Shown: in pieces, positions 1 through 39,724 of the stretch | Numbering within the stretch: the first letter of the stretch is position 1 | Layout: the number at the start of each line of letters is the position of its first letter | From: Shigella phage ESh7 | DNA length: 39,724 bases | Reading direction: 5' to 3' (one strand) | Sequence record: ON528720 | Notes under the pieces: generated by a model | What the model saw: the letters and a program-made list of their open reading frames with translations, nothing else | What the model was told of the DNA's origin: nothing | Database searches by the model: none | Made by a program: the position numbers and the translations under genes

Positions 1-22
1 CACAGAAACGGGAGTGGAACTA

Positions 23-298
23 ATGATGGGACGCATCTATAGCGGCAACCTGAACGATTACAAAGACGCGGTAGCGCGTCTACAGGAAGACCATGACGTG
101 ACCGTGAAGGTGGAGCCATTCAGCTATGAAAACCCAGCGAAGATGTGCAGGTCATCCGGTGAGGTTCTCCGCGTGTTCACACGCTCAGGGCATCCGGTGG
201 CATCCAGAACCTTCGAGCATAGCGACAGCGATGTACAAATCAACGCGCAGACTGCATGGCTCCGCAAGGTTCACAGCGATTTGAAACACTGGAAGTAA
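23..298 (+). CDS. 1.2: gene 1.2 homolog (host dGTPase inhibitor family of T7)
   Basis: ORF MMGRIYSGNL...DLKHWK; N-terminal MGR-YSGNL and C-terminal DxLKxWK match my recollection of T7 gp1.2; sits between gene 1.1 and ligase. ORF-track start at 14 is GTG; ATG at 23 or 26 is more likely. Confidence 0.65.
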   Translation: MMGRIYSGNLNDYKDAVARLQEDHDVTVKVEPFSYENPAKMCRSSGEVLRVFTRSGHPVASRTFEHSDSDVQINAQTAWLRKVHSDLKHWK

Positions 299-318
299 TA
301 ACCCTCACTAACAGGAGA
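296..318 (+). promoter_or_regulatory. T3 RNA polymerase promoter (variant ...CCCTCACTAACAGGAGA)
   Basis: Match to T3 promoter consensus AATTAACCCTCACTAAAGGGAGA with AACAGGAGA initiation-region variant. Confidence 0.7.
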
Positions 319-320
319 AT

Positions 321-377
321 CCTCAAGGTCACTTAACATGAGTGGCCTTTGTGATTCGAACTGATTAACTTTCAACC
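321..377 (+). promoter_or_regulatory. RNase III-type processing hairpin (R1.3-like)
   Basis: CTCAAGGTC...GTGGCCTTTGTGATT motif shared with six other intergenic sites in this window; resembles T7 RNase III sites. Confidence 0.5.
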
Positions 378-378
378 A

Positions 379-1410
379 ATGAGGAACAACCGTATGAACA
401 TCTTCAAGACCAACCCATTCAAAGCTGTGTCATTCGTAGAGTCTGCCGTGAAGAAAGCCCTTGACAATGCTGGTTATTTGATTTGCGATATCAAATATGA
501 TGGCGTGCGTGGTAACATTGTGGTTGACAACGTGGCTGAGGCCGCATGGCTGTCCCGTGTGTCCAAGTTCATCCCGGCGCTGGAACATCTGAACGGTTTC
601 GATAAGCGCTGGCAACAACTGATGAATGATGACCGCTGCATTTTCCCGGACGGCTTCATGCTGGATGGTGAACTGATGGTCAAAGGCGTAGACTTCAACA
701 CAGGGTCTGGCCTACTGAGAACAAAGTGGCTCAAGAAGAACAACTGCATGTTTGACCGTGGTGGTGTTGAGCCGCTGAAAGGTTCAAAAGTAGCCTTTGA
801 GTTAGACCCTAAGCGCCTGAGTGTGCGCCTGTATGCGGTCATGCCGATTCACATTGCGGAGTCTGGTGAGGACTACGATGTGCAGAACCTGCTGATGCCG
901 TATCATGTGGAAGCCATGCGCTCTCTTCTGGTTGAATACTTCCCGGAAATCGAGTGGCTTATCGCTGAGACCTACGAGGTCTACGATATGGATTCACTGA
1001 GTGAACTGTACGAGGCCAAGCGTGCAGAAGGCCACGAGGGTCTCATTGTGAAAGACCCACAAGGCATCTACAAGCGAGGCAAGAAGTCTGGCTGGTGGAA
1101 ATGCAAGCCTAATGACGAAGCCGATGGTATTATTCAGGGTGTCAATTGGGGTACGCCGGGTCTTGCAAACGAAGGTAAAGTTATCGGGTTCTCTGTGCTT
1201 CTTGAGACTGGTCGTCTGGTTGACGCCAACAACATCTCTCGCGCATTGATGGATGAGTTTACCGCGAATGTTAAAGAACATGGCGAGGATTACTACAACG
1301 GGTGGGCCTGCCAGATTGGATATATGGAGGAAACACCCGATGGCTCATTGCGACACCCCTCATTCACCTGCTTCCGAGGAACTGAGGACAATCCACAAGA
1401 GAAAGTATAA
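379..1410 (+). CDS. 1.3: ATP-dependent DNA ligase
   Basis: 343 aa; adenylation motif KYDGVRG (lysine in ICDIKYDGVRG); position after gene 1.2 as in T7/T3. Confidence 0.9.
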   Translation: MRNNRMNIFKTNPFKAVSFVESAVKKALDNAGYLICDIKYDGVRGNIVVDNVAEAAWLSRVSKFIPALEHLNGFDKRWQQLMNDDRCIFPDGFMLDGELMVKGVDFNTGSGLLRTKWLKKNNCMFDRGGVEPLKGSKVAFELDPKRLSVRLYAVMPIHIAESGEDYDVQNLLMPYHVEAMRSLLVEYFPEIEWLIAETYEVYDMDSLSELYEAKRAEGHEGLIVKDPQGIYKRGKKSGWWKCKPNDEADGIIQGVNWGTPGLANEGKVIGFSVLLETGRLVDANNISRALMDEFTANVKEHGEDYYNGWACQIGYMEETPDGSLRHPSFTCFRGTEDNPQEKV

Positions 1411-1813
1411 GTTAGACCGGGAGGCTCCTTCGGGAGTCGCTTCCGCCTCTGGTAAACCTTTAGGGTATAAGCGGAAAGATGGCTACTGGATTCTCTCTTA
1501 TGGTGGCAAACAAATGCTGGCACATCGTGTGGTCTGGATGTTGACCCACGGTGAAATCCCGTAAGGTATGGTCATTGACCACATCAACAGGAACCCTAGT
1601 GATAACCGTATCGAAAACCTTCGGTGTGTCACTCAAGCTGTTAACTTATCGAATGTTGACGTCCGGTCTCATTGTTTAAGTGGCGAGAAGTATATTGCCC
1701 TTGACAAGAGAACCGGACGTTTTGCCGTTCGCATCAGGCGCAAATCCCACGGAACCTATGGAACCCTTGAGGAAGCTATAGCCGTGCGAGATGCTGCCAT
1801 TAACCCTCACTAA
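1409..1813 (+). pseudogene. HNH homing-endonuclease-like gene interrupted by in-frame TAA (1562-1564), no in-frame start codon downstream of ligase
   Basis: Frame-2 translation ...GYKRKDGYWILSYGGKQMLAHRVVWMLTHGEIP*GMVIDHINRNPSDNRIENLRCV... then AP2-like tail GRFAVRIRRKSHGTYGTLEEAIAVRDAA; classic HNH motif split by stop. Confidence 0.6.
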
Positions 1814-1820
1814 CAGGAGA
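1797..1820 (+). promoter_or_regulatory. T3 RNA polymerase promoter (AACAGGAGA variant)
   Basis: CATTAACCCTCACTAACAGGAGA; overlaps the end of the HNH reading frame. Confidence 0.7.
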
Positions 1821-1828
1821 CACACACC

Positions 1829-1906
1829 ATGTGGATTATCCTATTCGCTGTCGTCGCAACGCTTGGATTAATGGCTGCCGACGACAACATTTGGCCTGAT
1901 TGTTAA
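1829..1906 (+). CDS. small hydrophobic peptide (25 aa), hypothetical
   Basis: ATG 9 nt after AGGAGA; MWIILFAVVATLGLMAADDNIWPDC; position equivalent to T7 small genes 1.4/1.5. Confidence 0.3.
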   Translation: MWIILFAVVATLGLMAADDNIWPDC

Positions 1907-1918
1907 GGAGACAACATC

Positions 1919-2176
1919 ATGCGTTTACACTTCAACACATCAAATGGTATCTTTTCTGTTCGCCGTGAAGACCGCTCTACAGCAGTGGCCTCTGAGCGCA
2001 ACGCTAAGCTGCCGCTGATTGGCTCTGTCGTCCCACTGTCGCCGCGTGTTCACCTACTAATCACTCGTGGAGAGTTCATTAAGGCGATGAATAAAGAGCG
2101 CCCGCATCTGGAAGCAGTGGTCACTTACTGGCCTCGCATCCGTCTGTTCGTTAAGTGGATTAAGGAGGTGCTGTAA
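1919..2176 (+). CDS. 1.6: gene 1.6 homolog, hypothetical protein
   Basis: 85-aa ORF in the position of T7 gene 1.6; RBS AAGGAGA upstream. Confidence 0.55.
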   Translation: MRLHFNTSNGIFSVRREDRSTAVASERNAKLPLIGSVVPLSPRVHLLITRGEFIKAMNKERPHLEAVVTYWPRIRLFVKWIKEVL

Positions 2177-2667
2177 TGTTACAACATCATTGGAACAAAC
2201 CAGACTTAGAGGCTCGCTTCCCGGTTAACTCTGTTGTGCGATACTCCGGCGGTGGCCTCAAGCGCATCTTAGGTATGAGCGGAGTGGTAACTGGTCACTC
2301 GCATACAGGTAGCGTTAAGGTTCGCTTCGGTACGCAGCACGCTGAGGTTCTTCCGAACAACCTGATTCCGCTACCTAAAGCTTACGTTAAGCCTCCGAAC
2401 GTGGAAGCACCGAAGACAGAAGTCAAGTCTGATGTTACCCATCCGAACCACTACATGTTGTTCGACAACGTGGAAGCCATTGAGGTTATCGCCCGGTCAA
2501 TGACCGTCGAGGCGTTCCGTGGGTACTGCTTAGGGAATATTTTGAAGTACCGCCTGCGTGCTGGTAAGAAATCCGAACTGGCAACGATGGAGAAAGACCT
2601 TAAGAAAGCGGCTTTCTATCAAGAACTGTTTGACAAACACCGGGGGCTGTGTTATGACGCTTCGTGA
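2176..2667 (+). CDS. 1.7: gene 1.7 homolog (T7 gp1.7 is a nucleotide kinase)
   Basis: 163-aa ORF, start overlaps 1.6 stop (ATGTTACAACATCATTGG); synteny. Confidence 0.6.
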
Positions 2668-2800
2668 ATGCTGCGATTGGTGTGCCGCTAAGTGGAGCCA
2701 AGCTATTGAGGATGGTGACAAGGCGGCTGCTGACGCTTACCAACAAATGTACGCGCTGTGGGAGCGGCGCTTTAAGGAGGCTCAAAGTGGAGCAACGTGA
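2654..2800 (+). CDS. 1.8: gene 1.8 homolog, small Cys-containing protein (48 aa)
   Basis: [14 protein letters not shown]...; internal ATG of ORF 2558..2800; size equals T7 gp1.8 (48 aa, recollection). Confidence 0.5.
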
Positions 2801-2951
2801 ACAGAAATACCTTCTGACGATAGAAGGCAACACCGAGTCCTTTGAGGTTCCGGTATTCGCCCGGTCTCTCGAAGAGGCAACGCTACAGGCTGAACATTAT
2901 GAGGACGCTGGGTTCGTAGTGACTCGCATCCGTCCAGAAGTGAAAGCCTAA
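2787..2951 (+). CDS. 2: gene 2 homolog, host RNA polymerase inhibitor
   Basis: GTG start 6 nt after AGGAGG; product ...[39 protein letters not shown] resembles T7 gp2 (...[35 protein letters not shown]...). Confidence 0.6.
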
Positions 2952-2970
2952 TTACCCTCACTAAAGGGAA
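2948..2970 (+). promoter_or_regulatory. T3 RNA polymerase promoter
   Basis: CTAATTACCCTCACTAAAGGGAA. Confidence 0.75.
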
Positions 2971-3003
2971 CAACCCAATCATTAACCACAAAGGAGAAAC
3001 ATT

Positions 3004-3702
3004 ATGGCTGGTTTCAAGAAGAAAATTTACACCTCTGGTCTTGGCACTGCTGAGCCTTATGCTTATCTGAGTAAGCCGGATTATGGCAACGAAGAGCGTG
3101 GCTTCGGCAACCCACGTGGTGTCTATAAGGTAGACCTGACTCTTTCCAATAAAGACCCGCGCTGTCAGGCGATGGTCGATGAAATCGTGAAGTGTCACGA
3201 AGAGGCTTATGCTGCTGCCGTGGAAGAGTTCGAAGCTAACCCGCCGCAGGTACAGCGTGGTAAGAAACCACTGAAACCTTACGAGGGCGACATGCCGTTC
3301 TTCGATAACGGTGACGGTACGACTACCTTCAAGTTCAAATGCTATGCGTCTTTCCAAGACAAGAAGACCAAAGAGACAAAACACATCAATCTGGTCGTGG
3401 TCGATAGCAAAGGTAAGAAGATTCAGGAAGTGCCAATTATCGGTGGCGGCTCCAAGCTGAAAGTGAAATACTCTCTGGTGCCTTACAAGTGGAACACCGC
3501 TGTGGGCGCAAGCGTCAAGCTGCAACTGGAATCCGTGATGCTGGTCGAACTGGCTACCTTCGGTGGTGGTAGTGAAGATGAGTGGGCCGATGAAGTCGAA
3601 GATGGTGGTTACACTGCGAGTGAATCCCGTCAGTCCCGCGATGAGCAGGAGTGGCAGGAAGACGAGCACGAAGAAACCCCGGATGATGACGAGGATTTTT
3701 AA
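3004..3702 (+). CDS. 2.5: single-stranded DNA-binding protein
   Basis: 232 aa, acidic C-terminal tail ending DDDEDF as in T7 gp2.5; synteny. Confidence 0.9.
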   Translation: MAGFKKKIYTSGLGTAEPYAYLSKPDYGNEERGFGNPRGVYKVDLTLSNKDPRCQAMVDEIVKCHEEAYAAAVEEFEANPPQVQRGKKPLKPYEGDMPFFDNGDGTTTFKFKCYASFQDKKTKETKHINLVVVDSKGKKIQEVPIIGGGSKLKVKYSLVPYKWNTAVGASVKLQLESVMLVELATFGGGSEDEWADEVEDGGYTASESRQSRDEQEWQEDEHEETPDDDEDF

Positions 3703-3705
3703 ACC

Positions 3706-4176
3706 ATGAACCTGCGGGAGAAACTGGAGGCTTACTCTAAGGTGTCTCCCTCTGGTTGCTGGGAGTGGCGGCGAGCCACTGCTGGGAATGGTTATTGTTT
3801 AATATCCATAGGTCGCCAGCGTCAAGCATATGCGCACAGGGTATCATACTTCGTCTTCAATGAGCCAATTTCCGAAGGTCTTGTCATTAGACATAAGTGT
3901 GATAACCCTTGCTGTGTTAACCCTGAGCACCTAGAAGTTGGGACTCAGGCAGACAACATGCGGGACTGTAAGAAGCGTGGTCGTTTATCCGCGCCACCAG
4001 TAGCGAGAGGTGTACACAATCACAAGACTAAGCTGACCGATGAACAGGTAGCCTACATTGTGAACTCCACCAAGAGTAGCCGCGAGTTAGCCAACGAGTT
4101 TGGAGTATCGCCGCAGGCTATAAACTGGAGGAAGAGACAATGGCAGGCTACGTCGCAAAAGGAATCCGAAAAGTAG
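3706..4176 (+). CDS. HNH endonuclease with C-terminal helix-turn-helix region (gene 2.8 position)
   Basis: GCWEW...NGYC...HRVSY...HKCDNPCCVNPEHLEVGTQADN HNH motif; C-terminal TDEQVAYIVNSTKSSRELANEFGVSPQAINWRKRQW resembles HTH. Confidence 0.75.
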   Translation: MNLREKLEAYSKVSPSGCWEWRRATAGNGYCLISIGRQRQAYAHRVSYFVFNEPISEGLVIRHKCDNPCCVNPEHLEVGTQADNMRDCKKRGRLSAPPVARGVHNHKTKLTDEQVAYIVNSTKSSRELANEFGVSPQAINWRKRQWQATSQKESEK

Positions 4177-4589
4177 GTTCCTTCCGTTCTGGACTTGAAG
4201 ATAAAGTCCACAAACAACTGGAGGCTCGTGGGGTAAAAGCTGAATATGAAATGTGGAAGATTCCATATGTTATACCAGCCAGTAATCACACGTACCGACC
4301 AGATTTTATTTTACCCAATGGAATCATTGTCGAGACCAAGGGACTGTGGGAATCTGATGACCGGAAGAAGCACTTGCTAATCCGTGAGCAGTATCCTGAA
4401 CTGGACATTCGTCTGGTGTTCTCTTCGAGTCGTACCAAAATCTACAAAGGGTCTCCAACTTCTTACGCCGAGTTCTGCGAGAAGAAAGGGATTCTCTTTG
4501 CCGACAAACTGATACCCGTCGAATGGCTCAAGGAGCCTAAGCGGGACGTACCGTGGGAGAAACTAATTCGTGTAAAGGAGAAAAAGTAA
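4140..4589 (+). CDS. 3: endonuclease I (Holliday junction resolvase)
   Basis: 149 aa, MAGYVAKGIRKVGSFRSGLEDKV... near-identical in pattern to T7 gp3 as I recall it. Confidence 0.9.
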   Translation: MAGYVAKGIRKVGSFRSGLEDKVHKQLEARGVKAEYEMWKIPYVIPASNHTYRPDFILPNGIIVETKGLWESDDRKKHLLIREQYPELDIRLVFSSSRTKIYKGSPTSYAEFCEKKGILFADKLIPVEWLKEPKRDVPWEKLIRVKEKK

Positions 4590-5045
4590 ATGGCTAAAGT
4601 TCAATTCAAACCGAGAGCAACCACTGAGGCAATCTTCGTGCACTGCTCTGCGACTAAACCAAGTCAGAACGTAGGCGTTCGTGAGATTCGCCAGTGGCAT
4701 AAAGAGCAAGGTTGGCTCGATTGCGGATATCACTTCATCATCAAGCGTGATGGCACTGTGGAAGCAGGTCGTGATGAACTGGCTGTAGGTTCCCACGCTA
4801 AGGGCTACAATCACAACTCTATTGGTGTCTGCCTTGTAGGGGGTATCGACGATAAAGGTAAGTTTGACGCTAACTTTACTCCAGCCCAAATGCAATCTCT
4901 TCGCTCACTGCTGGTCACACTTCTGGCTAAGTACGAAGGGTCTGTCCTACGTGCTCATCACGATGTTGCACCTAAAGCCTGCCCATCCTTCGACTTGAAG
5001 CGCTGGTGGGAGAAGAGCGAACTGGTTACATCTGACCGAGGGTGA
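4590..5045 (+). CDS. 3.5: N-acetylmuramoyl-L-alanine amidase (T7 lysozyme, RNAP inhibitor)
   Basis: 151 aa, MAKVQFKPRATTEAIFVHCSATKPSQN... matches T7 gp3.5 pattern. Confidence 0.9.
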   Translation: MAKVQFKPRATTEAIFVHCSATKPSQNVGVREIRQWHKEQGWLDCGYHFIIKRDGTVEAGRDELAVGSHAKGYNHNSIGVCLVGGIDDKGKFDANFTPAQMQSLRSLLVTLLAKYEGSVLRAHHDVAPKACPSFDLKRWWEKSELVTSDRG

Positions 5046-5049
5046 TACC

Positions 5050-5157
5050 ATGAGGATGATTTGCATTCGTTGTGACAAGCCTTTGAAGAGTCGCGTACCA
5101 TCACGTCAGTGTCAGTGCAAAGACCCAATCAAGGCTGAGGAACACACCGAGAAGTAA
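5050..5157 (+). CDS. Cys-rich mini-protein (35 aa), hypothetical
   Basis: MRMICIRCDKPLKSRVPSRQCQCKDPIKAEEHTEK; CxxC...CxC; start overlaps 3.5 stop; no strong RBS. Confidence 0.3.
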   Translation: MRMICIRCDKPLKSRVPSRQCQCKDPIKAEEHTEK

Positions 5158-5177
5158 TTAACACTCACTAAAGGGAT
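5155..5177 (+). promoter_or_regulatory. T3 RNA polymerase promoter (variant AACACTCACTAAAGGGA)
   Basis: TAATTAACACTCACTAAAGGGAT; one mismatch in the conserved CCCTCACTA core. Confidence 0.55.
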
Positions 5178-5179
5178 GA

Positions 5180-6972
<1,793 letters not shown>

Positions 6973-6974
<2 letters not shown>

Positions 6975-6995
6975 TTAACCCTCACTAACGGGAAC
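6973..6995 (+). promoter_or_regulatory. T3 RNA polymerase promoter (AACGGGA variant)
   Basis: AATTAACCCTCACTAACGGGAAC. Confidence 0.7.
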
Positions 6996-7020
6996 AACCT
7001 CAAACCATAGGATACACAGC

Positions 7021-7233
7021 ATGTTTAAATTCATTAACGCTTTAGGTAAGCTGGTAGTTAAACTGTACTTCATCGAAGCCAAGAAGCTGGACAAGAAGGC
7101 CAAAGCTGATTCACAGCGAGCCATTGAGTTGGAGAAACAGTCCCGTGAGAAATCCGATGCGGCTGTTAGTGGCATCCACAAGTCGGCAGCGATTGCAGCT
7201 AAAGCACAGTCCATGAGCAAATTCTTTGAGTAA
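7021..7233 (+). CDS. 4.3: gene 4.3 homolog, hypothetical
   Basis: 70-aa ORF, same size and position as T7 gp4.3. Confidence 0.5.
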   Translation: MFKFINALGKLVVKLYFIEAKKLDKKAKADSQRAIELEKQSREKSDAAVSGIHKSAAIAAKAQSMSKFFE

Positions 7234-7245
7234 GGAGCGAACACT

Positions 7246-7530
7246 ATGAGCAAATCAATCACCCACGCAAACACCATCCGTCTGCCAGACACCGCTGACC
7301 AGTTCTCCCGCCGAGTACACATCAATGTACGCGGTGAGAAGGTCACGATGGTCTACCGCTGGAAAGACCACAAGTCTCCGAAAGCACACACTCAACGCAT
7401 GACCTTGGATGACAAGCAGGTCGGTCGCCTGATGGGTGCCCTGACTATGGCTGCTGACAAGGTGGTCGGTGATAACCGTGAGCGTCTGGTAGAGTTTGGC
7501 GCTGGTATGCAAGAGATTATCGAGAAGTGA
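7246..7530 (+). CDS. 4.5: gene 4.5 homolog, hypothetical
   Basis: 94-aa ORF with RBS AAGGAG; synteny. Confidence 0.5.
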   Translation: MSKSITHANTIRLPDTADQFSRRVHINVRGEKVTMVYRWKDHKSPKAHTQRMTLDDKQVGRLMGALTMAADKVVGDNRERLVEFGAGMQEIIEK

Positions 7531-7575
7531 TAAACTCAAGGTCGCCCAAGGGTGGCCTTTATGATTATCATTTAA
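7531..7575 (+). promoter_or_regulatory. RNase III-type processing hairpin upstream of gene 5
   Basis: AAACTCAAGGTCGCCCAAGGGTGGCCTTTATGATTATCA shares the ACTCAAGGTC...GGCCTTTATGAT motif. Confidence 0.45.
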
Positions 7576-7597
7576 TGAGAAACTATAGGAGGGCATT

Positions 7598-9712
7598 ATG
7601 CTCGTAAGTGACATTGAGGCCAACAACCTCTTAGAGAAAGTCACCAAGTTTCACTGTGGCGTTATCTATGACTACCGTGATGGTGAGTACCATAGCTATC
7701 GTCCGGGCGACTTCGGGGCGTATCTGGATGCGCTGGAAGCCGAGGTGAAGCGAGGTGGGCTTATTGTTTTCCATAACGGTCACAAGTATGACGTTCCGGC
7801 TTTAGAGAAACTCGCAAAGCTGCAACTCAATCGTGACTTCAAGTTACCCCGTGAGAATTGTATTGACACATTGGTACTCTCGCGTTTACTTCATGCGAAC
7901 CTTAAAGACACAGACATGGGGCTTCTTCGTTCCGGGAAACTACCCGGTCGTCGCTTCGGGTCTCACGCTCTGGAGGCATGGGGTTATCGCTTGGGCGAGA
8001 TGAAGGGCGAATACAAGGACGACTTCAAGGCTATGCTGGAAGAGCAGGGCGAAGAATATGTTGATGGTGCTGAGTGGGTTTCATTCAACGAGCCGATGAT
8101 GGCGTATAACGTTCAAGACGTTGTGGTCACTGTCAAGCTCTTCGAGAAATTACTGAGTGACCTCCACTACTTCCCTGCTGGTATGGACTTCACGAAGTAC
8201 GATGCGGATTTATTCTGGCGTGAAGCTGGTGAGTCTGTGGATATTGAACATCGTGCAGCATGGCTTTTAGCGAAGCAGGAGCGTAATGGCTTCCCATTCA
8301 ACACCAAGGCAATTGAGGAACTTTATGTAGAACTTGCAGCGAAACGCGCCGAACTTCTTAGAAAGCTAACCGAAACGTTTGGCTCGTGGTATCAACCGAA
8401 AGGTGGTAAGGAACTCTTCAAGCACCCACGGACAGGCAAGCCGCTGCCGAGTTATCCTCGCGTGGTCTATCCGAAACATGGTGGCGTGTACAAGAAGCCT
8501 CGTAATAAGGCACAGCGCGAAGGTCTTGAACCTTGCGACTTGGACACGAGGGATTACATGGAGGGTGCTCCGTATACTCCGGTAGAGTTCGTTACGTTCA
8601 ATCCAAGTAGCCGTGACCACATTCAGAAGAAACTACAGGAGGCCGGATGGGTTCCTGAGAAGTTCACCGAGAAGGGTGCGCCTGTGGTGGACGATGAGGT
8701 CTTGGAGCATGTACGAGTGGATGACCCTGAGAAGCAGGCGTGCATTGACTTGATTAAAGAGTACCTGATGATACAGAAGCGTATCGGTCAGGCGGCAGAA
8801 GGTGACAAAGCGTGGTTACGTTATGTTCAAGATGATGGTAAGATTCATGGAGCCGTTAACCCTAACGGTGCAGTTACTGGTCGTGCTACTCATAGTTTCC
8901 CAAACCTTGCACAAGTACCCGGCGTTCGTTCTCCTTACGGGGAGCAGTGTCGTAGCGCTTTTGGTGCTGAACATCATTTGGATGGGATTACTGGCAAGCC
9001 GTGGGTTCAAGCGGGGATAGACGCCAGTGGCTTAGAGTTGCGCTGTCTGGCACACTTCATGGCTCGCTTCGACAACGGAGAGTATGCGAATGAGATTCTC
9101 AACGGTGACATTCACACCAAGAACCAGAACGCTGCGGAACTCCCAACGCGAGACAACGCCAAGACCTTCATTTACGGGTTCCTTTACGGAGCCGGAGATG
9201 AGAAGATTGGTCAGATTGTTGGGGCAGGGAAGGAGCGCGGGAAGGAACTCAAGAAGAAATTCTTAGAGAACACCCCGGCGATTGCAGCGCTACGAGAAGC
9301 TATCCAACAGTCTCTCGTTAAGTCTTCCGCTTGGATTGGTGGTGAGCAGAAAGTCCAGTGGAAGCGCCGTTGGATTAAAGGTCTGGATGGTCGCAAGGTT
9401 CACGTCAGGTCTCCACACGCAGCGCTCAACACATTGTTGCAGTCTGCTGGTGCTCTGATTTGTAAGCTGTGGATTATCAAGACCGAAGAGATGCTCATTG
9501 AGAAAGGCTTGAAGCACGGCTGGGATGGTGACTTTGCGTACATGGCTTGGGTTCATGATGAAGTCCAGATTGCGTGTCGCACCGAAGAGGTAGCCAAGGT
9601 CGTCGTAGAGGTAGCTCAAGAGGCTATGCGATGGGTTGGTGAACATTGGAACTTCCGTTGCCGCTTAGACACAGAGGGTAAGATTGGCCCGAACTGGGCG
9701 GTTTGTCACTAA
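7598..9712 (+). CDS. 5: DNA polymerase
   Basis: 704 aa (same as T7 gp5); exonuclease and polymerase motifs; FHNGHKYDVP, YGFLYGAG. Confidence 0.95.
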   Translation: MLVSDIEANNLLEKVTKFHCGVIYDYRDGEYHSYRPGDFGAYLDALEAEVKRGGLIVFHNGHKYDVPALEKLAKLQLNRDFKLPRENCIDTLVLSRLLHANLKDTDMGLLRSGKLPGRRFGSHALEAWGYRLGEMKGEYKDDFKAMLEEQGEEYVDGAEWVSFNEPMMAYNVQDVVVTVKLFEKLLSDLHYFPAGMDFTKYDADLFWREAGESVDIEHRAAWLLAKQERNGFPFNTKAIEELYVELAAKRAELLRKLTETFGSWYQPKGGKELFKHPRTGKPLPSYPRVVYPKHGGVYKKPRNKAQREGLEPCDLDTRDYMEGAPYTPVEFVTFNPSSRDHIQKKLQEAGWVPEKFTEKGAPVVDDEVLEHVRVDDPEKQACIDLIKEYLMIQKRIGQAAEGDKAWLRYVQDDGKIHGAVNPNGAVTGRATHSFPNLAQVPGVRSPYGEQCRSAFGAEHHLDGITGKPWVQAGIDASGLELRCLAHFMARFDNGEYANEILNGDIHTKNQNAAELPTRDNAKTFIYGFLYGAGDEKIGQIVGAGKERGKELKKKFLENTPAIAALREAIQQSLVKSSAWIGGEQKVQWKRRWIKGLDGRKVHVRSPHAALNTLLQSAGALICKLWIIKTEEMLIEKGLKHGWDGDFAYMAWVHDEVQIACRTEEVAKVVVEVAQEAMRWVGEHWNFRCRLDTEGKIGPNWAVCH

Positions 9713-9730
9713 GGAGGACTTATTGGAGGC

Positions 9731-10054
9731 GTGGCTACACTAAGGTTCCACAAGATGCCGACCGGGTGTGTAGTCTGCGTTTCACATAAGCGCAATCACG
9801 ATGGCTACTTCCGGTACAGTATAGTGTCGTCCAGAAAGGGCGAGAAGAAATGCTTTATGTTTCACCGCTGGGTTTGGGAACGACACCGTGGGCCTATACC
9901 AGAAGGGTATGAGATAGACCACTTGTGTCTGAACCGTGGGTGCTGCAACGTAGAACACCTGCAGTGCATCCCGAAGCGTGAGCACATAATCAAAACCAAC
10001 AAAGAGCACAAGCTCGTAAAGGAGAAACATTATGGCAATGACCAAACACTTTAA
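9731..10054 (+). CDS. 5.3: HNH endonuclease (gene 5.3 position)
   Basis: HRWVWERHRGPIPEGYEIDHLCLNRGCCNVEHLQCIPKREH; start codon uncertain (GTG 9731 or ATG 9755). Confidence 0.7.
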   Translation: MATLRFHKMPTGCVVCVSHKRNHDGYFRYSIVSSRKGEKKCFMFHRWVWERHRGPIPEGYEIDHLCLNRGCCNVEHLQCIPKREHIIKTNKEHKLVKEKHYGNDQTL

Positions 10055-10337
10055 AGTAACCTTCGACGTTACCGCTGTGATTGACAGTGAATCAGAGAAG
10101 AATCTGAACGAGTTGCTGGTAGACCTAGCTAAGAAGGCCGGGGCTGGCGAGAAGCTGAATCCGTTCAAACAAGAACTGCTTATTCAAGGTCTGACACACG
10201 GGCCGGAAGGTGCTGCTGCGTTCTGGATCAAGCAAGGTCTCCGTGAGTTTATCCGTGATGGTCACAGTGAGTTAAGCTCTACCGAGCAGAAGCTGATGAG
10301 ATTCTCACCTGCAACTGTACGCGAGGTGTTCAAATGA
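10032..10337 (+). CDS. 5.5: gene 5.5 homolog (T7 gp5.5 binds host H-NS)
   Basis: 101-aa ORF, RBS AAGGAGA; synteny. Confidence 0.55.
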   Translation: MAMTKHFKVTFDVTAVIDSESEKNLNELLVDLAKKAGAGEKLNPFKQELLIQGLTHGPEGAAAFWIKQGLREFIRDGHSELSSTEQKLMRFSPATVREVFK

Positions 10338-10543
10338 GTGAATACCTGAAAGTTCTGGCAGCTATCAAGGGTTGCCCTAAGTCCTTTCAGTCGAACTATG
10401 TGCGAAACAATGCTGCTCTCATAGCTGAGGCCGCGTCTCGTGGACACATTAGCTGTTTGACTGTTGGTGGTCGTAATGGTGGAGCGTGGGAGGTCACATC
10501 CTCTGGTGTGCGCTTCCTGAAACGAATGGGAGGTTGCGTATGA
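10334..10543 (+). CDS. 5.7: gene 5.7 homolog
   Basis: 69-aa ORF, same size as T7 gp5.7; start overlaps 5.5 stop. Confidence 0.55.
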   Translation: MSEYLKVLAAIKGCPKSFQSNYVRNNAALIAEAASRGHISCLTVGGRNGGAWEVTSSGVRFLKRMGGCV

Positions 10544-10722
10544 TTATACCTAAGAGTGACACCGTAACTATGACTCGTGATGCTTGTAATGATGTTAGTG
10601 CATCCATTGAGAAGCTGGAGAAAGACCTAGAGTTACTGAATGCTCTCCGAGCGTGTGGTGTGGATAATTGGGATGGCTACTCTGATGCAATCGAGATGGT
10701 TTACGGGGAGGAAGACCTATGA
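10540..10722 (+). CDS. 5.9: gene 5.9 homolog, small acidic protein (T7 gp5.9 inhibits RecBCD)
   Basis: MIIPKSDTVTMTRDACNDVSASIEKLEKDLELLNAL...; acidic; ATGA overlap with 5.7 stop; position before gene 6. Confidence 0.45.
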   Translation: MIIPKSDTVTMTRDACNDVSASIEKLEKDLELLNALRACGVDNWDGYSDAIEMVYGEEDL

Positions 10723-11630
10723 GTTTGATTACCCTCAAAGACTTCGCTGAGATGCGCGAAGGAAAACCGATGGAGAATGGCGTGCTGGTCATGGATGGTG
10801 ACTGGCTTGTGTATCAGTCGATGGCTGCTGCCGAAGTTGAGACGGATTGGGGAGACGACATTTGGACTCTGGAGTGTGACCACGCTAAGGCTCGTAGCAT
10901 TCTTGATTCTGCAATCGAATCATACCGAACCCGCAAGAAGGCGTGGAGAGACGCTATGGTAGTTCTGGCGTTTACCGATGATGTTAACTGGCGTAAGGTG
11001 CTGGTCGATGAGACCTATAAGGAGAACCGCAGGGCGACCCGTAAGCCTGTGGGATACCGTGACTTCCTGTCGAAGCTGTGGGAGCGCGATGAGTTCATTC
11101 ACATCAAAGAGGACATGCTGGAAGGTGATGACGTTATGGGCATCATTGGGTCTGGTCACGAGGTCTTCGGCTTCAAGAAGGCTGTGTTGGTCTCCTGCGA
11201 CAAGGACTTCAAGACTATCCCGGACGTTGACTTCCTGTGGTGTACCACTGGTAACATCTTGACGCAGACCAAAGAGACCGCTGATTGGTGGCATCTCTTC
11301 CAGACCATCAAGGGTGATATGACTGATGGCTACTCCGGGATTCCCGGCTGGGGCGATACGGCAGAAGGTTTCCTGAATGACCCGTTCATTGTGGAGCCTG
11401 TAGAGTCCGTGTTGAAGTCTGGTAAGAACAAGGGGCAGATAGTAACCAAGTGGGTGAAGCGTGCTCCTGATGCGACTGAGACGCTGTGGGACTGCATTAA
11501 ATCCATTGGTGCCAAAGCTGGGATGACCGAGCAGGAAATAATCAAGCAAGGCCAGATGGCTCGCATTCTTCGCTTCGAGGAATACAATTACATTGACAAG
11601 GAGATTTACTTATGGACGCCGCGAAGCTGA
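10719..11630 (+). CDS. 6: 5'-3' exonuclease
   Basis: 303 aa; position and size as T7 gp6 (300 aa). Confidence 0.9.
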
Positions 11631-11725
11631 TTACCATCGCTGTGCTGGTAGGTATGCTGGCGCGAGGTCTCTGGATGTTAGCTCTCATAGTCAGAGACGT
11701 GAAGCGAGACTCAGAGATTAAGTGA
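11612..11725 (+). CDS. 6.3: gene 6.3 homolog, small hydrophobic protein (37 aa)
   Basis: [37 protein letters not shown]; overlaps end of gene 6. Confidence 0.4.
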
Positions 11726-11790
11726 TAAACTCAAGGCTCTCTACAATTAACCCTCACTAAAGGGAAGAGGGAGCCTTTATGATTATTACT
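11724..11790 (+). promoter_or_regulatory. RNase III-type hairpin (AAACTCAAGGCTCTC ... GAGGGAGCCTTTATGATTATT) enclosing a T3 promoter
   Basis: Complementary arms flank the promoter at 11744-11769. Confidence 0.45.
11744..11769 (+). promoter_or_regulatory. T3 RNA polymerase promoter
   Basis: CAATTAACCCTCACTAAAGGGAAGAG. Confidence 0.8.
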
Positions 11791-11818
11791 TTAAGACTTA
11801 ACCTTAAGAGGTGAAATT

Positions 11819-12064
11819 ATGTTACAACCAATTAATCATGTTTTAACTCATCCCGATGATATTCCTAGTATGCCGCGTGCAGCTAAAGAGTATCTACAGG
11901 TGCGCTTCAATCAGACCTATGTGATGGAGTCCGGGGAGTACCGTGCGCTACGCGCTGCTGGATACTCTGAGTCGTTCATTGCGGGTGTGATGCATGGTCT
12001 GTACCTTGCCTCTCGAACACTTGATGAGATTGAGGTGCGTAAAGAGCAACTGAGACAGGGGTAA
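11819..12064 (+). CDS. 6.5: gene 6.5 homolog
   Basis: 81-aa ORF with RBS AAGAGGTGA; synteny. Confidence 0.55.
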   Translation: MLQPINHVLTHPDDIPSMPRAAKEYLQVRFNQTYVMESGEYRALRAAGYSESFIAGVMHGLYLASRTLDEIEVRKEQLRQG

Positions 12065-12068
12065 TCAT

Positions 12069-12320
12069 ATGTGCTGGAAACCGAAGGTGAAAGTCCCTAA
12101 GATGGACACTAACCAGATTCGCGCTGCCGAACCAGCACCTTTGACTGAGCCACCGAAATCTGTGGTATGGGGAGGCGATGACGATGAGGACACCAGCGTG
12201 TCTTCCTCTGAGGTTCCAACCACACAGAGCAGCGGAAAGAGCAGTCTAAAGGTAAAGCTGGATGACAACGCAGCCAAGAACAAGAGTAAATCCTCCATTC
12301 GCTCCAAGGCGTTTGGGTAA
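12069..12320 (+). CDS. 6.7: gene 6.7 homolog (virion protein in T7)
   Basis: MCWKPKVKVPKMDTNQIRAAEPAPLT... matches T7 gp6.7 N-terminus pattern MCFSPKIKTPKMDTNQIRAVEPAP. Confidence 0.65.
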   Translation: MCWKPKVKVPKMDTNQIRAAEPAPLTEPPKSVVWGGDDDEDTSVSSSEVPTTQSSGKSSLKVKLDDNAAKNKSKSSIRSKAFG

Positions 12321-12346
12321 CTGTGACATAACATAGGGGACACATT

Positions 12347-12667
12347 ATGGGATTCTTCAAGAAAGTCAAGAAAGCCGTTAAAAAAGTTGTGAGGGAAGTT
12401 AGCAGACCAGTCGAGAAGGCTGGTAAGGAAGTCGGTAAAGTCGTTGGCGGTGCGCTTGGTGCAGGTAAGCGGGAGATTATCCAACAAGAGGCTCCAGCAC
12501 CAGTAGTGACTGCGCCACCTCCAGCACAGATTGTAGATGTACCTGAACAGGATAAGGCTGAGGGTGAGGATGCGGCGCAAACCGAGAGCTCACGTAAGAA
12601 GGAACGCGCTGGTGGTAAGAAGTCTCTGAGTGTAGCCCGTAGCTCAGGCGGTGGCATCAACATCTAA
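12347..12667 (+). CDS. 7.3: gene 7.3 homolog (tail-associated protein)
   Basis: C-terminus KKSLSVARSSGGGINI identical in pattern to T7 gp7.3. Confidence 0.7.
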   Translation: MGFFKKVKKAVKKVVREVSRPVEKAGKEVGKVVGGALGAGKREIIQQEAPAPVVTAPPPAQIVDVPEQDKAEGEDAAQTESSRKKERAGGKKSLSVARSSGGGINI

Positions 12668-12677
12668 GGAGGACTGA

Positions 12678-14285
12678 ATGGCTGACTCTAAACGTACAGG
12701 CTTAGGCGAAGATGGTGCTAAAGCTACCTATGACCGCCTAACTAACGACCGTAGAGCCTATGAGACTCGTGCGGAAAACTGTGCGCAATACACCATTCCG
12801 TCCTTGTTCCCGAAGGAGTCCGATAACGAATCTACCGACTACACGACTCCGTGGCAGGCTGTAGGTGCGCGGGGTCTCAACAATCTGGCCTCTAAGTTAA
12901 TGCTGGCACTATTCCCGATGCAGTCGTGGATGAAGCTGACCATTAGTGAATATGAGGCGAAGCAGCTTGTTGGAGACCCTGATGGACTCGCTAAGGTGGA
13001 CGAAGGTCTGTCTATGGTTGAGCGTATTATCATGAATTATATCGAATCCAACAGTTACCGTGTAACACTCTTTGAGTGCCTCAAGCAGTTAATCGTGGCT
13101 GGTAACGCACTGCTTTACTTACCGGAACCCGAAGGTAGCTACAATCCGATGAAGCTGTACCGATTGTCTTCTTATGTTGTCCAACGAGACGCATACGGCA
13201 ATGTGTTACAGATTGTCACTCGTGACCAGATAGCCTTTGGTGCTCTCCCGGAAGACGTTCGGTCTGCGGTAGAGAAAGCTGGTGGTGAGAAGAAGATGGA
13301 CGAAATGGTCGATGTGTACACCCATGTATATCTCGATGAAGAGTCCGGCGATTACCTCAAGTACGAGGAAGTAGAGGACGTTGAGATTGATGGCTCCGAT
13401 GCCACCTATCCGACTGACGCTATGCCATACATTCCGGTTCGCATGGTTCGCATTGATGGCGAGTCTTACGGTCGCTCCTACTGTGAAGAATACTTAGGTG
13501 ACTTAAGGTCTCTTGAGAATCTCCAAGAGGCTATCGTTAAGATGAGCATGATTAGCGCGAAGGTCATTGGTCTGGTGAACCCGGCTGGCATTACGCAGCC
13601 ACGTAGATTAACCAAAGCTCAGACTGGTGACTTCGTTCCCGGTCGTCGAGAAGACATTGACTTCCTACAACTGGAGAAGCAAGTTGACTTTACCGTAGCG
13701 AAAGCTGTGAGTGACCAGATAGAAGCACGCTTATCGTATGCCTTTATGTTGAACTCTGCGGTACAGCGCACAGGTGAACGTGTGACAGCCGAAGAGATTC
13801 GATACGTTGCGTCAGAACTGGAAGATACGCTTGGTGGTGTCTATTCGATTCTGTCTCAAGAACTGCAATTGCCTCTGGTTCGTGTGCTATTGAAGCAACT
13901 CCAAGCAACCTCGCAGATTCCTGAGCTACCGAAAGAAGCCGTTGAGCCTACTATCAGTACAGGTCTGGAAGCAATCGGGCGTGGTCAAGACCTCGATAAG
14001 CTGGAGCGCTGTATCTCCGCTTGGGCTGCTCTGGCTCCTATGCAGGGAGACCCGGACATTAACCTTGCTGTCATTAAGCTGCGCATTGCTAACGCCATTG
14101 GTATTGATACTTCTGGTATCCTACTGACGGACGAGCAGAAGCAAGCCCTGATGATGCAGGATGCGGCCCAAACAGGTATCGAGAACGCTGCCGCCACTGG
14201 TGGGGCTGGTGTTGGTGCTCTAGCGACCTCAAGTCCAGAAGCTATGCAGGGTGCCGCAGCACAGGTTGGCCTAGACGCCACCTAA
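12678..14285 (+). CDS. 8: portal (head-tail connector) protein
   Basis: 535 aa vs 536 in T7; synteny before scaffold and capsid. Confidence 0.95.
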   Translation: MADSKRTGLGEDGAKATYDRLTNDRRAYETRAENCAQYTIPSLFPKESDNESTDYTTPWQAVGARGLNNLASKLMLALFPMQSWMKLTISEYEAKQLVGDPDGLAKVDEGLSMVERIIMNYIESNSYRVTLFECLKQLIVAGNALLYLPEPEGSYNPMKLYRLSSYVVQRDAYGNVLQIVTRDQIAFGALPEDVRSAVEKAGGEKKMDEMVDVYTHVYLDEESGDYLKYEEVEDVEIDGSDATYPTDAMPYIPVRMVRIDGESYGRSYCEEYLGDLRSLENLQEAIVKMSMISAKVIGLVNPAGITQPRRLTKAQTGDFVPGRREDIDFLQLEKQVDFTVAKAVSDQIEARLSYAFMLNSAVQRTGERVTAEEIRYVASELEDTLGGVYSILSQELQLPLVRVLLKQLQATSQIPELPKEAVEPTISTGLEAIGRGQDLDKLERCISAWAALAPMQGDPDINLAVIKLRIANAIGIDTSGILLTDEQKQALMMQDAAQTGIENAAATGGAGVGALATSSPEAMQGAAAQVGLDAT

Positions 14286-14305
14286 TAACCCTCACTAAAG
14301 GGAGA
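14283..14305 (+). promoter_or_regulatory. T3 RNA polymerase promoter
   Basis: TAATAACCCTCACTAAAGGGAGA; gene 8 stop codon lies inside it. Confidence 0.8.
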
Positions 14306-14386
14306 CCTCATCTTTGAAATGAGCGATGACTAAAGGTTGGAGTCCTTTGGTTTCCCTTTATCTTTAACAACTTAGGAGATTTAACA

Positions 14387-15319
14387 ATGGCTGAATCTAA
14401 TGCAGACGTTTATGCGTCCTTCGGTGTGAACAACGCGGTAATGACCGGAAGCACACCTACTGAACACGAACAGAATATGCTGAGTCTCGATGTTGCTGCC
14501 CGTGATGGCGATGATGCAATCGTGCTTAGCGAGGAACCAACTTCCCATAACGATGACCCATATGCGGCAGGTGCAGACCCGTTCGCTGGTGGTGAAGATG
14601 ATGAGGGTCGCATTCAGGTTCGTATCAGTGAAGATGGCAATGAAGCCGAGTTAGACACTGCTGGCGATAACTCTGAGGTGGAGACCGAAGGTGATGACGT
14701 TGAGTTTGAACCGCTGGGTGACACTCCAGAAGAACTGAGCCAAGTGACTGAGCAATTAGGCAAGCACGAAGAAGGCTTTCAGGCGATGGTCGAGCAGGCA
14801 GTTGAGCGTGGACTGAGCGCAGACTCTGTGACTCGCATCTACGAAGAGTATGAAGCCGATGGCATCTCTGAGAAATCCTATGCGGAACTCGAAGCTGCTG
14901 GATATAGCCGTGCCTTTGTGGACTCCTACATCTCCGGTCAGGAAGCCCTTGTAGACCAGTACGTCAATCAGGTAGTTGCCTTTGCTGGTGGTAAGGAGCG
15001 CTTTAGCGCAATCCATACGCACCTTGAAGCGACCAACCCGGCTGCGGCTGAGTCCCTTGAGGCTGCCATGATGAACCGAGACTTGGCGACTATCAAAGCG
15101 ATTATCAATCTGGCTGGTGAGAGTTACACGAAGAAATTCGGTAAGCCTGCCAACCGTAGTGTTACCAAGCGTGCTACTCCGGTTAAACCTGTAGCTCGTC
15201 AGAAAGAGGGCTTTACGAATCAGGCTGAGATGATTAAAGCTATGAGTGACCCGCGTTACCGTAGTGATGCTGCCTACCGTCAAATGGTAGAACAGAAGGT
15301 TATCGACTCCAGTTTCTAA
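14387..15319 (+). CDS. 9: capsid assembly (scaffolding) protein
   Basis: 310 aa, highly acidic; position between portal and major capsid. Confidence 0.9.
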   Translation: MAESNADVYASFGVNNAVMTGSTPTEHEQNMLSLDVAARDGDDAIVLSEEPTSHNDDPYAAGADPFAGGEDDEGRIQVRISEDGNEAELDTAGDNSEVETEGDDVEFEPLGDTPEELSQVTEQLGKHEEGFQAMVEQAVERGLSADSVTRIYEEYEADGISEKSYAELEAAGYSRAFVDSYISGQEALVDQYVNQVVAFAGGKERFSAIHTHLEATNPAAAESLEAAMMNRDLATIKAIINLAGESYTKKFGKPANRSVTKRATPVKPVARQKEGFTNQAEMIKAMSDPRYRSDAAYRQMVEQKVIDSSF

Positions 15320-15340
15320 TTAACCCTCACTAAAGGGAGA
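15317..15340 (+). promoter_or_regulatory. T3 RNA polymerase promoter (gene 10 promoter)
   Basis: TAATTAACCCTCACTAAAGGGAGA exact consensus; followed by strong RBS TAAGGAGAT. Confidence 0.85.
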
Positions 15341-15475
15341 GACCATAGATGACTACAATGGTTGAATCACCTGAGCACAGGACTTTGTGGTCACTCCCGT
15401 AGGTGAAACATTGAGAACCAACTCGATTCAAGTAGTAACCAAACTTTTCTTTAAATTAACATAAGGAGATTCAAC

Positions 15476-16519
15476 ATGGCTAACATTCAAGGCGGACAGC
15501 AAATTGGTACTAATCAGGGTAAGGGTCAGTCCGCAGCGGACAAATTGGCGCTGTTCCTGAAAGTGTTCGGCGGTGAAGTCCTGACGGCTTTCGCTCGAAC
15601 CTCCGTGACCATGCCTCGTCACATGCTGCGCTCTATTGCTTCTGGTAAGTCCGCACAGTTCCCTGTGATTGGTCGCACCAAAGCTGCTTACCTGAAACCG
15701 GGTGAGAACCTCGATGACAAACGTAAGGATATCAAACACACCGAGAAGGTAATCCACATTGATGGCCTGCTGACTGCGGACGTTCTGATTTACGACATTG
15801 AAGACGCGATGAACCACTATGACGTTCGCGCCGAGTACACCGCACAGTTGGGTGAATCTCTGGCGATGGCGGCTGACGGTGCTGTACTGGCTGAACTGGC
15901 TGGTCTGGTTAACCTGCCGGACGCCTCCAATGAGAACATCGAGGGTCTCGGTAAGCCTACTGTACTGACTCTGGTTAAGCCGACCACTGGCGACCTGACT
16001 GACCCGGTTGAGCTGGGTAAAGCGATTATCGCTCAGTTGACCGTTGCTCGTGCTGCTCTGACCAAGAACTACGTTCCGGCTGCTGACCGTACTTTCTACA
16101 CCACTCCTGATAACTACTCCGCGATTCTGGCTGCTCTGATGCCGAACGCTGCAAACTATCAGGCACTGATTGACCCTGAGCGCGGTACTATCCGTAACGT
16201 GATGGGCTTCGAAGTGGTTGAGGTTCCGCACCTGACTGCTGGTGGTGCTGGTGATGACCGCGAGGACACTCCGGCTGGCCAGAAGCACGCTTTCCCGGCG
16301 ACTTCCAGCACTACCGTTAAGGTTGCTCTGGATAACGTTGTTGGCCTGTTCCAGCACCGCTCTGCGGTTGGTACGGTCAAGCTGAAAGACTTGGCTCTGG
16401 AGCGCGCTCGTCGTGCGAACTATCAGGCTGACCAGATTATCGCTAAATATGCGATGGGTCACGGCGGTCTGCGTCCAGAAGCTGCTGGCGCTATCGTTCT
16501 CCCAAAGGTGTCGAAGTAA
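15476..16519 (+). CDS. 10A: major capsid protein 10A
   Basis: 347 aa; strong RBS; synteny; most abundant structural gene followed by terminator. Confidence 0.95.
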   Translation: MANIQGGQQIGTNQGKGQSAADKLALFLKVFGGEVLTAFARTSVTMPRHMLRSIASGKSAQFPVIGRTKAAYLKPGENLDDKRKDIKHTEKVIHIDGLLTADVLIYDIEDAMNHYDVRAEYTAQLGESLAMAADGAVLAELAGLVNLPDASNENIEGLGKPTVLTLVKPTTGDLTDPVELGKAIIAQLTVARAALTKNYVPAADRTFYTTPDNYSAILAALMPNAANYQALIDPERGTIRNVMGFEVVEVPHLTAGGAGDDREDTPAGQKHAFPATSSTTVKVALDNVVGLFQHRSAVGTVKLKDLALERARRANYQADQIIAKYAMGHGGLRPEAAGAIVLPKVSK

Positions 16520-16773
16520 TTCCCGACCCCACTGGAGTTACTCTTAGTCAGAAGACTATGAGCTTAGACGTTGGGGCTTCTAAAGCCCTGACTTCTACGG
16601 TAACTCCGGCTGATGCAGTACAGACAGTGACATTTACGTCTTCCAATGCGAAGATTGCCACGGTCGATGCCTCTGGTACTGTAACTGCTGTGGGCGCTGG
16701 CTCCGCTGACATCACTGCGACTACTGTGAATGGCCTGACGGCTGTCTGCAAGGTCACTGTGAGAGCAGTATAG
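15476..16773 (+). CDS. 10B: minor capsid protein 10B (10A plus -1 frameshift C-terminal extension containing an Ig-like Big_2-type domain)
   Basis: -1 frame after CCCAAAG encodes ...[85 protein letters not shown]; T7 makes 10B by -1 frameshift. Confidence 0.55.
16501..16507 (+). promoter_or_regulatory. candidate -1 programmed frameshift slippery heptamer C_CCA_AAG
   Basis: X_XXY_YYZ heptamer in the gene 10A frame, 4 codons before its stop; -1 frame is open from 16447 to 16773. Confidence 0.5.
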
Positions 16774-16830
16774 CCTCCCGTAGAAGGCTAAGGTCTTTAC
16801 CGGGGATTTACTTTCCTTCATTACTTTATG

Positions 16831-16872
16831 AACCCCTTGGGTGCCCTCTGAGGGTATCTGAGGGGTTTTTTT
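16831..16872 (+). terminator. T-phi-like transcription terminator
   Basis: AACCCCTTGGGTGCCCTCTGAGGGTATCTGAGGGGTTTTTTTG: GC stem-loop plus U-tract, same architecture as T7 T-phi. Confidence 0.8.
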
Positions 16873-16874
16873 GC

Positions 16875-16897
16875 TTTAAACCCTCACTAACAGGAGG
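16875..16897 (+). promoter_or_regulatory. T3 RNA polymerase promoter (AACAGGAGG variant)
   Basis: TTTAAACCCTCACTAACAGGAGG. Confidence 0.7.
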
Positions 16898-16904
16898 TAA
16901 CATC

Positions 16905-17495
16905 ATGCGCTCTTATGAGATGAACATTGAGACCGCAGAAGAGCTATCAGCCGTCAACGACATTCTGGCTTCCATCGGTGAGCCACCAGTATCAACCCTT
17001 GAGGGTGATGCGAATGCTGACGTTGCGAATGCTCGACGTGTACTCAATAAGATTAACCGACAGATTCAGTCACGAGGATGGACGTTCAATATCGAAGAGG
17101 GTGTTACCCTTCTGCCTGATGCGTTCTCTGGCATGATTCCATTTAGCTCTGACTACCTGTCAGTAATGGCAACCAGCGGTCAGACCCAATATATCAACCG
17201 TGGTGGCTATCTCTATGACCGCTCTGCGAAGACTGACCGATTCCCCGCTGGTGTTCAGGTCAACCTGATTCGCCTGAGAGAGTTCGATGAGATGCCTGAG
17301 TGCTTCCGTAACTACATCGTCACCAAGGCTTCCCGCCAGTTTAACAACCGCTTCTTCGGTGCGCCGGAGGTAGAAGGAGTGTTGCATGAAGAGGAACAGG
17401 AAGCGTGGCGTGCGTGCTTCGAGTACGAACTAGACTACGGCAACTACAACATGCTGGACGGTGACGCATTCACCTCTGGTCTACTTAACCGCTAA
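16905..17495 (+). CDS. 11: tail tubular protein A
   Basis: 196 aa, same as T7 gp11; synteny. Confidence 0.9.
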
Positions 17496-17510
17496 TCATA
17501 AGGAGGCTCT

Positions 17511-19916
17511 ATGGCTCTCATTAGTCAATCAATCAAGAACCTCAAGGGTGGTATCAGCCAACAGCCAGATATTCTCCGGTTCGCTGAACAAGGTAGCGTA
17601 CAGATTAACGGTTGGTCTTCTGAGTCCGGGGGTCTCCAGAAGCGCCCACCGATGATTCACCTTAAGACCCTTGGTGCCGCTGGGTATGTGGGTGCTCAAC
17701 CTTACGTCCACCTCATCAACCGCGATGAGTTCGAGCAGTATTTCGTTGTGTTCACTGGTGAAGACATTAAGGTGTTCGACCTCGATGGTAAGGAGTATCT
17801 AGTACGTGGAGACCGCTCTTATGTGCGCACAGCTAACCCACGGGAAGACCTTCGGATGGTAACGGTGGCAGACTATACCTTTGTGACAAACCGTAAGGTG
17901 GTTGTGCAGAGTAACGACCAATCGGTCAACCTTCCGGGCTTTAAAGACCAAGGCGATGCGCTGATTAATGTTCGTGGTGGGCAATATGGACGTAGGCTCT
18001 CAATCGAGTTCAACGGGGCTGAGCGTGCTGCTATTCAGCTACCAGACGGCTCACAACCAGCACACGTCAATGAGGTTGACGGTCAGACCATCGCTGAGAA
18101 GCTGGCGGCTAAGTTGCGGAATAACCTAGGGAATCCAAACAACGAGCAAGACCCGAATAAGTGGCGCTTCAACGTTGGCCCCGGATTCATCCATATCATT
18201 GCGCCTAATAACGATAACGTTTGGGGACTACAGACTAAGGATGGTTACGCAGACCAGCTAATCAACCCTGTAACCCACTACGCTCAGTCGTTCCAGAAGT
18301 TGCCGATTAACGCTCCAGATGGGTACATTGTGAAGATTGTAGGTGACACCTCAAAGACTGCCGACCAGTATTACGTTAGGTTCGACCTCAACCGTAAGGT
18401 ATGGGTAGAAACAATCGGCTGGAACACAAGGACTCACCTGCATTACCACACGATGCCTTGGGCGCTGGTACGTGCTTCTGACGGGAACTTTGACTTCAAG
18501 GTACTTGAGTGGGGCGCTCGTACTGTGGGTGATGATACAACTAACCCATACCCATCGTTTACCGGACAGACAATCAATGATATTTTCTTCTTCCGTAACC
18601 GTTTAGGCTTCCTTAGTGGGGAGAACATCATCTTGTCTCGCACCTCGAAATACTTCAACTTCTTCCCGGCCTCCGTGTCAAACTACTCCGACGATGACCC
18701 AATCGACGTTGCGGTTAGCCACAACCGGGTGTCAACCTTGAAGTATGCCGTTCCGTTCTCAGAAGAGTTGCTCCTATGGTCTGACCAAGCGCAGTTCGTT
18801 CTGACGGCTTCTGGTATCCTATCGAGTCGCTCCGTAGAGTTGAACCTTACGACTCAGTTTGATGTGCAAGACAGGGCGCGACCACACGGTGTTGGGCGTA
18901 ATGTGTACTTTGCGTCACCTCGCGCTTCCTTCACATCCATTAACAGATACTATGCGGTACAGGATGTAAGCTCTGTGAAGAACGCAGAGGACATGACGGC
19001 TCACGTTCCGAACTACATACCTAATGGGGTATTTAGTATCTCAGGCACAACCGCTGAGAACTTCGCGGCTATCCTTACGAGCGGAGCACCGAACCGGGTG
19101 TATATCTACAAGTTCCTCTATATCGATGAAGAAATCAGGCAGCAGTCGTGGTCTCATTGGGACTTTGGGGACAACGTTACGGTGTTTGCAGCACAGGTGA
19201 TAAACGCAACAATGACTGTATTGATGAGCAATGAACATGCTGTGTGGATTGGACGCTTACACTTCACGAAGAACTCCATAGACATTCCGGGAGAGCCTTA
19301 CAGATTATACATCGACGCTAAGAGGAAGTACACCATACCTGCCGGGACATACAACGATGATACCTACCAGACGTCCATAAGCCTCGCAGCGATTTATGGG
19401 ATGAACTTCACTAAGGGTAGAGTGTCTGTGGTCTTCCCTGATGGAAAGATTATAGAGGTAGACCCGCCAATCAACGGTTGGAGCAGTGACCCGGTGTTAC
19501 GACTCGATGGGAACCAAGAGGGCCAAGTGGTTTACATTGGGTTCAACATCCTGTTCACTTATACGTTCTCGAAGTTCCTCATCAAGAAGACTGTTGAGGA
19601 TGGCTCGACGGCTACCGAGGATATTGGTCGCTTACAGCTTCGGCGTGCGTGGGTAAACTATGAGGACTCTGGAGCGTTCACCATCCGTGTGAACAACCTG
19701 TCCCGCGAGTTCGTCTACACAATGGCTGGCGCTCGCTTGGGTTCCGACAATCTGCGTGTCGGTAGGTCGAACATTGGCACAGGGCAGTACCGATTCCCGG
19801 TGGTGGGTAATGCGCAGACGAACATAGTAACTATCGAGTCATACGCATCAACCCCACTGAACATCATTGGGTGTGGATGGGAGGGTAACTACCTTCGTCG
19901 TTCTTCTGGCATTTAA
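17511..19916 (+). CDS. 12: tail tubular protein B
   Basis: 801 aa; synteny. Confidence 0.9.
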   Translation: MALISQSIKNLKGGISQQPDILRFAEQGSVQINGWSSESGGLQKRPPMIHLKTLGAAGYVGAQPYVHLINRDEFEQYFVVFTGEDIKVFDLDGKEYLVRGDRSYVRTANPREDLRMVTVADYTFVTNRKVVVQSNDQSVNLPGFKDQGDALINVRGGQYGRRLSIEFNGAERAAIQLPDGSQPAHVNEVDGQTIAEKLAAKLRNNLGNPNNEQDPNKWRFNVGPGFIHIIAPNNDNVWGLQTKDGYADQLINPVTHYAQSFQKLPINAPDGYIVKIVGDTSKTADQYYVRFDLNRKVWVETIGWNTRTHLHYHTMPWALVRASDGNFDFKVLEWGARTVGDDTTNPYPSFTGQTINDIFFFRNRLGFLSGENIILSRTSKYFNFFPASVSNYSDDDPIDVAVSHNRVSTLKYAVPFSEELLLWSDQAQFVLTASGILSSRSVELNLTTQFDVQDRARPHGVGRNVYFASPRASFTSINRYYAVQDVSSVKNAEDMTAHVPNYIPNGVFSISGTTAENFAAILTSGAPNRVYIYKFLYIDEEIRQQSWSHWDFGDNVTVFAAQVINATMTVLMSNEHAVWIGRLHFTKNSIDIPGEPYRLYIDAKRKYTIPAGTYNDDTYQTSISLAAIYGMNFTKGRVSVVFPDGKIIEVDPPINGWSSDPVLRLDGNQEGQVVYIGFNILFTYTFSKFLIKKTVEDGSTATEDIGRLQLRRAWVNYEDSGAFTIRVNNLSREFVYTMAGARLGSDNLRVGRSNIGTGQYRFPVVGNAQTNIVTIESYASTPLNIIGCGWEGNYLRRSSGI

Positions 19917-19935
19917 CTTAAAGTCTCCCTGCGGT

Positions 19936-19959
19936 GAATTAACCCTCACTAAAGGGAGA
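19936..19959 (+). promoter_or_regulatory. T3 RNA polymerase promoter
   Basis: GAATTAACCCTCACTAAAGGGAGA. Confidence 0.8.
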
Positions 19960-19991
19960 CACTAATAGATACGAGGGGGTGTTAAAGCATT

Positions 19992-20408
19992 ATGTACATT
20001 ACAAAGTGTTTACAAAACCACGCTGACAACTTTCAGCCGTCCATAGAGGACATTCTGGAAGCTGAGGCACTAGGTGTTGAACCAAAGGTAATTCCTGATG
20101 AGAACACTGTGGCGATGCTGAGCGATAGCGCTGTGTTGGCAATCGGTGGCAATCAGGGAGACCGAGTGTGGTTCCTTACCTCTAAGTACGTCCCACTGTT
20201 TACCTTGAAGGAGCGCTTAGAGTTTCGTAGACTTATAATTGAATATCGTAATAAGATGCTAAGCCAGTATGAGTCAATTTGGAACTTCGTTTGGGTTGGC
20301 AATAAGTCACACATTCGTTTCCTAAAGACCATAGGCGCTGTGTTCCACAATGAATACACAGGAGGTGGTCAATTTCAACTATTCACAATCACAAGGAGGA
20401 ACCCTTGA
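19992..20408 (+). CDS. 13: internal virion / assembly protein gene 13 homolog
   Basis: 138 aa, same as T7 gp13; synteny. Confidence 0.8.
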   Translation: MYITKCLQNHADNFQPSIEDILEAEALGVEPKVIPDENTVAMLSDSAVLAIGGNQGDRVWFLTSKYVPLFTLKERLEFRRLIIEYRNKMLSQYESIWNFVWVGNKSHIRFLKTIGAVFHNEYTGGGQFQLFTITRRNP

Positions 20409-20791
20409 AGAAGTGCAGCAAGTGCTCCGAATTGAAGGAGCTAACAGAGTTCTATAAGGACAAGACCAAACCTGACGGCCTGCGGTGTTCCTGCAAGGCT
20501 TGCCAAGGTGAGACCAAGAAGTCCTATCGAGTCATCAAGGATAGAAACCTTCGGCGTCTATATGGAATCGGTCTGAATGAGTATGAAGAAATGCTCGCTA
20601 AGCAGAATGGCGTCTGTGCAATCTGCGGTATTACCGAGAGAGTTGAGGGACGGGCGTTAGCGGTTGACCATTGCCACGCCACTGGCGCTGTTCGTGGTCT
20701 CCTTTGCTCTGCCTGTAACATCGCTCTTGGGAAATTCGAGGACGACACCGAGCGTCTTCGGAAGGCAATCACTTACCTAAGAGGAGAATAA
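20405..20791 (+). CDS. endonuclease VII-like / HNH-type nuclease with N-terminal zinc ribbon
   Basis: TTG start 6 nt after AAGGAGGA; CSKC...CSCKAC then CAICG...LAVDHCHATGAVRGLLCSACNIALGKF, the DHxH...RGLLCxxCN signature of the endonuclease VII fold. Confidence 0.7.
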   Translation: MKKCSKCSELKELTEFYKDKTKPDGLRCSCKACQGETKKSYRVIKDRNLRRLYGIGLNEYEEMLAKQNGVCAICGITERVEGRALAVDHCHATGAVRGLLCSACNIALGKFEDDTERLRKAITYLRGE

Positions 20792-20793
20792 CT

Positions 20794-21387
20794 ATGTGCT
20801 GGATGGCAGCGATTCCTATCGCCATGATGGGTGCCCAAGCTCTGAGTAGCCAGAACAGTGCTGACAAGGCGCGAGTGGCACAGACCGAAGCTGGACGCCG
20901 ACAGGCGATGGAGATGGTCAAAGAGATGAATATCCAAAATGCCAACGCCTCGCTGGAACAACGGGACGCACTTGAAGCTGCATCCTCTGAGTTGACTTCA
21001 CGTAACATGCAGAAGGTACAAGCTATGGGAACCATCCGTGCAGCTATCGGCGAGAGTATGCTAGAAGGCGAATCCATGAAGCGCATCAAGCGTATCGAAG
21101 AGGGCAACTACATTCGGGAGGCAAATAGTGTCACCGAGAATTACCGCCGAGACTACGCGAGTATCTTTGCGCAACAGTTGGGACGCACTCAGTCAACAGC
21201 AAGTCAAGTCGATTCAATATACAAGAGCGAGGCCAAGGGTAAGTCTGGTCTGATGCGTGTACTAGACCCTCTGTCCATTATGGGTCAGGAAGCTGCAAGT
21301 CAATATGCGGCTGGTGGATTTGACAAGAAAGGTGGAAACCAAGCAGCACCTATCAGTGCCGCCAAAGGAACCAAGACCGGGAGGTAA
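20794..21387 (+). CDS. 14: internal virion protein B
   Basis: 197 aa; synteny. Confidence 0.85.
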   Translation: MCWMAAIPIAMMGAQALSSQNSADKARVAQTEAGRRQAMEMVKEMNIQNANASLEQRDALEAASSELTSRNMQKVQAMGTIRAAIGESMLEGESMKRIKRIEEGNYIREANSVTENYRRDYASIFAQQLGRTQSTASQVDSIYKSEAKGKSGLMRVLDPLSIMGQEAASQYAAGGFDKKGGNQAAPISAAKGTKTGR

Positions 21388-21389
21388 TA

Positions 21390-23633
21390 ATGGCTAGTAA
21401 ACTAAATAGTGTTTTAGGCAACATGGCGACTCCCGGTATGGAACGACTCCGGGGCGTCAAAGGTATGGACTACCGAGCAGCAACCATTCAGGCTGAACAA
21501 CCAAGAGCGAGTCTTCTGGACTCCATTGTTCGATTCGCTAAGGCTGGTGCCGATATGTACATGGCGAAAGATGAACGCGATAAGCAACGAGCCGATGAGC
21601 GCTCCAACGAGATTATCCGTAAGCTGACCCCTGAGCAGCGCCGACAGGCTATCCAGAATGGTACACTGCTGTATCAGGATGACCCATACGCAATGCAAGC
21701 CTTGAAGTTCAAGACCGGGCGTAACGCTGCGTTCCTCGTTGACGATGAGGTTCAACAGGCCATCAAAGAGGGTCGCTTCCGTACTCGTGAAGAGATGGAG
21801 CAGTATCGTCACTCACGCCTACAGGAGCACTCGAAGTCGTTCGCTGAGCAGTTCGGCATCAATGAGATGGACGAGGAGTACCAGAAGGGTTTCAATGCGA
21901 ACATCACCGAGCGCAACATCGCTCTGTATGGGGCACATGATACCTTCCTGAGTGACCAAGCGCAGAAGGGTGCAATCCTGAACTCGAAGGTTGAACTCAA
22001 TGGTGTCCTGTCTGACCCTGACCTTCTGTCTAGTCCTGAGTCCGGTGAGTTCTTCCAGAACTACATTGACAACTCCTTGGTGACAGGGATGACCGACAAT
22101 CAGGCTCAACAGGTTATCTCTTCGTCCCTGAATGACGTGCTACAGCGTCCGGGTGGTGCCGCCTTCTTGCAGAACATTGAGAACCGCAAGGTGACTCTTA
22201 ATGGCGCTACGACTACCTATCGTGAACTGATGGGTGACGAACAGTGGCAGGCCATGATGATTAAGGCACAGCACACTCAATTCCAGAACAACGCTAAGTT
22301 AACCGAGAAGTTCCGACTGGATATTAACTCAGCGCTTAACCAAGCGGACACTGGTAAAGGTTGGGAGACTCTTCAAGGTATCAAGGCCGAACTTGATAAG
22401 ATTCAGCCGGGTGAAGAGATGACCCCTGAGCGCGAGTGGTTGATTTCCGCACAGGAACAGATGCGTACCCGCTTCAAGCAGGAACAGGCTGAGACAGCCA
22501 AGCTGATGGACAAGCAACAGAAGACCCTGAATAAATATTTGGTCATCGACAAGCAGTTCCAGAAGCGCCTCAATGGTGAATACGTCTCGACCAACTATAA
22601 GGACATGCCGACCAACGAGAACACTGGTGAGTTTACACATAGCGATATGGTCAACTACGCGAACCAGAAGTTAGCGGAAATCGAGGCGATGGACTTAACA
22701 CCTGAACAGAAAGACAAACTGAAATTGGACTACCTACGGGCAGACTCCAAGGAAGGTGCTTTCCGTGCGGCGTTTGGTGAGATGATTACGGACGCGGGTA
22801 ACGAGTGGCAGGCTGCGGTGATTAACGGTAAGATGCCTGAGAGCACACCAGCGATGGACAACCTTCGTCGCATCCGCAACACTGACCCTGACCTGATTGC
22901 CTCTCTGTATCCCGACAAGGCCGAGTTGTTCCTGACGATGGACATGTTGGATAACCAAGGTATCGACACGCAGGTTCTTATTGACGCTGATAAGTCCCGC
23001 GCACAGAAGACCAAGGAGATGCAGTTTGAGGATGACCGAGCGTGGGCTGCTATGATGAACGATTCAAAGAATCCTCAAATCAAGTACATGCCTTCGAGCG
23101 TCCAAGGGTATGCCCGGAAGATTTATGATTCCGTGAAGTACCGGACAGGGAACCCTGACATGGCAACCGAACAGGTCGCAAAGTTCCTCTCTGATTCAAC
23201 GACTACGTTCTCCAGTAGTGATGTTGATGGCGATACCTATGGTGTCCTGCCGAAGAACATCCTTACTGTTTCGGATGACCCTAAGTCGTGGGAGCAAGGG
23301 AAGAACATTCTGGACGAAGCCATTAAGGGAATCACAGCGGCGAACCCTTGGATTACCAACAAGCAACTGACGGTGTACCAGCAAGGCGATTCAATCTACC
23401 TGATGGACACAACCGGACAGGTTCGCATTCGGTATGACCAAGAGTTGCTCCAGCGTGAGTACCAGCGTACCGCACAGATGCAAGCTGAGGCAGCACGAGA
23501 GAAAGCCATCAAAGAGGCCAACAAGCGTGCCCCAATAAGTCGTGCAACACAGGCGCGTGAAGAAGCGCGTAAACGTGTCCAAGAGAAACGGAAGAAGACT
23601 CCGAAGTACATCTATGGACGTAAAGAAGACTAA
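21390..23633 (+). CDS. 15: internal virion protein C
   Basis: 747 aa, same as T7 gp15; synteny. Confidence 0.9.
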   Translation: MASKLNSVLGNMATPGMERLRGVKGMDYRAATIQAEQPRASLLDSIVRFAKAGADMYMAKDERDKQRADERSNEIIRKLTPEQRRQAIQNGTLLYQDDPYAMQALKFKTGRNAAFLVDDEVQQAIKEGRFRTREEMEQYRHSRLQEHSKSFAEQFGINEMDEEYQKGFNANITERNIALYGAHDTFLSDQAQKGAILNSKVELNGVLSDPDLLSSPESGEFFQNYIDNSLVTGMTDNQAQQVISSSLNDVLQRPGGAAFLQNIENRKVTLNGATTTYRELMGDEQWQAMMIKAQHTQFQNNAKLTEKFRLDINSALNQADTGKGWETLQGIKAELDKIQPGEEMTPEREWLISAQEQMRTRFKQEQAETAKLMDKQQKTLNKYLVIDKQFQKRLNGEYVSTNYKDMPTNENTGEFTHSDMVNYANQKLAEIEAMDLTPEQKDKLKLDYLRADSKEGAFRAAFGEMITDAGNEWQAAVINGKMPESTPAMDNLRRIRNTDPDLIASLYPDKAELFLTMDMLDNQGIDTQVLIDADKSRAQKTKEMQFEDDRAWAAMMNDSKNPQIKYMPSSVQGYARKIYDSVKYRTGNPDMATEQVAKFLSDSTTTFSSSDVDGDTYGVLPKNILTVSDDPKSWEQGKNILDEAIKGITAANPWITNKQLTVYQQGDSIYLMDTTGQVRIRYDQELLQREYQRTAQMQAEAAREKAIKEANKRAPISRATQAREEARKRVQEKRKKTPKYIYGRKED

Positions 23634-23651
23634 CAGTGATAAGGAGGCTCC

Positions 23652-26600
23652 ATGAGCTACGATAAGAACAAACCTAGCGAGTTCGATGGGTTATTTCAAA
23701 AAGCGGCAGACAAACATGGGGTCTCCTATGACCTGCTTCGTAAATTAGCATTCAACGAGTCCAGTTTCAATCCAAAGGCCAAATCGCCAACTGGCCCGAA
23801 GGGTCTCATGCAGTTCACCAAAGGTACAGCCACTGCGCTTGGCCTCAAGGTTACTGACGCTGATGATGATGACCGTTACAACCCTGAGTTGGCTGTGGAT
23901 GCAGCCGCTCGTCACCTGAGTGACCTCATTCGGAAGTACGATGGGGATGAACTCAAAGCCGCCTTGGCGTATAATCAGGGCGAGGGACGCAACGGTGCTC
24001 CGCAGATACAGGCTTATGATAAAGGCGATTGGGCCTCAATATCTGAGGAAGGTCGTAACTACATGCGTAACCTGATGGATGTAGCCAATAGCCCACGTAA
24101 GGGAGACTTGGAGGCGTTCGGTGGTATCACCCCAAAGGCTAAGGGTATTCCATCTGAGGAAGCCTTTGCGGGAATCGGGAAGAAGCAGACGGTAGGCACT
24201 GACCTGCCGGAGTCAACTGGATTCAAAGTGGAGGGTAAAGAGCAGCAAGCACCTAACGTGCCTTATGCTAAGGACTTTTGGGAAAAGACTGGAACAACAC
24301 TGGACGAGTTTAATTCTCGTTCAACCTTCTTCGGAATCGGAGATGCCACAAGTGCAGAACTTCACAACTCCGTATTGGGTGTGGCTTTTCGTGCCGCTCG
24401 TAGTGATGACGGTTTTGATTTATTCAAGGACACCATTACTCCGACTCGCTGGAACAGCCATACGTGGACTCCAGAAGAGTTAGAGCGTATCCGTAAGGAA
24501 GTGAAGAACCCATCGTACATCAACGTAGTCACTGGAGGCTCTCCTGAGAATCTGGACGCCCTCATTAAGATGGCGAATGACAACTACGAGATGGACGCGC
24601 GGTCTGCAGATGCTGGTGTTGGTGCCAAACTTACTGCTGGTATCGTCGGTGCTGGTGTAGACCCGCTGAGTTACGTGCCGCTAGTAGGCGTAGCCGGGAA
24701 GGGTCTCAAGGTGGTTAACAAGGCTTTCATTGTTGGTACTCAAAGTGCTGGCCTCGCTGTTGCCTCTGAGGGTATCCGTACATCAATCGCTGGTGGAGAA
24801 GCCCACTATGCTGATGCTGCTTTAGGCGGTCTGATGTTCGGTGCTGGTATGAGTGCAATCAGTGACGCTATCGCTGCTGGTATTCGTCGTTCCCGTGGGA
24901 CTGAGGTTGTTAATGACTTCGCTCCTATGGCACACCGATTGGAAGCCCGTGAGACCGCTCTGAACTCTGGTGGTGAAGACCTGACCCGTATGCCGAGCGA
25001 GAACCGTGTGTTCGACCGTGAGCACGCTGGCGTTGAGTATTCACCTCTGGAGACCGAGCCGGGTGCCGTTGTGTTACCTCAAGGTCAAATCCTGAGCGAC
25101 ACCAACCCGTTGAACCCTCAGACTCTTAGCGAGTTCGAGGCGGTCAACCCTGAGCGTGCCGCTCGTGGTATCTCTTTGGGCGGCTTCACTGAGATTGGCT
25201 TGAAGACTCTACGCTCTGAGAACCCGACTGTTCGCTCCATTGCGAGTGACCTTGTGCGTTCTCCAACAGGGATGGAATCAGGCTCTAATGGTAAGTTCGG
25301 TGCGACTGCTTCTGACATTAAGGAGCGGCTCCACGCGAACAATCAGCGCACCTACAATCAGCTTTATGATGCTGTGCGTACTGCAATGAAAGACCCCGAG
25401 TTCTCCACGGGTGGTGCCACAATGAGCCGTAAGGAAATCCGACAGGAAATCTACAAGCGTGCAGCCTTGGCGATTGAGCGACCTGAGCTTCAAGCAAACC
25501 TGACAAAGGGTGAGCGGAACGTGATGAACATACTCAAGCAGCACTTTGACCTCAAACGTGAAATCATGGAGAACCCGTCAATCTTCGGCAACACCAAGGC
25601 GGTCAGTATCTTCCCCGGCTCACGCCACAAGGGAACCTACGTGCCAAACGTGTACGACCGCGCTATCAAGATTGAGATGGTTAAACGTTACGGTAATGAT
25701 GGCTTGCAGCGAGCAATCGCGGAGTCATGGTTGACGTCTTATCGTGCTCGTCCAGAAGTCAAGGCGAGGGTCGATGAGTACCTGATGGAACTTAACGGTC
25801 TCAAATCCGTGCAGGAAGTTACGCCTGAGATGGTGCAGAAGCACGCGATGGATAAGGCGTATGGTATTTCACACACTGACCAGTTCTCTGCCTCCTCTGT
25901 CATTGATGATAACATTGAGGGTCTGGGGGGTATCGAGAACAACAACTTCTTGGAAGCCCGTAACATGTTCGACAGTGACATGGCGGTGACTCTTCCTGAC
26001 GGTAACACGTTCTCTGTGAATGACCTGCGTACCTATGACATGGCCGAAATTCTGCCTGCATACGACCGACGAGTAGATGGCGATGTTGCAATCATGGGCG
26101 GTTCCGGTAAGACTACCAAAGACCTGAAAGATGAAATCATGGCGCTGGATAAGCAGTCAGAGGGTAACGGCACACTGAAAGGTGAAGTGGAAGCTCTCAA
26201 GGACACCGTGAAGATTCTTACTGGTCGTGCTCGTAGGAACCCGGAAGGCGCTTGGGGTACAGCCCTGCGCTCCGTAAATGACCTCACGTTCTTTGCTAAG
26301 AACGCCTATATGGGCGCACAGAACGTTACTGAAATCGCTGGTATGCTGGCGAAGGGTAACGTCTCTGCGATAACTCATGGCATCCCTATGATTAACGATT
26401 GGGTCAACCGTGGTAAACCGCTTCGTGCCTCTGAGATTAGGGAGATACACGGGATGGTGTTCGGTAAGGAACTAGACCAACTAATCCGTCCGGGACGTGA
26501 AGACCACGTGCGCCGACTCCGGGAGTCTACGGACACCAGCGCTGCGGTTGCCAATGTGGTCGGTACGATTCGTTTCGGTACTCAAGAGTTGGCTGCACGC

Positions 26601-27614
26601 TCTCCTTGGACAATGCTCCTAAATGGAACATCAAACTACATTCTTGATGCTGCCCGTCAGGGTGTGCTTGGGGATGTGGCTGGAGCGGCCCTTGCTGGGA
26701 AAGCCTCTAAGTTCGGTAAGGCAAACTACCTTAAGTCTGCCTCTATCAGCCCTGAGCAGTGGAATGGAATCAAGCAGTTGTTCAGAGACCATGCGACTCG
26801 TGGAGAAGACGGTAAGTTCACAATTCGTGACAAACAGGCTTTCGCTAACGACCCACGTTCAATGGATTTGTGGCGACTTGCTGACAAGGTAGCTGATGAG
26901 ACTATACTGCGCCCTCACAAGGTTTCCTCACAGGACTCCAAAGCGTTCGGTGCAGGGGTGAAGATGGTGATGCAATTTAAGAACTTCGTCATCAAGTCCC
27001 TGAACTCCCGGTTTGTCCGTAGCTTCTACGAGGCAACGAAGAACAACCGAGCGTTAGACCAAGCGTTGACTCACATCATCTCTTTGGGTCTAGCTGGTGG
27101 TTACTACGTTGCGCAGGCGCACCTTAAGGCCGCAAGCCTACAGGAGCACAAACGTAAGGAGTACCTCAAGAACGCCCTTGACCCTAAGATGATTGCTCAT
27201 GCATCAATCTCTCGTAGTTCACACTTAGGCTCACCATTGAGTATCTACGACATGTTCGCTGGGATGGCTGGTAGTGATACCTATAAGTACACCCGCTCTA
27301 CGGTGCTCCCTAAAGAGTCCGAGAAGCGTGACCCTAACAAGGCAGTGACAGGTAGACAGGTGGCTTCAACTATCGCAGGTGCAGTTGGTGAGCAGGTTCC
27401 GGGTTTAGGTTTTGTGGGTTCTGTGGGCGCAACAGCTATTAACGCCGCTTCCCTGCTGTCTTCTCCAAACAAGGCTACCGCTCTGGAGTTCCGTACAGGA
27501 CTCTTCAACACCTCTCGTGAGTTGATTCCTAATGACCCGCTATCGCAGCAACTCATTATGAAAATCTACGAGGCCAACGGTATCCGCATAAAGGAGACGC
27601 CGAAGAAACAATAA
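23652..27614 (+). CDS. 16: internal virion protein D with N-terminal lytic transglycosylase domain
   Basis: 1320 aa; N-terminal ...PKGLMQFTKGTA...ALAYNQGEG resembles SLT domain; synteny. Confidence 0.9.
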   Translation: MSYDKNKPSEFDGLFQKAADKHGVSYDLLRKLAFNESSFNPKAKSPTGPKGLMQFTKGTATALGLKVTDADDDDRYNPELAVDAAARHLSDLIRKYDGDELKAALAYNQGEGRNGAPQIQAYDKGDWASISEEGRNYMRNLMDVANSPRKGDLEAFGGITPKAKGIPSEEAFAGIGKKQTVGTDLPESTGFKVEGKEQQAPNVPYAKDFWEKTGTTLDEFNSRSTFFGIGDATSAELHNSVLGVAFRAARSDDGFDLFKDTITPTRWNSHTWTPEELERIRKEVKNPSYINVVTGGSPENLDALIKMANDNYEMDARSADAGVGAKLTAGIVGAGVDPLSYVPLVGVAGKGLKVVNKAFIVGTQSAGLAVASEGIRTSIAGGEAHYADAALGGLMFGAGMSAISDAIAAGIRRSRGTEVVNDFAPMAHRLEARETALNSGGEDLTRMPSENRVFDREHAGVEYSPLETEPGAVVLPQGQILSDTNPLNPQTLSEFEAVNPERAARGISLGGFTEIGLKTLRSENPTVRSIASDLVRSPTGMESGSNGKFGATASDIKERLHANNQRTYNQLYDAVRTAMKDPEFSTGGATMSRKEIRQEIYKRAALAIERPELQANLTKGERNVMNILKQHFDLKREIMENPSIFGNTKAVSIFPGSRHKGTYVPNVYDRAIKIEMVKRYGNDGLQRAIAESWLTSYRARPEVKARVDEYLMELNGLKSVQEVTPEMVQKHAMDKAYGISHTDQFSASSVIDDNIEGLGGIENNNFLEARNMFDSDMAVTLPDGNTFSVNDLRTYDMAEILPAYDRRVDGDVAIMGGSGKTTKDLKDEIMALDKQSEGNGTLKGEVEALKDTVKILTGRARRNPEGAWGTALRSVNDLTFFAKNAYMGAQNVTEIAGMLAKGNVSAITHGIPMINDWVNRGKPLRASEIREIHGMVFGKELDQLIRPGREDHVRRLRESTDTSAAVANVVGTIRFGTQELAARSPWTMLLNGTSNYILDAARQGVLGDVAGAALAGKASKFGKANYLKSASISPEQWNGIKQLFRDHATRGEDGKFTIRDKQAFANDPRSMDLWRLADKVADETILRPHKVSSQDSKAFGAGVKMVMQFKNFVIKSLNSRFVRSFYEATKNNRALDQALTHIISLGLAGGYYVAQAHLKAASLQEHKRKEYLKNALDPKMIAHASISRSSHLGSPLSIYDMFAGMAGSDTYKYTRSTVLPKESEKRDPNKAVTGRQVASTIAGAVGEQVPGLGFVGSVGATAINAASLLSSPNKATALEFRTGLFNTSRELIPNDPLSQQLIMKIYEANGIRIKETPKKQ

Positions 27615-27632
27615 ACCCTCACTAAAGGGAGA
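27610..27632 (+). promoter_or_regulatory. T3 RNA polymerase promoter
   Basis: AATAAACCCTCACTAAAGGGAGAG; gene 16 stop inside it. Confidence 0.8.
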
Positions 27633-27685
27633 GAGGTCACATTCTGGCCTCTTCTCTCCTAATGCTAATTTATAAAGGAGGTCAC

Positions 27686-29635
27686 ATGGCTACAAATATT
27701 AAGACCGTGATGACTTACCCGCTGGATGGTTCAACTACGGACTTTAATATTCCGTTCGAGTATCTGGCTCGTAAGTTCGTCCGAGTGACCCTTATCGGTG
27801 TTGACCGAAAGGAACTCATCTTGAATAAAGACTATCGTTTTGCTACTAAGACCACAATCTCCACAACGAGAGCATTGGGGCCAGCGGACGGTTATAACAT
27901 GATTGAAATCCGTCGATTCACCTCCGCTACAGATAGGCTGGTTGACTTCACCGATGGTTCAATCCTTCGGGCATATGATTTGAACATATCTCAGGTTCAG
28001 ACCCTTCACGTTGCTGAGGAAGCCCGCGACCTTACCGCAGATACAATTGGCGTCAACAATGGTGGGAACTTGGATGCTCGTGGTCGTCGTATCGTGAACG
28101 TTGCGGATGCACAAGATGTAGGTGACGCAATCAACCTAGGTCAAATCCAACGATGGAACGACTCTGCGTTGAACTCTGCTAATCGAGCGAAACAGGAAGC
28201 TGACCGTGCAACTGCGCGTGCAAACGATGCGAACAACTCTGCGAACGCCTCAGCGTCCTCCGCTAGTGCCTCTTCTGTCTCCGCCGAATTAGCAAAACAG
28301 TGGGCCGTTAAGGAAACCGCTGTGGAGCCTAATCTCGAGTCATCACGAACCTACGCGCTTCACTCCATGTCATACCGGAATGAGGCTAAAGGCTCTGCCG
28401 ACCGTGCCGCTGTTTCAGAGACCAACGCTAAGGCCTCCGAAGGGAGCGCTACTAACTCGGCTGCTGCCGCTAAGGTCTCAGAGACCAACGCTAAGGCCTC
28501 CGAGGAGAGAGCAATCACTGAGGCGAGTAAGCTTGGAAGCATGAATGGGTTTGCTGGTGCAATCGACAGGGTTGAAGGTGTAAACGTGTGGTTCAAAGGG
28601 ACACTCGTGACTACCGAGAACATCACTGGAGGTTGGCTTATTTCCACAGGCCACGCTAATATTGGTAAAGGGCTTGCGGTTCAGGAGAATGGTACTTTCG
28701 GTATCGACTTAACAGTCCAGCGCGACATTTATGGAAATCGTAACATGACAGTCGCTGGTAACTCTTGGTTGCAGGGAGGCATTGTCCAGTCGGCAGCCTC
28801 CACCGTGTATAACCAGCTATATCGCCTTCACCTGAGCAGTACACCAATGCATGTAGGGAACCGTCAGGGTGTCCACATTGGATGGAACGAGTCTAACGGT
28901 AAAGGTGAAGCTGTCTTTTTGAATAACCAAGGCCGTGGTGATGGTGGGTTCGTGTTCCGTACAGTTAACGTCGCCAACTCAGTTGAGAAGGGTCGTGTCG
29001 AGTTTACTCAGGACGGTAACATCTATGCGAATCACCTACAGGTTCGTTCCGGTGCCAGAATTGATGGGAACAACAACATCGTAGGTCAGTACCTCCACGC
29101 AGGAATGGGCAACGCGATACTAAACCCGGATGGGAACCTTAGCGGCGGTGTGTGGAACAGCGTTGGTGGACACCTTTGGGGAATGCTCAACGACAACTAC
29201 AGGTTCGCCAAACCTCCTGCTGGGGTTCGCCTGTACACAGGCCGTGGCTCGGACTACATTGAGGGTAACGTTGATGGTAAGGCCGTTGGGTTCCGATGGT
29301 TCCTGTCAGACAGAAGGCTTAAAGAGAACATCAAGGTTGTTCGCTCTGCCGATGATATGCTCAATATTATCCGCTCGTATATTCCGGTTTCGTATAAATA
29401 TAAGGACTCTGAGTACGTTGACAACCGTGGGAATACTGTGACTGTCGCTGGTAAGAACTCTCGTGCTGGTTTCATTACTCAGGACTTGATTCGAATCTGG
29501 CCGGAGGCGGTTGATATAATGAGCGACGGTATGCAGTCTCCAGACCCGAACCAGATCATTGGCGGATTGATGCTACTTGTTAAGAACCTAGATGCTCGCG
29601 TTCAGGAGCTTGAATCTAAACTTATGACAGACTAA
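27686..29635 (+). CDS. 17: tail fibre protein with C-terminal intramolecular chaperone (peptidase S74-like) domain
   Basis: 649 aa from ATG 27686 (RBS AAAGGAGGT); N-terminus MATNIKTVMTYPLDGSTTDFNIPFEYLARKFV... like T7 gp17; C-terminus SDRRLKENI...VSYKYK...GFITQDL...PEAV...LVKNLDARVQELESKL. Confidence 0.9.
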   Translation: MATNIKTVMTYPLDGSTTDFNIPFEYLARKFVRVTLIGVDRKELILNKDYRFATKTTISTTRALGPADGYNMIEIRRFTSATDRLVDFTDGSILRAYDLNISQVQTLHVAEEARDLTADTIGVNNGGNLDARGRRIVNVADAQDVGDAINLGQIQRWNDSALNSANRAKQEADRATARANDANNSANASASSASASSVSAELAKQWAVKETAVEPNLESSRTYALHSMSYRNEAKGSADRAAVSETNAKASEGSATNSAAAAKVSETNAKASEERAITEASKLGSMNGFAGAIDRVEGVNVWFKGTLVTTENITGGWLISTGHANIGKGLAVQENGTFGIDLTVQRDIYGNRNMTVAGNSWLQGGIVQSAASTVYNQLYRLHLSSTPMHVGNRQGVHIGWNESNGKGEAVFLNNQGRGDGGFVFRTVNVANSVEKGRVEFTQDGNIYANHLQVRSGARIDGNNNIVGQYLHAGMGNAILNPDGNLSGGVWNSVGGHLWGMLNDNYRFAKPPAGVRLYTGRGSDYIEGNVDGKAVGFRWFLSDRRLKENIKVVRSADDMLNIIRSYIPVSYKYKDSEYVDNRGNTVTVAGKNSRAGFITQDLIRIWPEAVDIMSDGMQSPDPNQIIGGLMLLVKNLDARVQELESKLMTD

Positions 29636-29646
29636 GGAGGTGTTAA

Positions 29647-29850
29647 ATGTTATCCTTCGACTTCAACAATGAGGTCGTTAAGGCTGCTCCTATTGTTGGC
29701 ACAGGGGTCGCTGATGGGGCGGCCCGACTCTTTTGGGGACTATCGTTAAACGAGTGGTTCTACGTTGCAGCTATCGCCTACACAGTGGTTCAGATTGGTG
29801 CCAAGGTAGTCGATAAGATGATTGACTGGAAACGTGCAAACAAGGAGTAA
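29647..29850 (+). CDS. 17.5: holin (class II), gene 17.5 homolog
   Basis: 67 aa with hydrophobic segment FYVAAIAYTVVQIGA; same size as T7 gp17.5. Confidence 0.7.
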   Translation: MLSFDFNNEVVKAAPIVGTGVADGAARLFWGLSLNEWFYVAAIAYTVVQIGAKVVDKMIDWKRANKE

Positions 29851-29853
29851 TCT

Positions 29854-30120
29854 ATGAGCGACAAGACTTTAATCAAGCTGCTGGAGATGTTGGACACGGA
29901 GATGGCACAGCGTATGCTTGCTGACCTCCAGAGCGAGGAACGCCGAACGCCGCAGCTTTACAACGCAATCGGCAAACTGTTAGACCGCCATAAGTTCCAA
30001 ATCAGTAAGCTGACCCCGGATGAGAACATCCTTGGCGGTCTCGCGGCTGGTCTGGAAGACTACAACAAAGTGGTCGGCCCTAATGGTCTGACTGACGATG
30101 AGACCATCACGCTACAGTAA
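29854..30120 (+). CDS. 18: terminase small subunit
   Basis: 88 aa; position before gene 19; T7 gp18 is 89 aa. Confidence 0.8.
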   Translation: MSDKTLIKLLEMLDTEMAQRMLADLQSEERRTPQLYNAIGKLLDRHKFQISKLTPDENILGGLAAGLEDYNKVVGPNGLTDDETITLQ

Positions 30121-30165
30121 GTGACATACTCAAGGTTCTCCACGCGGGGAGCCTTTATGGATGTT
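30121..30165 (+). promoter_or_regulatory. RNase III-type processing hairpin upstream of gene 18.5
   Basis: CATACTCAAGGTTCTCCACGCGGGGAGCCTTTATGGATG shares the conserved motif. Confidence 0.4.
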
Positions 30166-30210
30166 ATTTGGTGCATCTACGTGAAATCTAAAAAACTGAT
30201 GGGAGGTGTT

Positions 30211-30663
30211 ATGCTAAAACTTTTACGCAGCGCACTCCCTTGGGTACTCGCCGGGACACTCTTTATGGGTGGCTGGCACTTAGGGTCAACCCATGAGAGA
30301 GCAAACTGGAAGGAGGTAATCCAAAATGAATACATTGCGAAAACAAAGGCAACCGCAGCAACTCAGGCAGAGGTCAGTAGGGTATCCCGTGAGTACCAAG
30401 AAGAGATTGCAGCCATTGAAGGCAGCACTGATAGGATGCTTAATGACCTGCGTAGTAATAATAAGCGGCTGTCAGTCCGCATCAAAACCCTTACCGGACT
30501 ACCAGAAGATAACGGTAGATGCGAGTTTAATGGTCGAGCCGAACTACACGAGTCAGATGCTAAGCGTATTATCGGAATAACCCAAGCTGCCGATGCTCAC
30601 GTAAGAGCGCTCCAGCGTACTATTAAGGAGATGCAGAATGAGCGACACCCAAGCAAACCGTAA
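30211..30663 (+). CDS. 18.5: i-spanin (Rz-like)
   Basis: 150 aa from ATG 30211 (RBS GGGAGGTG); [25 protein letters not shown] matches T7 gp18.5 N-terminus pattern. Confidence 0.8.
30326..30580 (+). CDS. 18.7: o-spanin lipoprotein (Rz1-like), nested in +1 frame of 18.5
   Basis: 84 aa; lipobox-like VVIISGC; C-terminus [17 protein letters not shown] parallels T7 gp18.7. Confidence 0.7.
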   Translation: MNTLRKQRQPQQLRQRSVGYPVSTKKRLQPLKAALIGCLMTCVVIISGCQSASKPLPDYQKITVDASLMVEPNYTSQMLSVLSE

Positions 30664-32401
30664 TGCGCTAATCATTGCGCAGCTTAAGGGTGACTTCGTG
30701 GCCTTCCTGTTCGTATTGTGGAAGGCTTTGGCTCTCCCGCCGCCGACTAAGTGTCAGATTGATATGGCCCGGTGTCTGGCTAACGGAGACAACAAGAAGT
30801 TTATCCTACAGGCTTTCCGTGGTATCGGTAAGTCATTCATCACCTGTGCGTTCGTTGTGTGGACGTTATGGCGTGACCCTCAGTTGAAGATACTAATTGT
30901 CTCTGCATCCAAAGAACGTGCGGACGCTAACTCCATCTTCATCAAGAACATCATTGACCTGCTGCCCTTCTTGGCTGAGCTAAAGCCTCGCCCCGGTCAG
31001 CGTGACTCTGTGATTAGTTTCGATGTTGGCCCTGCCAAGCCTGACCACTCTCCGTCTGTGAAGTCGGTGGGTATCACTGGTCAGTTGACTGGTAGTCGTG
31101 CTGATATCATCATAGCGGATGACGTTGAGATTCCGTCTAACTCCGCAACTCAAGGTGCCCGTGAGAAGCTGTGGACTCTGGTGCAGGAATTTGCCGCACT
31201 ACTGAAACCGCTGCCGACTTCTCGCGTTATCTACCTTGGTACGCCTCAAACCGAAATGACCTTGTACAAGGAACTCGAAGATAACCGTGGGTACACCACA
31301 ATCATCTGGCCTGCGCTCTATCCGCGTAGCCGTGAGGAAGACCTGTACTATGGCGACCGTCTGGCCCCGATGCTCCGCGAAGAGTTCAACGATGGGTTCG
31401 AGATGCTCCAAGGTCAACCAACTGACCCCGTGCGCTTCGATATGGAAGACCTGCGTGAGCGTGAGTTGGAATACGGTAAGGCTGGCTTCACTTTGCAGTT
31501 CATGCTCAACCCGAACCTGAGTGATGCCGAGAAGTACCCCTTACGCCTCCGTGACGCTATCGTGTGCGGTCTGGACTTCGAGAAAGCCCCAATGCATTAC
31601 CAGTGGCTTCCGAACCGTCAGAATCGCAATGAAGAGCTTCCTAACGTGGGACTTAAGGGTGATGATATTCATAGCTATCATTCGTGCAGCCAGAACACTG
31701 GACAGTATCAGCAACGCATCCTCGTGATTGACCCTAGTGGTCGCGGTAAGGATGAGACTGGTTACGCAGTGTTGTTCACCCTGAATGGCTACATCTATCT
31801 GATGGAAGCTGGCGGGTTCCGCGATGGTTATTCTGATAAGACCCTTGAGTCCCTCGCTAAGAAAGCGAAGCAGTGGAAGGTTCAGACAGTGGTCTTCGAG
31901 AGTAACTTCGGGGATGGTATGTTTGGTAAGGTATTCAGCCCGGTTCTCCTGAAACACCATGCAGCGCAGCTTGAAGAGATTCGTGCTCGTGGTATGAAGG
32001 AACTACGAATTTGTGATACGCTGGAACCTGTACTCTCTACGCACCGCCTTGTGATTCGTGACGAGGTGATTCGTGAGGACTACCAGACTGCCCGTGACGC
32101 TGATGGCAAGCATGATGTTCGCTATTCGCTGTTCTACCAGTTGACCCGCATGGCTCGTGAGAAGGGCGCTGTGGCCCATGATGACCGACTTGATGCGTTA
32201 GCATTGGGTGTGGAGTTCTTACGCTCTACGATGGAACTGGACGCTGTGAAGGTGGAGGCTGAGGTGCTTGAGGCGTTCTTAGAGGAACACATGGAGCACC
32301 CAATCCATTCGGCTGGTCATGTAGTTACCTCTATGGTTGACGGTATAGAACTCTATTGGGAGTATGACGATGTGAATAGCAACAGGTTCATTGACTGGTA
32401 G
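30638..32401 (+). CDS. 19: terminase large subunit
   Basis: 587 aa; synteny; ATPase/nuclease-size protein at the end of the late region. Confidence 0.95.
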
Positions 32402-32422
32402 TTATGCATATTGAGCGCATAA
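32402..32422 (+). promoter_or_regulatory. short inverted repeat hairpin after gene 19
   Basis: TTATGC-ATATTGAGC-GCATAA; 6-bp arms. Confidence 0.25.
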
Positions 32423-32480
32423 GGATTCAATTAGACCACGGACGGTCACTTTAAGAAATTCCTTAAGAATCAACGAGTTT

Positions 32481-32504
32481 GAATTAACCCTCACTAAAGG
32501 GAGA
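32481..32504 (+). promoter_or_regulatory. T3 RNA polymerase promoter (right-end promoter)
   Basis: GAATTAACCCTCACTAAAGGGAGA. Confidence 0.8.
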
Positions 32505-32645
32505 GAGGGGACTTAAAGCTACTATATAGGTTAGTCATTCAGGTTATGCAATGACCCTTTATGCACTTTAAGTCTGCCTCTGTGATTGGTGATATTATCA
32601 TTGTATAATCACCCTACCTTAGAGCAACTGAAAGGAGGTGGCTCA

Positions 32646-32795
32646 ATGTTACGCTTGATGATTGCCCTGCTGCGTCATAGAGTCACTTGGCGATTTCTTC
32701 TGGTACTTACTGCTACCCTTGGGTACGCAGGTCTTAATGGCCACCTCGGTCAACTGGAAGTGGCCTTTTGCTCTATACTCTCTTGTGGGGATTAA
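32646..32795 (+). CDS. 19.5: gene 19.5 homolog
   Basis: MLRLMIALLRHRVTWRFLLVLTATLGYAGLNGHLGQLEVAFCSILSCGD parallels T7 gp19.5 (49 aa); RBS GAAAGGAGGTG. Confidence 0.65.
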   Translation: MLRLMIALLRHRVTWRFLLVLTATLGYAGLNGHLGQLEVAFCSILSCGD

Positions 32796-32869
32796 ATTAT
32801 TGTTGATGAACGACAAGCGGCTCTGAGGGATTCGTAGGTATAGTTTCACTACACCAACTCATCCCTGTA

Positions 32870-33350
32870 GAGTCAACCCTAAAGGTTATACCTAAAGATG
32901 CCCTGTAGTTCGTAATGGTCTTACAGGGTCTTTAAGTGTCTCCTAGCTATCACTTCGGGATGCGCCTATGGTATCACCTATGGTGTGGCCCTACCTAAAG
33001 TGGTTGCCTAAAGAGGCCCTTTAAGAATTTACCACAAAAATCTGAATGGGTATCTCACAGTTCAAGAACCCAAAGTACCCCCCATAGCCCTCCTAAAGCC
33101 ACCTAAAGCCAGCCCTACCCCTAGGGTTTAACCTTCGGTTAACCTTGGGTATCTCCTCAAGTGGTCTATAGGATAGCCTAAAGTGTTGCCTAAAGTCAAT
33201 ACCTAAAGTGGTGGATGGCTTAAGGAGGACTTAAAGAGTGTCCTAGTGTACCAGTTCGATAGTACATCTCTATGTGTCCCTATCTGTTAGCCTCCTAAAG
33301 TAAACCTAAAGCCACTACCTAAAGACCAGACCTAAAGCTATCACCTAAAG
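32870..33350 (+). repeat. array of about 14 CCTAAAG heptamer repeats with irregular spacing (genome-end short repeats)
   Basis: CCTAAAG counted at about 32877, 32891, 32992, 33006, 33093, 33102, 33177, 33188, 33201, 33292, 33303, 33316, 33328, 33341; T7 ends carry the same ACCTAAAG arrays. Confidence 0.7.
33053..33281 (+). repeat. putative terminal repeat (single copy at concatemer-type junction)
   Basis: Begins TCTCACAG like the T7 left end and ends ...GTGTCCCT like the end of the T7 terminal repeat; about 229 bp; boundaries inferred by analogy. Confidence 0.4.
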
Positions 33351-33440
33351 CGGCGCTATCTTAAAGACAACCAGACCGATAAGACCCATTGTTAACCCGT
33401 AGTGATGCCCTGTGGTTCTCTATGGTGTCTATCGTCAATT

Positions 33441-33463
33441 CAATTACCCTCACTAAAGGGAAT
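33441..33463 (+). promoter_or_regulatory. T3 RNA polymerase promoter (left-end promoter)
   Basis: CAATTACCCTCACTAAAGGGAAT. Confidence 0.65.
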
Positions 33464-33517
33464 AAGGGATACTTAAAGAGGGAATTTAAAGATTTAATAA
33501 AAGATTTAAATTAATGG

Positions 33518-33547
33518 TTGACTTTAAGTAACCCTTAAGGCTATTAT
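33518..33547 (+). promoter_or_regulatory. host sigma70 early promoter (A1-like)
   Basis: TTGACT, about 17-18 nt spacer, TATTAT. Confidence 0.5.
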
Positions 33548-33646
33548 TCATCTCGTCAACGGGACAACGGCCTTAAAGCCACTCCCTGAGATACCGGAGT
33601 CAACCGGATAAGTAGACAGCCTGATAAGTCATACGAAAAACAGGCA

Positions 33647-33675
33647 TTGACAACATGAAGTAAACGCAGTAAGAT
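33647..33675 (+). promoter_or_regulatory. host sigma70 early promoter (A2-like)
   Basis: TTGACA, 17-nt spacer, TAAGAT; TTGACAACATGAAGTAA as in T7 A2/A3. Confidence 0.7.
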
Positions 33676-33756
33676 GTACCACATAGCGTTAACCGCCGAT
33701 TCGGTGTCTTCTAGGTGACTTAAGCGCACCACGGCACATAAAGCGAAACAAAATGG

Positions 33757-33785
33757 TTGACAACATGAAGTAAACGCAGTAAGAT
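33757..33785 (+). promoter_or_regulatory. host sigma70 early promoter (A3-like)
   Basis: Identical 36-bp copy of the A2 element TTGACAACATGAAGTAAACGCAGTAAGATGTACCAC. Confidence 0.7.
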
Positions 33786-33910
33786 GTACCACGAAATGAC
33801 GGAACAGTGAGGCGGGACACTGAAAGCCGCTAGGGTCTAACGAAACCAGACCGACACGCTCTTTAACAATCTGGATAATAGCTCTTGAGTGTACCGATGT
33901 ATAAGCGAAT

Positions 33911-33959
33911 AACTCAAGGTCGCACTGAAAGCGTGGCCTTTATGATATTCACTTAACAC
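33911..33959 (+). promoter_or_regulatory. RNase III-type processing hairpin (R0.3-like)
   Basis: AACTCAAGGTCGCACTGAAAGCGTGGCCTTTATGATATTCACTTAACAC. Confidence 0.55.
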
Positions 33960-33982
33960 AAACTAACATGAGGTAACACCAA

Positions 33983-34441
33983 ATGATTTTCACTAAAGAG
34001 CCTGCTAACGTCTTCTATGTACTGGTGTCAGCTTTCCGTTCAAACCTTGATGATGAGGTGAACATGAGTCGCCACCGCCACATTGTTAGCACTTTACGTG
34101 CCGCACCGGGTCTTTATGGCTCCATTGAGTCAACCGATTTGACCGGGTGCTATCGTGGGGCAATCGCAAGCGCACCGACTGAGGAAAAAACGGTTCGTGT
34201 ACGCTGCAAGGACAAGGCGCAGGCACTGAATGTTGCACGCTTAGCTTGCAATGAGTGGGAGCAAGATTGCGTACTGGTATACAAATCACAGACTCACACG
34301 GCTGGTCTGGTGTACGCTAAAGGAATCGACGGTTACAAGGCTGAACGTCTGCCGGGTAGCTTCCAAGAGGTGCCTAAAGGCGCACCGCTTCAAGGCTGCT
34401 TTACGATTGATGAGTTCGGACGCCGCTGGCAAGTGCAATAA
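33983..34441 (+). CDS. 0.3: S-adenosyl-L-methionine cleaving enzyme (T3 SAMase, anti-restriction)
   Basis: 152 aa, MIFTKEPANVFYVLVSAFRSNL...QGCFTIDEFGRRWQVQ; I recognise this as T3 gp0.3; first gene after early promoters. Confidence 0.85.
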   Translation: MIFTKEPANVFYVLVSAFRSNLDDEVNMSRHRHIVSTLRAAPGLYGSIESTDLTGCYRGAIASAPTEEKTVRVRCKDKAQALNVARLACNEWEQDCVLVYKSQTHTAGLVYAKGIDGYKAERLPGSFQEVPKGAPLQGCFTIDEFGRRWQVQ

Positions 34442-34495
34442 GTGATAGACTCAAGGTCGCACTGTATGTGTGGCCTTTATGATTATCACTTAGCA
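34442..34495 (+). promoter_or_regulatory. RNase III-type processing hairpin (R0.5-like)
   Basis: GTGATAGACTCAAGGTCGCACTGTATGTGTGGCCTTTATGATTATCACTTAGCACG. Confidence 0.55.
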
Positions 34496-34513
34496 CGCTA
34501 TAGGACTAACACC

Positions 34514-34714
34514 ATGAGTAAACTTCTGGCAACATCTAAAATCAAAGGCCAATGCACTGTAACACTGCGTGAGTATTACCACGGGTCAACGGGAAGCACC
34601 TACGTTGTGCGGTACGGTAAACAGGTCAAACATTGGGTAAACCCGATTTTAGCACAAGAGGATTATCAAGCCTGTGTGATACACCAAGCAACATGTGCGG
34701 GCTGGAATGATTGA
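34514..34714 (+). CDS. early hypothetical protein (66 aa)
   Basis: ATG after the RNase III site; MSKLLATSKIKGQCTVTLREYYHGSTG...; weak RBS. Confidence 0.4.
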   Translation: MSKLLATSKIKGQCTVTLREYYHGSTGSTYVVRYGKQVKHWVNPILAQEDYQACVIHQATCAGWND

Positions 34715-34733
34715 CATTACAGGAGGATTAGTA

Positions 34734-34892
34734 ATGGCTATACTTATCACTATCGCACTCTTTGCGGTCGCTGGCTGGTACTCTGAGTCACGCAAGGCCG
34801 CTCGCTATCATCGCAAGATGGTTAAACTCATGGAACACTTGGACGCAGAAGGGCGAGGCCACGAGGCTATCGAACTGGTGAAACACGCATGA
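34734..34892 (+). CDS. early small membrane protein (52 aa)
   Basis: RBS ACAGGAGGA 6 nt upstream; MAILITIALFAVAGWYSESRKAARYHRK... one predicted TM helix. Confidence 0.45.
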   Translation: MAILITIALFAVAGWYSESRKAARYHRKMVKLMEHLDAEGRGHEAIELVKHA

Positions 34893-35086
34893 TGCTTCTC
34901 TTTATCGCACTGGTCTATCTGTGCATCGCAATGTACTTTATGCGAGACTTTAAGCGCGGTCTGGTAATACACAAGGCAACGCTGAGTTACTTTAAGTGGG
35001 GATTCATCCCACGGTTTACGGTTCGTGAACGTAACGGACGCTTTAAAGCCAACAAGGTAGGAGTACTCTACATTGCTACGCACTAA
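34889..35086 (+). CDS. early small membrane protein (65 aa)
   Basis: ATGA overlap with upstream stop; MMLLFIALVYLCIAMYFMRDFKRG... hydrophobic N-terminus. Confidence 0.45.
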   Translation: MMLLFIALVYLCIAMYFMRDFKRGLVIHKATLSYFKWGFIPRFTVRERNGRFKANKVGVLYIATH

Positions 35087-35117
35087 CTCAAAGCACGTAA
35101 AGATTGCACTGTATGCG

Positions 35118-35243
35118 ATGGCGTATGGTGCACCGAAACGCAAGGTAAAACGCATCTTAACGAGACACCGCAAGATGACCGCACGACAGGCTGCAAGCGC
35201 TGTCAAATGGGCTGAATTTACTCTTTACTCTTCTTACAGATAA
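35118..35243 (+). CDS. small basic peptide (41 aa), hypothetical
   Basis: MAYGAPKRKVKRILTRHRKMTARQAASAVKWAEFTLYSSYR; no convincing RBS. Confidence 0.2.
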   Translation: MAYGAPKRKVKRILTRHRKMTARQAASAVKWAEFTLYSSYR

Positions 35244-35257
35244 CAGGACACTGAACG

Positions 35258-36394
35258 ATGACTTTCACCGAAGCACAAGCCGCACTCGAAGCTATCCGCA
35301 ACCTACCGATTGAGCTCCTGAACGAACGCCAGTCCATGCTGGTGGCTCTTGCGGCTGCTATCGTGAACGATGAGACTCAAGACGGCGAACTGACGCAGGC
35401 CAATGTCAATTGGGGTCTGGAGTATATGGGCTACTGGCAGACACTGGCGGAGCGTATGCGTGATGTTGGATTTGTACGCTTGGGTAACGGTCACTTTAGC
35501 GCAGCATATGAGCACGCATTGTTACCGGGCAAGGTTATCAAGGTAGGCTTTAAGAAAGAGGATTCAGGCGCTGCCTATGCCGCATTCTGCCGTATGAATC
35601 AGGGTCGTGAGGGTATCCCTACGGTGTACGACATTCAGCGTCATACAGGCTGCTACACGGTGGTCTTGGACTATCTGACACCGCTTAACGATGGGTGCTA
35701 CGGTGAAAGTGATAAGATTCGCCACCACTTTCAGGCCGCACGGGAAATCATTGAGGAGGGTTGCTTCGACACCGCCGAAGAGTACCCGATAAGCGAGGGC
35801 TTTATTGAGACCTGCAAGGATATCCGCAAGTTCTTCTTAGGCATCGCATCGTTCGATTGTCACAGCGGTAACATGATGAAAGACCAAATGGGACGCTTGA
35901 TTATCACAGACCCGGTGTCATTCAGCGCAGCCAACAAGTTAAAGCCGGGTGAGTTCCACTGTGACCCTGATGAGCTCATCGCTGAGATTGAGGCGCTGAG
36001 GGCGCAGGAAGCGATTGACCGCTGTAAGGCACGCAAGGCACGCCGTGACCCTAAAGGAACCTTTCAGGTAGCGCGTAAAGCACGCATCAAGTGGCGCAGA
36101 AAGGCCTCTAAGCGTAGGAAGCGCAACGCTAAGGTACGCGCTAAGATGCGCAACGCTAAGGTACGCGCTAAGATGCGCATGGATGCCAACGAGCAGCGCA
36201 GGGCCGAGCCTAGGGCGCGTATGATGTGGGGTGATACGCACTGGCGCAACGTTTGGATGCAGAATATGATTGTTGACTTCGAACGGCTCGAACTGTTAGC
36301 AGCCGCACAGATGGCACAGATAGACCACAAGGCTATCGCATGGAACTCTCCGCTGTGTGTCGATAAGTACCTTGACAGGAGACTGCAAGGCTGA
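35258..36394 (+). CDS. 0.7: serine/threonine protein kinase / host transcription shut-off protein
   Basis: 378 aa; GNGHFSAAYEHALLPGKVIKVGFKKEDSGAAYAAFCRM...GCYTVVLD...CKDIRKFFLGIASFDCHSGNMM tracks T7 gp0.7 closely as I recall it. Confidence 0.85.
   Translation: MTFTEAQAALEAIRNLPIELLNERQSMLVALAAAIVNDETQDGELTQANVNWGLEYMGYWQTLAERMRDVGFVRLGNGHFSAAYEHALLPGKVIKVGFKKEDSGAAYAAFCRMNQGREGIPTVYDIQRHTGCYTVVLDYLTPLNDGCYGESDKIRHHFQAAREIIEEGCFDTAEEYPISEGFIETCKDIRKFFLGIASFDCHSGNMMKDQMGRLIITDPVSFSAANKLKPGEFHCDPDELIAEIEALRAQEAIDRCKARKARRDPKGTFQVARKARIKWRRKASKRRKRNAKVRAKMRNAKVRAKMRMDANEQRRAEPRARMMWGDTHWRNVWMQNMIVDFERLELLAAAQMAQIDHKAIAWNSPLCVDKYLDRRLQG
36121..36174 (+). repeat. perfect in-frame 27-bp tandem duplication inside gene 0.7
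   Basis: GCGCAACGCTAAGGTACGCGCTAAGAT x2 (36121-36147, 36148-36174), encoding RNAKVRAKM twice. Confidence 0.9.
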
Positions 36395-36464
36395 TAAAGT
36401 CTTTTCTTACAGGTCATCATGAGGTGACCTGAATAGGAACGATTTATTCACAACGAGGTAAGCA

Positions 36465-39119
36465 ATGAACATCATCGAAACTATCGAAAAGAATGACTTC
36501 TCCGAAATCGAACTGGCTGCTATCCCGTTCAACACACTGGCAGACCACTACGGCAGCGCATTGGCTCGTGAACAACTGGCTTTAGAGCACGAGTCTTATG
36601 AGCTAGGCGAGCGCCGCTTCCTCAAGATGCTTGAGCGTCAAGCGAAAGCTGGTGAGATTGCAGACAACGCAGCCGCTAAGCCGTTACTCGCTACGCTTCT
36701 CCCTAAGTTAACCGCACGCATCGTTGAGTGGCTCGAAGAGTACGCCTCTAAGAAAGGCCGCAAGCCTGTAGCCTATGCACCACTCCAATCACTCAAGCCG
36801 GAGGCGTCCGCGTTTATCACGCTCAAGGTCATCCTTGCGTCACTGACCAGCACGAACATGACAACCATTCAGGCCGCTGCTGGTATGCTAGGGAAGGCCA
36901 TTGAGGATGAGGCACGTTTCGGGCGCATCCGTGACCTCGAAGCGAAGCACTTCAAGAAGCACGTTGAGGAACAGCTTAACAAGCGCCACGGGCAAGTCTA
37001 CAAGAAAGCCTTTATGCAGGTGGTCGAGGCCGATATGATTGGTCGAGGTCTGCTTGGTGGCGAGGCGTGGTCTAGCTGGGATAAAGAAACCACGATGCAC
37101 GTAGGGATTCGCCTGATTGAAATGCTGATTGAGTCCACGGGTCTGGTGGAATTACAGCGCCACAACGCAGGTAACGCAGGCTCTGACCATGAGGCACTAC
37201 AACTGGCCCAAGAGTACGTGGACGTCTTAGCGAAGCGTGCAGGCGCTCTGGCGGGTATCTCTCCGATGTTCCAACCGTGTGTCGTACCGCCGAAACCTTG
37301 GGTAGCAATCACAGGTGGCGGCTATTGGGCGAACGGTCGCAGACCTTTGGCGCTCATTCGCACTCACTCTAAGAAGGGACTGATGCGCTATGATGATGTT
37401 TACATGCCAGAAGTTTACAAGGCGGTCAACATCGCACAGAACACCGCATGGAAAATCAACAAGAAAGTCCTCTCGGTTGTCAACGAGATTGTGAACTGGA
37501 AGAACTGCCCGGTCGCAGACATTCCATCGCTGGAGCGCCAAGAGTTACCACCTAAGCCGGACGACATTGACACCAACGAGGCAGCACTCAGGGAGTGGAA
37601 GAAAGCCGCCGCTGGTGTCTACCGCTTGGACAAGGCACGAGTGTCTCGCCGTATCAGCTTAGAGTTCATGCTGGAGCAGGCCAACAAGTTTGCAAACAAG
37701 AAAGCAATCTGGTTCCCTTACAACATGGACTGGCGCGGTCGTGTGTACGCTGTGCCTATGTTCAACCCGCAAGGCAACGACATGACGAAAGGTCTGCTGA
37801 CCCTCGCTAAAGGAAAGCCAATCGGTGAGGAAGGTTTCTACTGGCTGAAAATCCACGGCGCGAACTGTGCGGGTGTCGATAAGGTTCCTTTCCCTGAGCG
37901 CATCGCGTTCATTGAGAAGCACGTAGACGACATTCTGGCTTGCGCTAAAGACCCAATCAATAACACTTGGTGGGCCGAGCAGGATTCACCTTTCTGTTTC
38001 CTAGCGTTTTGCTTCGAGTATGCAGGCGTTGCGCACCACGGTCTGAGCTACAATTGCTCTCTGCCGCTGGCGTTCGACGGGTCTTGCTCTGGTATCCAGC
38101 ACTTCTCCGCTATGCTCCGCGATGAGGTAGGCGGTCGTGCGGTTAACCTGCTGCCAAGCGAAACCGTGCAGGACATTTACGGCATCGTTGCACAGAAAGT
38201 AAACGAGATTCTCAAACAGGATGCAATCAACGGCACACCTAACGAGATGATTACCGTGACCGACAATGACACCGGGGAAATCTCAGAGAAGCTCAAGCTG
38301 GGAACCTCAACGCTGGCGCAACAGTGGCTGGCATATGGTGTAACCCGTAGCGTAACTAAACGTTCGGTCATGACGCTGGCTTACGGTTCCAAGGAGTTCG
38401 GCTTTCGTCAACAGGTACTGGACGACACCATTCAGCCTGCGATTGACAGCGGTAAGGGCTTGATGTTCACCCAACCTAACCAAGCGGCTGGCTACATGGC
38501 TAAGCTGATTTGGGACGCGGTGAGCGTGACCGTAGTCGCAGCGGTCGAGGCGATGAACTGGCTCAAGTCTGCCGCTAAGCTGCTGGCTGCTGAGGTCAAG
38601 GACAAGAAGACCAAGGAGATTCTGCGTCACCGTTGCGCGGTTCACTGGACTACGCCGGACGGCTTCCCGGTCTGGCAGGAATACCGCAAGCCACTCCAGA
38701 AGCGTCTCGATATGATTTTCTTAGGGCAATTCCGTCTGCAACCGACGATTAATACCCTCAAGGATTCAGGCATTGACGCACACAAGCAGGAGTCTGGCAT
38801 CGCTCCTAACTTTGTTCACTCACAGGACGGTAGCCACCTCCGCATGACAGTAGTTTATGCTCACGAGAAGTATGGCATTGAGTCCTTTGCGCTCATCCAT
38901 GACAGCTTCGGGACTATCCCGGCAGACGCTGGTAAGCTGTTCAAAGCTGTACGTGAGACGATGGTTATCACCTACGAGAACAACGATGTGCTGGCAGACT
39001 TCTATGACCAGTTTGCAGACCAGCTACACGAGACCCAACTGGACAAGATGCCTCCGCTTCCGAAGAAAGGGAACCTGAACCTCCAAGACATTCTCAAGTC
39101 TGACTTTGCCTTTGCATAA
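36465..39119 (+). CDS. 1: single-subunit DNA-directed RNA polymerase
   Basis: 884 aa (T3 RNAP length as I recall it); motifs PMFQPCVVPPKPW, DGSCSGIQHFSAMLRDE, HDSFGT; C-terminal FAFA. Confidence 0.97.
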   Translation: MNIIETIEKNDFSEIELAAIPFNTLADHYGSALAREQLALEHESYELGERRFLKMLERQAKAGEIADNAAAKPLLATLLPKLTARIVEWLEEYASKKGRKPVAYAPLQSLKPEASAFITLKVILASLTSTNMTTIQAAAGMLGKAIEDEARFGRIRDLEAKHFKKHVEEQLNKRHGQVYKKAFMQVVEADMIGRGLLGGEAWSSWDKETTMHVGIRLIEMLIESTGLVELQRHNAGNAGSDHEALQLAQEYVDVLAKRAGALAGISPMFQPCVVPPKPWVAITGGGYWANGRRPLALIRTHSKKGLMRYDDVYMPEVYKAVNIAQNTAWKINKKVLSVVNEIVNWKNCPVADIPSLERQELPPKPDDIDTNEAALREWKKAAAGVYRLDKARVSRRISLEFMLEQANKFANKKAIWFPYNMDWRGRVYAVPMFNPQGNDMTKGLLTLAKGKPIGEEGFYWLKIHGANCAGVDKVPFPERIAFIEKHVDDILACAKDPINNTWWAEQDSPFCFLAFCFEYAGVAHHGLSYNCSLPLAFDGSCSGIQHFSAMLRDEVGGRAVNLLPSETVQDIYGIVAQKVNEILKQDAINGTPNEMITVTDNDTGEISEKLKLGTSTLAQQWLAYGVTRSVTKRSVMTLAYGSKEFGFRQQVLDDTIQPAIDSGKGLMFTQPNQAAGYMAKLIWDAVSVTVVAAVEAMNWLKSAAKLLAAEVKDKKTKEILRHRCAVHWTTPDGFPVWQEYRKPLQKRLDMIFLGQFRLQPTINTLKDSGIDAHKQESGIAPNFVHSQDGSHLRMTVVYAHEKYGIESFALIHDSFGTIPADAGKLFKAVRETMVITYENNDVLADFYDQFADQLHETQLDKMPPLPKKGNLNLQDILKSDFAFA

Positions 39120-39130
39120 CAAGCACTTAG

Positions 39131-39153
39131 CATTAACCCTCACTAACGGGAGA
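39131..39153 (+). promoter_or_regulatory. T3 RNA polymerase promoter (AACGGGAGA variant)
   Basis: CATTAACCCTCACTAACGGGAGA. Confidence 0.75.
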
Positions 39154-39205
39154 CTACTTAAGGTCTCCAACTTTAAGACACTTTAGGTACTAAGAGATTA
39201 AATTT

Positions 39206-39478
39206 ATGATTAACATTAAGACTTTCTTTAAGAACATCTTTAAGTTAAACCGCTTGACTTCCATTAAGTTCTACGCTTGGATGCCCTGTAGTGATGACCT
39301 CCGCAAGACTGAATTTAAGTTAGGCTTAGGGCCGTGCGGTAAGGTGGTCACGAAGTTGGAATGTTACTCAACGTCCTCCGGGATGGTCATCTTCCAGACC
39401 ACTGAGGACGACGAAATGAAATCCTTCTACTACCCGAAAGGTTCAACGTGTGGTCGTATCGAACGAACATACAGTTAA
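39206..39478 (+). CDS. gene 1.05-position hypothetical protein (90 aa)
   Basis: ORF between gene 1 and gene 1.1 promoters; stop codon lies inside the next promoter. Confidence 0.45.
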   Translation: MINIKTFFKNIFKLNRLTSIKFYAWMPCSDDLRKTEFKLGLGPCGKVVTKLECYSTSSGMVIFQTTEDDEMKSFYYPKGSTCGRIERTYS

Positions 39479-39496
39479 CCCTCACTAACGGGAGAG
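39474..39496 (+). promoter_or_regulatory. T3 RNA polymerase promoter (AACGGGAGA variant)
   Basis: AGTTAACCCTCACTAACGGGAGA. Confidence 0.75.
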
Positions 39497-39500
39497 TTAA

Positions 39501-39545
39501 ACTTAAGGTCATCACCGACGGTGGCCTTTGTGATTAACTTTCAAT
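39501..39545 (+). promoter_or_regulatory. RNase III-type processing hairpin (R1.1-like)
   Basis: ACTTAAGGTCATCACCGACGGTGGCCTTTGTGATTAACTT. Confidence 0.5.
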
Positions 39546-39570
39546 ACACATCAACATGAGGTAAGATACT

Positions 39571-39724
39571 ATGCGTACCAACTTTGAGAAATTTACCAAG
39601 CGCGATTCAGTGGTCAACGAGCATGGCGAACAGTGGCAAGAGCGCCGTTACCGCATGAAGAAACGCCACAAGCAACAGCGCCGTGACCGCATGAAGAAAC
39701 GCCACAAGCAACAGCGCGGTAACT
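39571..39724 (+). CDS. 1.1: gene 1.1 homolog, small basic protein, 3' end cut by window edge
   Basis: MRTNFEKFTKRD... parallels T7 gp1.1 MRNFEKMTKRSNRN...; reading frame still open at last base. Confidence 0.55.
   Translation, partial: MRTNFEKFTKRDSVVNEHGEQWQERRYRMKKRHKQQRRDRMKKRHKQQRGN
39646..39717 (+). repeat. in-frame 36-bp tandem duplication inside gene 1.1 (one mismatch)
   Basis: CGTTACCGCATGAAGAAACGCCACAAGCAACAGCGC / CGTGACCGCATGAAGAAACGCCACAAGCAACAGCGC, encoding R[Y/D]RMKKRHKQQR twice. Confidence 0.85.

What the first reader, a model, noticed from the sequence alone, without database searches (positions are those of the whole stretch)
1409..1813. HNH homing-endonuclease-like insert between ligase and gene 1.6, interrupted by an in-frame TAA and lacking a start codon
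Between the ligase stop (1408-1410) and the next T3 promoter (1797-1820) a single reading frame encodes an HNH endonuclease: ...GYKRKDGYWILSYGGKQMLAHRVVWMLTHGEIP-TAA-GMVIDHINRNPSDNRIENLRCVTQAVN..., followed by an AP2-like DNA-binding tail. The TAA at 1562-1564 sits where homologs usually have Glu (IPEG...DH), consistent with a single-base nonsense change. There is no ATG/GTG/TTG in this frame between the ligase stop and the TAA; the only in-frame Met codons lie deep inside the ligase gene. The frame ends inside the promoter. Taken together this looks like a decaying selfish endonuclease gene, or a gene expressed unconventionally (stop-codon readthrough, or two separately translated halves with the catalytic half starting at ATG 1568).
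Basis: seen in the sequence. Interest (0 to 1): 0.5.

Follow-up and report, generated by a model that had tools for sequence, protein, structure and literature searches.

The report
Nonsense-mutated phage homing endonuclease gene 1.45
This is the already-annotated HNH homing-endonuclease gene 1.45 of phiYeO3-12-type (T3-group) phages, which has a normal start codon inside the end of the ligase gene but in this genome carries a single G-to-T change that turns Glu-75 into a stop, so it is an ordinary, recently broken selfish gene (or a one-base sequencing error).

Summary
The window is a circularly permuted Teetrevirus genome, about 95-96% identical to Klebsiella phage Patroon and Yersinia phage phiYeO3-12. 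Region 1340-1813 is the ortholog of phiYeO3-12 gene 1.45, a 157-aa HNH endonuclease, at 98.7% amino-acid identity.

Confirmed:
- An HNH_3 reading frame is present.
- TAA at 1562-1564 replaces GAA (Glu75), a single G->T change.
- The frame ends at the TAA inside the phi1.5 promoter.

Refuted:
- "No start codon" is wrong.
  - In-frame ATG 1514, GTG 1529, ATG 1538 and TTG 1541 lie between the ligase stop and the TAA.
  - The real start is most likely ATG 1340, 23 codons before the ligase stop in the +1 frame, 9 nt after GGAGG.
  - That ATG is present in all 19 HNH-carrying loci checked, but in only 6 of 22 HNH-less ligase loci.
  - Codons 42-58, upstream of ATG 1514, are under strong purifying selection.
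- Nothing supports programmed readthrough or a split gene. About 24 homologs from at least 5 genera all have a sense codon here.

The stop falls in the loop just before the catalytic beta-beta-alpha-metal motif, separating the N-terminal DNA-binding part from the D80/H81/N93/N102 core and the AP2-like tail. All other genes in the window are intact.

Verdict: a private null allele of a known mobile gene. Low interest.

The parts
1326..1330 (+). GGAGG Shine-Dalgarno-like sequence, 9 nt upstream of ATG 1340. It is formed by ligase codons ATG-GAG-GAA.
   Evidence: Read. It is annotated as the ribosome-binding site of the HNH gene in phage LL2. ATGGAGG is conserved in every HNH-carrying locus.
1340..1564 (+). 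5' part of gene 1.45: codons 1-74 plus the premature TAA.
- Leader encoded in the +1 frame of the last 23 ligase codons.
- Conserved hairpin region.
- N-terminal beta-sheet and helix 61-70 (AHRVVWMLTH).
   Evidence: The annotated start in phiYeO3-12 NP_052076.1 maps here. tblastn places gp1.45 residues 1-157 at 1340-1810 with 98.7% identity and one stop. The Met is conserved in 18 of 18 GenBank homologs. Codons 42-58 have pN 0.16 against pS 0.86.
1421..1440 (+). Hairpin GGCTCC-TTCG-GGAGTC with a UUCG loop, lying inside the ORF and encoding A-P-S-G-V. phiYeO3-12 annotates it as the putative early terminator TE.
   Evidence: Annotated at phiYeO3-12 7986-8001. The stem is identical in 17 of 18 homologs (the loop differs by one base in two of them). 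Synonymous divergence is reduced in this segment (pS 0.42 against 0.74-0.86 downstream). There is no T-run, and the simple terminator scan finds nothing.
1562..1564 (+). Premature ochre codon TAA, i.e. E75* (GAA->TAA, G->T at 1562).
   Evidence: Alignment with phiYeO3-12 and LL2. The homologs have Glu, Asp or Ala at this position and none has a stop.
1568..1813 (+). 3' part of gene 1.45: an 81-codon ORF starting at Met77.
- Beta-beta-alpha-metal core: D80, H81, N93, N102.
- AP2-like beta3-alpha tail.
- The stop codon lies inside the promoter.
   Evidence: ORF list. Pfam HNH_3 at 42 bits over profile positions 19-44. Invariant D80, H81, N93, L94 and R95 in a 71-sequence alignment. Structure model of an 89%-identical homolog.
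1799..1820 (+). Phage RNA-polymerase promoter phi1.5 (ATTAACCCTCACTAACAGGAGA). Its CACTAA supplies the last sense codon and the stop codon of gene 1.45.
   Evidence: Consensus search. phiYeO3-12 and T3 annotations. In T7-type phages the ORF also ends in the promoter's CACTAA.
1070..1410 (+). Ligase 3' tract that travels with the endonuclease gene (a co-conversion-like haplotype).
   Evidence: This tract is 67-78% identical to HNH-less T3-type phages that are mostly 96-100% identical to the window over 574-1060. It is 96-100% identical to HNH-carrying phiYeO3-12. Identity to the HNH-carrying T7-type phage CQ615 rises to 96% at 1365-1409.

Best explanation
Region 1340-1813 is gene 1.45 of the phiYeO3-12 lineage. 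It is a free-standing homing-endonuclease gene of the I-HmuI-like HNH_3 type with an AP2-like C-terminal DNA-binding domain, sitting between the ligase gene and promoter phi1.5.

In intact relatives the gene is read as follows:
- Translation starts at an ATG in the +1 frame of the ligase gene, 23 codons before the ligase stop, using the GGAGG formed by ligase codons.
- It runs through a conserved UUCG hairpin (the putative early terminator).
- It ends at the TAA inside the promoter.

In this genome a single G->T transversion at 1562 converts Glu75 (GAA) into TAA.
- Translation from ATG 1340 therefore stops after 74 residues, in the loop just before the first strand of the beta-beta-alpha-metal motif.
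- The product has the N-terminal DNA-contacting sheet and a helix but none of the catalytic residues. The endonuclease is dead.
- No other damage has accumulated, so the inactivation is recent.

Shown here: gene identity, the start-codon evidence, the uniqueness of the stop, and its position in the fold.
Inferred: that the enzyme is inactive, and that the change is a real mutation rather than a base-call error.
For: Identity and synteny:
- 98.6% DNA identity to phiYeO3-12 over 1200-2000, where the record annotates '1.45: HNH endonuclease'.
- tblastn of gp1.45 covers residues 1-157 at 98.7% identity with exactly one stop.

Family:
- Pfam HNH_3 at E 1.4e-21.
- PHROG 99 'HNH endonuclease' at E 6.8e-45.
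- I-HmuI (PDB 1u3e) matches by sequence at E 8.5e-6.
- I-HmuI also matches by fold at E 1.3e-4, probability 1.00, on a model with pLDDT 87.8.
- 36 of 71 homologs carry Pfam AP2.

Stop is private:
- 18 GenBank homologs and 6 distinct metagenomic loci all keep a sense codon here (Glu, Asp or Ala) and an open frame through the HNH and AP2-like domains.

Start codon:
- The +1-frame ATG is present in 19 of 19 HNH-carrying loci against 6 of 22 HNH-less loci. Fisher p = 7e-7, not corrected for phylogeny.
- Bas102 and Yep_15 have an in-frame stop 2-3 codons upstream of that Met.
- Codons 42-58 have pN 0.16 against pS 0.86, so sequence upstream of ATG 1514 is translated.
- The Met at 1514 is not conserved outside the phiYeO3-12 group.

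Mobility signature:
- T3 and many relatives lack the insert at the same site.
- There is a HEG-linked ligase 3' haplotype.

Assembly quality:
- All other phiYeO3-12 genes have collinear, stop-free orthologs in the window.
Against: - No read-level data are available, so a single-base consensus error cannot be excluded.
- Enzyme activity was never tested here, for this protein or for any close homolog.
- No paper characterising gp1.45 could be retrieved.
- The ATG/HNH association is confounded by the co-transferred ligase tract, so it is not phylogenetically independent evidence.
- A short C-terminal product from ATG 1568 might still be made by reinitiation.
Confidence: 0.72

Rival explanations
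1. The TAA is a base-calling or assembly error, and the phage actually carries an intact GAA codon and a functional gene 1.45.
For: - It is a single substitution that no other public sequence shares. No hit for either allele's 33-mer was found in IMG/VR, JGI metagenomes or GTDB genomes.
- Neither half-ORF is on record as a called gene.
- The rest of the gene is nearly identical to intact copies.
Against: - The assembly otherwise looks clean. All other phiYeO3-12 orthologs are collinear, without stops or frameshifts.
- Consensus substitution errors are rare compared with homopolymer indels, and the context CCCG[G/T]AAGG is not a homopolymer (general knowledge, not tested).
Confidence: 0.2
2. 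The gene is expressed as two polypeptides: residues 1-74 from ATG 1340, and residues 77-157 by termination-reinitiation at UAA-GGU-AUG (1562-1570). Either the halves reassemble, or the C-terminal half alone acts as a nicking enzyme.
For: - ATG 1568 lies 3 nt after the stop, a geometry that allows reinitiation in bacteria (established for lacI and T4 rIIB restarts; general knowledge).
- The 81-aa ORF keeps D80, H81, N93 and N102 and the AP2-like domain.
Against: - There is no usable Shine-Dalgarno sequence. AAGG is only 1 nt from the ATG and GGTGA is 14 nt away (read).
- The C-fragment lacks the nearly invariant H62, R63, G71 and P74 and the helix 61-70 that precedes the beta-beta-alpha-metal motif.
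- No homolog is split at this point.
- Met77 is Leu in KP32, KMI1 and Ebrios, so it is not a conserved internal start.
Confidence: 0.05
3. Programmed stop-codon readthrough or host suppression restores a full-length protein.
For: None beyond the presence of an in-frame stop within an otherwise intact gene.
Against: - The stop is absent from all homologs, so it is not a conserved recoding site.
- No Rfam family matches anywhere in the window.
- UAA is the least readily read-through stop codon in enterobacteria (general knowledge).
Confidence: 0.02

Closest known systems
phiYeO3-12 gene 1.45 (NP_052076.1, 'HNH endonuclease') and its orthologs in LL2, Patroon, VAC1, ViciousJeremy, GP-5, ZCEA1, VSG32 and mtp4
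   Same: - Same position between the ligase gene and promoter phi1.5.
- Same frame, same ATG inside the ligase 3' end, and same stop inside the promoter.
- 98.7% amino-acid identity.
   Different: - The window alone has TAA instead of GAA at codon 75.
- It also has V34A and one synonymous change.
I-HmuI, the HNH homing (nicking) endonuclease of Bacillus phage SPO1 (PDB 1u3e)
   Same: - The N-terminal sheet, helix and beta-beta-alpha-metal core align: residues 36-109 to I-HmuI 25-103, including EG-x-V-DH and N...N.
- It is the top fold hit: E 1.3e-4, 91 columns, 38% identity.
   Different: - gp1.45 lacks I-HmuI's first ~24 residues and its C-terminal helix-turn-helix domain. It has an AP2-like beta3-alpha tail instead.
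- It is free-standing rather than intron-encoded.
- Its activity is untested.
HNH-AP2 homing endonuclease family, including the ICP1 'IPA-HNH' genes and the frameshift-inactivated ICP1 gp115-gp116 (PMC10448857)
   Same: - N-terminal HNH plus C-terminal AP2 architecture.
- That paper describes an example of such a gene split into two ORFs by an inactivating mutation.
   Different: - Here the disruption is a nonsense codon rather than a frameshift.
- The AP2 match is below Pfam threshold in this sequence alone.
Free-standing homing endonuclease genes of T-even phages (seg and mob genes), and the gain-fixation-decay-loss cycle of homing genes
   Same: - Intergenic insertion.
- Presence or absence among close relatives.
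- A flanking co-conversion tract.
- Loss of function by point mutation (the cycle itself is general knowledge).
   Different: No cleavage site or homing cross has been demonstrated for gene 1.45.

Membership tests
Pfam HNH_3 (PF13392) / I-HmuI-like HNH endonucleases | Sequence match to the HNH_3 profile above the gathering score | tested here: met
   76.3 bits against a cut-off of 24.8 with codon 75 read as Glu. The C-terminal ORF alone scores 42 bits over profile positions 19-44.
Pfam HNH_3 (PF13392) / I-HmuI-like HNH endonucleases | Catalytic beta-beta-alpha-metal residues present (Asp-His, Asn, Asn) | tested here: met
   D80, H81 and N93 are invariant, and N102 and N105 nearly invariant, in 71 homologs. 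All are present in the window downstream of the stop.
Pfam HNH_3 (PF13392) / I-HmuI-like HNH endonucleases | One uninterrupted polypeptide containing both the N-terminal DNA-binding sheet/helix and the catalytic motif | tested here: not met
   TAA at 1562-1564 (codon 75) lies in the loop between helix 61-70 and strand 77-81.
Pfam HNH_3 (PF13392) / I-HmuI-like HNH endonucleases | Fold similarity to a solved member | tested here: met
   A model of the 89%-identical homolog P0001 (pLDDT 87.8) hits 1u3e at E 1.3e-4, probability 1.00. The window protein itself was not modelled.
Pfam HNH_3 (PF13392) / I-HmuI-like HNH endonucleases | Metal-dependent DNA nicking or cleavage activity | not testable with these tools
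   No biochemical data were found for gp1.45.
Free-standing homing endonuclease gene (mobile element) | Presence/absence polymorphism at the same site among closely related genomes | tested here: met
   T3, T7M, ESh9, Kpn-11mx and others join the ligase gene directly to TE and phi1.5. Homologs in five genera carry the insert at the same junction.
Free-standing homing endonuclease gene (mobile element) | Co-conversion of flanking sequence | tested here: met
   The ligase 3' ~340 nt form a haplotype linked to the insert across genera. The ligase C-terminus is FTCFRG...EKV in HNH-carrying loci against FEKFRG/FVMFRG...EKM in HNH-less loci.
Free-standing homing endonuclease gene (mobile element) | Cleavage of the insert-less allele and super-Mendelian inheritance in crosses | not testable with these tools
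   Needs wet-lab crosses.
HNH-AP2 homing endonucleases | C-terminal AP2 DNA-binding domain | tested here: inconclusive
   - The window scores 15.8 bits against a cut-off of 33.3, E 0.017.
- 36 of 71 homologs hit AP2 at E <= 0.01, best 8.3e-10.
- The model shows three strands and a helix at 119-153.
- Foldseek hits to AP2 structures are weak: 7wq5 at E 0.23 and 3igm at E 2.7.
Programmed recoding (readthrough) or naturally split gene | The in-frame stop is conserved among homologs | tested here: not met
   None of about 24 homologous loci has a stop at or near codon 75.

The most novel reading that the evidence does not exclude
Two novel readings remain open.

1. Split enzyme. The ochre codon makes a two-piece enzyme. 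Ribosomes terminating at UAA 1562 reinitiate at AUG 1568. The 74-aa N-fragment (DNA-contacting sheet plus helix) and the 81-aa C-fragment (beta-beta-alpha-metal core plus AP2-like domain) then associate non-covalently into an active or altered-specificity nuclease. The probability and interest scores given refer to this reading.

2. Cassette architecture, a family-level point that the data do show. This endonuclease cassette has neither a start nor a stop of its own: it starts in the +1 frame of the ligase gene, carries its own UUCG hairpin in place of the resident TE terminator, and stops in the promoter. What remains untested is whether this arrangement restricts full-length expression to phage-RNA-polymerase transcripts.
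Probability: 0.03. Interest if true: 0.4.

Novelty: already known. Interest (0 to 1): 0.1.

Why it matters
It matters little for biology at large. It documents one more step (point inactivation) in the well-known life cycle of a selfish homing gene, in a phage group where the gene has been annotated since the phiYeO3-12 genome.

Practical value:
- Annotators of this genome should label 1340-1813 as a gene 1.45 pseudogene (E75*), not as two small ORFs or a start-less gene.
- Public records disagree on the start of this gene. They use the equivalents of ATG 1253, 1340, 1514 and 1538. The comparative evidence here favours the ATG inside the ligase gene.
- The null allele would be a natural control for testing whether gp1.45 really drives homing into T3-type genomes.

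Tried and rejected
- Exact-pattern scans for the 33-mer around the stop, with the variable base as N, found nothing in IMG/VR, JGI metagenomes or GTDB genomes. No independent observation of either allele exists outside GenBank phages.
- Identity look-ups of the two half-ORFs found neither on record.
- The original phiYeO3-12 genome paper could not be retrieved by DOI or by a guessed PMC id. Full-text searches found no paper discussing gene 1.45.
- The Rfam scan of the whole window found no family.
- The simple terminator scan found no intrinsic terminator at the annotated TE hairpin, so the 'TE' label stays putative.
- The hairpin shows no compensatory changes. RNA-level and protein-level (APSGV) conservation therefore cannot be fully separated; only the reduced synonymous divergence points to an extra nucleotide-level constraint.
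- ATG 1514 was rejected as the true start, although Patroon, GP-5 and ZCEA1 annotate it. That Met is not conserved outside the close group, and the 17 codons upstream are under purifying selection.
- ATG 1253 (the VSG32-style annotation) was rejected. GP-5, Bas102 and Yep_15 have in-frame stops between it and ATG 1340.
- Short gene calls of 88-116 aa among metagenomic homologs were checked as possible truncated alleles. They are gene-caller start choices, and the upstream frame is open to the ligase ATG in all but one (L050).
Full report
**What the window is.** Megablast of 1-25000 gives 95-96% identity over about 95% of the query to Klebsiella phage Patroon, Yersinia phage phiYeO3-12 and other Teetrevirus (T3-group) genomes. 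No record is identical. Mapping all phiYeO3-12 proteins onto the window shows a complete, collinear genome that is circularly permuted. It begins in gene 1.2 and ends in gene 1.1.

**Checking the observation.**
- The ligase ORF ends at 1408-1410.
- The frame with codons starting at positions = 2 mod 3 reads ...KLDREAPSGVASASGKPLGYKRKDGYWILSYGGKQMLAHRVVWMLTHGEIP*GMVIDHINRNPSDNRIENLRCVTQAVN...AAINPH*.
- With the stop read as Glu, the frame matches Pfam HNH_3 at E 1.4e-21, 76.3 bits against a cut-off of 24.8. Pfam AP2 is only sub-threshold at E 0.017.
- TAA is at 1562-1564, the next ATG is at 1568, and the frame ends at 1811-1813.
- That end lies inside a T3-type promoter match at 1799-1820. The window has 12 such matches against 0 expected by chance.

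The claim that no ATG, GTG or TTG lies in frame between the ligase stop and the TAA is false.
- Reading the codons gives ATG 1514 (Met59), GTG 1529, ATG 1538 and TTG 1541.
- Three GenBank records (Patroon, GP-5, ZCEA1) annotate the gene from the ATG-1514 equivalent.
- The nearest upstream in-frame Met is not deep in the ligase gene. ATG 1340 is 23 codons before the ligase stop and 9 nt after GGAGG (1326-1330).
- That ATG is the start annotated in phiYeO3-12 (gene 1.45, NP_052076.1, 157 aa), LL2 (with that ribosome-binding site), VAC1 and ViciousJeremy.

**Which start is real.** I extracted the homologous frame from 18 GenBank phages in five genera: Teetrevirus, Teseptimavirus, Przondovirus, Kayfunavirus and Ningirsuvirus.
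- In every one the frame stays open across the ligase stop, back to a conserved Met equivalent to ATG 1340.
- Bas102 and Yep_15 have an in-frame stop 2-3 codons upstream of that Met, and GP-5 has one further upstream. This excludes starts such as ATG 1253.
- The Met at 1514 is confined to the phiYeO3-12 group. Other lineages read KHLLAHR, KQLLAHR, KHVLAHR and similar.
- Pairwise codon analysis over ten diverged sequences gives the pattern below.

| Codons | Region | Result |
|---|---|---|
| 2-23 | Overlap with ligase | Variation mainly at position 2 of this frame, which is ligase position 3; dN/dS 1.6. The leader is shaped by the ligase, not selected as protein. |
| 24-41 | Linker including hairpin | pS 0.42, pN 0.24 |
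| 42-58 | Upstream of ATG 1514 | pN 0.16 against saturated pS 0.86, so this stretch is translated |
| 59-103 | HNH_3 domain | pN 0.13, pS 0.74 |

- The ATG arises from ligase codons GAT-GGC (Asp-Gly of PDGSLRHP). All 19 HNH-carrying loci have GAT. Of 22 HNH-less ligase loci (T3 plus IMG/VR contigs), 16 have GAC and 6 have GAT. Fisher p = 7e-7, not phylogenetically corrected.
- Metagenomic homologs whose gene calls are short (88-97 aa) also have the frame open back to this ATG.
- One divergent lineage (P0017; loci L049 and L050) has its own ATG just before RKDGYW. This suggests the ligase-encoded leader is dispensable as protein.

I conclude that the gene has an ordinary start at ATG 1340, overlapping the ligase gene by 71 nt.

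**What the protein is.**
- PHROG 99 'HNH endonuclease' matches at E 6.8e-45.
- The only solved relative by sequence is I-HmuI (1u3e), at E 8.5e-6. Residues 36-109 align to I-HmuI 25-103, including ...HR.V......EG.V.DH......N...NLR.VTQ..N.
- A database search found 168 homologs. In a 71-sequence alignment D80, H81, N93, L94 and R95 are invariant. H62, R63, G71, P74, N102 and N105 are nearly invariant.
- An AlphaFold model of P0001, which is 89% identical with the same numbering, has mean pLDDT 87.8. Its elements are:
  - helix 10-22;
  - strands 23-25, 33-35, 50-54 and 57-60;
  - helix 61-70 and loop 71-76;
  - strand 77-81 (MVIDH), strand 94-98 and helix 99-104, which form the beta-beta-alpha-metal motif;
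  - three strands and a helix at 119-153.
- Foldseek against the PDB ranks I-HmuI first at E 1.3e-4, probability 1.00. AP2 structures appear only weakly: WRINKLED1 at E 0.23 and PfAP2 at E 2.7.
- 36 of the 71 homologs hit Pfam AP2 at E <= 0.01, best 8.3e-10.
- HNH plus C-terminal AP2 is a recognised homing-endonuclease architecture (PMC10448857).

The 'AP2-like tail' is therefore reasonable, though not proven for this sequence alone.

**What the stop does.** Codon 75 sits in the loop between helix 61-70 and the first catalytic strand.
- Translation from ATG 1340 gives a 74-residue product with no catalytic residue.
- The 81-codon ORF from ATG 1568 retains D80, H81, N93 and N102 and the tail. 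It lacks the nearly invariant H62, R63, G71 and P74 and the whole N-terminal sheet and helix.
- It has no properly spaced Shine-Dalgarno sequence. It could only be made by termination-reinitiation across UAA-GGU-AUG, which is possible in principle but unsupported.
- Met77 is Leu in KP32, KMI1 and Ebrios, so it is not a conserved internal start.

**Is the stop programmed?** No. All 18 GenBank homologs and six further metagenomic loci have Glu, Asp or Ala at codon 75, and none has a stop anywhere in the domain. Relative to phiYeO3-12, the window's copy differs in 1340-1813 only by the nonsense change, V34A (T->C at 1440) and one synonymous change (C at 1732). The lesion is therefore recent.

**Mobility context.**
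- T3, T7M, ESh9, Kpn-11mx and others lack the roughly 390-bp segment. They join the ligase stop to their own TE hairpin and phi1.5.
- HNH-carrying genomes have a different hairpin, GGCTCC-TTCG-GGAGTC, inside the ORF. Its stem is identical in 17 of 18 homologs, and synonymous divergence there is reduced.
- phiYeO3-12 annotates this hairpin as the putative TE terminator. It lacks a T-run, and the simple scan does not call it.
- The ORF ends in the promoter's CACTAA in both T3-type (…INPH*) and T7-type (…NTTH*) promoter contexts.
- The last ~340 nt of the ligase gene behave as a haplotype linked to the insert.
  - They are 67-78% identical to HNH-less T3-type phages, which are mostly 96-100% identical to the window over 574-1060.
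  - They are 96-100% identical to phiYeO3-12.
  - Identity to the T7-type HNH-carrying phage CQ615 rises to 96% next to the insert.
- This pattern is what co-conversion during homing would leave. The cleavage site and homing itself remain untested.

**Real mutation or error?** This cannot be decided without reads.
- In favour of a real change: every other gene is intact and collinear, and the sequence context is not a homopolymer.
- In favour of caution: the allele is seen nowhere else.
- My estimates are about 0.7 for a real null allele, 0.2 for an error, and the remainder for split or readthrough scenarios.

**Comparison with what is known, and verdict.** This is gene 1.45 of the phiYeO3-12 lineage, which is annotated in public records. 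It is an I-HmuI-like HNH_3 homing endonuclease with an AP2-like tail, carrying a private ochre mutation. Point-inactivated homing genes are expected from the homing cycle. A frameshift-split HNH-AP2 gene is described in ICP1 (PMC10448857). The 'no start codon' and 'unconventional expression' readings are not. Novelty: already known. Interest: low.

Noticed in passing
window 3706-4176 (+): An intact 156-aa HNH endonuclease ORF (PHROG 59 at E 9e-33, PHROG 1872 at E 1.5e-30) sits between gene 2.5 (3004-3702) and gene 3 (4140-4589). phiYeO3-12 has no gene there, so this is a second, apparently functional, free-standing homing-type gene in the genome.
   Followed up: partly
window 9722-10051 (+): Gene 5.3, the other HNH endonuclease of phiYeO3-12, is intact here (97.3% identity, no stop). 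Only gene 1.45 is broken.
   Followed up: partly
window 1421-1440; also L001-L018: The hairpin GGCTCC-UUCG-GGAGUC inside the 1.45 ORF has an identical stem in 17 of 18 homologs across genera (one-base loop differences in two). Synonymous divergence there is about half that of the rest of the gene. It replaces T3's own TE hairpin, lacks a U-run, and is not called by the terminator scan. Its function (terminator, RNA stability or processing, or homing-related) is unresolved.
   Followed up: partly
window 1070-1410 (ligase 3' end): The last ~340 nt of the ligase gene form a haplotype linked to the endonuclease insert across genera (ligase C-terminus FTCFRG...EKV against FEKFRG/FVMFRG...EKM). This is consistent with a co-conversion tract, and it removes +1-frame stops that HNH-less T7-type ligases carry.
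   Followed up: yes
L009 (Klebsiella phage VSG32, OR287811.1 6839-8043): The ligase gene is almost entirely deleted. The first ~29 ligase codons are fused in frame to the gene 1.45 leader, so the endonuclease there would be made as a ligase-N-terminus fusion. Another HNH gene lies immediately upstream.
   Followed up: no
L049 / L050 (Logan ERR12350138 and ERR12350059 contigs): A divergent homolog (59% identity) has its own ATG just before RKDGYW. L050 differs from L049 by a 1-nt indel that puts the ligase-encoded leader out of frame. This suggests the leader is dispensable in that lineage.
   Followed up: partly
GenBank records Patroon, GP-5, ZCEA1, CQ615, KKP 3708, Yep_15, PE3-1, VSG32, KP32, KMI1: Start-codon annotation of this gene is inconsistent between records, giving 77 to 186 aa for homologous ORFs. 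W2B and several Klebsiella phage records leave the gene unannotated.
   Followed up: yes
window 10756-10983 (+), inside gene 6: The phiYeO3-12 'putative 6.1 protein' ORF, embedded out of frame in gene 6, has an in-frame stop and only 74% identity here, while gene 6 itself is 98% identical. This argues that 6.1 is not a real gene.
   Followed up: no
window 27686-29614 (gene 17), 2176-2667 (gene 1.7), 4140-4589 (gene 3), 35258-36391 (gene 0.7): These genes are only 79-86% identical to phiYeO3-12, against 95-100% for most others. They are mosaic blocks, and the tail fibre among them implies a different host range.
   Followed up: no

What the first reader, a model, noticed from the sequence alone, without database searches (positions are those of the whole stretch)
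5050..5157. Cys-rich 35-aa ORF between lysozyme and primase-helicase: possible remnant of a larger gene
MRMICIRCDKPLKSRVPSRQCQCKDPIKAEEHTEK has a CxxC...CxC arrangement. It overlaps the stop of gene 3.5 and ends in the next promoter. T7 has a larger gene (3.8) in this interval (recollection), so this could be a truncated relic, or a small zinc-ribbon protein in its own right.
Basis: inference. Interest (0 to 1): 0.2.

Follow-up and report, generated by a model that had tools for sequence, protein, structure and literature searches.

The report
Phage T3 gene 3.7 mini-protein
This 35-codon reading frame is the long-annotated gene 3.7 of T3-type phages, a real and conserved gene for a tiny four-cysteine (probably zinc-binding) protein of unknown function, and not a leftover of the larger T7 gene 3.8.

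Summary
The ORF at 5050-5157 (+) is real and encodes a protein 100% identical to the annotated gene 3.7 protein of phage T3. All 101 T3-group (Teetrevirus) records that match in the phage collection carry it full length. It belongs to PHROG 17413 (function unknown).

It is under protein-level purifying selection. Across 22 loci the variable sites fall 5/3/17 on codon positions 1/2/3. dN/dS is 0.067, against 0.065 for the neighbouring amidase. Both other frames contain stops in every sequence.

An exhaustive search of 1.84 billion representative proteins found only two clusters, of 35 and 36 aa, and no longer relative. The 36-aa relative is 55% identical. It keeps the spacing C-x2-C-x12-C-x-C and lies in the same slot in a sister lineage.

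The relic idea fails. T7 gene 3.8 (HNH) lies downstream of the phi3.8 promoter, whereas 3.7 lies upstream. The two proteins share no similarity, and one phage carries both 3.7 and an HNH gene after the promoter.

One detail in the finding is wrong: the ORF starts 4 nt after the gene 3.5 stop, so only its Shine-Dalgarno sequence lies inside 3.5. Its TAA stop does overlap the promoter.

Zinc binding and the function are inferred, not shown. This is an already known gene of low interest.

The parts
4590..5045 (+). Gene 3.5 (N-acetylmuramoyl-L-alanine amidase / lysozyme), the upstream neighbour; stop TGA at 5043-5045
   Evidence: ORF list. 99% identical to the T3 amidase and colinear with the T3 annotation.
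5038..5046 (+). Shine-Dalgarno region of gene 3.7 (GAGGGTGAT), lying in the last codons and stop of gene 3.5; 3-7 nt upstream of the ATG
   Evidence: Read from the sequence. The same site is listed as the RBS 'GAGGGTGATaccATG' for the orthologue in Citrobacter phage SH1 (PMC4925675) and annotated as an RBS in phage KLB12. The GAGGG core is invariant in 22 loci.
5050..5157 (+). Gene 3.7: 35-aa Cys4 mini-protein (C5, C8, C21, C23), basic N-terminal two-thirds, acidic tail
   Evidence: 100% identical to T3 NP_523314 'gene 3.7 protein'. phrog_17413, E = 8.7e-29. Full length in 101/101 matching phage records. Codon-position bias 5/3/17 and dN/dS 0.067. A 36-aa homologue with the same Cys spacing in a sister lineage.
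5156..5178 (+). Phage RNA polymerase promoter phi3.8 (T3 type; +1 at G5173); its first two bases are the last two bases of the 3.7 stop codon
   Evidence: Pattern match, one of 14 in the window versus 0 expected. Annotated as phi3.8 at the homologous T3, phiYeO3-12 and phiSG-JL2 positions.
5169..5197 (+). R3.8 hairpin (12-bp stem, 5-nt loop), the presumed RNase III processing site that would end mRNAs carrying 3.7 as their last cistron
   Evidence: RNA fold. Annotated as RNase III recognition site R3.8 at the homologous T3 position. The role as a 3' end of upstream mRNAs is inferred from established T7/T3 biology.
5225..6925 (+). Gene 4A (DNA primase/helicase), the downstream neighbour
   Evidence: ORF list. 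99% identical to T3 gp4A over its N-terminal part. T3 annotation.

Best explanation
The ORF is gene 3.7 of the T3 group of T7-like phages (genus Teetrevirus). It is a genuine protein-coding gene for a 35-residue protein of about 4 kDa. Shown: the ORF, its identity to T3 gp3.7, its presence in every T3-group genome found, purifying selection on the amino-acid sequence, four invariant cysteines with fixed spacing, and the absence of any longer relative. Inferred: it is transcribed with the class II genes 2.5-3-3.5 from upstream phage promoters. It is translated from a strong Shine-Dalgarno sequence embedded in the end of gene 3.5, so it is probably coupled to 3.5 translation. It would be the last cistron on mRNAs that RNase III ends at R3.8. 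The four cysteines (CxxC-x12-CxC) most likely bind one Zn2+ ion, folding the basic N-terminal 28 residues into a minimal zinc-knuckle or zinc-ribbon module and leaving an acidic tail. A peptide this small cannot be an enzyme. Like other tiny T7-group proteins, it most likely acts by binding a host or phage macromolecule (protein or nucleic acid) as a lineage-specific accessory factor during the DNA-metabolism phase of infection. The target is unknown.
For: Identity: tblastn gives 100% identity to T3 'gene 3.7 protein', and 101 records have full-length matches at 91% aa identity or more. T3 annotation. phrog_17413. Coding selection in 22 T3-group loci: variable sites 5/3/17 at codon positions 1/2/3 (chi-square p = 0.001), pN 0.022 versus pS 0.27, dN/dS 0.067, against amidase 0.065 and primase N-terminus 0.19; frames +1 and +2 carry stops in all sequences. 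25 of 35 residues are invariant, including C5, C8, C21 and C23. Distant homologue P0002 (36 aa, 55% identical, E = 4e-5 against 1.84 billion proteins) keeps all four Cys, the same spacing and the PIKAE motif. It lies between an amidase (89% identical) and a primase (82%), with its TAA fused to a phage promoter. This holds although the ORF DNA is only 56% identical and synonymous sites are saturated. Four Cys in 35 aa has P = 3.5e-4 at this genome's Cys frequency. The AlphaFold2 single-sequence model has pLDDT 72 and places a beta-hairpin around the first CxxC.
Against: There is no direct evidence of translation, zinc binding or any phenotype, and I found no paper on its function. No Pfam, NCBIfam, PADLOC or PDB sequence match. 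The structure search gave nothing significant (best E = 5.6), so the zinc-ribbon fold is not demonstrated. A CxC second knuckle is atypical for zinc ribbons. The pairwise dN/dS sums are not phylogenetically independent, and within-group divergence is low (92-97% nt identity). T7 and most other Studiervirinae lack the gene, so it is probably dispensable for basic growth.
Confidence: 0.8

Rival explanations
1. Truncated relic of a larger gene, either the HNH homing endonuclease gene 3.8 that T7 has in this interval or some other lost gene, now decaying.
For: T7 and several other lineages do carry a 121-165-aa HNH gene between 3.5 and 4. HNH proteins often have Cys-rich zinc sites. The 3.5-4 interval is a hot spot for gene gain and loss.
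Against: The HNH genes lie downstream of the phi3.8 promoter and 3.7 lies upstream. No BLASTP alignment to T7 gp3.8, to the window's own HNH protein or to the primase zinc-binding domain. No Pfam hit. NL_ZS_3 has 3.7 and an HNH gene together. No homologue longer than 36 aa in 1.84 billion representatives. dN/dS 0.067, with an intact ORF in 101/101 records.
Confidence: 0.03
2. The ORF is incidental. The 108 bp are conserved as non-coding DNA or RNA, for example an upstream element of promoter phi3.8 or part of the RNase III substrate or mRNA 3' region.
For: The stretch is highly conserved at the DNA level in the T3 group (92-97%). It abuts the promoter and the R3.8 hairpin. About half of the genome annotations do not call the ORF.
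Against: Substitutions concentrate at third codon positions (17 of 25) and are mostly synonymous. In the sister lineage the DNA is only 56% identical, yet the ORF, its length and its Cys residues persist. No Rfam family matches (only a chance hit at E = 0.37). T7 and many relatives run the same promoter directly after 3.5 without this stretch.
Confidence: 0.04
3. The ORF is translated, but only the act of translation matters. Examples are ribosome traffic stabilising the 3' end of the 2.5-3.5 mRNA, or modulating RNase III cleavage at R3.8. The peptide itself has no function.
For: The ORF is tightly packed: the SD lies inside 3.5, the stop is fused to the promoter, and the hairpin starts 12 nt after the stop. 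Other lineages have unrelated mini-ORFs that start 2-4 nt after the amidase stop in the same slot.
Against: Translation in cis would not constrain the amino-acid sequence. Yet dN/dS is 0.067, 25 of 35 residues are invariant, and the four Cys and the PIKAE motif survive at 55% identity.
Confidence: 0.05

Closest known systems
Gene 3.7 protein of phage T3 (NP_523314; also 3.7 of Yersinia phage phiYeO3-12 and gp3.7 of Salmonella phage phiSG-JL2); PHROG phrog_17413
   Same: Identical sequence to T3 (35/35), and 97% identical to phiYeO3-12 and phiSG-JL2. Same position 4 nt after gene 3.5, and the same stop/promoter overlap.
   Different: Nothing of substance; this is the same gene in another T3-group phage. 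Its function is also unknown in those phages.
T7 gene 3.8 (HNH homing endonuclease, PF13392)
   Same: It occupies the same inter-gene interval, between gene 3.5 and gene 4.
   Different: 121 aa versus 35 aa. It lies downstream, not upstream, of promoter phi3.8 and R3.8. It has an HNH_3 domain that is absent from gp3.7, and there is no sequence similarity.
Small stand-alone Cys4 zinc-finger or zinc-ribbon proteins of phages and bacteria, such as Mu Com, P2 Ogr and ribosomal protein L36 (recalled from my own knowledge; analogy only)
   Same: Very small and basic, with four metal-ligand residues in two knuckles. L36 shares the C-x2-C-x12-C spacing.
   Different: No detectable sequence similarity: no BLASTP alignment to E. 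coli L36, no Pfam hit and no significant structural match. The second knuckle is CxC rather than CxxC or C-x4-H. Membership is not claimed.
Lineage-specific mini-ORFs in the 3.5-4 interval of other Studiervirinae (28-40-aa hydrophobic proteins in Klebsiella-phage-like loci)
   Same: Same genomic slot. Some start 2-4 nt after the amidase stop, and they are of similar size.
   Different: They are hydrophobic and membrane-like rather than Cys-rich and charged, with no sequence similarity. The name 'gp3.7' in other genera (for example the 70-aa Dev2 gp3.7 in PMC4925675) is positional, not a sign of homology.

Membership tests
T3 gene 3.7 / phrog_17413 | Sequence match to family members over the full length | tested here: met
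   35/35 identity to T3 NP_523314. phrog_17413 E = 8.7e-29, covering profile positions 1-35 of 35.
T3 gene 3.7 / phrog_17413 | Position between the gene 3.5 stop and promoter phi3.8, upstream of R3.8 and gene 4A | tested here: met
   Colinear with the T3, phiYeO3-12 and phiSG-JL2 annotations. Alignment.
T3 gene 3.7 / phrog_17413 | Behaves as a protein-coding gene (purifying selection in frame) | tested here: met
   dN/dS 0.067, variable sites 5/3/17, stops in the other frames.
HNH homing endonuclease (T7 gp3.8 type, PF13392) | HNH_3 domain or sequence similarity to gp3.8 | tested here: not met
   Pfam: 0 families for gp3.7, while gp3.8 hits HNH_3 at 3e-15. BLASTP finds no alignment with E <= 100.
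HNH homing endonuclease (T7 gp3.8 type, PF13392) | Location downstream of promoter phi3.8 | tested here: not met
   3.7 lies upstream of the promoter. T7 3.8 and the NL_ZS_3 HNH gene lie downstream.
Cys4 zinc-ribbon / zinc-knuckle proteins | Four conserved metal-ligand residues arranged as two knuckles | tested here: met
   C5, C8, C21 and C23 are invariant in 11 protein variants and in the 55%-identical homologue P0002 with the same spacing.
Cys4 zinc-ribbon / zinc-knuckle proteins | Fold resembling solved zinc-ribbon structures | tested here: inconclusive
   AF2 single-sequence model, pLDDT 72, with a beta-hairpin at the first CxxC. Foldseek against the PDB gives a best E of 5.6, and the weak hits include zinc modules but none is significant.
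Cys4 zinc-ribbon / zinc-knuckle proteins | Stoichiometric Zn2+ binding | not testable with these tools
   Needs metal analysis of the purified or synthetic peptide.
Ribosomal protein L36 (bL36) | Sequence or profile similarity to the L36 family | tested here: not met
   Only the C-x2-C-x12-C spacing is shared.

The most novel reading that the evidence does not exclude
gp3.7 is a zinc-stabilised microprotein with a specific target during T3-group infection. It might be an inhibitor or modulator of a host factor or defence protein, or a partner of the neighbouring replication and lysis-control proteins (gp3.5 lysozyme/RNA polymerase, gp4 primase). It would be older than the T3 genus, because a sister lineage with T7-type promoters keeps it. 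At 35 residues it would be among the smallest functional phage effectors known.
Probability: 0.3. Interest if true: 0.45.

Novelty: already known. Interest (0 to 1): 0.15.

Why it matters
The main value is for annotation. About half of the deposited T3-group genomes do not call this ORF, yet the evolutionary evidence says it is a real gene. Its function has been unknown since it was first annotated in T3. Small phage proteins of this size have repeatedly turned out to be specific inhibitors of host machinery, so gp3.7 is a cheap candidate for a targeted experiment. The result also corrects the idea that it is a remnant of T7 gene 3.8. It further shows that the 3.5-4 junction is a slot where different T7-like lineages keep different mini-genes.

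Tried and rejected
I padded it with five in-frame upstream codons, which found only the family's own cluster.
- My first gap survey used an out-of-frame gp4 query. I redid it correctly.
- Relic of T7 gene 3.8: rejected.
- Similarity to the primase zinc-binding domain or to the window's own HNH protein: none.
- Resemblance to ribosomal protein L36, recalled from memory on the basis of Cys spacing: no sequence support.
- Pfam, NCBIfam, PADLOC and PDB sequence searches: empty.
- Foldseek against the PDB with the AF2 model: nothing significant.
- Rfam scan: only a chance snoU13 hit on the minus strand (E = 0.37, 16.7 bits against a gathering score of 46).
- Sigma-70 promoter and terminator scan: two weak promoter-like matches and no terminator. 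I did not pursue this.
- A degenerate-pattern scan of viral and metagenome contigs found only further T3-type copies.
- Literature searches for gene 3.7 / gp3.7 found only a genome table (PMC4925675). The phiYeO3-12 genome paper was not held.

Full report
**Observation**

The window has an ATG-to-TAA ORF at 5050-5157 on the + strand. It encodes MRMICIRCDKPLKSRVPSRQCQCKDPIKAEEHTEK.

It lies between the amidase/lysozyme gene 3.5 (4590-5045) and the primase-helicase gene 4A (ATG at 5225).

Two details of the finding needed checking:
- The ORF does not overlap the stop of gene 3.5. The TGA is at 5043-5045 and the ATG at 5050. What overlaps the end of 3.5 is the Shine-Dalgarno sequence GAGGG(TGAT) at 5038-5046.
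- The ORF does end in the next promoter. TAA (5155-5157) shares two bases with AATTAACACTCACTAAAGGGATG (5156-5178). This is one of 14 T3-type promoter matches in the window, where none is expected by chance. A 12-bp hairpin follows at 5169-5197.

An ORF of this length is not significant by itself. Four Cys in 35 residues is unusual for this genome (P = 3.5e-4). Even so, 4 of 167 short six-frame ORFs show at least 4 Cys with a CxxC, so comparative evidence has to decide.

**What it is**

The protein is 100% identical to the annotated gene 3.7 protein of phage T3. Full-length matches at 91% aa identity or more occur in 101 phage records. All are T3-group (Teetrevirus) phages of Klebsiella, Escherichia, Yersinia, Salmonella, Serratia, Citrobacter, Enterobacter, Pantoea and other hosts.

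In T3 the order is 3.5, then 3.7, then promoter phi3.8, then RNase III site R3.8, then 4A, with the same 4-nt gap and the same stop/promoter overlap. phiYeO3-12 and phiSG-JL2 are annotated the same way.

The protein matches PHROG phrog_17413, function unknown. It matches nothing in Pfam, NCBIfam, PADLOC or the PDB sequences.

The window itself is a T3-group phage. Its closest record over 4 kb is Pantoea phage vB_PdeP_F5M1C, at 96.8%.

**Is it really coding?**

I aligned 22 T3-group loci: the window, T3, six IMG/VR contigs and 14 GenBank phages.

| Region (in frame) | Variable sites, codon pos. 1/2/3 | pN | pS | dN/dS |
|---|---|---|---|---|
| ORF 3.7 | 5/3/17 (chi-square p = 0.001) | 0.022 | 0.27 | 0.067 |
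| Amidase (3.5) | 16/10/86 | 0.015 | 0.21 | 0.065 |
| Primase N-terminus (4A) | 19/17/51 | 0.046 | 0.21 | 0.19 |

In both alternative frames every sequence has stops, and the apparent dN/dS exceeds 1. 25 of the 35 residues are invariant, including all four Cys. The few replacements are mostly conservative or fall in the C-terminal tail.

Caveat: the pairwise sums are not phylogenetically independent, and divergence within the group is low (92-97% nt identity).

**A distant homologue**

An exhaustive phmmer search of 1.84 billion representative proteins returned only two clusters:
- the family itself, 35 aa;
- P0002, 36 aa, MAKMICLKCGLALKSKVVTKQCSCKEPIKAEVTTKD, E = 4e-5, 55% identical.

P0002 keeps C-x2-C-x12-C-x-C exactly, and it keeps the motifs MIC.KC, LKS.V and QC.CK.PIKAE.

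Its contig (L097) has the same arrangement. An amidase (89% identical) is followed by the mini-ORF, whose TAA is fused to a phage promoter, and then by a primase (82% identical). There the promoter reads TAATACGACTCACTAACAGGGAG, which is T7-like rather than T3-like.

The ORF DNA is only 56% identical to the window and synonymous sites are saturated, yet the ORF, its size and its Cys residues are retained. The nearest cultured relatives of L097 are T3-group phages at about 76% nt identity. The gene is therefore older than the T3 genus.

**The relic hypothesis**

In T7, promoter phi3.8 follows the 3.5 stop after 18 nt, and the 121-aa HNH gene 3.8 lies downstream of that promoter. The T3-type 3.7 lies upstream of the homologous promoter and hairpin. 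The two genes therefore sit on opposite sides of a conserved landmark.

Other evidence against a relic:
- gp3.7 gives no BLASTP alignment to T7 gp3.8, to the window's own HNH protein or to the gp4 zinc-binding domain.
- Klebsiella phage NL_ZS_3 has an intact 3.7 and also an HNH gene inserted after the promoter.
- No homologue longer than 36 aa exists in the representative library.
- Selection on the ORF is as strong as on the amidase.

**Context across relatives**

I anchored on the amidase in 80 IMG/VR loci. The 3.5-4 interval varies widely:
- 31-83 nt with no convincing ORF (at most a 20-codon TTG frame lying over the promoter/hairpin spacer);
- HNH genes downstream of the promoter;
- one to four hydrophobic mini-ORFs of 28-40 aa. 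Some of these start 2-4 nt after the amidase stop, in the same slot as 3.7.

Among these loci, 3.7 occurs only in the T3-type ones. The slot holds lineage-specific mini-genes, which is consistent with an accessory role.

**Mechanism: shown and inferred**

Shown:
- the gene is conserved and under selection;
- the four Cys have fixed spacing;
- it has a strong SD embedded in 3.5;
- its stop is fused to phi3.8.

Inferred from established T7/T3 biology:
- it is transcribed with the class II genes;
- its translation is coupled to that of 3.5;
- it is the last cistron of mRNAs ended by RNase III at R3.8.

Inferred from the sequence:
- one Zn2+ ion is bound by the four Cys, giving a minimal zinc-knuckle or zinc-ribbon module with a basic face and an acidic tail;
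- at 35 residues it most likely works by binding a host or phage macromolecule.

The AF2 single-sequence model (pLDDT 72) places a beta-hairpin around the first CxxC. Foldseek against the PDB found nothing significant, so the fold remains unproven. I found no published functional data.

**Verdict**

This is an already known, annotated gene (T3 gene 3.7) of unknown function. It is confirmed here as genuinely coding and is not a relic of gene 3.8. The interest is low. The open question is what a conserved 35-residue Cys4 peptide does during infection.

Noticed in passing
window 3706-4176 (+): A 156-aa HNH endonuclease ORF (Pfam HNH_3, E = 9e-11) lies between gene 2.5 and gene 3. It is 41% identical to T7 gp2.8. 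T3 itself lacks it, but several T3-group phages have it. It is a mobile homing-endonuclease insertion.
   Followed up: partly
L091 854-1195 (Klebsiella phage NL_ZS_3): A Cys-rich HNH ORF of about 113 aa is inserted immediately after the phi3.8 promoter core, with gene 3.7 intact upstream. This shows that 3.7 and an HNH gene can coexist in the interval.
   Followed up: partly
L097 410-432 (Logan contig SRR28585575_14284): A sister lineage, about 76% nt identical to T3-group phages, carries the 36-aa 3.7 homologue. Its promoter here reads TAATACGACTCACTAACAGGGAG, which is T7-type rather than T3-type. This suggests a different RNA polymerase specificity in a T3-like backbone.
   Followed up: no
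L028-L082, roughly 1958-2340 in each locus: In loci from other Studiervirinae lineages the 3.5-4 gap holds one to four conserved hydrophobic mini-ORFs of 28-40 aa, for example MNNLKDFDIIPLLAYGVLGLWGVTFLIAFFMSCVDGTAL. Some start 2-4 nt after the amidase stop. They look like small membrane proteins of unknown function.
   Followed up: no
L092 and L096, the region homologous to window 5179-5197: Klebsiella phages mtp15 and KLB12 have a different sequence in the R3.8 hairpin region, and in mtp15 the leader of gene 4 also diverges.
   Followed up: no
window 5259-5414 (+): A 51-aa ORF lies in another frame inside the 5' part of gene 4A. It appears to correspond to the 51-aa ORF21.1 that the SH1 genome table places just inside gene 4A and matches to a T3 hypothetical protein; I did not compare the sequences. 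I did not test it for coding selection.
   Followed up: no

What the first reader, a model, noticed from the sequence alone, without database searches (positions are those of the whole stretch)
11724..11790. T3 promoter embedded between the arms of an RNase III-type hairpin
AAACTCAAGGCTCTC and GAGGGAGCCTTTATGATTATT, the two halves of the conserved processing-site motif, flank the promoter at 11744-11769, so the promoter occupies the loop. Transcripts reading through from upstream would be cleaved here, while transcripts initiated at this promoter would start inside the site. Elsewhere in this window the promoter and the processing hairpin are adjacent rather than nested.
Basis: seen in the sequence. 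Interest (0 to 1): 0.2.

Follow-up and report, generated by a model that had tools for sequence, protein, structure and literature searches.

The report
Phage promoter nested in RNase III hairpin
This is the long-annotated R6.5 RNA-processing hairpin of a T3-like phage, with the phi6.5 phage-polymerase promoter sitting in its loop; the layout is real and conserved across T7-like phages, but it is already in the public T3 and phiYeO3-12 records, so it is ordinary.

Summary
Window 11720-11791 is a 72-nt imperfect hairpin: a 9-bp lower stem, an asymmetric internal loop, a 10-bp upper stem and a 25-nt apical loop. That loop holds the 23-bp T3-type promoter 11745-11767, with +1 at G11762. The 72 nt are identical to phage T3 17135-17206. 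GenBank annotates that stretch as 'RNase III recognition site R6.5', with 'T3 promoter phi6.5' nested inside. The same nesting is annotated in X17255 and in phiYeO3-12.

T7 has the same architecture with a T7 promoter in the loop. Across 15 distinct lineages carrying different promoter sequences, 95.7% of stem cells pair and 10 of 19 pairs show compensatory changes. The frequent G-U pairs argue for selection on the + sense RNA.

Read-through transcripts should therefore be cut once by host RNase III, probably near U11780/G11781. Transcripts started at phi6.5 lack both 5' arms and have an unstructured leader.

R13/phi13 (19923-19960) is also nested, and phi3.8 overlaps its hairpin.

Cleavage itself is inferred by homology, not shown here. 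Novelty: already known. Interest: low.

The parts
11720..11791 (+). Whole R6.5 hairpin (72 nt), identical to T3 17135-17206, which is annotated 'RNase III recognition site R6.5'
11720..11728 (+). Lower stem, 5' strand (AAGUGAUAA). It contains the gene 6.3 stop codon TGA at 11723-11725.
   Evidence: covariation
11729..11732 (+). 5' side of the asymmetric internal loop (ACUC). C11730 may pair with G11781 (probability 0.44).
11733..11742 (+). Upper stem, 5' arm (AAGGCUCUCU), upstream of the promoter
   Evidence: upper helix 98.4% of cells paired and 6 of the 9 pairs scored have compensatory changes
11743..11767 (+). 25-nt apical loop, made up almost entirely of the promoter
11745..11767 (+). phi6.5 T3-type RNA polymerase promoter (-17 to +6), with +1 = G11762
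   Evidence: exact match to the core; T3 annotation 17160-17182
11768..11777 (+). Upper stem, 3' arm (AGGGAGCCUU), equal to +7 to +16 of the phi6.5 transcript
11778..11782 (+). 3' side of the internal loop (UAUGA). The scissile bond is predicted near U11780/G11781 by alignment with T7 R6.5. The T7 coordinate used is from memory.
   Evidence: inference
11783..11791 (+). Lower stem, 3' strand (UUAUUACUU)
11612..11725 (+). Gene 6.3 (37 aa), the last gene on the upstream cleavage product
11819..12064 (+). Gene 6.5 (81 aa), the first gene served by both phi6.5-initiated and processed transcripts

Best explanation
Window 11720-11791 is the R6.5 RNase III processing site of a T3-like phage (genus Teetrevirus), with the class III promoter phi6.5 in its apical loop.

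Transcripts from upstream phage promoters (phi3.8, phi4.3 and earlier) read through with no terminator in between and contain both arms. They fold into about 20 bp of interrupted helix. Host RNase III makes a single cut on the 3' side of the internal loop, near U11780/G11781. The gene 4-6.3 message is left ending in the upper-stem hairpin, which shields it from 3' exonucleases. The gene 6.5 message is released with a 5'-monophosphate.

Transcripts started by the phage polymerase at G11762 contain only the 3' arms. They cannot form the site and carry a 19-nt longer, unstructured, triphosphorylated leader. The loop can hold a promoter because E. coli RNase III reads the helix and not the loop.

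Shown here: the anatomy, the identity to the annotated T3 element, conservation and covariation. Inferred: cleavage, its exact position, and the fate of the products.
For: - Identity to a known element: the 72 nt are identical to T3's annotated R6.5 with phi6.5 nested. The same is annotated in X17255 and phiYeO3-12.
- Fold: -24.5 kcal/mol, z = -3.39; arm pair probabilities mostly above 0.9.
- Shape and motifs: the same lower stem, internal loop and upper stem, and the same flanking motifs, as the window's other sites R0.3, R0.5, R1.1, R4.7 and R18.5.
- T7: the same architecture between genes 6.3 and 6.5, with a T7 promoter in the loop. PMC6938266 states that the phi6.5 start lies upstream of the R6.5 cleavage site in T7.
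- Breadth: 55 distinct upstream regions from about 95 loci almost all show the layout.
- Covariation: in 15 distinct lineages 95.7% of cells pair, 10 pairs change on both sides, 0 of 500 shuffles reach the score, and slid controls give 35-55%.
- Strand: G-U pairs are common (for example UG in 7 of 14 sequences at columns 22/75), and the + strand folds better than the - strand (-24.0 against -19.7 kcal/mol). This favours the + sense RNA.
- Leaders: the phi6.5-initiated leader has no significant structure (z = +0.57), and the upstream product ends in the upper-stem hairpin.
- Read-through: no terminator-like excess between phi4.3 and the site.
- Enzyme properties: internal loops limit RNase III to one cut and leave protective 3' hairpins, and loop sequence and position do not set the scissile bond (PMC1540722).
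Against: - No cleavage data exist for this phage or, to my knowledge, for T3 R6.5 specifically. The T3 annotation is itself by similarity to T7.
- The exact cut position rests on my recollection of the T7 coordinate (R6.5 at 18,563 against a phi6.5 start at 18,545). Only the start coordinate was confirmed here.
- A 25-nt loop is much larger than the loops tested in vitro.
- T7 grows without RNase III (PMC6938266), so the fitness role is modest or unclear.
Confidence: 0.88

Rival explanations
1. The inverted repeat acts as DNA: as a cruciform or single-strand hairpin that modulates phi6.5 promoter use or replication, or that is sensed by host defences. On this view the RNA hairpin is incidental.
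For: - Any inverted repeat also folds on the other strand: the - strand folds at -19.7 kcal/mol.
- T7 RNase III-site palindromes act as DNA triggers of the Lamassu/DdmABC defence (PMC11707656).
Against: - Frequent G-U pairs would be A-C mismatches on the other strand.
- The + strand is more stable.
- The shape and flanking motifs match RNase III sites that carry no promoter.
- A 25-nt spacer disfavours cruciform extrusion (general knowledge).
Confidence: 0.04
2. The hairpin works without RNase III, as a pause or weak terminator for the phage polymerase or as a general mRNA-stabilising 3' structure that separates class II from class III expression.
For: - The GC-rich upper stem is followed by UUUAU.
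- In T7, RNA-seq coverage changes sharply at phi6.5/R6.5 (PMC6938266).
Against: - The scan found no + strand terminator-like site at the hairpin, and the total number of terminator-like sites in 6900-12100 is at chance level.
- The U tract is short and interrupted.
- The conserved lower stem and internal loop are features of RNase III sites, not of terminators.
- The coverage rise in T7 is explained by the promoter.
Confidence: 0.05
3. The complementarity around the promoter arose by chance.
For: None beyond the small size of the element.
Against: - 0 of 200 shuffles fold as well.
- The element is conserved, with compensatory changes, across several genera.
Confidence: 0.01

Closest known systems
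Phage T3 R6.5 RNase III recognition site with promoter phi6.5 (AJ318471 17135-17206 and 17160-17182; X17255 14300-14371)
   Same: The sequence is identical over all 72 nt. It has the same position between genes 6.3 and 6.5 and the same nested promoter.
   Different: Nothing within the element. The surrounding genome is about 95-97% identical to T3-like phages; the closest are Klebsiella phage Patroon and phiYeO3-12.
Phage T7 R6.5 / phi6.5
   Same: Same gene context. Same lower stem (GUGAUAA/UUAUUAC), internal loop and 10-bp upper stem, with the promoter in the loop and +1 about 19 nt before the UUUAC/GAUUA loop.
   Different: The loop holds a T7-specific promoter instead of a T3-specific one. 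The upper stem is AAGGUCCCUA/UAGGGGCCUU instead of AAGGCUCUCU/AGGGAGCCUU, so the stem has changed by compensatory substitutions.
Canonical T7-group RNase III sites without a promoter (for example R4.7 at window 7525-7572, and T7 R1.1)
   Same: Same flanking motifs AAACUCAAGG ... CCUUUAUGAUUA, same lower stem, internal loop and upper stem of 9-10 bp.
   Different: They have a 4-6 nt apical loop instead of 25 nt. Any associated promoter lies wholly upstream, so its transcripts include the whole site.
R13 / phi13 in the same window (19923-19960)
   Same: The promoter is nested in a hairpin annotated in T3 as an RNase III site, and the 3' arm lies in the initially transcribed sequence.
   Different: It is a simple 8-bp stem with no lower stem, no internal loop and no conserved flanking motifs. 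Its 3' arm starts at -1 rather than +7.

Membership tests
T7-group RNase III processing sites (R sites) | About two turns of interrupted helix: lower stem, asymmetric internal loop and upper stem | tested here: met
   9 bp + 1 bp + 10 bp; fold -24.5 kcal/mol, z = -3.39; same shape as the other sites in the window
T7-group RNase III processing sites (R sites) | Shared flanking sequence motifs (AAACUCAAGG ... CCUUUAUGAUUA) | tested here: met
   Both halves match exactly at 11727-11736 and 11774-11785, and both are over-represented in the window
T7-group RNase III processing sites (R sites) | Positional homology to a mapped T7 site (R6.5, between genes 6.3 and 6.5) on the transcribed strand | tested here: met
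   T7 R6.5 is treated as a cleavage site in PMC6938266
T7-group RNase III processing sites (R sites) | Base pairing maintained in evolution by compensatory change | tested here: met
   95.7% paired, 10 of 19 pairs changed on both sides, 0 of 500 shuffles, slid controls 35-55%
T7-group RNase III processing sites (R sites) | RNase III-dependent cleavage at a defined phosphodiester | not testable with these tools
   Needs in vitro cleavage or 5'-end mapping in rnc+ and rnc- hosts
T3-type single-subunit RNA polymerase promoters | 23-bp consensus AATTAACCCTCACTAAAGGGAGA with G at +1 | tested here: met
   21/21 match to the core at 11745-11765; 13 such sites in the window against 0 expected; identical to the annotated T3 phi6.5
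T3-type single-subunit RNA polymerase promoters | Initiation by the phage polymerase at +1 | not testable with these tools
   Needs run-off transcription or mapping of 5'-triphosphate ends
Rfam-curated RNA families | Match to a covariance model at its gathering score | tested here: not met
   No hit in the whole window. Only chance-level hits (E = 0.4-5.5, far below gathering scores) in 11650-11860. Nothing in Rfam matched this site.

The most novel reading that the evidence does not exclude
The nesting may be selected rather than a by-product of genome compaction. It would create two deliberately different gene 6.5-to-10 mRNA populations: triphosphorylated with a 19-nt extension, and monophosphorylated after processing. 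These could differ in stability or translation. The nesting also couples the promoter's initially transcribed sequence (+7 to +16) to an upstream arm, so promoter strength and processing efficiency would have to co-evolve. Consistent with this, the layout recurs at R13 and in phages with different promoter sequences, including Kayfunavirus phages that use a different stem.
Probability: 0.15. Interest if true: 0.3.

Novelty: already known. Interest (0 to 1): 0.08.

Why it matters
It matters little as a discovery. The element is identical to one annotated in T3 (X17255, AJ318471), and the same layout is annotated in phiYeO3-12 and present at the homologous T7 position. From memory, it was described for T7 in the original genome paper.

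The useful results are three:
- The structure now has quantified comparative support: compensatory changes across lineages whose promoter sequences differ.
- Nesting is shown to be a recurring design in this phage group (R6.5, R13, and a different stem in Kayfunavirus), not a one-off.
- Annotators and phage engineers who move or delete phi6.5 should know they would also break an RNA processing site.

Tried and rejected
- Rfam scans of the whole window and of 11650-11860 found no family, only chance-level miRNA and snoRNA hits.
- Several papers are not held: the phiYeO3-12 genome paper (looked up by DOI and by a PMC id I guessed), 'Refactoring bacteriophage T7', and the Court et al. RNase III review. 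The primary statements about R6.5/phi6.5 overlap in T7 and T3 therefore rest on GenBank annotation and my memory.
- Full-text searches for R6.5 found only PMC6938266 and a related preprint. I could not confirm the T7 cleavage coordinate 18,563 from a held source (one search failed on syntax).
- A terminator reading was rejected, because the scan gives nothing above chance.
- A DNA-level palindrome reading was rejected as the main function, because of G-U pairs and strand asymmetry.
- The MAFFT alignment A2 misregisters L085 (upper stem) and Sibilus (lower stem) by one column. The few 'not paired' cells are therefore partly alignment artefacts, and the true pairing is higher (folds).

Full report
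**What the window is.** The region around the finding is 97-98% identical to T3-like phages (genus Teetrevirus), including Klebsiella phage Patroon, Yersinia phage phiYeO3-12 and T3 itself. The first 25 kb of the window are 95-96% identical to the same phages. The window is circularly permuted relative to T3; near gene 6.5, a window coordinate equals the T3 coordinate minus 5415. The local genes are gene 6 exonuclease (10719-11630), gene 6.3 (11612-11725) and gene 6.5 (11819-12064).

**Checking the observation.**
- Both quoted strings are present: AAACTCAAGGCTCTC at 11727-11741 and GAGGGAGCCTTTATGATTATT at 11767-11787.
- The T3 promoter core matches exactly at 11745-11765. It is one of 13 such sites in the window, against 0 expected. 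The 23-bp promoter is therefore 11745-11767, with +1 at G11762.
- Folding 11715-11800 as RNA gives -24.5 kcal/mol, z = -3.39, and none of 200 dinucleotide shuffles is as stable.

The anatomy, with pair probabilities:

| Part | Coordinates | Note |
|---|---|---|
| Lower stem | 11720-11728 with 11783-11791 | 9 bp, one G-U |
| Internal loop | ACUC 11729-11732 / UAUGA 11778-11782 | optional C11730-G11781 pair |
| Upper stem | 11733-11742 with 11768-11777 | 10 bp, one G-U, probabilities 0.6-1.0 |
| Apical loop | 11743-11767 | 25 nt, essentially the promoter |

**The motif halves are not chance.** AAACTCAAGG (1 mismatch allowed) occurs 12 times against 2.8 expected. CCTTTATGATTA (2 mismatches allowed) occurs 15 times against 2.1 expected. 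The halves pair up at five other hairpins:

| Hairpin | Window position (5' half to 3' half) | Start-to-start spacing (nt) |
|---|---|---|
| R4.7 | 7532-7567 | 24 |
| R0.3 | 33910-33948 | 27 |
| R0.5 | 34447-34485 | 27 |
| R1.1 | 39499-39536 | 26 |
| R18.5 | about 30126 | not measured (3' half not in the list) |
| This site | 11727-11785 | 47 |

All have the same lower stem, internal loop and upper stem, with a 4-6 nt loop. The extra length here is about that of one 23-bp promoter.

**It is already annotated.**
- The 72 nt are identical to T3 17135-17206. AJ318471 annotates that stretch as stem_loop 'RNase III recognition site R6.5', with 'T3 promoter phi6.5' at 17160-17182 inside it.
- The older T3 record X17255 has 'structure R6.5' with a nested promoter.
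- phiYeO3-12 has 'putative RNase III site R6.5' with phi6.5 nested.

**T7 and wider conservation.** T7 has GUGAUAAACUCAAGGUCCCUA-[T7 promoter]-UAGGGGCCUUUACGAUUAUUAC between genes 6.3 and 6.5, and it folds into the same shape. PMC6938266 notes that in T7 the phi6.5 start lies upstream of the R6.5 cleavage site.

To sample without biasing toward the hairpin, I collected loci through the gene 6.5 protein: 1205 phage records hold a homologue. I read 10 diverse GenBank loci and 80 IMG/VR loci. These, together with the window, T3, phiYeO3-12 and T7, gave 55 distinct upstream regions.

In unconstrained folds of about 155 nt, nearly all show the same hairpin with the promoter in the loop. This holds although the promoter sequence in the loop differs between lineages: T3-type in Teetrevirus, T7-type in Teseptimavirus, a distinct AATTAGG...CACTATAGGGA form in Przondovirus, and further variants in Berlinvirus, Minipunavirus, Ningirsuvirus and a Rahnella phage.

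The two Kayfunavirus phages examined nest the promoter in a different 11-bp stem, with one compensatory A-U to U-A change between them. A Pseudomonas phage and locus L101 do not nest it.

**Covariation.** On an alignment of 15 distinct lineages (A2), the proposed structure scores as follows:
- 95.7% of cells form standard pairs.
- 10 of 19 pairs change on both sides.
- The covariation score is 0.438, against 0.159 ± 0.021 in shuffles (0 of 500 reach it).
- Slid controls give only 35-55% pairing.
- The upper stem that encloses the promoter is 98.4% paired, with 6 of 9 pairs compensatory.

The few unpaired cells are partly one-column misalignments of L085 and Sibilus, both of which fold correctly on their own. 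G-U pairs are frequent: UG in 7 sequences at columns 22/75, and GU in 10 at columns 5/92. The + strand also folds better than the - strand, -24.0 against -19.7 kcal/mol. Selection therefore acts on the + sense RNA and not on a DNA palindrome.

**Mechanism, shown and inferred.**

Shown:
- Transcripts that start at G11762 contain only the 3' arms.
- Their leader (11762-11840) folds no better than shuffles (z = +0.57).
- The predicted downstream cleavage product is also unstructured.
- The predicted upstream product ends in the upper-stem hairpin.
- Between phi4.3 (6973) and the site, terminator-like matches are at chance level, so read-through is expected.

From the literature (PMC1540722):
- E. 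coli RNase III substrates have about two helical turns.
- Internal loops restrict cleavage to a single bond and leave a protective 3' hairpin.
- Neither the sequence nor the position of the loop sets the scissile bond.

This explains why a promoter can occupy the loop.

Inferred: read-through RNA is cut once on the 3' side of the internal loop. By alignment with T7, the cut falls near U11780/G11781, about +19/+20 of the phi6.5 transcript. I recall R6.5 at T7 nucleotide 18,563 against the phi6.5 start at 18,545, but only the start coordinate was confirmed here.

The result is two kinds of gene 6.5 mRNA whose 5' ends are 19 nt apart. One is triphosphorylated and one monophosphorylated.

The nesting is not unique in this window.
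- The phi13 promoter (19937-19959) lies inside an 8-bp hairpin with arms at 19923-19930 and 19953-19960. This stretch is identical to T3 25443-25480, which is annotated as RNase III site R13 with phi13 nested.
- phi3.8 (5156-5178) overlaps the 5' arm of its hairpin (about 5170-5196) from position -3.
- Only phi1.1/R1.1 (promoter 39473-39495, hairpin 39492-39542) and phi1.3/R1.3 (near 296-360) are simply adjacent.

**Rival explanations.**
- A DNA-level role is disfavoured by the G-U pairs and the strand asymmetry. T7 RNase III-site palindromes are nonetheless known to trigger the DdmABC defence as DNA (PMC11707656).
- A terminator or pause role has no support.
- Chance is excluded.

**Verdict.** This is a real, conserved and functional-looking element, and it is already known. 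It is the R6.5/phi6.5 composite site of T3-type phages, homologous to T7's. Cleavage in this phage remains an inference by homology. Interest is low. The only additions here are the quantified covariation and the observation that nesting recurs, at R13 and with a different stem in Kayfunavirus.

Noticed in passing
window 19923-19960: A second promoter-in-hairpin. phi13 (19937-19959) lies inside an 8-bp stem (GUCUCCCU/AGGGAGAC). The stretch is identical to T3 25443-25480, which is annotated as RNase III site R13. It lacks the lower stem, internal loop and conserved motifs of the other sites.
   Followed up: partly
window 5156-5196: The phi3.8 promoter overlaps its downstream hairpin. The 5' arm AAAGGGAUGACA begins at -3, so phi3.8-initiated RNA would lose three base pairs of the stem. 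This arrangement is intermediate between adjacent and nested.
   Followed up: partly
window 27610-27632: There is a T3-type promoter (AATAAACCCTCACTAAAGGGA) ahead of the tail-fibre gene. At the corresponding place, T3 strain Luria carries a T7-type promoter sequence annotated as unused (T3 32757-32779). The window therefore seems to differ from T3 Luria here.
   Followed up: no
L020 about 160-250 and L022 about 210-300 (Kayfunavirus SH4, LM33_P1): The gene 6.5 promoter is nested in a longer hairpin with an unrelated 11-bp stem (AUAGUCAUAAC/GUUAUGACUAU). One compensatory A-U to U-A change distinguishes the two phages. The nested layout is therefore kept even where the stem sequence is replaced.
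   Followed up: partly
window 11751-11764 and other T3 promoters: The promoter core itself can form a small CCCU/AGGG hairpin. The same small hairpin is predicted at some other promoters in the window (6973, 27610), so it is probably a property of the consensus rather than of this site.
   Followed up: no
window 9731-10054: A 107-aa ORF lies just after the DNA polymerase gene, roughly where T3 has gene 5.3. It carries an HNH-like motif (HLCLNRGCCNVEHL), seen by eye only.
   Followed up: no
literature (PMC11707656): T7 RNase III-site palindromes, acting as DNA, trigger the Vibrio cholerae Lamassu/DdmABC defence. Such sites may therefore carry a DNA-level cost, and a 25-nt loop might reduce it. 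This is speculation.
   Followed up: no

What the first reader, a model, noticed from the sequence alone, without database searches (positions are those of the whole stretch)
12320..12678. No genes 7 or 7.7 around gene 7.3 (compared with T7)
Gene 6.7 ends at 12320, gene 7.3 runs 12347-12667 and gene 8 starts at 12678, leaving no room for the T7 gene 7 or the gene 7.7 that in T7 sits between 7.3 and 8. Likewise there is no gene 4.7-sized ORF between 4.5 and 5. These absences fit a T3-like rather than T7-like backbone, and they show that the accessory gene content at inter-module junctions is the fluid part of this genome.
Basis: partly seen in the sequence, partly recalled or inferred. Interest (0 to 1): 0.2.

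Follow-up and report, generated by a model that had tools for sequence, protein, structure and literature searches.

The report
Standard T3-type gene layout, nothing missing
This phage genome belongs to the well-known T3/phiYeO3-12 group, whose members all lack the T7 accessory genes 7, 7.7 and 4.7, so their absence here is ordinary.

Summary
Gene 6.7 ends at 12320, 7.3 runs 12347-12667 and gene 8 starts at 12678, leaving spacers of 26 and 10 nt. Genes 4.5 and 5 are 67 nt apart. This layout matches T3 exactly and matches phiYeO3-12, Patroon and AP5 apart from a 1-nt longer first spacer. About 97 of 100 close relatives show it without interruption.

The window is a circularly permuted phiYeO3-12/T3-group (Teetrevirus) genome:
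- 93.7% identity to phiYeO3-12 over 97% of its length, and 85.8% to T3.
- Only 72.7% identity to T7, over 75% of its length.
- 11 T3-type promoters and no T7-type promoters.

Profile searches of the six-frame translation find no gene 7 or 4.7 homologue. T7 gp7.7 is an HNH endonuclease, and it matches three paralogous HNH genes elsewhere in the window, but these are not orthologues.

The three absences have different histories. Gene 7.7 is a gain in the T7 lineage: its DNA occurs in 115 phage records, against 1,275 that hold the 7.3/8 region. Genes 7 and 4.7 are older accessory genes found at the same positions in other genera, and the T3 group lacks them.

All of this is already known biology, so interest is low. 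Side observations: a nonsense codon in the gene 1.45 HNH endonuclease, and gene 7.3 as a gene-sized patch of high divergence.

The parts
11745..11767 (+). T3-type late promoter phi6.5 (AATTAACCCTCACTAAAGGGAAG), which drives genes 6.5-6.7-7.3-8
   Evidence: 2 mismatches to the T3 consensus. Same position as the annotated phi6.5 of T3 and phiYeO3-12.
11819..12064 (+). Gene 6.5 (81 aa)
   Evidence: Pfam T7-like_Y65, E 5.1e-43; 97.5% aa identity to T3.
12069..12320 (+). Gene 6.7 (83 aa), small virion protein
   Evidence: Pfam T7-like_gp67, E 1.4e-26; phrog_1391; 97.6% aa identity to T3.
12321..12346 (+). 26-nt spacer between 6.7 and 7.3, the position where T7 and some other genera carry gene 7
   Evidence: one base differs from T3 (17736-17761). 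T7 has the 402-nt gene 7 here.
12347..12667 (+). Gene 7.3 (106 aa), tail-associated protein needed for adsorption; T3-type allele
   Evidence: Pfam VirionAssem_T7, E 1.2e-24; phrog_1320; 87.7% identity to T3 and 56.5% to T7. The 106 aa (T3) versus 99 aa (T7) lengths match PMC3276506.
12668..12677 (+). 10-nt spacer GGAGGACTGA (gene 8 Shine-Dalgarno), the unoccupied site where T7 carries the HNH endonuclease gene 7.7
   Evidence: window 12673 aligns to T7 19840 and window 12677 to T7 20239, so T7 has 398 extra bases. The spacer is identical in T3, phiYeO3-12 and Patroon.
12678..14285 (+). Gene 8, portal (head-tail connector) protein, 535 aa
   Evidence: phrog_449, E 4e-220; 98.7% identity to T3.
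14283..14305 (+). T3-type promoter phi9
   Evidence: No promoter match lies between 11767 and 14283.
7246..7530 (+). Gene 4.5 (94 aa)
   Evidence: T7 gp4.5 hits at E 6.5e-27.
7525..7573 (+). RNase III-type hairpin R4.7 in the 67-nt spacer between 4.5 and 5. T7 has the phi4.7 promoter and gene 4.7 after its own R4.7.
   Evidence: The first 55 aligned bases are identical to the region of T3's annotated R4.7 site. It folds at -20.9 kcal/mol, z = -2.67. It matches T7 13864-13894 at 90%.
7598..9712 (+). Gene 5, DNA polymerase
   Evidence: 86.8% aa identity to T7 gp5.
1340..1813 (+). Gene 1.45 HNH endonuclease, a paralogue of T7 gp7.7, interrupted by a TAA codon at 1562-1564
   Evidence: apart from that codon, one residue (Val to Ala) differs from phiYeO3-12 gp1.45. 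Codon 75 is GAA in phiYeO3-12 and Patroon and TAA here.
3706..4176 (+). T7 gene 2.8-like HNH_3 endonuclease between genes 2.5 and 3; the best gp7.7 paralogue in the window
   Evidence: Pfam HNH_3, E 9.3e-11. blastp against T7 gives gp2.8 at 5e-27 and gp7.7 at 3e-17. Absent from T3 and phiYeO3-12.
9731..10054 (+). T3-type gene 5.3 HNH_3 endonuclease
   Evidence: Pfam HNH_3, E 1.1e-18; 88.8% identity to T3 gp5.3. Absent from Patroon.

Best explanation
The window is a complete, circularly permuted genome of a phiYeO3-12/T3-group podophage (genus Teetrevirus). The tight arrangement of gene 6.7, a 26-nt spacer, gene 7.3, a 10-nt spacer and gene 8, read as one late transcript from promoter phi6.5, is the standard layout of that group. 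Nothing has been lost in this particular phage.

The differences from T7 have two origins. T7 gene 7.7 is a free-standing HNH homing-type endonuclease gene that entered the 7.3/8 junction in the immediate T7 lineage. The window, like almost all other Studiervirinae, has the unoccupied site, where the gene 8 ribosome-binding site follows the 7.3 stop codon directly. This direction of change is inferred from the distribution of the gene. Genes 7 and 4.7 are dispensable accessory genes that sit at the same positions in several other genera. The T3 group lacks them, either through ancestral loss or because it never had them; the direction is not resolved here. In place of the phi4.7 promoter and gene 4.7, the window keeps only the R4.7 RNase III hairpin ahead of gene 5.
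For: T3 has the same spacer lengths; phiYeO3-12, Patroon and the published phage AP5 have a first spacer 1 nt longer and the same second spacer. Whole-genome blastn gives T3 36,031 bp at 85.8% and T7 29,836 bp at 72.7%, phiYeO3-12 38,693 bp at 93.7% and Patroon 37,203 bp at 95.5%. The window has 11 T3-type promoters and no T7-type promoters.

Of 102 close relatives, 95 match the 1301-bp locus without interruption, and all 40 listed hits span 1300-1302 bp. In a spread sample of the 1,275 records that hold the region, only T7, YpsP-G and HZ2R8 show about 392-395 extra bases at the 7.3/8 junction. Other Teseptimavirus, Przondovirus, Berlinvirus, Erwinia and Pseudomonas phages run straight through it. 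T7 gene 7.7 DNA is in only 115 records, 108 of them at 95% identity or more. gp7.7 is an HNH_3 protein.

gp7 homologues occur in 206 records and sit between 6.7 and 7.3 in Teseptimavirus, Berlinvirus and Eapunavirus. gp4.7 homologues occur in 559 records and sit just before gene 5 in the Przondovirus phages K11 and K30. Neither gene has a homologue in the window by tblastn or by profile HMM, nor in T3, phiYeO3-12 or Patroon. The R4.7 hairpin is conserved. T7 genes 7.7 and 4.3-4.7 can be deleted seamlessly, yielding a viable reduced-genome phage (PMC12153263).
Against: The direction of change for genes 7 and 4.7 (loss in the T3 group versus gains elsewhere) was not tested on a phylogeny. No tool result or paper read here shows that gp7.7 has homing or endonuclease activity; that rests on family membership alone. 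The junction survey sampled 60 of 1,275 records, so rare different inserts at the 7.3/8 junction could have been missed.
Confidence: 0.92

Rival explanations
1. The genes are present but have moved elsewhere in the genome.
For: T7 gp7.7 hits three places in the window: 3757-4146 (E 3e-15), 1463-1768 (E 9e-7) and 9848-9961 (E 7e-6). All three are HNH_3 ORFs.
Against: These ORFs are only 29-39% identical to gp7.7, whereas backbone proteins are 50-93% identical. Each matches another gene as well or better: 3706-4176 matches T7 gp2.8 at 5e-27 and lies in the gene 2.8 position, 9731-10054 is 88.8% identical to T3 gp5.3, and 1340-1813 is the near-identical orthologue of phiYeO3-12 gp1.45. gp7 and gp4.7 have no hit at all, with a best profile E of 0.19 and 3.8.
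Confidence: 0.03
2. The absence is a recent deletion, or an assembly artefact, specific to this phage or sequence.
For: T7 readily produces viable deletion mutants of non-essential genes, and 7.7 and 4.7 are dispensable.
Against: T3 shows the identical spacer lengths and near-identical spacer sequences, and phiYeO3-12, Patroon and AP5 match apart from 1 nt in the first spacer. About 95-97 independently sequenced relatives from many hosts show the same uninterrupted locus. T3, phiYeO3-12 and Patroon lack the same three genes.
Confidence: 0.02
3. The real coding content of the interval is on the other strand. Long antisense ORFs of 171 and 184 aa (12065-12580 and 12109-12663, minus strand) overlap 6.7 and 7.3.
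For: Both ORFs are listed. Stop-free antisense stretches also exist in T3, phiYeO3-12, Patroon and T7.
Against: Neither ORF matches any PHROG family. Their lengths and ends are not conserved among relatives, ranging from 130 to 240 aa. All 11 phage promoters are on the + strand. The sense ORFs have strong Pfam matches. The sense genes almost entirely avoid the TTA, CTA and TCA codons, which is enough to keep the wobble-matched antisense frame open.
Confidence: 0.01

Closest known systems
Yersinia phage phiYeO3-12 (NC_001271; Teetrevirus YeO312)
   Same: 38,693 of 39,724 bp align at 93.7% identity. The gene order is the same, including 1.45, 5.3 and 13.5. The 6.7/7.3/8 layout is the same, with spacers of 27 and 10 nt. 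The promoter type is the same, including a T3-type phi17 promoter.
   Different: The window has an extra gene 2.8-like HNH endonuclease at 3706-4176 and a nonsense codon in gene 1.45. It also differs in short stretches at 16566-16830, 33652-33754 and 34711-34931, and gene 7.3 is 10.9% diverged.
Enterobacteria phage T3 (NC_003298)
   Same: The 26-nt and 10-nt spacers are the same length. The locus is 94.8% identical. T3 lacks genes 7, 7.7 and 4.7, uses T3-type promoters and has the R4.7 site between genes 4.5 and 5.
   Different: T3 lacks genes 1.45, 2.8-like and 13.5, has a different tail-fibre C-terminus, and carries a T7-type promoter sequence before gene 17. Overall identity is only 85.8%.
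Klebsiella phage Patroon (MK608335)
   Same: It has the highest overall identity, 95.5% over 37,203 bp, and the same 6.7/7.3/8 layout.
   Different: Patroon lacks genes 5.3 and 13.5, carries an extra HNH gene between 1.2 and 1.3, has a different HNH allele between 2.5 and 3, and has a different tail-fibre C-terminus.
Escherichia phage T7 (NC_001604; Teseptimavirus)
   Same: It shares the overall gene order and homologues of 6.5, 6.7, 7.3 and 8.
   Different: T7 carries gene 7 (402 nt) in the 6.7/7.3 spacer, gene 7.7 (an HNH gene within a 398-nt insert) in the 7.3/8 spacer, and phi4.7 plus gene 4.7 after R4.7. It uses T7-type promoters and is only 72.7% identical over 75% of the window.

Membership tests
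T3/phiYeO3-12 group (genus Teetrevirus, Studiervirinae) | Genome-wide nucleotide identity to genus members at genus level. The roughly 70% over full length figure is the ICTV convention, from my own knowledge. | tested here: met
   93.7% over 97% of the window against phiYeO3-12, 95.5% over 94% against Patroon, and 85.8% over 91% against T3.
T3/phiYeO3-12 group (genus Teetrevirus, Studiervirinae) | T3-type rather than T7-type phage RNA polymerase promoters | tested here: met
   11 matches to AATTAACCCTCACTAAAGGGAGA with up to 3 mismatches, all on the + strand and at the expected positions. No matches to the T7 consensus.
T3/phiYeO3-12 group (genus Teetrevirus, Studiervirinae) | Collinear gene order with 6.7, 7.3 and 8 directly adjacent and 4.5 followed by R4.7 and gene 5 | tested here: met
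T7 gp7.3 family (Pfam PF11653, VirionAssem_T7) | Full-length match above the Pfam gathering score | tested here: met
   87.2 bits against a cut-off of 25; E 1.2e-24; residues 5-106.
T7 gp6.7 family (Pfam PF17570) | Match above the Pfam gathering score | tested here: met
   93.1 bits against a cut-off of 25; E 1.4e-26.
T7 gene 7.7-type free-standing HNH endonuclease at the 7.3/8 junction | An ORF with an HNH_3 domain between genes 7.3 and 8 | tested here: not met
   Only 10 nt separate 7.3 and 8. The insert is precisely absent in the alignment with T7.
T7 gene 7 family (phrog_2746, 'host range') | A homologue anywhere in the genome | tested here: not met
   tblastn best E 0.31. A profile HMM from five genera gives a best E of 0.19, against a control of 2e-65.
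T7 gene 4.7 family (phrog_4023) | A homologue anywhere in the genome | tested here: not met
   tblastn best E 0.70. A profile HMM gives a best E of 3.8, against a control of 3e-71.

The most novel reading that the evidence does not exclude
The junction TAAGGAGGACTGAATG between genes 7.3 and 8, flanked by the invariant gp7.3 C-terminus and the start of the portal gene, could be an intact cleavage and homing site for a T7 gp7.7-type HNH endonuclease. In a mixed infection, T7 would then cut T3-group genomes here and copy gene 7.7 into them, or exclude their local markers. The same two spacers might also act as joints for swapping gene 7.3 alleles, which would explain the gene-sized divergence patch.
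Probability: 0.12. Interest if true: 0.3.

Novelty: already known. Interest (0 to 1): 0.07.

Why it matters
It matters little. The result classifies the window as a phiYeO3-12/T3-type genome and shows that lacking genes 7, 7.7 and 4.7 is the group's normal state. The one useful refinement is that T7, the textbook reference, is the outlier for gene 7.7. Using T7 as the yardstick therefore makes ordinary genomes look as if they had lost something.

Tried and rejected
1. I looked for relocated homologues of gp7, gp7.7 and gp4.7 with tblastn of all T7 proteins and with profile HMMs on the six-frame translation. There were none for 7 or 4.7, and only HNH paralogues for 7.7.

2. I tested whether the long antisense ORFs over 6.7 and 7.3 might be real. 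They have no family match and no conserved ends, and no promoter lies on the minus strand. The synonymous/non-synonymous counts cannot separate the two strands, because the wobble positions coincide in that frame.

3. I looked for remnants of genes 7 or 7.7 in the spacers. At 26 and 10 nt the spacers are too short to hold any. MAFFT aligned the start of T7 gene 7.7 (GGAAGACTGCATTGAATGG) to the window's GGAGGACTGAATGG. This could be a trace of the ancestral junction or simply chance, and I did not pursue it.

4. I tried to read the phiYeO3-12 genome paper under a PMC id recalled from memory; no paper was held under that id. I did not attempt the T3 genome paper. No paper I read states the T3-versus-T7 gene list explicitly, so the 'already known' verdict rests on the GenBank annotations and on PMC4283147 and PMC3276506.

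5. Three tool calls failed because a search term was too short.
Full report
**Observation**

The ORF list and the sequence confirm every coordinate in the finding. Gene 6.7 is 12069-12320, gene 7.3 is 12347-12667 and gene 8 is 12678-14285. The intervening spacers are 26 nt (CTGTGACATAACATAGGGGACACATT) and 10 nt (GGAGGACTGA, the gene 8 Shine-Dalgarno sequence directly after the 7.3 TAA stop codon).

The gene names are justified by family matches:
- ORF 11819-12064 matches Pfam T7-like_Y65 (gene 6.5) at E 5.1e-43.
- ORF 12069-12320 matches Pfam T7-like_gp67 at E 1.4e-26.
- ORF 12347-12667 matches Pfam VirionAssem_T7 at E 1.2e-24.
- ORF 12678-14285 matches the head-tail adaptor family phrog_449 at E 4e-220.

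Gene 4.5 (7246-7530) and gene 5 (7598-9712) are 67 nt apart. In the T7 reference, gene 7 (19130-19531) lies between 6.7 and 7.3, gene 7.7 (19848-20240) lies between 7.3 and 8, and gene 4.7 (13927-14334) lies between 4.5 and 5.

**What the window is**

The window starts near gene 1.2, and the single terminal-repeat copy is at about 33053-33281.

| Reference | Aligned bp | Identity |
|---|---|---|
| phiYeO3-12 | 38,693 | 93.7% |
| Patroon | 37,203 | 95.5% |
| T3 | 36,031 | 85.8% |
| T7 | 29,836 | 72.7% |

One unbroken 93.2% block (window 10785-16565 = T3 16200-21981) covers the whole locus. T3 has the same 26-nt and 10-nt spacers. phiYeO3-12, Patroon and the published phage AP5 have 27 and 10 nt.

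An independent test is promoter type. The window has 11 T3-type promoters, all on the + strand and at the expected sites, including phi6.5 at 11745-11767 and phi9 at 14283-14305. It has no T7-type promoters. There is no promoter between phi6.5 and phi9, so 6.5-6.7-7.3-8 reads as one late transcription unit.

Protein identities point the same way:

| Protein | Identity to T3 | Identity to T7 |
|---|---|---|
| gp6.5 | 97.5% | 53.6% |
| gp6.7 | 97.6% | 48.9% |
| gp7.3 | 87.7% | 56.5% |
| gp8 | 98.7% | 84.2% |

The 106-aa length of gp7.3 and its roughly 56% identity to T7's 99-aa protein match published values (PMC3276506).

**Are the genes elsewhere?**

tblastn of every T7 protein against the window gives a best E of 0.31 for gp7 and 0.70 for gp4.7. 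I also built profile HMMs from diverged homologues:
- Gene 7 profile: T7, Tarrare, PC127, P694 and phiEap-1.
- Gene 4.7 profile: T7, Whistle, K11 and K30.

On the six-frame translation these reach only E 0.19 and 3.8, while they recover the T7 genes at 2e-65 and 3e-71. T3, phiYeO3-12 and Patroon lack both genes too.

Gene 7.7 is different, because gp7.7 is an HNH_3 endonuclease. It matches three other HNH_3 ORFs in the window: 3706-4176, 1340-1813 and 9731-10054. These are paralogues, not a relocated gene 7.7:
- They are 29-39% identical to gp7.7.
- ORF 3706-4176 matches T7 gp2.8 better (5e-27 against 3e-17) and sits in the gene 2.8 position.
- ORF 9731-10054 is 88.8% identical to T3 gp5.3.
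- ORF 1340-1813 is the near-identical orthologue of phiYeO3-12 gp1.45.

**What the absences mean**

Alignment at the junctions shows that both T7 genes are clean insertions relative to the window. Window 12673 aligns to T7 19840 and window 12677 aligns to T7 20239, so T7 has 398 extra bases there.

A distant-mode survey of the 6.7-to-8 interval found 1,275 phage records. In the spread sample, only T7, YpsP-G and HZ2R8 have about 392-395 extra bases at the 7.3/8 junction. The match runs through the junction uninterrupted in the T3 group, other T7-like phages (CICC 80001, JSS2), Klebsiella KP32- and K11-type phages, Berlinvirus, Erwinia L1 and Pseudomonas phages.

The DNA of T7 gene 7.7 occurs in only 115 records, nearly all T7 isolates or lab strains plus a few Yersinia pestis phages. 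I infer that 7.7 is a recent gain by the T7 lineage, typical of a free-standing homing-type endonuclease gene, and that the window has the usual empty site.

Genes 7 and 4.7 have a different history. gp7 homologues occur in 206 records and sit between 6.7 and 7.3 in Teseptimavirus, Berlinvirus and Eapunavirus. gp4.7 homologues occur in 559 records and sit just before gene 5 in the Przondovirus phages K11 and K30. These are older, syntenic accessory genes that the T3 group lacks. Whether this reflects loss or never having had them was not resolved here.

The 4.5/5 spacer is not empty. Its first 55 aligned bases are identical to the region of T3's annotated RNase III site R4.7. It folds into a stable hairpin of -20.9 kcal/mol with z = -2.67. 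It corresponds to T7 13864-13894, which in T7 is followed by promoter phi4.7 and gene 4.7. T7 genes 7.7 and 4.3-4.7 have been deleted seamlessly, yielding a viable reduced-genome phage (PMC12153263).

**The 'fluid junctions' claim**

This holds for the genome as a whole but not for this locus. Within the T3 group, the 6.7/7.3/8 junctions are invariant: 95 of 102 close relatives match the 1301-bp locus in one piece, and all 40 listed hits span 1300-1302 bp.

Elsewhere, the window differs from T3, phiYeO3-12 and Patroon in these segments:
- 1.45 (1340-1813), a free-standing nuclease gene at a gene junction.
- A 2.8-like gene (3706-4176), also a junction nuclease gene.
- 5.3 (9731-10054), also a junction nuclease gene.
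- 13.5, of Endonuclease VII type (20405-20791), also a junction nuclease gene.
- The tail-fibre C-terminus.
- Short stretches in the early region, the gene 5.9 region and downstream of the capsid gene.

The same pattern has been published for Citrobacter phages SH1 and SH2 compared with phiYeO3-12 (PMC4925675).

**Rejected alternatives**

A deletion or assembly artefact specific to this phage is excluded, because the layout is shared by about 100 independent genomes. The long antisense ORFs over 6.7 and 7.3 (171 and 184 aa) match no family, have no conserved ends and have no promoter on their strand. The sense genes avoid the TTA, CTA and TCA codons, which is enough to keep that antisense frame open.

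**Verdict**

The biology is already known, so the score is low.

Noticed in passing
window 1340-1813 (stop codon at 1562-1564): This is the orthologue of phiYeO3-12 gene 1.45, an HNH endonuclease of 157 aa. It matches at all but two positions. Codon 75 is TAA here instead of GAA (a single G-to-T change at 1562), and Patroon and phiYeO3-12 both have GAA. The other difference is one Val-to-Ala change. The stop falls just before the catalytic DH...N motif, so this is either a nonsense-inactivated homing endonuclease or a sequencing error.
   Followed up: partly
window 12365-12666 (gene 7.3): Gene 7.3 is a gene-sized patch of high divergence. It differs from T3 by 11.8%, from phiYeO3-12 by 10.9% and from Patroon by 5.0%, against 2-3% in genes 6.5, 6.7 and most of gene 8. 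Synonymous changes are raised even in the amino-acid-invariant C-terminus. This suggests exchange of 7.3 alleles between lineages, or an old allele.
   Followed up: partly
window 3706-4176: A T7 gene 2.8-like HNH_3 endonuclease lies between genes 2.5 and 3. It is absent from T3 and phiYeO3-12. Patroon has an HNH gene at the same junction, but its sequence did not align at the DNA level.
   Followed up: partly
window 20405-20791: An Endonuclease VII-family ORF (Pfam E 1.1e-29, apparent TTG start) lies between genes 13 and 14. It corresponds to phiYeO3-12 gene 13.5 and is absent from T3 and Patroon.
   Followed up: partly
window 33053-33281 and the window ends: The window is circularly permuted. 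It begins near gene 1.2, gene 1 (RNA polymerase) is at 36465-39116, and a single copy of the roughly 230-bp terminal repeat lies at about 33053-33281. That repeat aligns to both ends of T3, so the true genome ends are probably there.
   Followed up: no
window 27610-27632: A T3-type promoter with 1 mismatch precedes gene 17, as in phiYeO3-12. T3 itself carries an unused T7-type promoter sequence at this position.
   Followed up: no
window 28106-29627: The C-terminal part of tail-fibre gene 17 does not align with T3, T7 or Patroon but does align with phiYeO3-12. This suggests a phiYeO3-12-like receptor specificity.
   Followed up: no
window 12668-12690 versus T7 19848-19870: The first bases of T7 gene 7.7 (GTGGAAGACTGCATTGAATGG) resemble the window's gene 8 ribosome-binding site and start (GGAGGACTGAATGG). 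This could be a trace of the ancestral junction captured by the insert, or it could be chance.
   Followed up: no

Follow-up and report, generated by a model that had tools for sequence, protein, structure and literature searches.

Near the end of its major capsid gene, Shigella phage ESh7 has a second reading frame, offset by -1, that stays open well past the capsid stop codon. We asked how this frame is expressed: as an extension of the capsid protein reached by ribosomal frameshifting, as a separate small gene, through slippage of RNA polymerase, or not at all, the break between the two frames being an error or a recent lesion. The window, by which we mean the whole stretch of DNA that was analysed, is the 39,724-nt ESh7 sequence (ON528720). 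From sequence comparison, we put at roughly 0.9 the probability that the frame belongs to a T3-type minor capsid protein 10B, made by a -1 frameshift at C_CCA_AAG and ending in a Big_2 (bacterial Ig-like group 2) extension.

The genome was placed in the genus Teetrevirus, that is, among the T3-type phages. Its first 25 kb align with Klebsiella phage Patroon at about 96% identity and with Yersinia phage phiYeO3-12 at about 95%. In the gene 10 region, identity rises to 97-99% with many Teetrevirus genomes, including GlastosBack, phiYe-F10, KNP3, Patroon and SH2. Between 15300 and 17000, Patroon (MK608335) and phiYe-F10 share 98.5-98.7% of their nucleotides with ESh7 and are the nearest sequenced relatives that carry its Big_2 allele. 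An earlier interpretation of the locus, made from the letters alone (hereafter the sequence-only reading), had missed the T3-type, rather than T7-type, nature of the phage.

Gene 10 and the open -1 frame at its 3' end

The features of the region are collected in Table 1. The 10A protein of ESh7 is 97.4% identical in amino acid sequence to that of T3 and 98.0% identical to that of phiYeO3-12. Its gene ends with CTC (16499-16501) CCA AAG GTG TCG AAG and the stop codon TAA (16517-16519), so that the protein terminates in IVLPKVSK. Upstream of the gene, AATTAACCCTCACTAAAGGGAGA fits the T3 promoter consensus, and its offset, 158 nt 5' of the 10A ATG, equals that of the annotated 'promoter phi10' in phiYeO3-12. 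On the other side of the locus, the ESh7 terminator has its homologues in the Tphi annotated for phiYeO3-12 and in the terminator of Patroon. Two minus-strand ORFs in this region (16548-16757 and 16564-16821) were dismissed, since transcription in T7-like phages proceeds on one strand only and these ORFs mirror the coding strand.

Table 1. Features of the gene 10 region of ESh7, with positions in the window
Feature	Position	Strand	Basis
T3-type phage RNA polymerase promoter phi10, AATTAACCCTCACTAAAGGGAGA; drives gene 10 transcription	15318..15340	+	sequence reading; phiYeO3-12 offset
Gene 10A, major capsid protein, 347 aa, 0 frame	15476..16519	+	ORF; Pfam Gp10A-like, E=3.8e-111
-1 frame open 5' of the slip site; translation not expected here; no ATG, GTG or TTG	16447..16506	+	ORF reading
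Slippery heptamer C_CCA_AAG, predicted -1 ribosomal frameshift site	16501..16507	+	phase reading; homology to annotated slippage
Predicted 10B extension in the -1 frame, 88 codons (ends KVTVRAV) and TAG stop	16507..16773	+	translation
Candidate 3' stimulatory hairpin, 9-bp stem AGUAAUUCC/GGAGUUACU	16515..16542	+	folding
Big_2 (bacterial Ig-like group 2) domain, extension residues 9-82	16531..16752	+	Pfam PF02368
In-frame ATG, Met18 of the extension, rival start	16558..16560	+	71-aa ORF; some annotations
Tphi, major late transcription terminator, 18-bp stem and U-run, 3' of 10B	16830..16878	+	homology

The sequence-only reading had pointed to a slippery heptamer close to the end of 10A, and direct reading of 16501-16507 bears this out: the letters fit X_XXY_YYZ in the proper phase, and AAG is the fourth codon ahead of the 10A stop TAA. 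In the -1 frame no stop codon occurs from 16447 to 16770, between TAA at 16444-16446 and TAG at 16771-16773. Translation from 16507 gives exactly the 88 appended residues that had been predicted; added to residues 1-344 of 10A, they make a fused product of 432 aa, again the predicted length. The accompanying claim that the frame has no start codon is correct for 16447-16557, where neither ATG nor GTG nor TTG occurs, and fails beyond that point, where there is an in-frame ATG at 16558. The heptamer, its phase, the open -1 frame and the Big_2 extension are confirmed as observations.

The heptamer taken alone is not significant: CCCAAAG is found seven times in ESh7, counting both strands, against 4.4 copies expected. 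In-phase heptamers of the form V_VVA_AAG occur only twice in long plus-strand ORFs, and at the other one (24131) the -1 frame stops after one codon. The finding rises above chance because of the Big_2 match and the conservation across relatives, not because of the heptamer as such.

The extension matches the Big_2 Ig-like family

The Ig-like identity that had been proposed for the extension was upheld by a profile search. The Pfam family Big_2 (PF02368) matched the extension with 59.3 bits (E=3.6e-16), against a gathering cut-off of 22.8 bits, and the match spans profile positions 3-78 of 79. The counterparts in T3, UNO-SLW4, KoPa-1 and phi15 also passed the profile threshold. When the extension was compared with solved structures by phmmer, Big_2 domains were found in 9cuy_c (E=2.9e-11), 7z47_G (E=1.8e-10) and, more weakly, intimin (E=3e-3). 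An AlphaFold2 model of the 88-aa extension was all-beta with nine strands and of low confidence (pLDDT 55.8); its input alignment held five sequences, four of them near-identical or truncated. The Ig-like fold assigned to the extension is thus a prediction from homology. Many Gram-positive phages have homologues of this Big_2 domain at the ends of their major head and tail proteins.

The same arrangement in T3 and its relatives

T3 and phiYeO3-12 share with ESh7 not only the genus and the gene order 9, 10A/10B, Tphi, 11 but also the details of the junction: the identical heptamer occupies the corresponding site, likewise four codons ahead of the 10A stop, and is followed by the linker (GV, then G or E) and by a single Big_2 domain. 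The first 12 extension codons of T3 are as in ESh7, and its extension as a whole has 89 codons, compared with 88 in ESh7. In T3, gp10B exceeds the 347-aa gp10A by 86 residues; it is found in particles and is dispensable (PMC3276506). Because 344 + 89 and 347 + 86 both come to 433 aa, a shift at CCCAAAG in T3 matches the published length.

Two close relatives have the gene annotated as a joined CDS. The phiYeO3-12 record (AJ251805) reads 'minor capsid protein 10B; ribosome slippage at 22682-22687; -1 frameshift', and those six positions (CCCAAA) map onto 16501-16506 of ESh7. In Patroon, the joined CDS is named 'Frame shift product'. Patroon and phiYe-F10 have the identical heptamer and the same Big_2 allele as ESh7, but their extension runs to 94 codons and ends in KAVEPPVEG. 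Relative to them, a GAG to TAG change at 16771 removes the last six residues in ESh7, past the domain, and ESh7 also shows K to R at 16763 and G to E at 16514.

A 2016 review of recoding states that the T3 coat protein extension reached by -1 frameshifting is Ig-like and that the one of T7 is not (PMC5009743), in agreement with what the sequence-only reading said of T7. The novelty implied by that reading is contradicted, since the event in T3 and phiYeO3-12, at the identical heptamer and with an Ig-like extension, was already published and publicly annotated. The ESh7 finding is a rediscovery of gene 10B of T3-type phages, which was already known and which near-identical genomes have annotated. 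Primary work on T3 is attributed to Condreay et al. 1989 and Fraser et al. 2006, and that on T7 frameshifting to Condron et al. 1991.

With T7 itself, ESh7 has in common the gene, the position of the predicted -1 frameshift a few codons before the 10A stop, and a C-terminally extended product that co-assembles, or in ESh7 would co-assemble, with 10A. The two differ in the slip site, which is G_GUU_UUC in T7 and C_CCA_AAG in ESh7, and in the appended sequence: T7-like loci have a shorter extension, with about 52-66 codons open in the -1 frame (...LTPQQKAARTRAANKAAKLAA...). The only T7-type extension scanned, that of locus L011, gave no Pfam match.

Natural variants narrow down the point of the shift

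We compared the junction with related loci taken from GenBank and IMG/VR. Fourteen of these keep the A_AAG core and a -1 frame open into Big_2, and the 12 Teetrevirus loci among them keep the full C_CCA_AAG, which is identical in T3, in phiYeO3-12 and in every Teetrevirus locus with a Big_2 extension that was examined. Several natural variants delimit where the ribosome would change frame. In one locus (L010), a 15-nt deletion places TGA directly after CCA_AAG, and the -1 frame is still open into Big_2; in another (L006), the 0-frame stop has moved up to one codon past the heptamer. At the opposite border, the -1 frame of two Pseudomonas phages (L020 and L022) opens only 27 nt before the shift point. 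Taken together, the 0-frame stops of the first pair and the upstream -1 stops of the second confine the shift to about 28 nt, and A_AAG is the only slippery motif within this stretch that is common to those loci.

The codons that follow the slip site evolve as protein-coding sequence in the -1 frame. We compared pS with pN over the 16-17 codons that separate the slip site from Met18, and both comparisons point to purifying selection: between ESh7 and Pseudomonas phage UNO-SLW4 there are 9.2 synonymous and 2.8 non-synonymous differences (pS 0.71, pN 0.08), and between ESh7 and T3 there are 4.0 and 2.0 (pS 0.30, pN 0.05). The remaining two frames contain stops across these codons.

The selection on these codons bears on the strongest of the competing explanations, according to which Big_2 is encoded by a separate small gene beginning at ATG 16558, whose free 71-aa protein would bind the capsid non-covalently or have some other role. 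The ATG is indeed present, and its Met is conserved in all relatives, including the Pseudomonas phages. Many GenBank records annotate a stand-alone CDS that starts there or further in, under names such as 'structural protein with Ig domain', 'minor capsid protein', 'major tail protein' and 'capsid decoration protein', and the SH2 paper gives TCAGAAGACtATG as the ribosome-binding context. However, GAAGAC is a poor Shine-Dalgarno sequence, and in the -1 frame strong purifying selection acts on the 16-17 codons 5' of the ATG, where there is no start codon. The boundaries of the domain also argue against a start at this point: the Big_2 match sets in at residue 9 and the PDB alignments at residues 5-7, ahead of Met18 in either case, and a protein starting at Met18 would therefore lose the first Big_2 strand. 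What is left would be a 71-aa Ig domain without a capsid-binding part. The stand-alone starts disagree with one another (54, 71 and 77 aa), as expected of automatic gene callers, whereas the T3 gp10B is experimentally known as a 433-aa virion protein and slippage is annotated in phiYeO3-12. We therefore regard a separate gene as very improbable, though a measure of initiation at the conserved ATG may occur alongside the frameshift.

A -1 fusion identical to the one proposed would also arise if RNA polymerase slipped at the AAA run, giving a fraction of mRNAs with a base too many or too few and making a ribosomal shift superfluous. Known slippage of RNA polymerase depends on homopolymeric A or T stretches of about 6-9 nt or longer (reviewed in PMC5009743); the heptamer offers no more than A3, next to C3. 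It conforms exactly to the tandem X_XXY_YYZ rule and is the best ribosomal heptamer in E. coli; moreover, those relatives that have another site carry G_GUU_UUC, the demonstrated ribosomal site of T7. We consider slippage of the polymerase still less probable than a separate gene. That the break between the frames reflects faulty sequencing or assembly, or a recent inactivating mutation, the true gene being an in-frame capsid-Big_2 fusion or a decaying remnant, is scarcely credible. Single-base frame errors are common in assemblies, and ESh7 does carry private 3' changes such as GAG to TAG at 16771. However, at least 14 genomes or contigs sequenced independently of one another, T3 and phiYeO3-12 among them, show this frame arrangement with the 0-frame stop and the heptamer; purifying selection acts on the extension, and A3 and C3 runs are not prone to sequencing error.

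Proposed synthesis of 10B and role of its domain

Under the preferred reading, a -1 ribosomal frameshift at C_CCA_AAG, most ribosomes would terminate at 16517-16519 and release the 347-aa major capsid protein 10A. A minority would slip in tandem by -1, the P-site tRNA-Pro moving from CCA to CCC and the A-site tRNA-Lys from AAG to AAA, and would then read 88 codons in the -1 frame up to TAG at 16771-16773. In the resulting 432-aa minor capsid protein 10B, a short Pro-rich linker would join the complete HK97-fold capsid body to a single Big_2 Ig-like domain. Since 10B is expected to co-assemble with 10A, a sub-stoichiometric share of the capsid subunits would present this Ig-like domain, facing outwards. 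For T3 and T7, it is known that 10B is made, is present in virions and is dispensable (PMC3276506).

By analogy, the Big_2 domain likely serves in weak binding to surface carbohydrates, be they those of the cell envelope, of a capsule or of mucin glycans. A preprint states that the predicted Ig-like domain of T3 interacts with mucins and that a benefit for adsorption has yet to be demonstrated. An adhesion function is also plausible from other phage Ig-like domains. T4 Hoc and P2_50 of Vibrio phage Peru-2 display Ig-like domains on the capsid exterior and have been proposed to adhere weakly to glycans or host surfaces; unlike the predicted 10B, they are separate products that bind the assembled shell, with neither a covalent extension nor recoding. 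A C-terminal Ig-like domain that programmed frameshifting adds to a fraction of the copies is known from the capsid protein of Lactobacillus phage A2 and from capsid or tail proteins of Listeria phages A118, A500 and PSA (PMC5009743). The proteins and slip sites of these phages are unrelated to those of ESh7, some of the shifts are +1, and the systems are not orthologous.

ESh7 would be a further instance of a known strategy in which recoding lets a T7-like capsid display an Ig-like domain in sub-stoichiometric amounts. The gene 10B frameshift of K1F has been used by phage engineers to display Ig-like adhesins on some subunits. For annotation, the consequence is practical: most close relatives in GenBank have this region mis-annotated as a stand-alone protein of 54-77 aa, called 'hypothetical', 'major tail' or 'Ig domain' protein, and the correct call is a joined 10B CDS of the kind that phiYeO3-12 and Patroon have.

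Frameshift efficiency and a candidate stimulator

How often ribosomes would shift at this site can be judged from reporter studies. C_CC.A_AA.G was the best of all 64 heptamers tried in E. coli, where it gave 54% frameshifting with the IS3 pseudoknot, a few per cent at most where the 3' context was favourable, and about 0.3% without a stimulator (PMC4066793); C_CCA_AAG has elsewhere been described as highly shift-prone in E. coli (PMC5009743). Because the heptamer alone yields only about 0.3%, some stimulator is to be expected.

We searched for an RNA element with single-sequence folds, with RNAalifold on six sequences and with an Rfam scan. Folding gave a hairpin with arms at 16515-16523 and 16534-16542, which begins 7 nt past the heptamer, a canonical spacing. 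Its predicted energy in ESh7 is -9.6 kcal/mol and its z-score, -1.86, is weak; the T3 counterpart (z=-0.56) folds no better than shuffled sequences. One compensatory pair was seen, and the hairpin is deleted in L010. In the Pseudomonas relatives (Pifdecavirus), folding of the corresponding region was likewise no better than that of shuffles. The Rfam scan of the region gave no family match, and no Shine-Dalgarno-like sequence was seen 6-17 nt 5' of the heptamer. A larger structure at 16530-16612 (z=-2.35 in ESh7) was rejected, as it is not conserved in T3, where the sequence is about 50% different. The 3' hairpin is thus a possible frameshift stimulator, a candidate from folding that is poorly conserved outside Teetrevirus. 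In T7, frameshifting needs a distant 3' element in the terminator region (PMC5009743), and the equivalent region of ESh7 is Tphi.

Exchange of modules behind the slip site

The Big_2 domains of ESh7 and T3 share 65% of their amino acids, and the nucleotide comparison shows how abruptly this difference sets in. As far as about 16540 the two are 97-100% identical; beyond it the value drops to 63% and then to about 50%, and the break lies some 35 nt past the slip site. Because the identity falls so sharply past about 16540, it appears that the body of the domain has been exchanged while the heptamer and linker were kept. This pattern in the sequences indicates that the ESh7 Big_2 body is a module swap relative to T3. 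The ESh7 allele was also found in phiYe-F10, Patroon, SH2, KNP3 and GlastosBack.

Slip sites and modules were found in several combinations. C_CCA_AAG or GAA_AAG is followed by Big_2 in Teetrevirus and Pifdecavirus; G_GUU_UUC is followed by a non-Ig tail of the T7 type in T7-like loci, by Big_2 in Pseudomonas phage phi15, and by an unclassified, beta-rich open -1 frame of 103 codons in L014. A T3-like 10A in L011 has G_CCA_AAG and a T7-type tail. This variety fits the published promiscuous shuffling of Ig domains, which sometimes land out of frame (PMC5009743). A separate observation concerns Pseudomonas phage KoPa-1, in which the module consists of Big_2 plus a GDSL/SGNH esterase; a literature search on this capsid-esterase arrangement found nothing specific to it.

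Promiscuous shuffling of Ig domains in phages is, as a general idea, already published. A more particular proposal is compatible with the sharp break in identity and with the recurrence of the identical junction in a different genus; we offer it tentatively and consider it somewhat doubtful. According to it, the segment from 16501 to about 16542, comprising the slip site, the 12-codon Pro-rich linker and the candidate hairpin, may act as a conserved 'display adaptor' behind which Studiervirinae swap capsid-surface modules through recombination, and the ESh7 allele would reflect adaptation to a glycan specificity other than that of T3, rather than mere drift.

Extension modules behind other slip sites

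The Big_2 family is not confined to phages that carry the slip site of the window. In Pseudomonas phage phi15, a Big_2 domain (Pfam, E=1.5e-8) is encoded in the -1 frame behind the T7-type heptamer and is therefore also reached via another slip site; its record lists the domain as a separate ORF37, 'putative capsid decoration protein'. The same T7-type heptamer precedes the -1 ORF of an IMG/VR locus (L014), which contains much beta-strand-like sequence (…VHTVAIGGDSLKVTLVGL…TLVTVSFEGSERMTFKLVVTN) and has no match in Pfam. This ORF may be a further, unclassified capsid extension module.

In Pseudomonas phage KoPa-1, the -1 frame at the capsid gene junction spans 482 open codons, and 473 of these lie past the slip site. 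Encoded in it are a Big_2 domain (Pfam, E=6e-11), behind this a GDSL/SGNH lipase-acylhydrolase domain (PF13472, E=2e-9), and then about 200 further residues, whereas the extension of the sister phage UNO-SLW4 has just the 89 codons with Big_2. If made by frameshifting, the KoPa-1 extension would yield an esterase-bearing capsid protein. PP496427 lists it as a 457-aa CDS of its own, named 'structural protein with Ig domain'. The junction (…EK|) is shared, and the slip motif is GAA_AAG.

Coordinates of extension modules and junction variants in related loci
Locus	Source	Position (nt)	Feature
L014	IMGVR_UViG_2974609713_000001	1572-1880	G_GTT_TTC, then 103-codon -1 ORF
L021	Pseudomonas phage phi15 (FR823298)	1435-1716	Big_2 in -1 frame behind G_GTT_TTC
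L022	Pseudomonas phage vB_PpuP-KoPa-1 (PP496427)	473-1498	capsid gene
L022	as above	1465-2910	extension region
L010	IMGVR_UViG_3300038674_000011	about 1190-1451	junction variant
L006		about 1590-1610	junction variant: 0-frame stop one codon past heptamer
L011		about 380-540	junction variant

Variation at the junction and in gene 10

Of the natural variants at the junction, L010 lacks 15 nt. This deletion puts a TGA directly 3' of CCA_AAG and takes away the candidate hairpin's 5' arm, yet the -1 frame is still open. In locus L011, a T3-like 10A occurs together with a T7-type extension that is not Ig-like; its slip motif, G_CCA_AAG, is imperfect.

GlastosBack, phiYe-F10 and Patroon are the nearest relatives of the window, which differs from them in the gene 10 region by several private changes. 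A GAG to TAG change at 16771 stops 10B six residues early, so that its extension has 88 codons versus 94 in the three relatives, and EPPVEG, which lies C-terminal to the Big_2 domain in the relatives, is lost. Private differences are also found at 16763 (AAA to AGA, K to R), at 16514 (GGA to GAA, changing E to K in 10A and G to E in 10B) and at 16632, and the U-run of the terminator (T-run at ~16866) has one T more than in the relatives.

Annotation of the extension and start of the record

Public records, among them OR896841, OR896851, KT008108 and NC_047864 (loci L001, L003, L004 and L024), do not agree on the 10B extension. It is entered as a 54-aa 'minor capsid protein 10B' or under such names as 'major tail protein', 'major head protein', 'hypothetical protein' and 'cell adhesion domain-containing protein'. 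These entries are without exception stand-alone CDSs with differing starts; the right annotation is a joined frameshift CDS.

Set against the standard T3-like genome map, the window does not start at the terminal repeat. Its position 1 aligns with Patroon and phiYeO3-12 at about position 6,600, so that its 39.7 kb represent a complete Teetrevirus genome in permuted or differently opened form.

What the first reader, a model, noticed from the sequence alone, without database searches (positions are those of the whole stretch)
27686..29635. Mosaic tail fibre: T7-like N-terminal anchor fused to a distal region ending in an auto-cleaving intramolecular chaperone domain
The first ~150 residues follow the conserved T7/T3 gp17 tail-attachment domain (MATNIKTVMTYPLDGS...FEYLARKF...RAYDLN...HVAEEARDLT...GRRIVN). 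After that the protein changes character: an Ala/Ser/Asn-rich shaft with a 26-nt segment repeated 63 bp apart (28415-28440 and 28478-28503, VSETNAKASE twice), then a Gly/Asn-rich region, then a C-terminus SDRRLKENIKVV...VSYKYKDSEYVDNRGNTV...GFITQDLIRIWPEAVD...LVKNLDARVQELESKL. That last block has the hallmark motifs of the C-terminal intramolecular chaperone (peptidase S74) domain of endosialidases and phage L-shaped tail fibres, which trimerises the fibre and cleaves itself off at the Ser of S-D-x-R-L-K. The T7 fibre, as I recall it (553 aa), ends in a small tip domain with no such module. This is the receptor-binding determinant, so it is the most likely place for host-range novelty in this genome.
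Basis: partly seen in the sequence, partly recalled or inferred. Interest (0 to 1): 0.55.

Follow-up and report, generated by a model that had tools for sequence, protein, structure and literature searches.

The report
phiYeO3-12-type self-cleaving phage tail fibre
This gene encodes the tail fibre of a T3/phiYeO3-12-like phage, with a T7-type anchor and a C-terminal chaperone domain that cuts itself off; the design is already known and shown experimentally in phiYeO3-12, so only the receptor-binding allele is new.

Summary
Window 27686-29635 (+) is gene 17, 649 aa. It has a Phage_T7_tail domain (residues 1-155, E 3e-57), an Ala/Ser/Asn-rich shaft with an exact 26-nt repeat 63 nt apart, a Gly/Asn-rich distal region, and a Peptidase_S74 intramolecular chaperone domain (541-609, E 6e-12). 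Ser541, Asp542 and Lys546 are invariant in 54 homologues.

It is not unusual for its lineage. The window is a whole phiYeO3-12-like Teetrevirus genome. phiYeO3-12, AP5, phiCFP-1, vB_Yep_15, ESh8 and about 100 database clusters share the full architecture (phrog_9502, end to end). Self-cleavage of phiYeO3-12 gp17 into about 58 kDa plus about 12 kDa, and its binding to the O:3 O-antigen, are published. The fragments predicted here are 57.97 and 12.35 kDa.

Mosaicism is real but lies within the family. Up to about nt 28500 the gene follows phiYeO3-12 and AP5 (92-99%). From there to the stop codon it follows ESh8 and vB_Yep_15 (92-97%), while phiYeO3-12 falls to 51-78%. The exact protein is absent from public collections; the best match is 93%.

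Verdict: a new allele of a known fibre type, of low interest.

The parts
27611..27633 (+). T3-type late promoter ahead of gene 17 (AATAAACCCTCACTAAAGGGAGA), overlapping the stop of gene 16
   Evidence: Sequence read. Promoter phi17 is annotated at the same position in phiYeO3-12. That the sequence matches the T3 RNA polymerase promoter consensus is from my own knowledge.
27674..27682 (+). Shine-Dalgarno AAAGGAGGT, 3 nt before the ATG at 27686
   Evidence: The same AAAGGAGGTcacATG context is listed for the fibre gene of Citrobacter phage SH1/SH2 in PMC4925675.
27686..29635 (+). Gene 17, tail fibre precursor, 649 aa, 70.3 kDa
   Evidence: phrog_9502 matches 1-648 against 1-647 of 647 positions, E = 0. 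It lies between gene 16 (23652-27614) and the holin gene 17.5 (29647-29850), as in phiYeO3-12.
27686..28150 (+). Residues 1-155: T7-type tail-attachment domain
   Evidence: PF03906 E 3.3e-57. Solved T7 gp17 N-terminal structures 7boz, 8e4g and 8dsp match with E 1e-85 to 5e-72. Residues 1-140 are 96% identical to phiYeO3-12 and 80% to T3 and T7.
28151..28555 (+). Residues 156-290: Ala/Ser/Asn-rich shaft, inferred to be a coiled-coil rod
   Evidence: Composition. Weak but continuous homology to the T7 gp17 rod up to residue 309. That the T7 rod is a coiled coil is established knowledge (Steven et al. 1988, cited as ref 19 in PMC7582827).
28412..28449 (+). Direct repeat copy 1 (VSETNAKASE at residues 243-252)
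28475..28512 (+). Direct repeat copy 2 (VSETNAKASE at residues 264-273), 63 nt or 21 codons downstream, which equals three heptads
   Evidence: Both copies are conserved in phiYeO3-12, AP5, phiCFP-1 and vB_Yep_15.
28450..28560 (.). Recombination breakpoint zone at the shaft/distal junction
   Evidence: Sliding identity in 150-nt bins. The bin starting at 28350 is 92% to phiYeO3-12 and 94% to AP5. The bin starting at 28500 drops to 67% and 66%, while vB_Yep_15, phiCFP-1 and ESh8 are at 92-93%.
28556..29305 (+). Residues 291-540: Gly/Asn-rich distal region, the inferred receptor-binding part and the C-terminus of the mature fibre
   Evidence: No Pfam domain. It is the most variable part among relatives. 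The AF2 monomer model is mostly beta and coil. O-antigen binding is shown for the orthologue in PMC8739404.
29306..29308 (+). Ser541 codon (TCA), inferred nucleophile and first residue of the released fragment
   Evidence: Invariant in 54 homologues. It aligns with residue 1 of the crystallised released GA-1 chaperone 3gud.
29321..29323 (+). Lys546 codon (AAA), inferred general base of the Ser-Lys dyad
   Evidence: Invariant in 54 homologues. The Ser+5 spacing matches the endosialidase and T5 chaperone domains (from my own knowledge of Schulz et al. 2010).
29306..29632 (+). Residues 541-649: intramolecular chaperone (Peptidase_S74) domain, 12.35 kDa, ending in a long helix
   Evidence: PF13884 E 5.6e-12. 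A profile search hits 8jov (1.2e-12), 7dc3 (3.6e-7), 6f45 (1e-6) and 3gud (8e-4). A helix is predicted at model residues 332-359, protein residues 621-648. Mass.

Best explanation
This is gene 17 of a phiYeO3-12-like (Teetrevirus-type) podophage. It encodes a homotrimeric tail fibre precursor of the phiYeO3-12 type. Residues 1-155 dock the fibre to the tail. Residues 156-290 form the helical shaft. Residues 291-540 form the distal part that binds the host surface, most likely an LPS O-antigen. Residues 541-649 are an intramolecular chaperone that helps the three chains trimerise and fold. The chaperone then removes itself by Ser541/Lys546-mediated cleavage of the Leu540-Ser541 bond, leaving a fibre of about 58 kDa in the virion. 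The present allele arose by homologous recombination within this fibre family: the anchor and shaft resemble phiYeO3-12 and AP5, and the distal part plus chaperone resemble ESh8 and vB_Yep_15. What is shown here is the domain content, the invariant dyad, family membership and the recombination pattern. What is inferred from orthologues is the cleavage itself, its exact bond, the trimeric state and the receptor class.
For: Domain content: PF03906 at 1-155 and PF13884 at 541-609, both above their gathering scores. Full-length match to phrog_9502. Gene order 16 / 17 / 17.5 holin / 18 / 18.5 / 19 is the same as in phiYeO3-12. The backbone is 95-96% identical to phiYeO3-12 and Patroon. Ser541, Asp542 and Lys546 are invariant in 54 homologues down to 32% identity. 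A profile of residues 521-649 finds solved S74-type domains, and the first residue of the released GA-1 chaperone aligns on Ser541. The predicted products are 57.97 and 12.35 kDa. The orthologue phiYeO3-12 gp17 is 85% identical over 541-609. It runs at about 58 kDa with a band of about 11 kDa (PMC7582827), and mass spectrometry gives a 12.242 kDa fragment (PMC8739404). A fragment starting at its Ser539 calculates to 12,258.8 Da, the closest of all start positions. The same paper shows binding to the O:3 O-antigen and none to a rough mutant. Recombination: the sliding identity pattern and the per-segment protein identities.
Against: No experiment exists on this protein itself. Fold-level confirmation failed: the AF2 monomer models had pLDDT 68.5 and 54.7, and Foldseek gave no hit at E <= 0.001. 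The published 12.242 kDa differs by about 17 Da from the mass calculated for cleavage before Ser539, so the exact bond is not proven. The receptor cannot be named: the closest distal domains come from phages isolated on Shigella, Yersinia, Citrobacter and Klebsiella.
Confidence: 0.9

Rival explanations
1. The S74-like domain is a degenerate remnant that is not cleaved and stays on the mature fibre as its tip.
For: Cleavage was not observed for this protein. The Pfam score is moderate at 46 bits, and fold searches were inconclusive.
Against: Ser541, Asp542 and Lys546 are invariant across 54 homologues. The orthologue, 85% identical in this domain, self-cleaves in E. coli.
Confidence: 0.04
2. 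The distal region 291-540 is an enzyme (an O-antigen or capsule depolymerase, as in tailspikes) and not a passive binding fibre.
For: Intramolecular chaperone domains were first described on endosialidase tailspikes (cited in PMC7582827). The distal region has no Pfam assignment, so a function cannot be excluded by annotation.
Against: There is no match to any enzymatic family. Only 250 residues are available, which is short for a beta-helix depolymerase. The top fold-search entries, though not significant, are fibres (Mu, T4 gp34, T5 pb1) and not spikes. The related Bas102 protein is described as a simple tail fibre (PMC11990801).
Confidence: 0.05
3. The mosaic pattern is an assembly chimera of two co-occurring related phages and not a real recombinant gene.
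For: The switch of closest relative falls inside a gene that is conserved on both sides. The origin of the window is unknown, and the exact protein is in no collection.
Against: The reading frame is intact. The junction falls at a domain boundary that is also used in other isolates: phiCFP-1 and vB_Yep_15 show related exchanges. Proteins of 88-93% identity over the full length occur on independent contigs of 28-39 kb (P0002-P0004).
Confidence: 0.04

Closest known systems
Yersinia phage phiYeO3-12 gp17 (CAB63638.1, 645 aa), with vB_YenP_AP5 gp17
   Same: Same gene position, same Pfam pair PF03906 plus PF13884 and the same SDRRLKE cleavage motif. Overall identity is 78% for phiYeO3-12 and 83% for AP5. 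Residues 1-200 are 95-96% identical. The shaft repeat VSETNAK is conserved.
   Different: The distal region 291-400 is only 50-51% identical and 401-470 is 68-71%, so receptor specificity is probably different. The gene is followed by an 11-nt spacer before the holin, against 52 nt in phiYeO3-12.
Shigella phage ESh8 and Yersinia phage vB_Yep_15 tail fibres
   Same: These are the closest distal halves: 92% and 90% protein identity over residues 286-649, and 92-97% nucleotide identity over 28500-29640.
   Different: vB_Yep_15 carries a T7/T3-type anchor, only 80% identical over residues 1-140, on a Teseptimavirus backbone. The ESh8 record is split inside the gene.
T7 gp17 and T3 gp17 (553 and 558 aa)
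   Same: The anchor domain is 80% identical. The rod is homologous up to residue 309. Gene position is the same.
   Different: T3 ends in gp37_trimer plus gp37_C domains and has no S74 domain. Identity is 15-33% beyond residue 140. No self-cleavage is known for T7 or T3.
Intramolecular chaperone domains of endosialidase K1F (3gw6), GA-1 neck appendage (3gud) and T5 L-shaped fibre pb1 (4uw8)
   Same: C-terminal position on a trimeric fibre or spike, a Ser-x4-Lys motif at the domain start, and a long C-terminal helix. The profile hit to 3gud has E 8e-4.
   Different: They are attached to unrelated passenger domains. Sequence similarity is low, and the fold match could not be confirmed with the monomer models.
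Klebsiella phage Patroon-type fibre (555 aa plus a downstream 128-aa ORF)
   Same: The backbone is nearly identical, 96%, and the anchor domain is the same.
   Different: It has no S74 domain. An extra small ORF of unknown function follows the fibre gene.

Membership tests
Peptidase_S74 / C-terminal intramolecular chaperone domain | Profile match above the curated threshold | tested here: met
   PF13884 E 5.6e-12, 46.2 bits against a cut-off of 22, residues 541-609 on profile positions 1-57 of 58.
Peptidase_S74 / C-terminal intramolecular chaperone domain | Ser nucleophile at the domain start with Lys five residues downstream (Ser-Lys dyad) | tested here: met
   S541-D-R-R-L-K546. Ser, Asp and Lys are invariant in 54 homologues. 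The Ser aligns with residue 1 of the released chaperone 3gud.
Peptidase_S74 / C-terminal intramolecular chaperone domain | Homology to solved members | tested here: met
   A profile of residues 521-649 hits 8jov at 1.2e-12, MYRF 7dc3 at 3.6e-7, 6f45 at 1e-6 and 3gud at 8e-4.
Peptidase_S74 / C-terminal intramolecular chaperone domain | Three-dimensional fold like 3gw6 or 3gud, with a C-terminal helix forming a trimeric bundle | tested here: inconclusive
   The monomer AF2 models are of low confidence (pLDDT 68.5 and 54.7). Foldseek gives no hit at E <= 0.001, and 3gw6 appears only at E 0.64. A long terminal helix is predicted at residues 621-648.
Peptidase_S74 / C-terminal intramolecular chaperone domain | Autoproteolytic release after trimer folding | not testable with these tools
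   Shown for the orthologue phiYeO3-12 gp17 by SDS-PAGE and mass spectrometry (PMC7582827, PMC8739404). The predicted products here are 57.97 and 12.35 kDa.
T7-type tail fibre gp17 | N-terminal tail-attachment domain | tested here: met
   PF03906 E 3.3e-57. T7 gp17 structures match at E 1e-85.
T7-type tail fibre gp17 | Position between gene 16 and the holin gene 17.5, behind a phage RNA polymerase promoter | tested here: met
T7-type tail fibre gp17 | T7/T3-type pyramid and tip domains (gp37_trimer, gp37_C) | tested here: not met
   These domains are absent here and present in T3. Identity to T3 and T7 is 15-23% over residues 291-609.
phiYeO3-12-type gp17 (phrog_9502) | End-to-end match to the family profile and collinear alignment with its members | tested here: met
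   phrog_9502 E = 0, 1-648 on 1-647 of 647. The alignment with phiYeO3-12, AP5, phiCFP-1 and vB_Yep_15 shows 78-89% identity with only small gaps.

The most novel reading that the evidence does not exclude
The distal region (residues about 291-540) is at most about 93% identical to any known sequence, and its nearest relatives come from phages of four host genera. It may recognise a surface polysaccharide or host not covered by the characterised members, which are the O:3 O-antigen for phiYeO3-12 and AP5 and the O16 O-antigen for Bas102. If so, it would be a new specificity on a well-understood, swappable scaffold.
Probability: 0.3. Interest if true: 0.25.

Novelty: new member of a known kind. 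Interest (0 to 1): 0.12.

Why it matters
It matters little beyond annotation. The gene can be annotated with confidence as a tail fibre with a self-cleaving C-terminal chaperone, with mature protein 1-540. Anyone expressing it for host detection or fibre engineering should know this, because C-terminal tags would be lost. The breakpoints at about residue 140 and about residues 272-290 mark natural junctions for fibre swapping among T3- and T7-like phages. No open question is advanced.

Tried and rejected
(1) Fold confirmation. AF2 on residues 290-649 gave pLDDT 68.5 and pTM 0.40, and on residues 521-649 gave pLDDT 54.7. Foldseek against the PDB gave no significant hit for either model. A monomer model of an intertwined trimer is unsuitable, so I treat this as inconclusive and not as negative evidence.

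(2) A single-sequence PDB search with residues 521-649 gave only marginal hits, E 0.035-0.43. The profile search was needed.

(3) NCBIfam has no model for this protein.

(4) Tandem Repeats Finder found no array in the gene, so the repeat is a single duplication.

(5) The upstream ATG at 27662 was rejected as the start, because the ribosome-binding site lies inside that extension and no homologue has it.

(6) Exact-sequence look-up found nothing, so neither host nor phage name could be recovered.

(7) A weak second phmmer stretch to the T7 tip (query 465-522 against T7 427-479) has an independent E-value of 210. I rejected it as evidence of homology.

(8) I considered whether the chaperone module was newly acquired from another phage family. 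I rejected this because it is conserved, 80-97% identical, in all phiYeO3-12-type fibres.

Full report
OBSERVATION. The mechanical ORF list starts it at an upstream ATG at 27662. However, the Shine-Dalgarno sequence AAAGGAGGT lies at 27674-27682, inside that extension, and all homologues begin MAT(N/T)IKTV. The start at 27686 is therefore correct. A T3-type promoter sequence, AATAAACCCTCACTAAAGGGAGA, lies at 27611-27633 and overlaps the stop of gene 16. Promoter phi17 is annotated at the same position in phiYeO3-12.

The repeat is real. It is a 38-nt direct repeat at 28412-28449 and 28475-28512, 89% identical and 63 nt apart. It is one duplication of 21 codons, or three heptads, and not an array. 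It is conserved in relatives. Composition changes as described.

WHAT THE WINDOW IS. The first 24 kb are 95-96% identical to Klebsiella phage Patroon, Yersinia phage phiYeO3-12 and many other Teetrevirus genomes. The match starts at about phiYeO3-12 coordinate 6537. The last 9.7 kb carry the terminase, then the genome ends, then the early genes up to the RNA polymerase, at 95-97% identity to the same group. The window is therefore a whole, circularly permuted phiYeO3-12-like genome. The ORF is its gene 17, lying between gene 16 (23652-27614) and the holin gene 17.5 (29647-29850).

DOMAINS. Pfam gives Phage_T7_tail at residues 1-155 (E 3.3e-57) and Peptidase_S74, 'chaperone of endosialidase', at 541-609 (E 5.6e-12, 46.2 bits against a gathering score of 22). 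Solved T7 gp17 structures match the N-terminus at E 1e-85, and the alignment to T7 continues through the shaft to residue 309. So the Ala/Ser/Asn-rich rod is also part of the T7 design, although identity falls from 80% to about 25-33% after residue 140.

In an alignment of 54 family members reaching down to 32% identity, Ser541, Asp542 and Lys546 are invariant (position n in that alignment is residue n+289). A profile of residues 521-649 finds four solved S74-type domains:
- tail fibre 8jov, E 1.2e-12
- the autoproteolytic domain of myelin regulatory factor 7dc3, E 3.6e-7
- the phage S16 fibre 6f45, E 1e-6
- the released chaperone of GA-1, 3gud, E 8e-4, whose first residue (SDERHK...) aligns on Ser541

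As controls, T3 gp17 has gp37_trimer plus gp37_C and no S74 domain, and phiYeO3-12 gp17 has exactly the same Pfam pair as the window's protein.

FOLD LEVEL. This test failed to add anything. The monomer AlphaFold2 models were of moderate to low confidence (pLDDT 68.5 and 54.7), and Foldseek found nothing at E <= 0.001. For the larger model the top-ranked entries were all phage fibres (Mu, T4 gp34, T5 pb1 with its chaperone), but TM-scores of 0.1-0.2 carry no weight. A long terminal helix at residues 621-648 is predicted, which is consistent with the family but no more than that.

HOW IT MOST LIKELY WORKS. By homology to T7, the N-terminal domain docks a gp17 trimer to the tail and the shaft forms a helical rod. 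The distal 250 residues carry receptor binding. The last 109 residues act as an intramolecular chaperone that nucleates trimer folding and then removes itself.

This last step is inferred here but shown for the orthologue. Recombinant phiYeO3-12 gp17 has a theoretical mass of 69.4 kDa but runs at about 58 kDa with a separate band of about 11 kDa (PMC7582827). Mass spectrometry of an MBP fusion gives 100.846 kDa plus 12.242 kDa (PMC8739404). I calculated the C-terminal fragments of phiYeO3-12 gp17. The one starting at Ser539 is 12,258.8 Da, the closest to the published value; it is 17 Da off, while neighbouring start positions are off by 70 Da or more. Ser539 aligns with Ser541 here. The products predicted for the window's protein are 57.97 kDa (1-540) and 12.35 kDa (541-649).

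The same paper shows that phiYeO3-12 gp17 binds the O:3 O-antigen and does not bind a rough mutant. The BASEL study describes a T7-like fibre with a C-terminal intramolecular chaperone (Bas102) in a phage that depends on the O16 O-antigen (PMC11990801). The Bas102 fibre matches 99% of the window's distal part at 61% identity. An O-antigen receptor is therefore the best guess for this allele, but the specific one cannot be named.

MOSAICISM. At protein level the closest full-length deposited fibre is vB_Yep_15, at 89%. The best cluster among 5.8 billion proteins is 93% identical, and the exact sequence is absent from the 15-billion-sequence collection.

Per-segment identities and sliding nucleotide identity show the following pattern:
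- Gene 16 and gene 17 up to about nt 28500 follow phiYeO3-12 and AP5 at 92-99%.
- From about 28500 to the stop codon the gene follows ESh8 and vB_Yep_15 at 92-97%, while phiYeO3-12 and AP5 fall to 51-80% in most bins.
- From 29700 onward all relatives return to 96-99%.

The left breakpoint sits at the shaft/distal junction, about residues 272-290. A second natural junction lies at about residue 140. vB_Yep_15, a Teseptimavirus, carries a T7/T3-type anchor on the same shaft, distal part and chaperone.

The closest backbone relative, Patroon, has a different solution altogether: a 555-aa fibre without an S74 domain, followed by an extra 128-aa ORF with no family match. But the exchange that produced this allele took place between members of one established fibre family, and the chaperone domain is among its more conserved parts, at 80-97% identity.

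COMPARISON AND NOVELTY. About 100 clusters in the protein database carry the PF03906 plus PF13884 pair at similar length, and PHROGs holds a full-length family, phrog_9502. Deposited phages with this fibre come from Yersinia, Enterobacter, Citrobacter, Klebsiella, Shigella, Serratia and Escherichia hosts. The S74 annotation of phiYeO3-12 gp17, its self-cleavage and its receptor are all published. The finding is a correct reading of the sequence, but it describes the ordinary fibre of the phiYeO3-12 group. What is new is only an allele whose distal part is 7-10% diverged from its nearest known relatives.

VERDICT. Novelty: a new member of a known kind. Interest: 0.12.

Noticed in passing
window 1-39724: The window is a complete, circularly permuted phiYeO3-12-like genome. 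It starts at about phiYeO3-12 coordinate 6537. The genome ends and early genes (SAM hydrolase-like ORF 33983-34441, kinase 35258-36394, RNA polymerase 36465-39119) lie after the terminase gene at 30638-32401.
   Followed up: partly
L008 958-3030 (Klebsiella phage Patroon, MK608335.1 33957-36029): The closest backbone relative (96%) carries a 555-aa fibre with no S74 domain, followed by an extra 128-aa ORF that matches no Pfam or NCBIfam family. This may be a separate fibre chaperone or adaptor that replaces the intramolecular one.
   Followed up: partly
L002 1501-3450 (Yersinia phage vB_Yep_15): This phage has a reciprocal mosaic. A T7/T3-type anchor (residues 1-140) is joined at about residue 140 to the same shaft, distal part and chaperone as in the window. 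The whole module therefore moves between Teseptimavirus and Teetrevirus backbones.
   Followed up: partly
window 29636-29646: Only 11 nt separate the fibre stop codon from the holin start, as in AP5, vB_Yep_15 and ESh8. phiYeO3-12 has 52 nt and phiCFP-1 has 48 nt. The right-hand recombination boundary therefore includes the intergenic spacer.
   Followed up: no
L001 2501-4438 (phiYeO3-12 gp17): The published mass of the released fragment, 12.242 kDa (PMC8739404), is about 17 Da lighter than the 12,258.8 Da calculated for a fragment starting at Ser539. This could be measurement error or a chemical modification at the new N-terminus.
   Followed up: no
window 30121-30663 and 30326-30580: There is a nested pair of + strand ORFs in different frames, corresponding to genes 18.5 and 18.7 (Rz/Rz1-like spanins) as annotated in phiYeO3-12. 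This is ordinary for the lineage.
   Followed up: no
P0035 (Yersinia phage phiYe-F10 tail fibre, 549 aa): The deposited protein covers only 85% of the query, although the phiYe-F10 DNA matches the whole gene (H5 covers 1-1950). The annotated start or a frameshift in that record may be wrong.
   Followed up: no

Follow-up and report, generated by a model that had tools for sequence, protein, structure and literature searches.

An embedded spanin pair in Shigella phage ESh7: an Rz1-like gene conserved within the +1 frame of an Rz-like gene

Genes 18.5 and 18.7 of Shigella phage ESh7 very probably encode an embedded two-component spanin of the kind carried by T3/phiYeO3-12-like podophages. We analyzed a stretch of 39,724 nucleotides (sequence record ON528720; here called the window). 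It is the complete genome, circularly permuted, of a T3-like podophage (Teetrevirus); over 25 kb, it shares 95-96% identity with Klebsiella phage Patroon and Yersinia phage phiYeO3-12. We found that both products belong to known spanin families, that the geometry is that of an embedded pair, that the lipobox, start signals, and reading frame of the nested gene are conserved among relatives, and that selection acts in both frames.

Gene 18.5, which encodes the Rz-like i-spanin, is an ATG open reading frame (ORF) of 453 nt on the + strand (30211-30663) that specifies 150 amino acids plus the stop. Gene 18.7, the Rz1-like o-spanin gene, is likewise an ATG ORF on the + strand (30326-30580), with a length of 255 nt and a product of 84 amino acids plus the stop. 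The coordinates that the initial annotation gave for both genes were exact to the base. The inner start is offset from the outer start by 115 nt, and as 115 mod 3 = 1, gene 18.7 occupies the +1 frame of 18.5 in the convention of the spanin literature. Because its stop falls 83 nt before the outer stop (outer stop codon included), the nested gene is fully embedded, as had been claimed.

The outer product matched phrog_1327, "Rz-like spanin" (2.8e-62), and is 55% identical to T7 gp18.5, in agreement with its earlier description as Rz-like. Against PF03245 (Phage_lysis, the lambda Rz family), it scored 22.2 bits (E 1.8e-4), below the gathering threshold of 25.4; because of this score, we file it as a T7 gp18.5-type Rz-like protein (phrog_1327) and not as a formal member of PF03245. 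It is 100% identical to the proteins of phiYe-F10 and Enterobacter phage E-3 and 99.3% identical to that of Klebsiella phage Patroon. The Shine-Dalgarno sequence of the gene, GGGAGGTG (30201-30208, +), ends 2 nt before the ATG at 30211. Four upstream in-frame starts (GTG 30121, ATG 30157, GTG 30181, and ATG 30199) were rejected: they are without a ribosome-binding site, lie in or beside the R18.5 stem-loop described below, and disagree with the alignment of homologues, in which T7 gp18.5 and others begin at Met 30211. One deposited record places the start of gene 18.5 at ATG 30199.

The N-terminal hydrophobic segment of the i-spanin (30229-30285, +) is a candidate type II signal-anchor for the inner membrane. 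The longest stretch free of charges covers residues 7-22, with K3 and R6 on its N-terminal side. The hydrophobicity of the segment is moderate (Kyte-Doolittle 19-residue mean 1.28), and its role as the inner-membrane anchor is therefore putative. A single-sequence AF2 model (mean pLDDT 63), used for secondary structure only, predicts helices at residues 27-47, 52-95, and 114-145 and a low-confidence loop at residues 96-113, which carries the sole Cys, C104 (30520-30522). With moderate confidence, the model suggests a layout of anchor, helix 1 (residues ~27-95), flexible linker, and helix 2 (residues ~114-145).

The nested product matched the curated family PF17531 (O_Spanin_T7) with 76.1 bits (cut-off 25; E 2.1e-21), its residues 25-83 aligning to profile positions 1-58 of 59. 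It also matched phrog_4306 (1.3e-40) over residues 1-84 and is 50% identical to T7 gp18.7; the suggestion that the inner gene encodes an Rz1-like lipoprotein thus agrees with a family match above the cut-off. NCBIfam returned no model for the i-spanin, the o-spanin, or the holin. A PDB sequence search with both spanin proteins gave no meaningful match, and so no solved relative of either.

A lipobox, I46-S47-G48-C49, is encoded at 30461-30472 (+), with Cys49 the predicted lipidated residue 1 of the mature protein. The ISGC noticed in the initial annotation conforms to the consensus [LVI][ASTVI][GAS]C (PMC6139136). Upstream of Cys49 are a basic n-region (K25, K26, R27, and K32) and then an uncharged h-region of 16 residues, A33-G48. 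The lipoprotein-signal check that had been proposed gave a divided answer when done by rule: the PROSITE-type pattern is present, yet counted from the ATG the Cys is residue 49, and the classical range is 15-35. The pre-sequence, at 48 amino acids, is indeed unusually long and includes a strongly basic N-terminal extension of 24 amino acids, which falls outside the coverage of the PF17531 model; the net charge of residues 1-32 is +9. T7 gp18.7 has the same 48-residue pre-sequence, so its length is a feature of the family and not special to this phage. The predicted mature o-spanin (30470-30577, +) has 36 amino acids including the lipid-carrying Cys, no further Cys, and a conserved C-terminal motif. 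Its DNA also encodes the i-spanin from the last part of helix 1 through the linker into the first part of helix 2 and, given the AF2 placement of the loop at residues 96-113, would be shared mainly with the linker.

In the Lol pathway, lipoproteins whose +2 residue is other than Asp are sorted to the outer membrane. The residue that follows Cys49 is Gln50, and since this is not Asp, the o-spanin is expected in the outer membrane.

To follow the nested gene among relatives, we assembled 94 loci from annotated phages and IMG/VR, which reduced to 81 distinct outer-gene sequences in 10 lineages (<90% nucleotide identity between lineages). A query with the single protein recovered only five identical loci, whereas an alignment-based query recovered 80. 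The sample reaches to phages of Dickeya and Pseudomonas, with outer proteins that are only 30-38% identical to the ESh7 i-spanin. All 81 distinct relatives have an intact embedded +1 ORF with a lipobox, which reads ISGC in 70, VSGC in six, VSAC in three, and TSGC and MSGC in one each. The +2 residue is A, Q, V, E, G, or T and in no case Asp. The mature o-spanin is 35-45 residues long throughout (81 of 81), with no further Cys and with the C-terminal motif kept.

The start signals of 18.7 are conserved as well. The inner ATG overlies the Asn-Glu of a conserved NEY motif in the outer protein. The outer Asn39 is written AAT in 78 of 78 sequences, and the inner ATG is therefore kept; AAT accounts for 24% of the Asn codons in this phage (33% before G). 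The Shine-Dalgarno sequence of the o-spanin gene, AAGGAGGT (30310-30317, +), overlies i-spanin codons K34-E35-V36. A core of at least GGAGG precedes the conserved start in 80 of the 81 relatives. Where this core overlies (K/Q)-E-V, the Glu codon is GAG and the codon before it ends in G in nine of 10 lineages, compared to a genome-wide use of 61-72%; the exception is Pseudomonas phage FRS, which is poorly aligned there. Both the ATG and the Shine-Dalgarno sequence of 18.7 are thus kept through the use, in the outer gene, of synonymous codons that are not the preferred ones.

The initial annotation had also proposed that dual coding constrains both genes, and this constraint proved measurable. 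Using one representative of each of the 10 lineages, we calculated entropy at each codon position of the outer frame. Upstream of the nested ORF, where the outer gene is not overlapped, positions 1, 2, and 3 had entropies of 1.18, 1.00, and 1.39; in the non-overlapped codons downstream, the values were 0.70, 0.55, and 1.50. These Rz codons show the usual pattern, in which the third position varies most. Over the core of the o-spanin signal peptide, all three positions are quiet (0.65, 0.40, and 0.68). Over the mature o-spanin, the pattern flips (1.00, 0.73, and 0.67): the outer third position varies least and the outer first position, which is the wobble position of the inner frame, varies most. 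Mean H3-H1 was -0.34 in this part compared to +0.42 in the non-overlapped Rz codons (one-sided p 2.4e-6). Selection acts on the second position of the inner frame. Dominance also shifts along the overlap, from the outer frame over the N-terminal extension to both frames over the signal-peptide core and to the inner frame where the outer protein is only a linker.

These data bear on whether 18.7 is a gene at all. An inner ORF could be an unexpressed chance frame, with the outer gene alone functional, and ORF length by itself is weak evidence against this, as it is only mildly unusual. When we kept the Rz protein fixed and recoded it 20,000 times with phage codon usage, a +1 ATG ORF of at least 84 codons arose in 0.34% of the recodings; per lineage, 84 codons stay open with a probability of 0.2-12% when the outer protein is fixed. 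Elsewhere among the long genes of the window, which add up to 26.8 kb, three more ORFs of 84 amino acids or longer are embedded in an alternative frame, and for this reason, we rejected ORF length as sufficient evidence. In addition, many deposited relatives have only the outer gene annotated. What confirms 18.7 as a real gene is homology, conservation in 81 of 81 relatives, and the substitution pattern: the match to a curated Pfam family (E 2e-21), the retention of lipobox, hydrophobic core, and C-terminal motif down to 30-40% identity of the outer protein, the selection on the inner second position, and the synonymous choices that maintain the ATG and Shine-Dalgarno sequence. The T7 homologue has, moreover, been tested experimentally (PMC6139136). 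As we read the alignments, the conservation data have already refuted the chance frame, to which we give practically no credence. We regard it as highly improbable, too, that the pair is an endopeptidase acting on peptidoglycan-lipoprotein links and not a membrane-fusing bridge. Many database records do call the outer gene "endopeptidase" or "endopeptidase Rz". However, neither protein matches a protease or peptidase family in Pfam, PHROGs, or NCBIfam, the AF2 model of the outer protein predicts an anchor and two long helices and lacks a globular catalytic domain, and published work on spanins ascribes to them membrane fusion and not catalysis (PMC6139136, PMC5295617). The label is a historical carry-over.

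A further possibility concerns where translation of a real lipoprotein gene begins. We consider it distinctly unlikely that initiation is internal, at GTG 30389 (codon 22) or TTG 30407 (Cys-21), and equally doubtful that the product has an ordinary signal peptide of 20-27 residues, with the first ~24 codons an untranslated run-in that is open by chance. From GTG 30389, the Cys would be residue 28, which agrees with the classical lipoprotein rule, whereas from the ATG it does not. The Pfam model spans only residues 25-83, and in the first 24 codons, H3-H1 is 0.36, indistinguishable from the 0.42 of non-overlapped Rz codons (p 0.38), with the inner-frame amino acids varying more than those of the outer frame (1.62 versus 1.32 bits). 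A TTG is present at Cys-21 in 10 of 10 lineages; however, it can also be explained as a conserved o-spanin Leu codon that is forced by a conserved (I/L)-A of the outer protein. GTG 30389 and the TTGs in the window are without an upstream Shine-Dalgarno match, and GTG 30389 lacks conservation: in T7 and several further lineages, there is an ATG at Cys-31 instead. In contrast, AAGGAGGT or AGGAGGT precedes the upstream start in nine of 10 lineages (at least GGAGG, as noted, in 80 of 81 sequences), and all 78 sequences keep the upstream ATG through an Asn codon that is not the preferred one. The 24 codons are open in 10 of 10 lineages, for which the per-lineage chance is 0.23-0.73 and the product ~1e-4 if lineages are independent, and the phrog_4306 alignment spans residues 1-84. 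Because the ATG and Shine-Dalgarno sequence are conserved, the extension is open in all lineages, and the internal starts have no ribosome-binding site, we kept 30326 as the start of 18.7. That the conserved, strongly basic 24-residue extension of T7-family o-spanins, which is followed by a signal peptide of otherwise canonical lipoprotein type, is itself functional seems to us unlikely. If so, it might delay or meter lipoprotein export, link o-spanin translation to i-spanin translation, or permit initiation at two sites and hence two precursor forms. The alternative is that the extension merely reflects where the outer gene could accommodate a ribosome-binding site.

The lysis genes of ESh7 are scattered. 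The tail fibre gene 17 (27662-29635) is followed by gene 17.5 (29647-29850, +), which encodes a class II holin (PF10746 Phage_holin_2_2, 1.4e-33; phrog_920, 2.7e-31), and by the small terminase gene 18 (29854-30120). After a 90-nt spacer (30121-30210) come the spanin genes on the + strand and then gene 19 (30638-32401, +), which encodes the large terminase (587 amino acids). The amidase endolysin is encoded by gene 3.5 (4590-5045, +; PF01510 Amidase_2, 4e-17), which lies 25 kb away from 17.5 and the spanin pair, and the gene order is as in T7 and T3.

All 11 T3-polymerase-type promoters are on the + strand, and the nearest one upstream of the spanin pair (27610-27632) is ahead of gene 17. A scan of 29500-30800 for sigma-70 promoters and intrinsic terminators gave none above shuffle expectation, with no promoter in the spacer between 18 and 18.5. 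A stem-loop at 30118-30170 (+), aligned with annotated stem_loop features in phiYeO3-12 and T3, is the homologue of R18.5, a putative RNase III processing site. The 111-nt stretch that holds it (30105-30215) folds with -32.8 kcal/mol (z -2.5 versus shuffles). An Rfam scan of the whole window gave zero matches, and the stem-loop is therefore without a curated RNA family. Putative processing at R18.5 would create the 5′ end of a spanin/terminase message.

The 3′ end of 18.5 (codons ...NERHPSKP) overlaps the start of gene 19 by 26 nt (30638-30663, +), as had been noted, and the large terminase ORF shares its frame with the nested ORF 18.7. An identical overlap appears in the phiYeO3-12 annotation. 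In T7 and T3, the two genes are instead separated by 21 and 9 nt, and other lineages are variable. The overlap is peculiar to the phiYeO3-12-like lineage. When the whole locus was called a classic embedded arrangement, this was apt for the embedded +1 architecture, which is that of lambda and T7, but the terminase overlap is no part of it.

By analogy with the spanins of lambda and T7, we infer a topology, lipidation, complex formation, and membrane fusion of the following kind. Both spanins would be made late from one message, initiated at the T3-type promoter ahead of gene 17 and probably running through the RNase III site just upstream of 18.5, with each protein translated from its own strong ribosome-binding site. 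The N-terminal segment of the 150-residue i-spanin would sit in the inner membrane and extend two long helices and a Cys-containing linker into the periplasm, where the protein may form a helical, disulfide-linked dimer. The 84-residue o-spanin precursor would be exported, lipidated on Cys49, and cut by signal peptidase II, and its Gln at +2 would direct the 36-residue lipoprotein to the inner leaflet of the outer membrane. Binding between the C-terminal parts of the two proteins would then yield a complex that crosses the periplasm through the peptidoglycan mesh. Once the holin lets the gp3.5 amidase destroy the wall, the complexes would be free to move, collapse, and fuse the inner membrane with the outer, and the last obstacle to release of the virions would be gone.

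The pair is already known and annotated in near-identical published phages, and the initial annotation was right to call it not novel: phiYeO3-12, which is 98% identical locally, had its genes 18.5, 18.7, and 19 annotated already. The value for discovery is correspondingly small: a textbook feature has been annotated correctly in a phage that shares 95-98% identity with published genomes. What is not textbook here is the unusually long pre-sequence, which is family-wide, and the lineage-specific terminase overlap. There is more value for annotation, as many deposited relatives omit 18.7 or carry the endopeptidase label on 18.5. In T7-like genomes, 18.7 can be called from an AAT-G start over the Asn-Glu of the NEY motif, with GGAGGT over Glu-Val and an [IVTM]S[GA]C lipobox 48 codons downstream as further signals. 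The codon-position analysis is also a clean small example of selection partitioned between two overlapping frames.

Among known systems, the closest is that of phiYeO3-12. Over 30100-30700, nucleotide identity is 98%, and ESh7 matches phiYeO3-12 in the lengths of genes 18.5 (453 nt) and 18.7 (255 nt), in their offset of 115 nt, in the 26 nt by which 18.5 overlaps gene 19, and in having the R18.5 stem-loop upstream. The phiYeO3-12 record names 18.7 a "lambda Rz1 homologue" and has carried the 18.5/18.7/19 annotation since deposition. Klebsiella phage Patroon, Enterobacter phages E-2, E-3, and E-4, and Yersinia phages phiYe-F10 and vB_YenP_AP5 are also among the closest relatives. Differences within this group come to a handful of point changes with no structural difference; residue 8 of the o-spanin, for example, is Arg here and Lys in close relatives. 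Patroon was published with an embedded spanin pair (PMC6533387), and it and other near-identical phages are annotated with an i-spanin and an o-spanin.

T7, whose gp18.7 founded PF17531, has the same gene order (17.5 holin, 18, 18.5/18.7, 19), the same 115-nt offset and +1 frame, and an o-spanin with the same 48-residue pre-sequence and ISGC lipobox and no periplasmic Cys, paired with an i-spanin that has one Cys in its linker. However, the T7 i-spanin has 143 residues and ends 21 nt before gene 19, whereas the ESh7 protein has a tail seven residues longer that produces the overlap, and T7 has Ala at +2 where ESh7 has Gln. According to the RefSeq note on T7, gp18.7 interacts with gp18.5. T7 and lambda, both +1, are experimentally tested embedded spanins (Kongari et al. 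2018, PMC6139136). Under laboratory conditions, T7 stays viable when genes 18.5 and 18.7 are removed or disrupted (PMC9825161), and spanin function is therefore conditional, not essential.

Compared to embedded pairs in general, 18.7 is set early: it begins at 0.25 and ends at 0.82 of the i-spanin length, because of its long N-terminal extension, whereas in ~70% of such pairs the o-spanin begins at 0.4-0.5 and ends at 0.9-1.0 (PMC6139136). At least one periplasmic Cys in either subunit, which could serve for a disulfide between molecules, is found in 507 of 528 spanin systems (PMC6139136), and in ESh7, it is C104 of the i-spanin, the mature o-spanin having none. Lambda Rz1 contains 10 Pro and a Cys through which it forms a disulfide-linked dimer (PMC6139136); the mature 18.7 product has three Pro and no Cys. 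Sequence similarity between the ESh7 i-spanin and the lambda Rz family is marginal, at the sub-cut-off PF03245 score given above. The lambda Rz1 pre-sequence is ~19 amino acids long, whereas that of 18.7 has 48. The lysis genes of lambda form one grouped cassette, unlike those of ESh7, where the amidase gene is 25 kb away. The pair nevertheless resembles lambda Rz/Rz1 in plan: an inner-membrane protein with an anchor-helix-linker-helix layout, a small lipoprotein of the outer membrane read from the +1 frame of the inner-membrane protein's gene, and mature lipoprotein DNA that overlies the flexible linker (PMC6139136 for lambda).

The o-spanin (gene 18.7) carries a pre-sequence of 48 residues, in which a basic extension (codons 1-24, 30326-30397) precedes a canonical lipoprotein signal. 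Its start codon and Shine-Dalgarno sequence are kept through the use of non-preferred synonymous codons in the outer gene, the i-spanin gene 18.5. Although this start codon and Shine-Dalgarno sequence are conserved, the extension's own sequence is not. A TTG lies 21 codons upstream of the lipobox cysteine in all 10 lineages, the groups formed by relatives' outer-gene sequences at 90% nucleotide identity. As the chance background for comparison, we used three further +1-frame ATG ORFs, for products of 89-103 residues, nested in long genes: 10978-11262 inside the gene at 10719-11630, 26623-26892 inside the gene at 23652-27614, and 29130-29441 inside the tail fibre gene.

The spacer between gene 18 (small terminase) and gene 18.5 contains a stem-loop (30118-30170) homologous to the putative RNase III site R18.5, which is annotated in phages phiYeO3-12 and T3. 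The region containing it, 30105-30215, has a folding energy of -32.8 kcal/mol, with a z-score of -2.5, and the stem-loop corresponds to no Rfam family.

The window, 1-39724, is an entire Teetrevirus genome in permuted order, with ligase near 379, the large terminase (gene 19) ending at 32401 and RNA polymerase at 36465-39119. The ORF-poor stretch 3' of gene 19 (about 32400-33980) holds the physical ends or concatemer junction. Within it are short repeat arrays of the CCTAAAG type (32875-33350) and two copies of a segment resembling a sigma-70 early promoter (33634-33682 and 33744-33792). At 11 sites the sequence fits the consensus of T3 RNA polymerase promoters with 0-3 mismatches, where none is expected by chance; they lie between 1798 and 39495, all on the + strand, and three are perfect (15318, 19937 and 32482).

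The tail fibre gp17 (27662-29635, 657 residues) joins a T7-type N-terminal domain (PF03906) to a C-terminal Peptidase_S74 intramolecular chaperone domain (residues 549-617). Neither T7 nor T3 gp17 is known to carry a Peptidase_S74 domain. This combination points to a swapped receptor-binding module. A swapped module has likewise been noted in the fibre of Klebsiella phage Patroon (PMC6533387).

The spanin pair at 30211-30663 differs in allele from that of phage T3. The 18.5/18.7 allele of T3 (positions 1139-1582 of the locus taken from NC_003298) is T7-like, with an i-spanin of 147 residues and a gap of 9 nt to gene 19, whereas Yersinia phage phiYeO3-12 has the allele found in the window. T3 has been described as a recombinant of phiYeO3-12-like and T7-like phages, and a T7-like spanin pair in T3, against the phiYeO3-12 allele here, would fit that origin.
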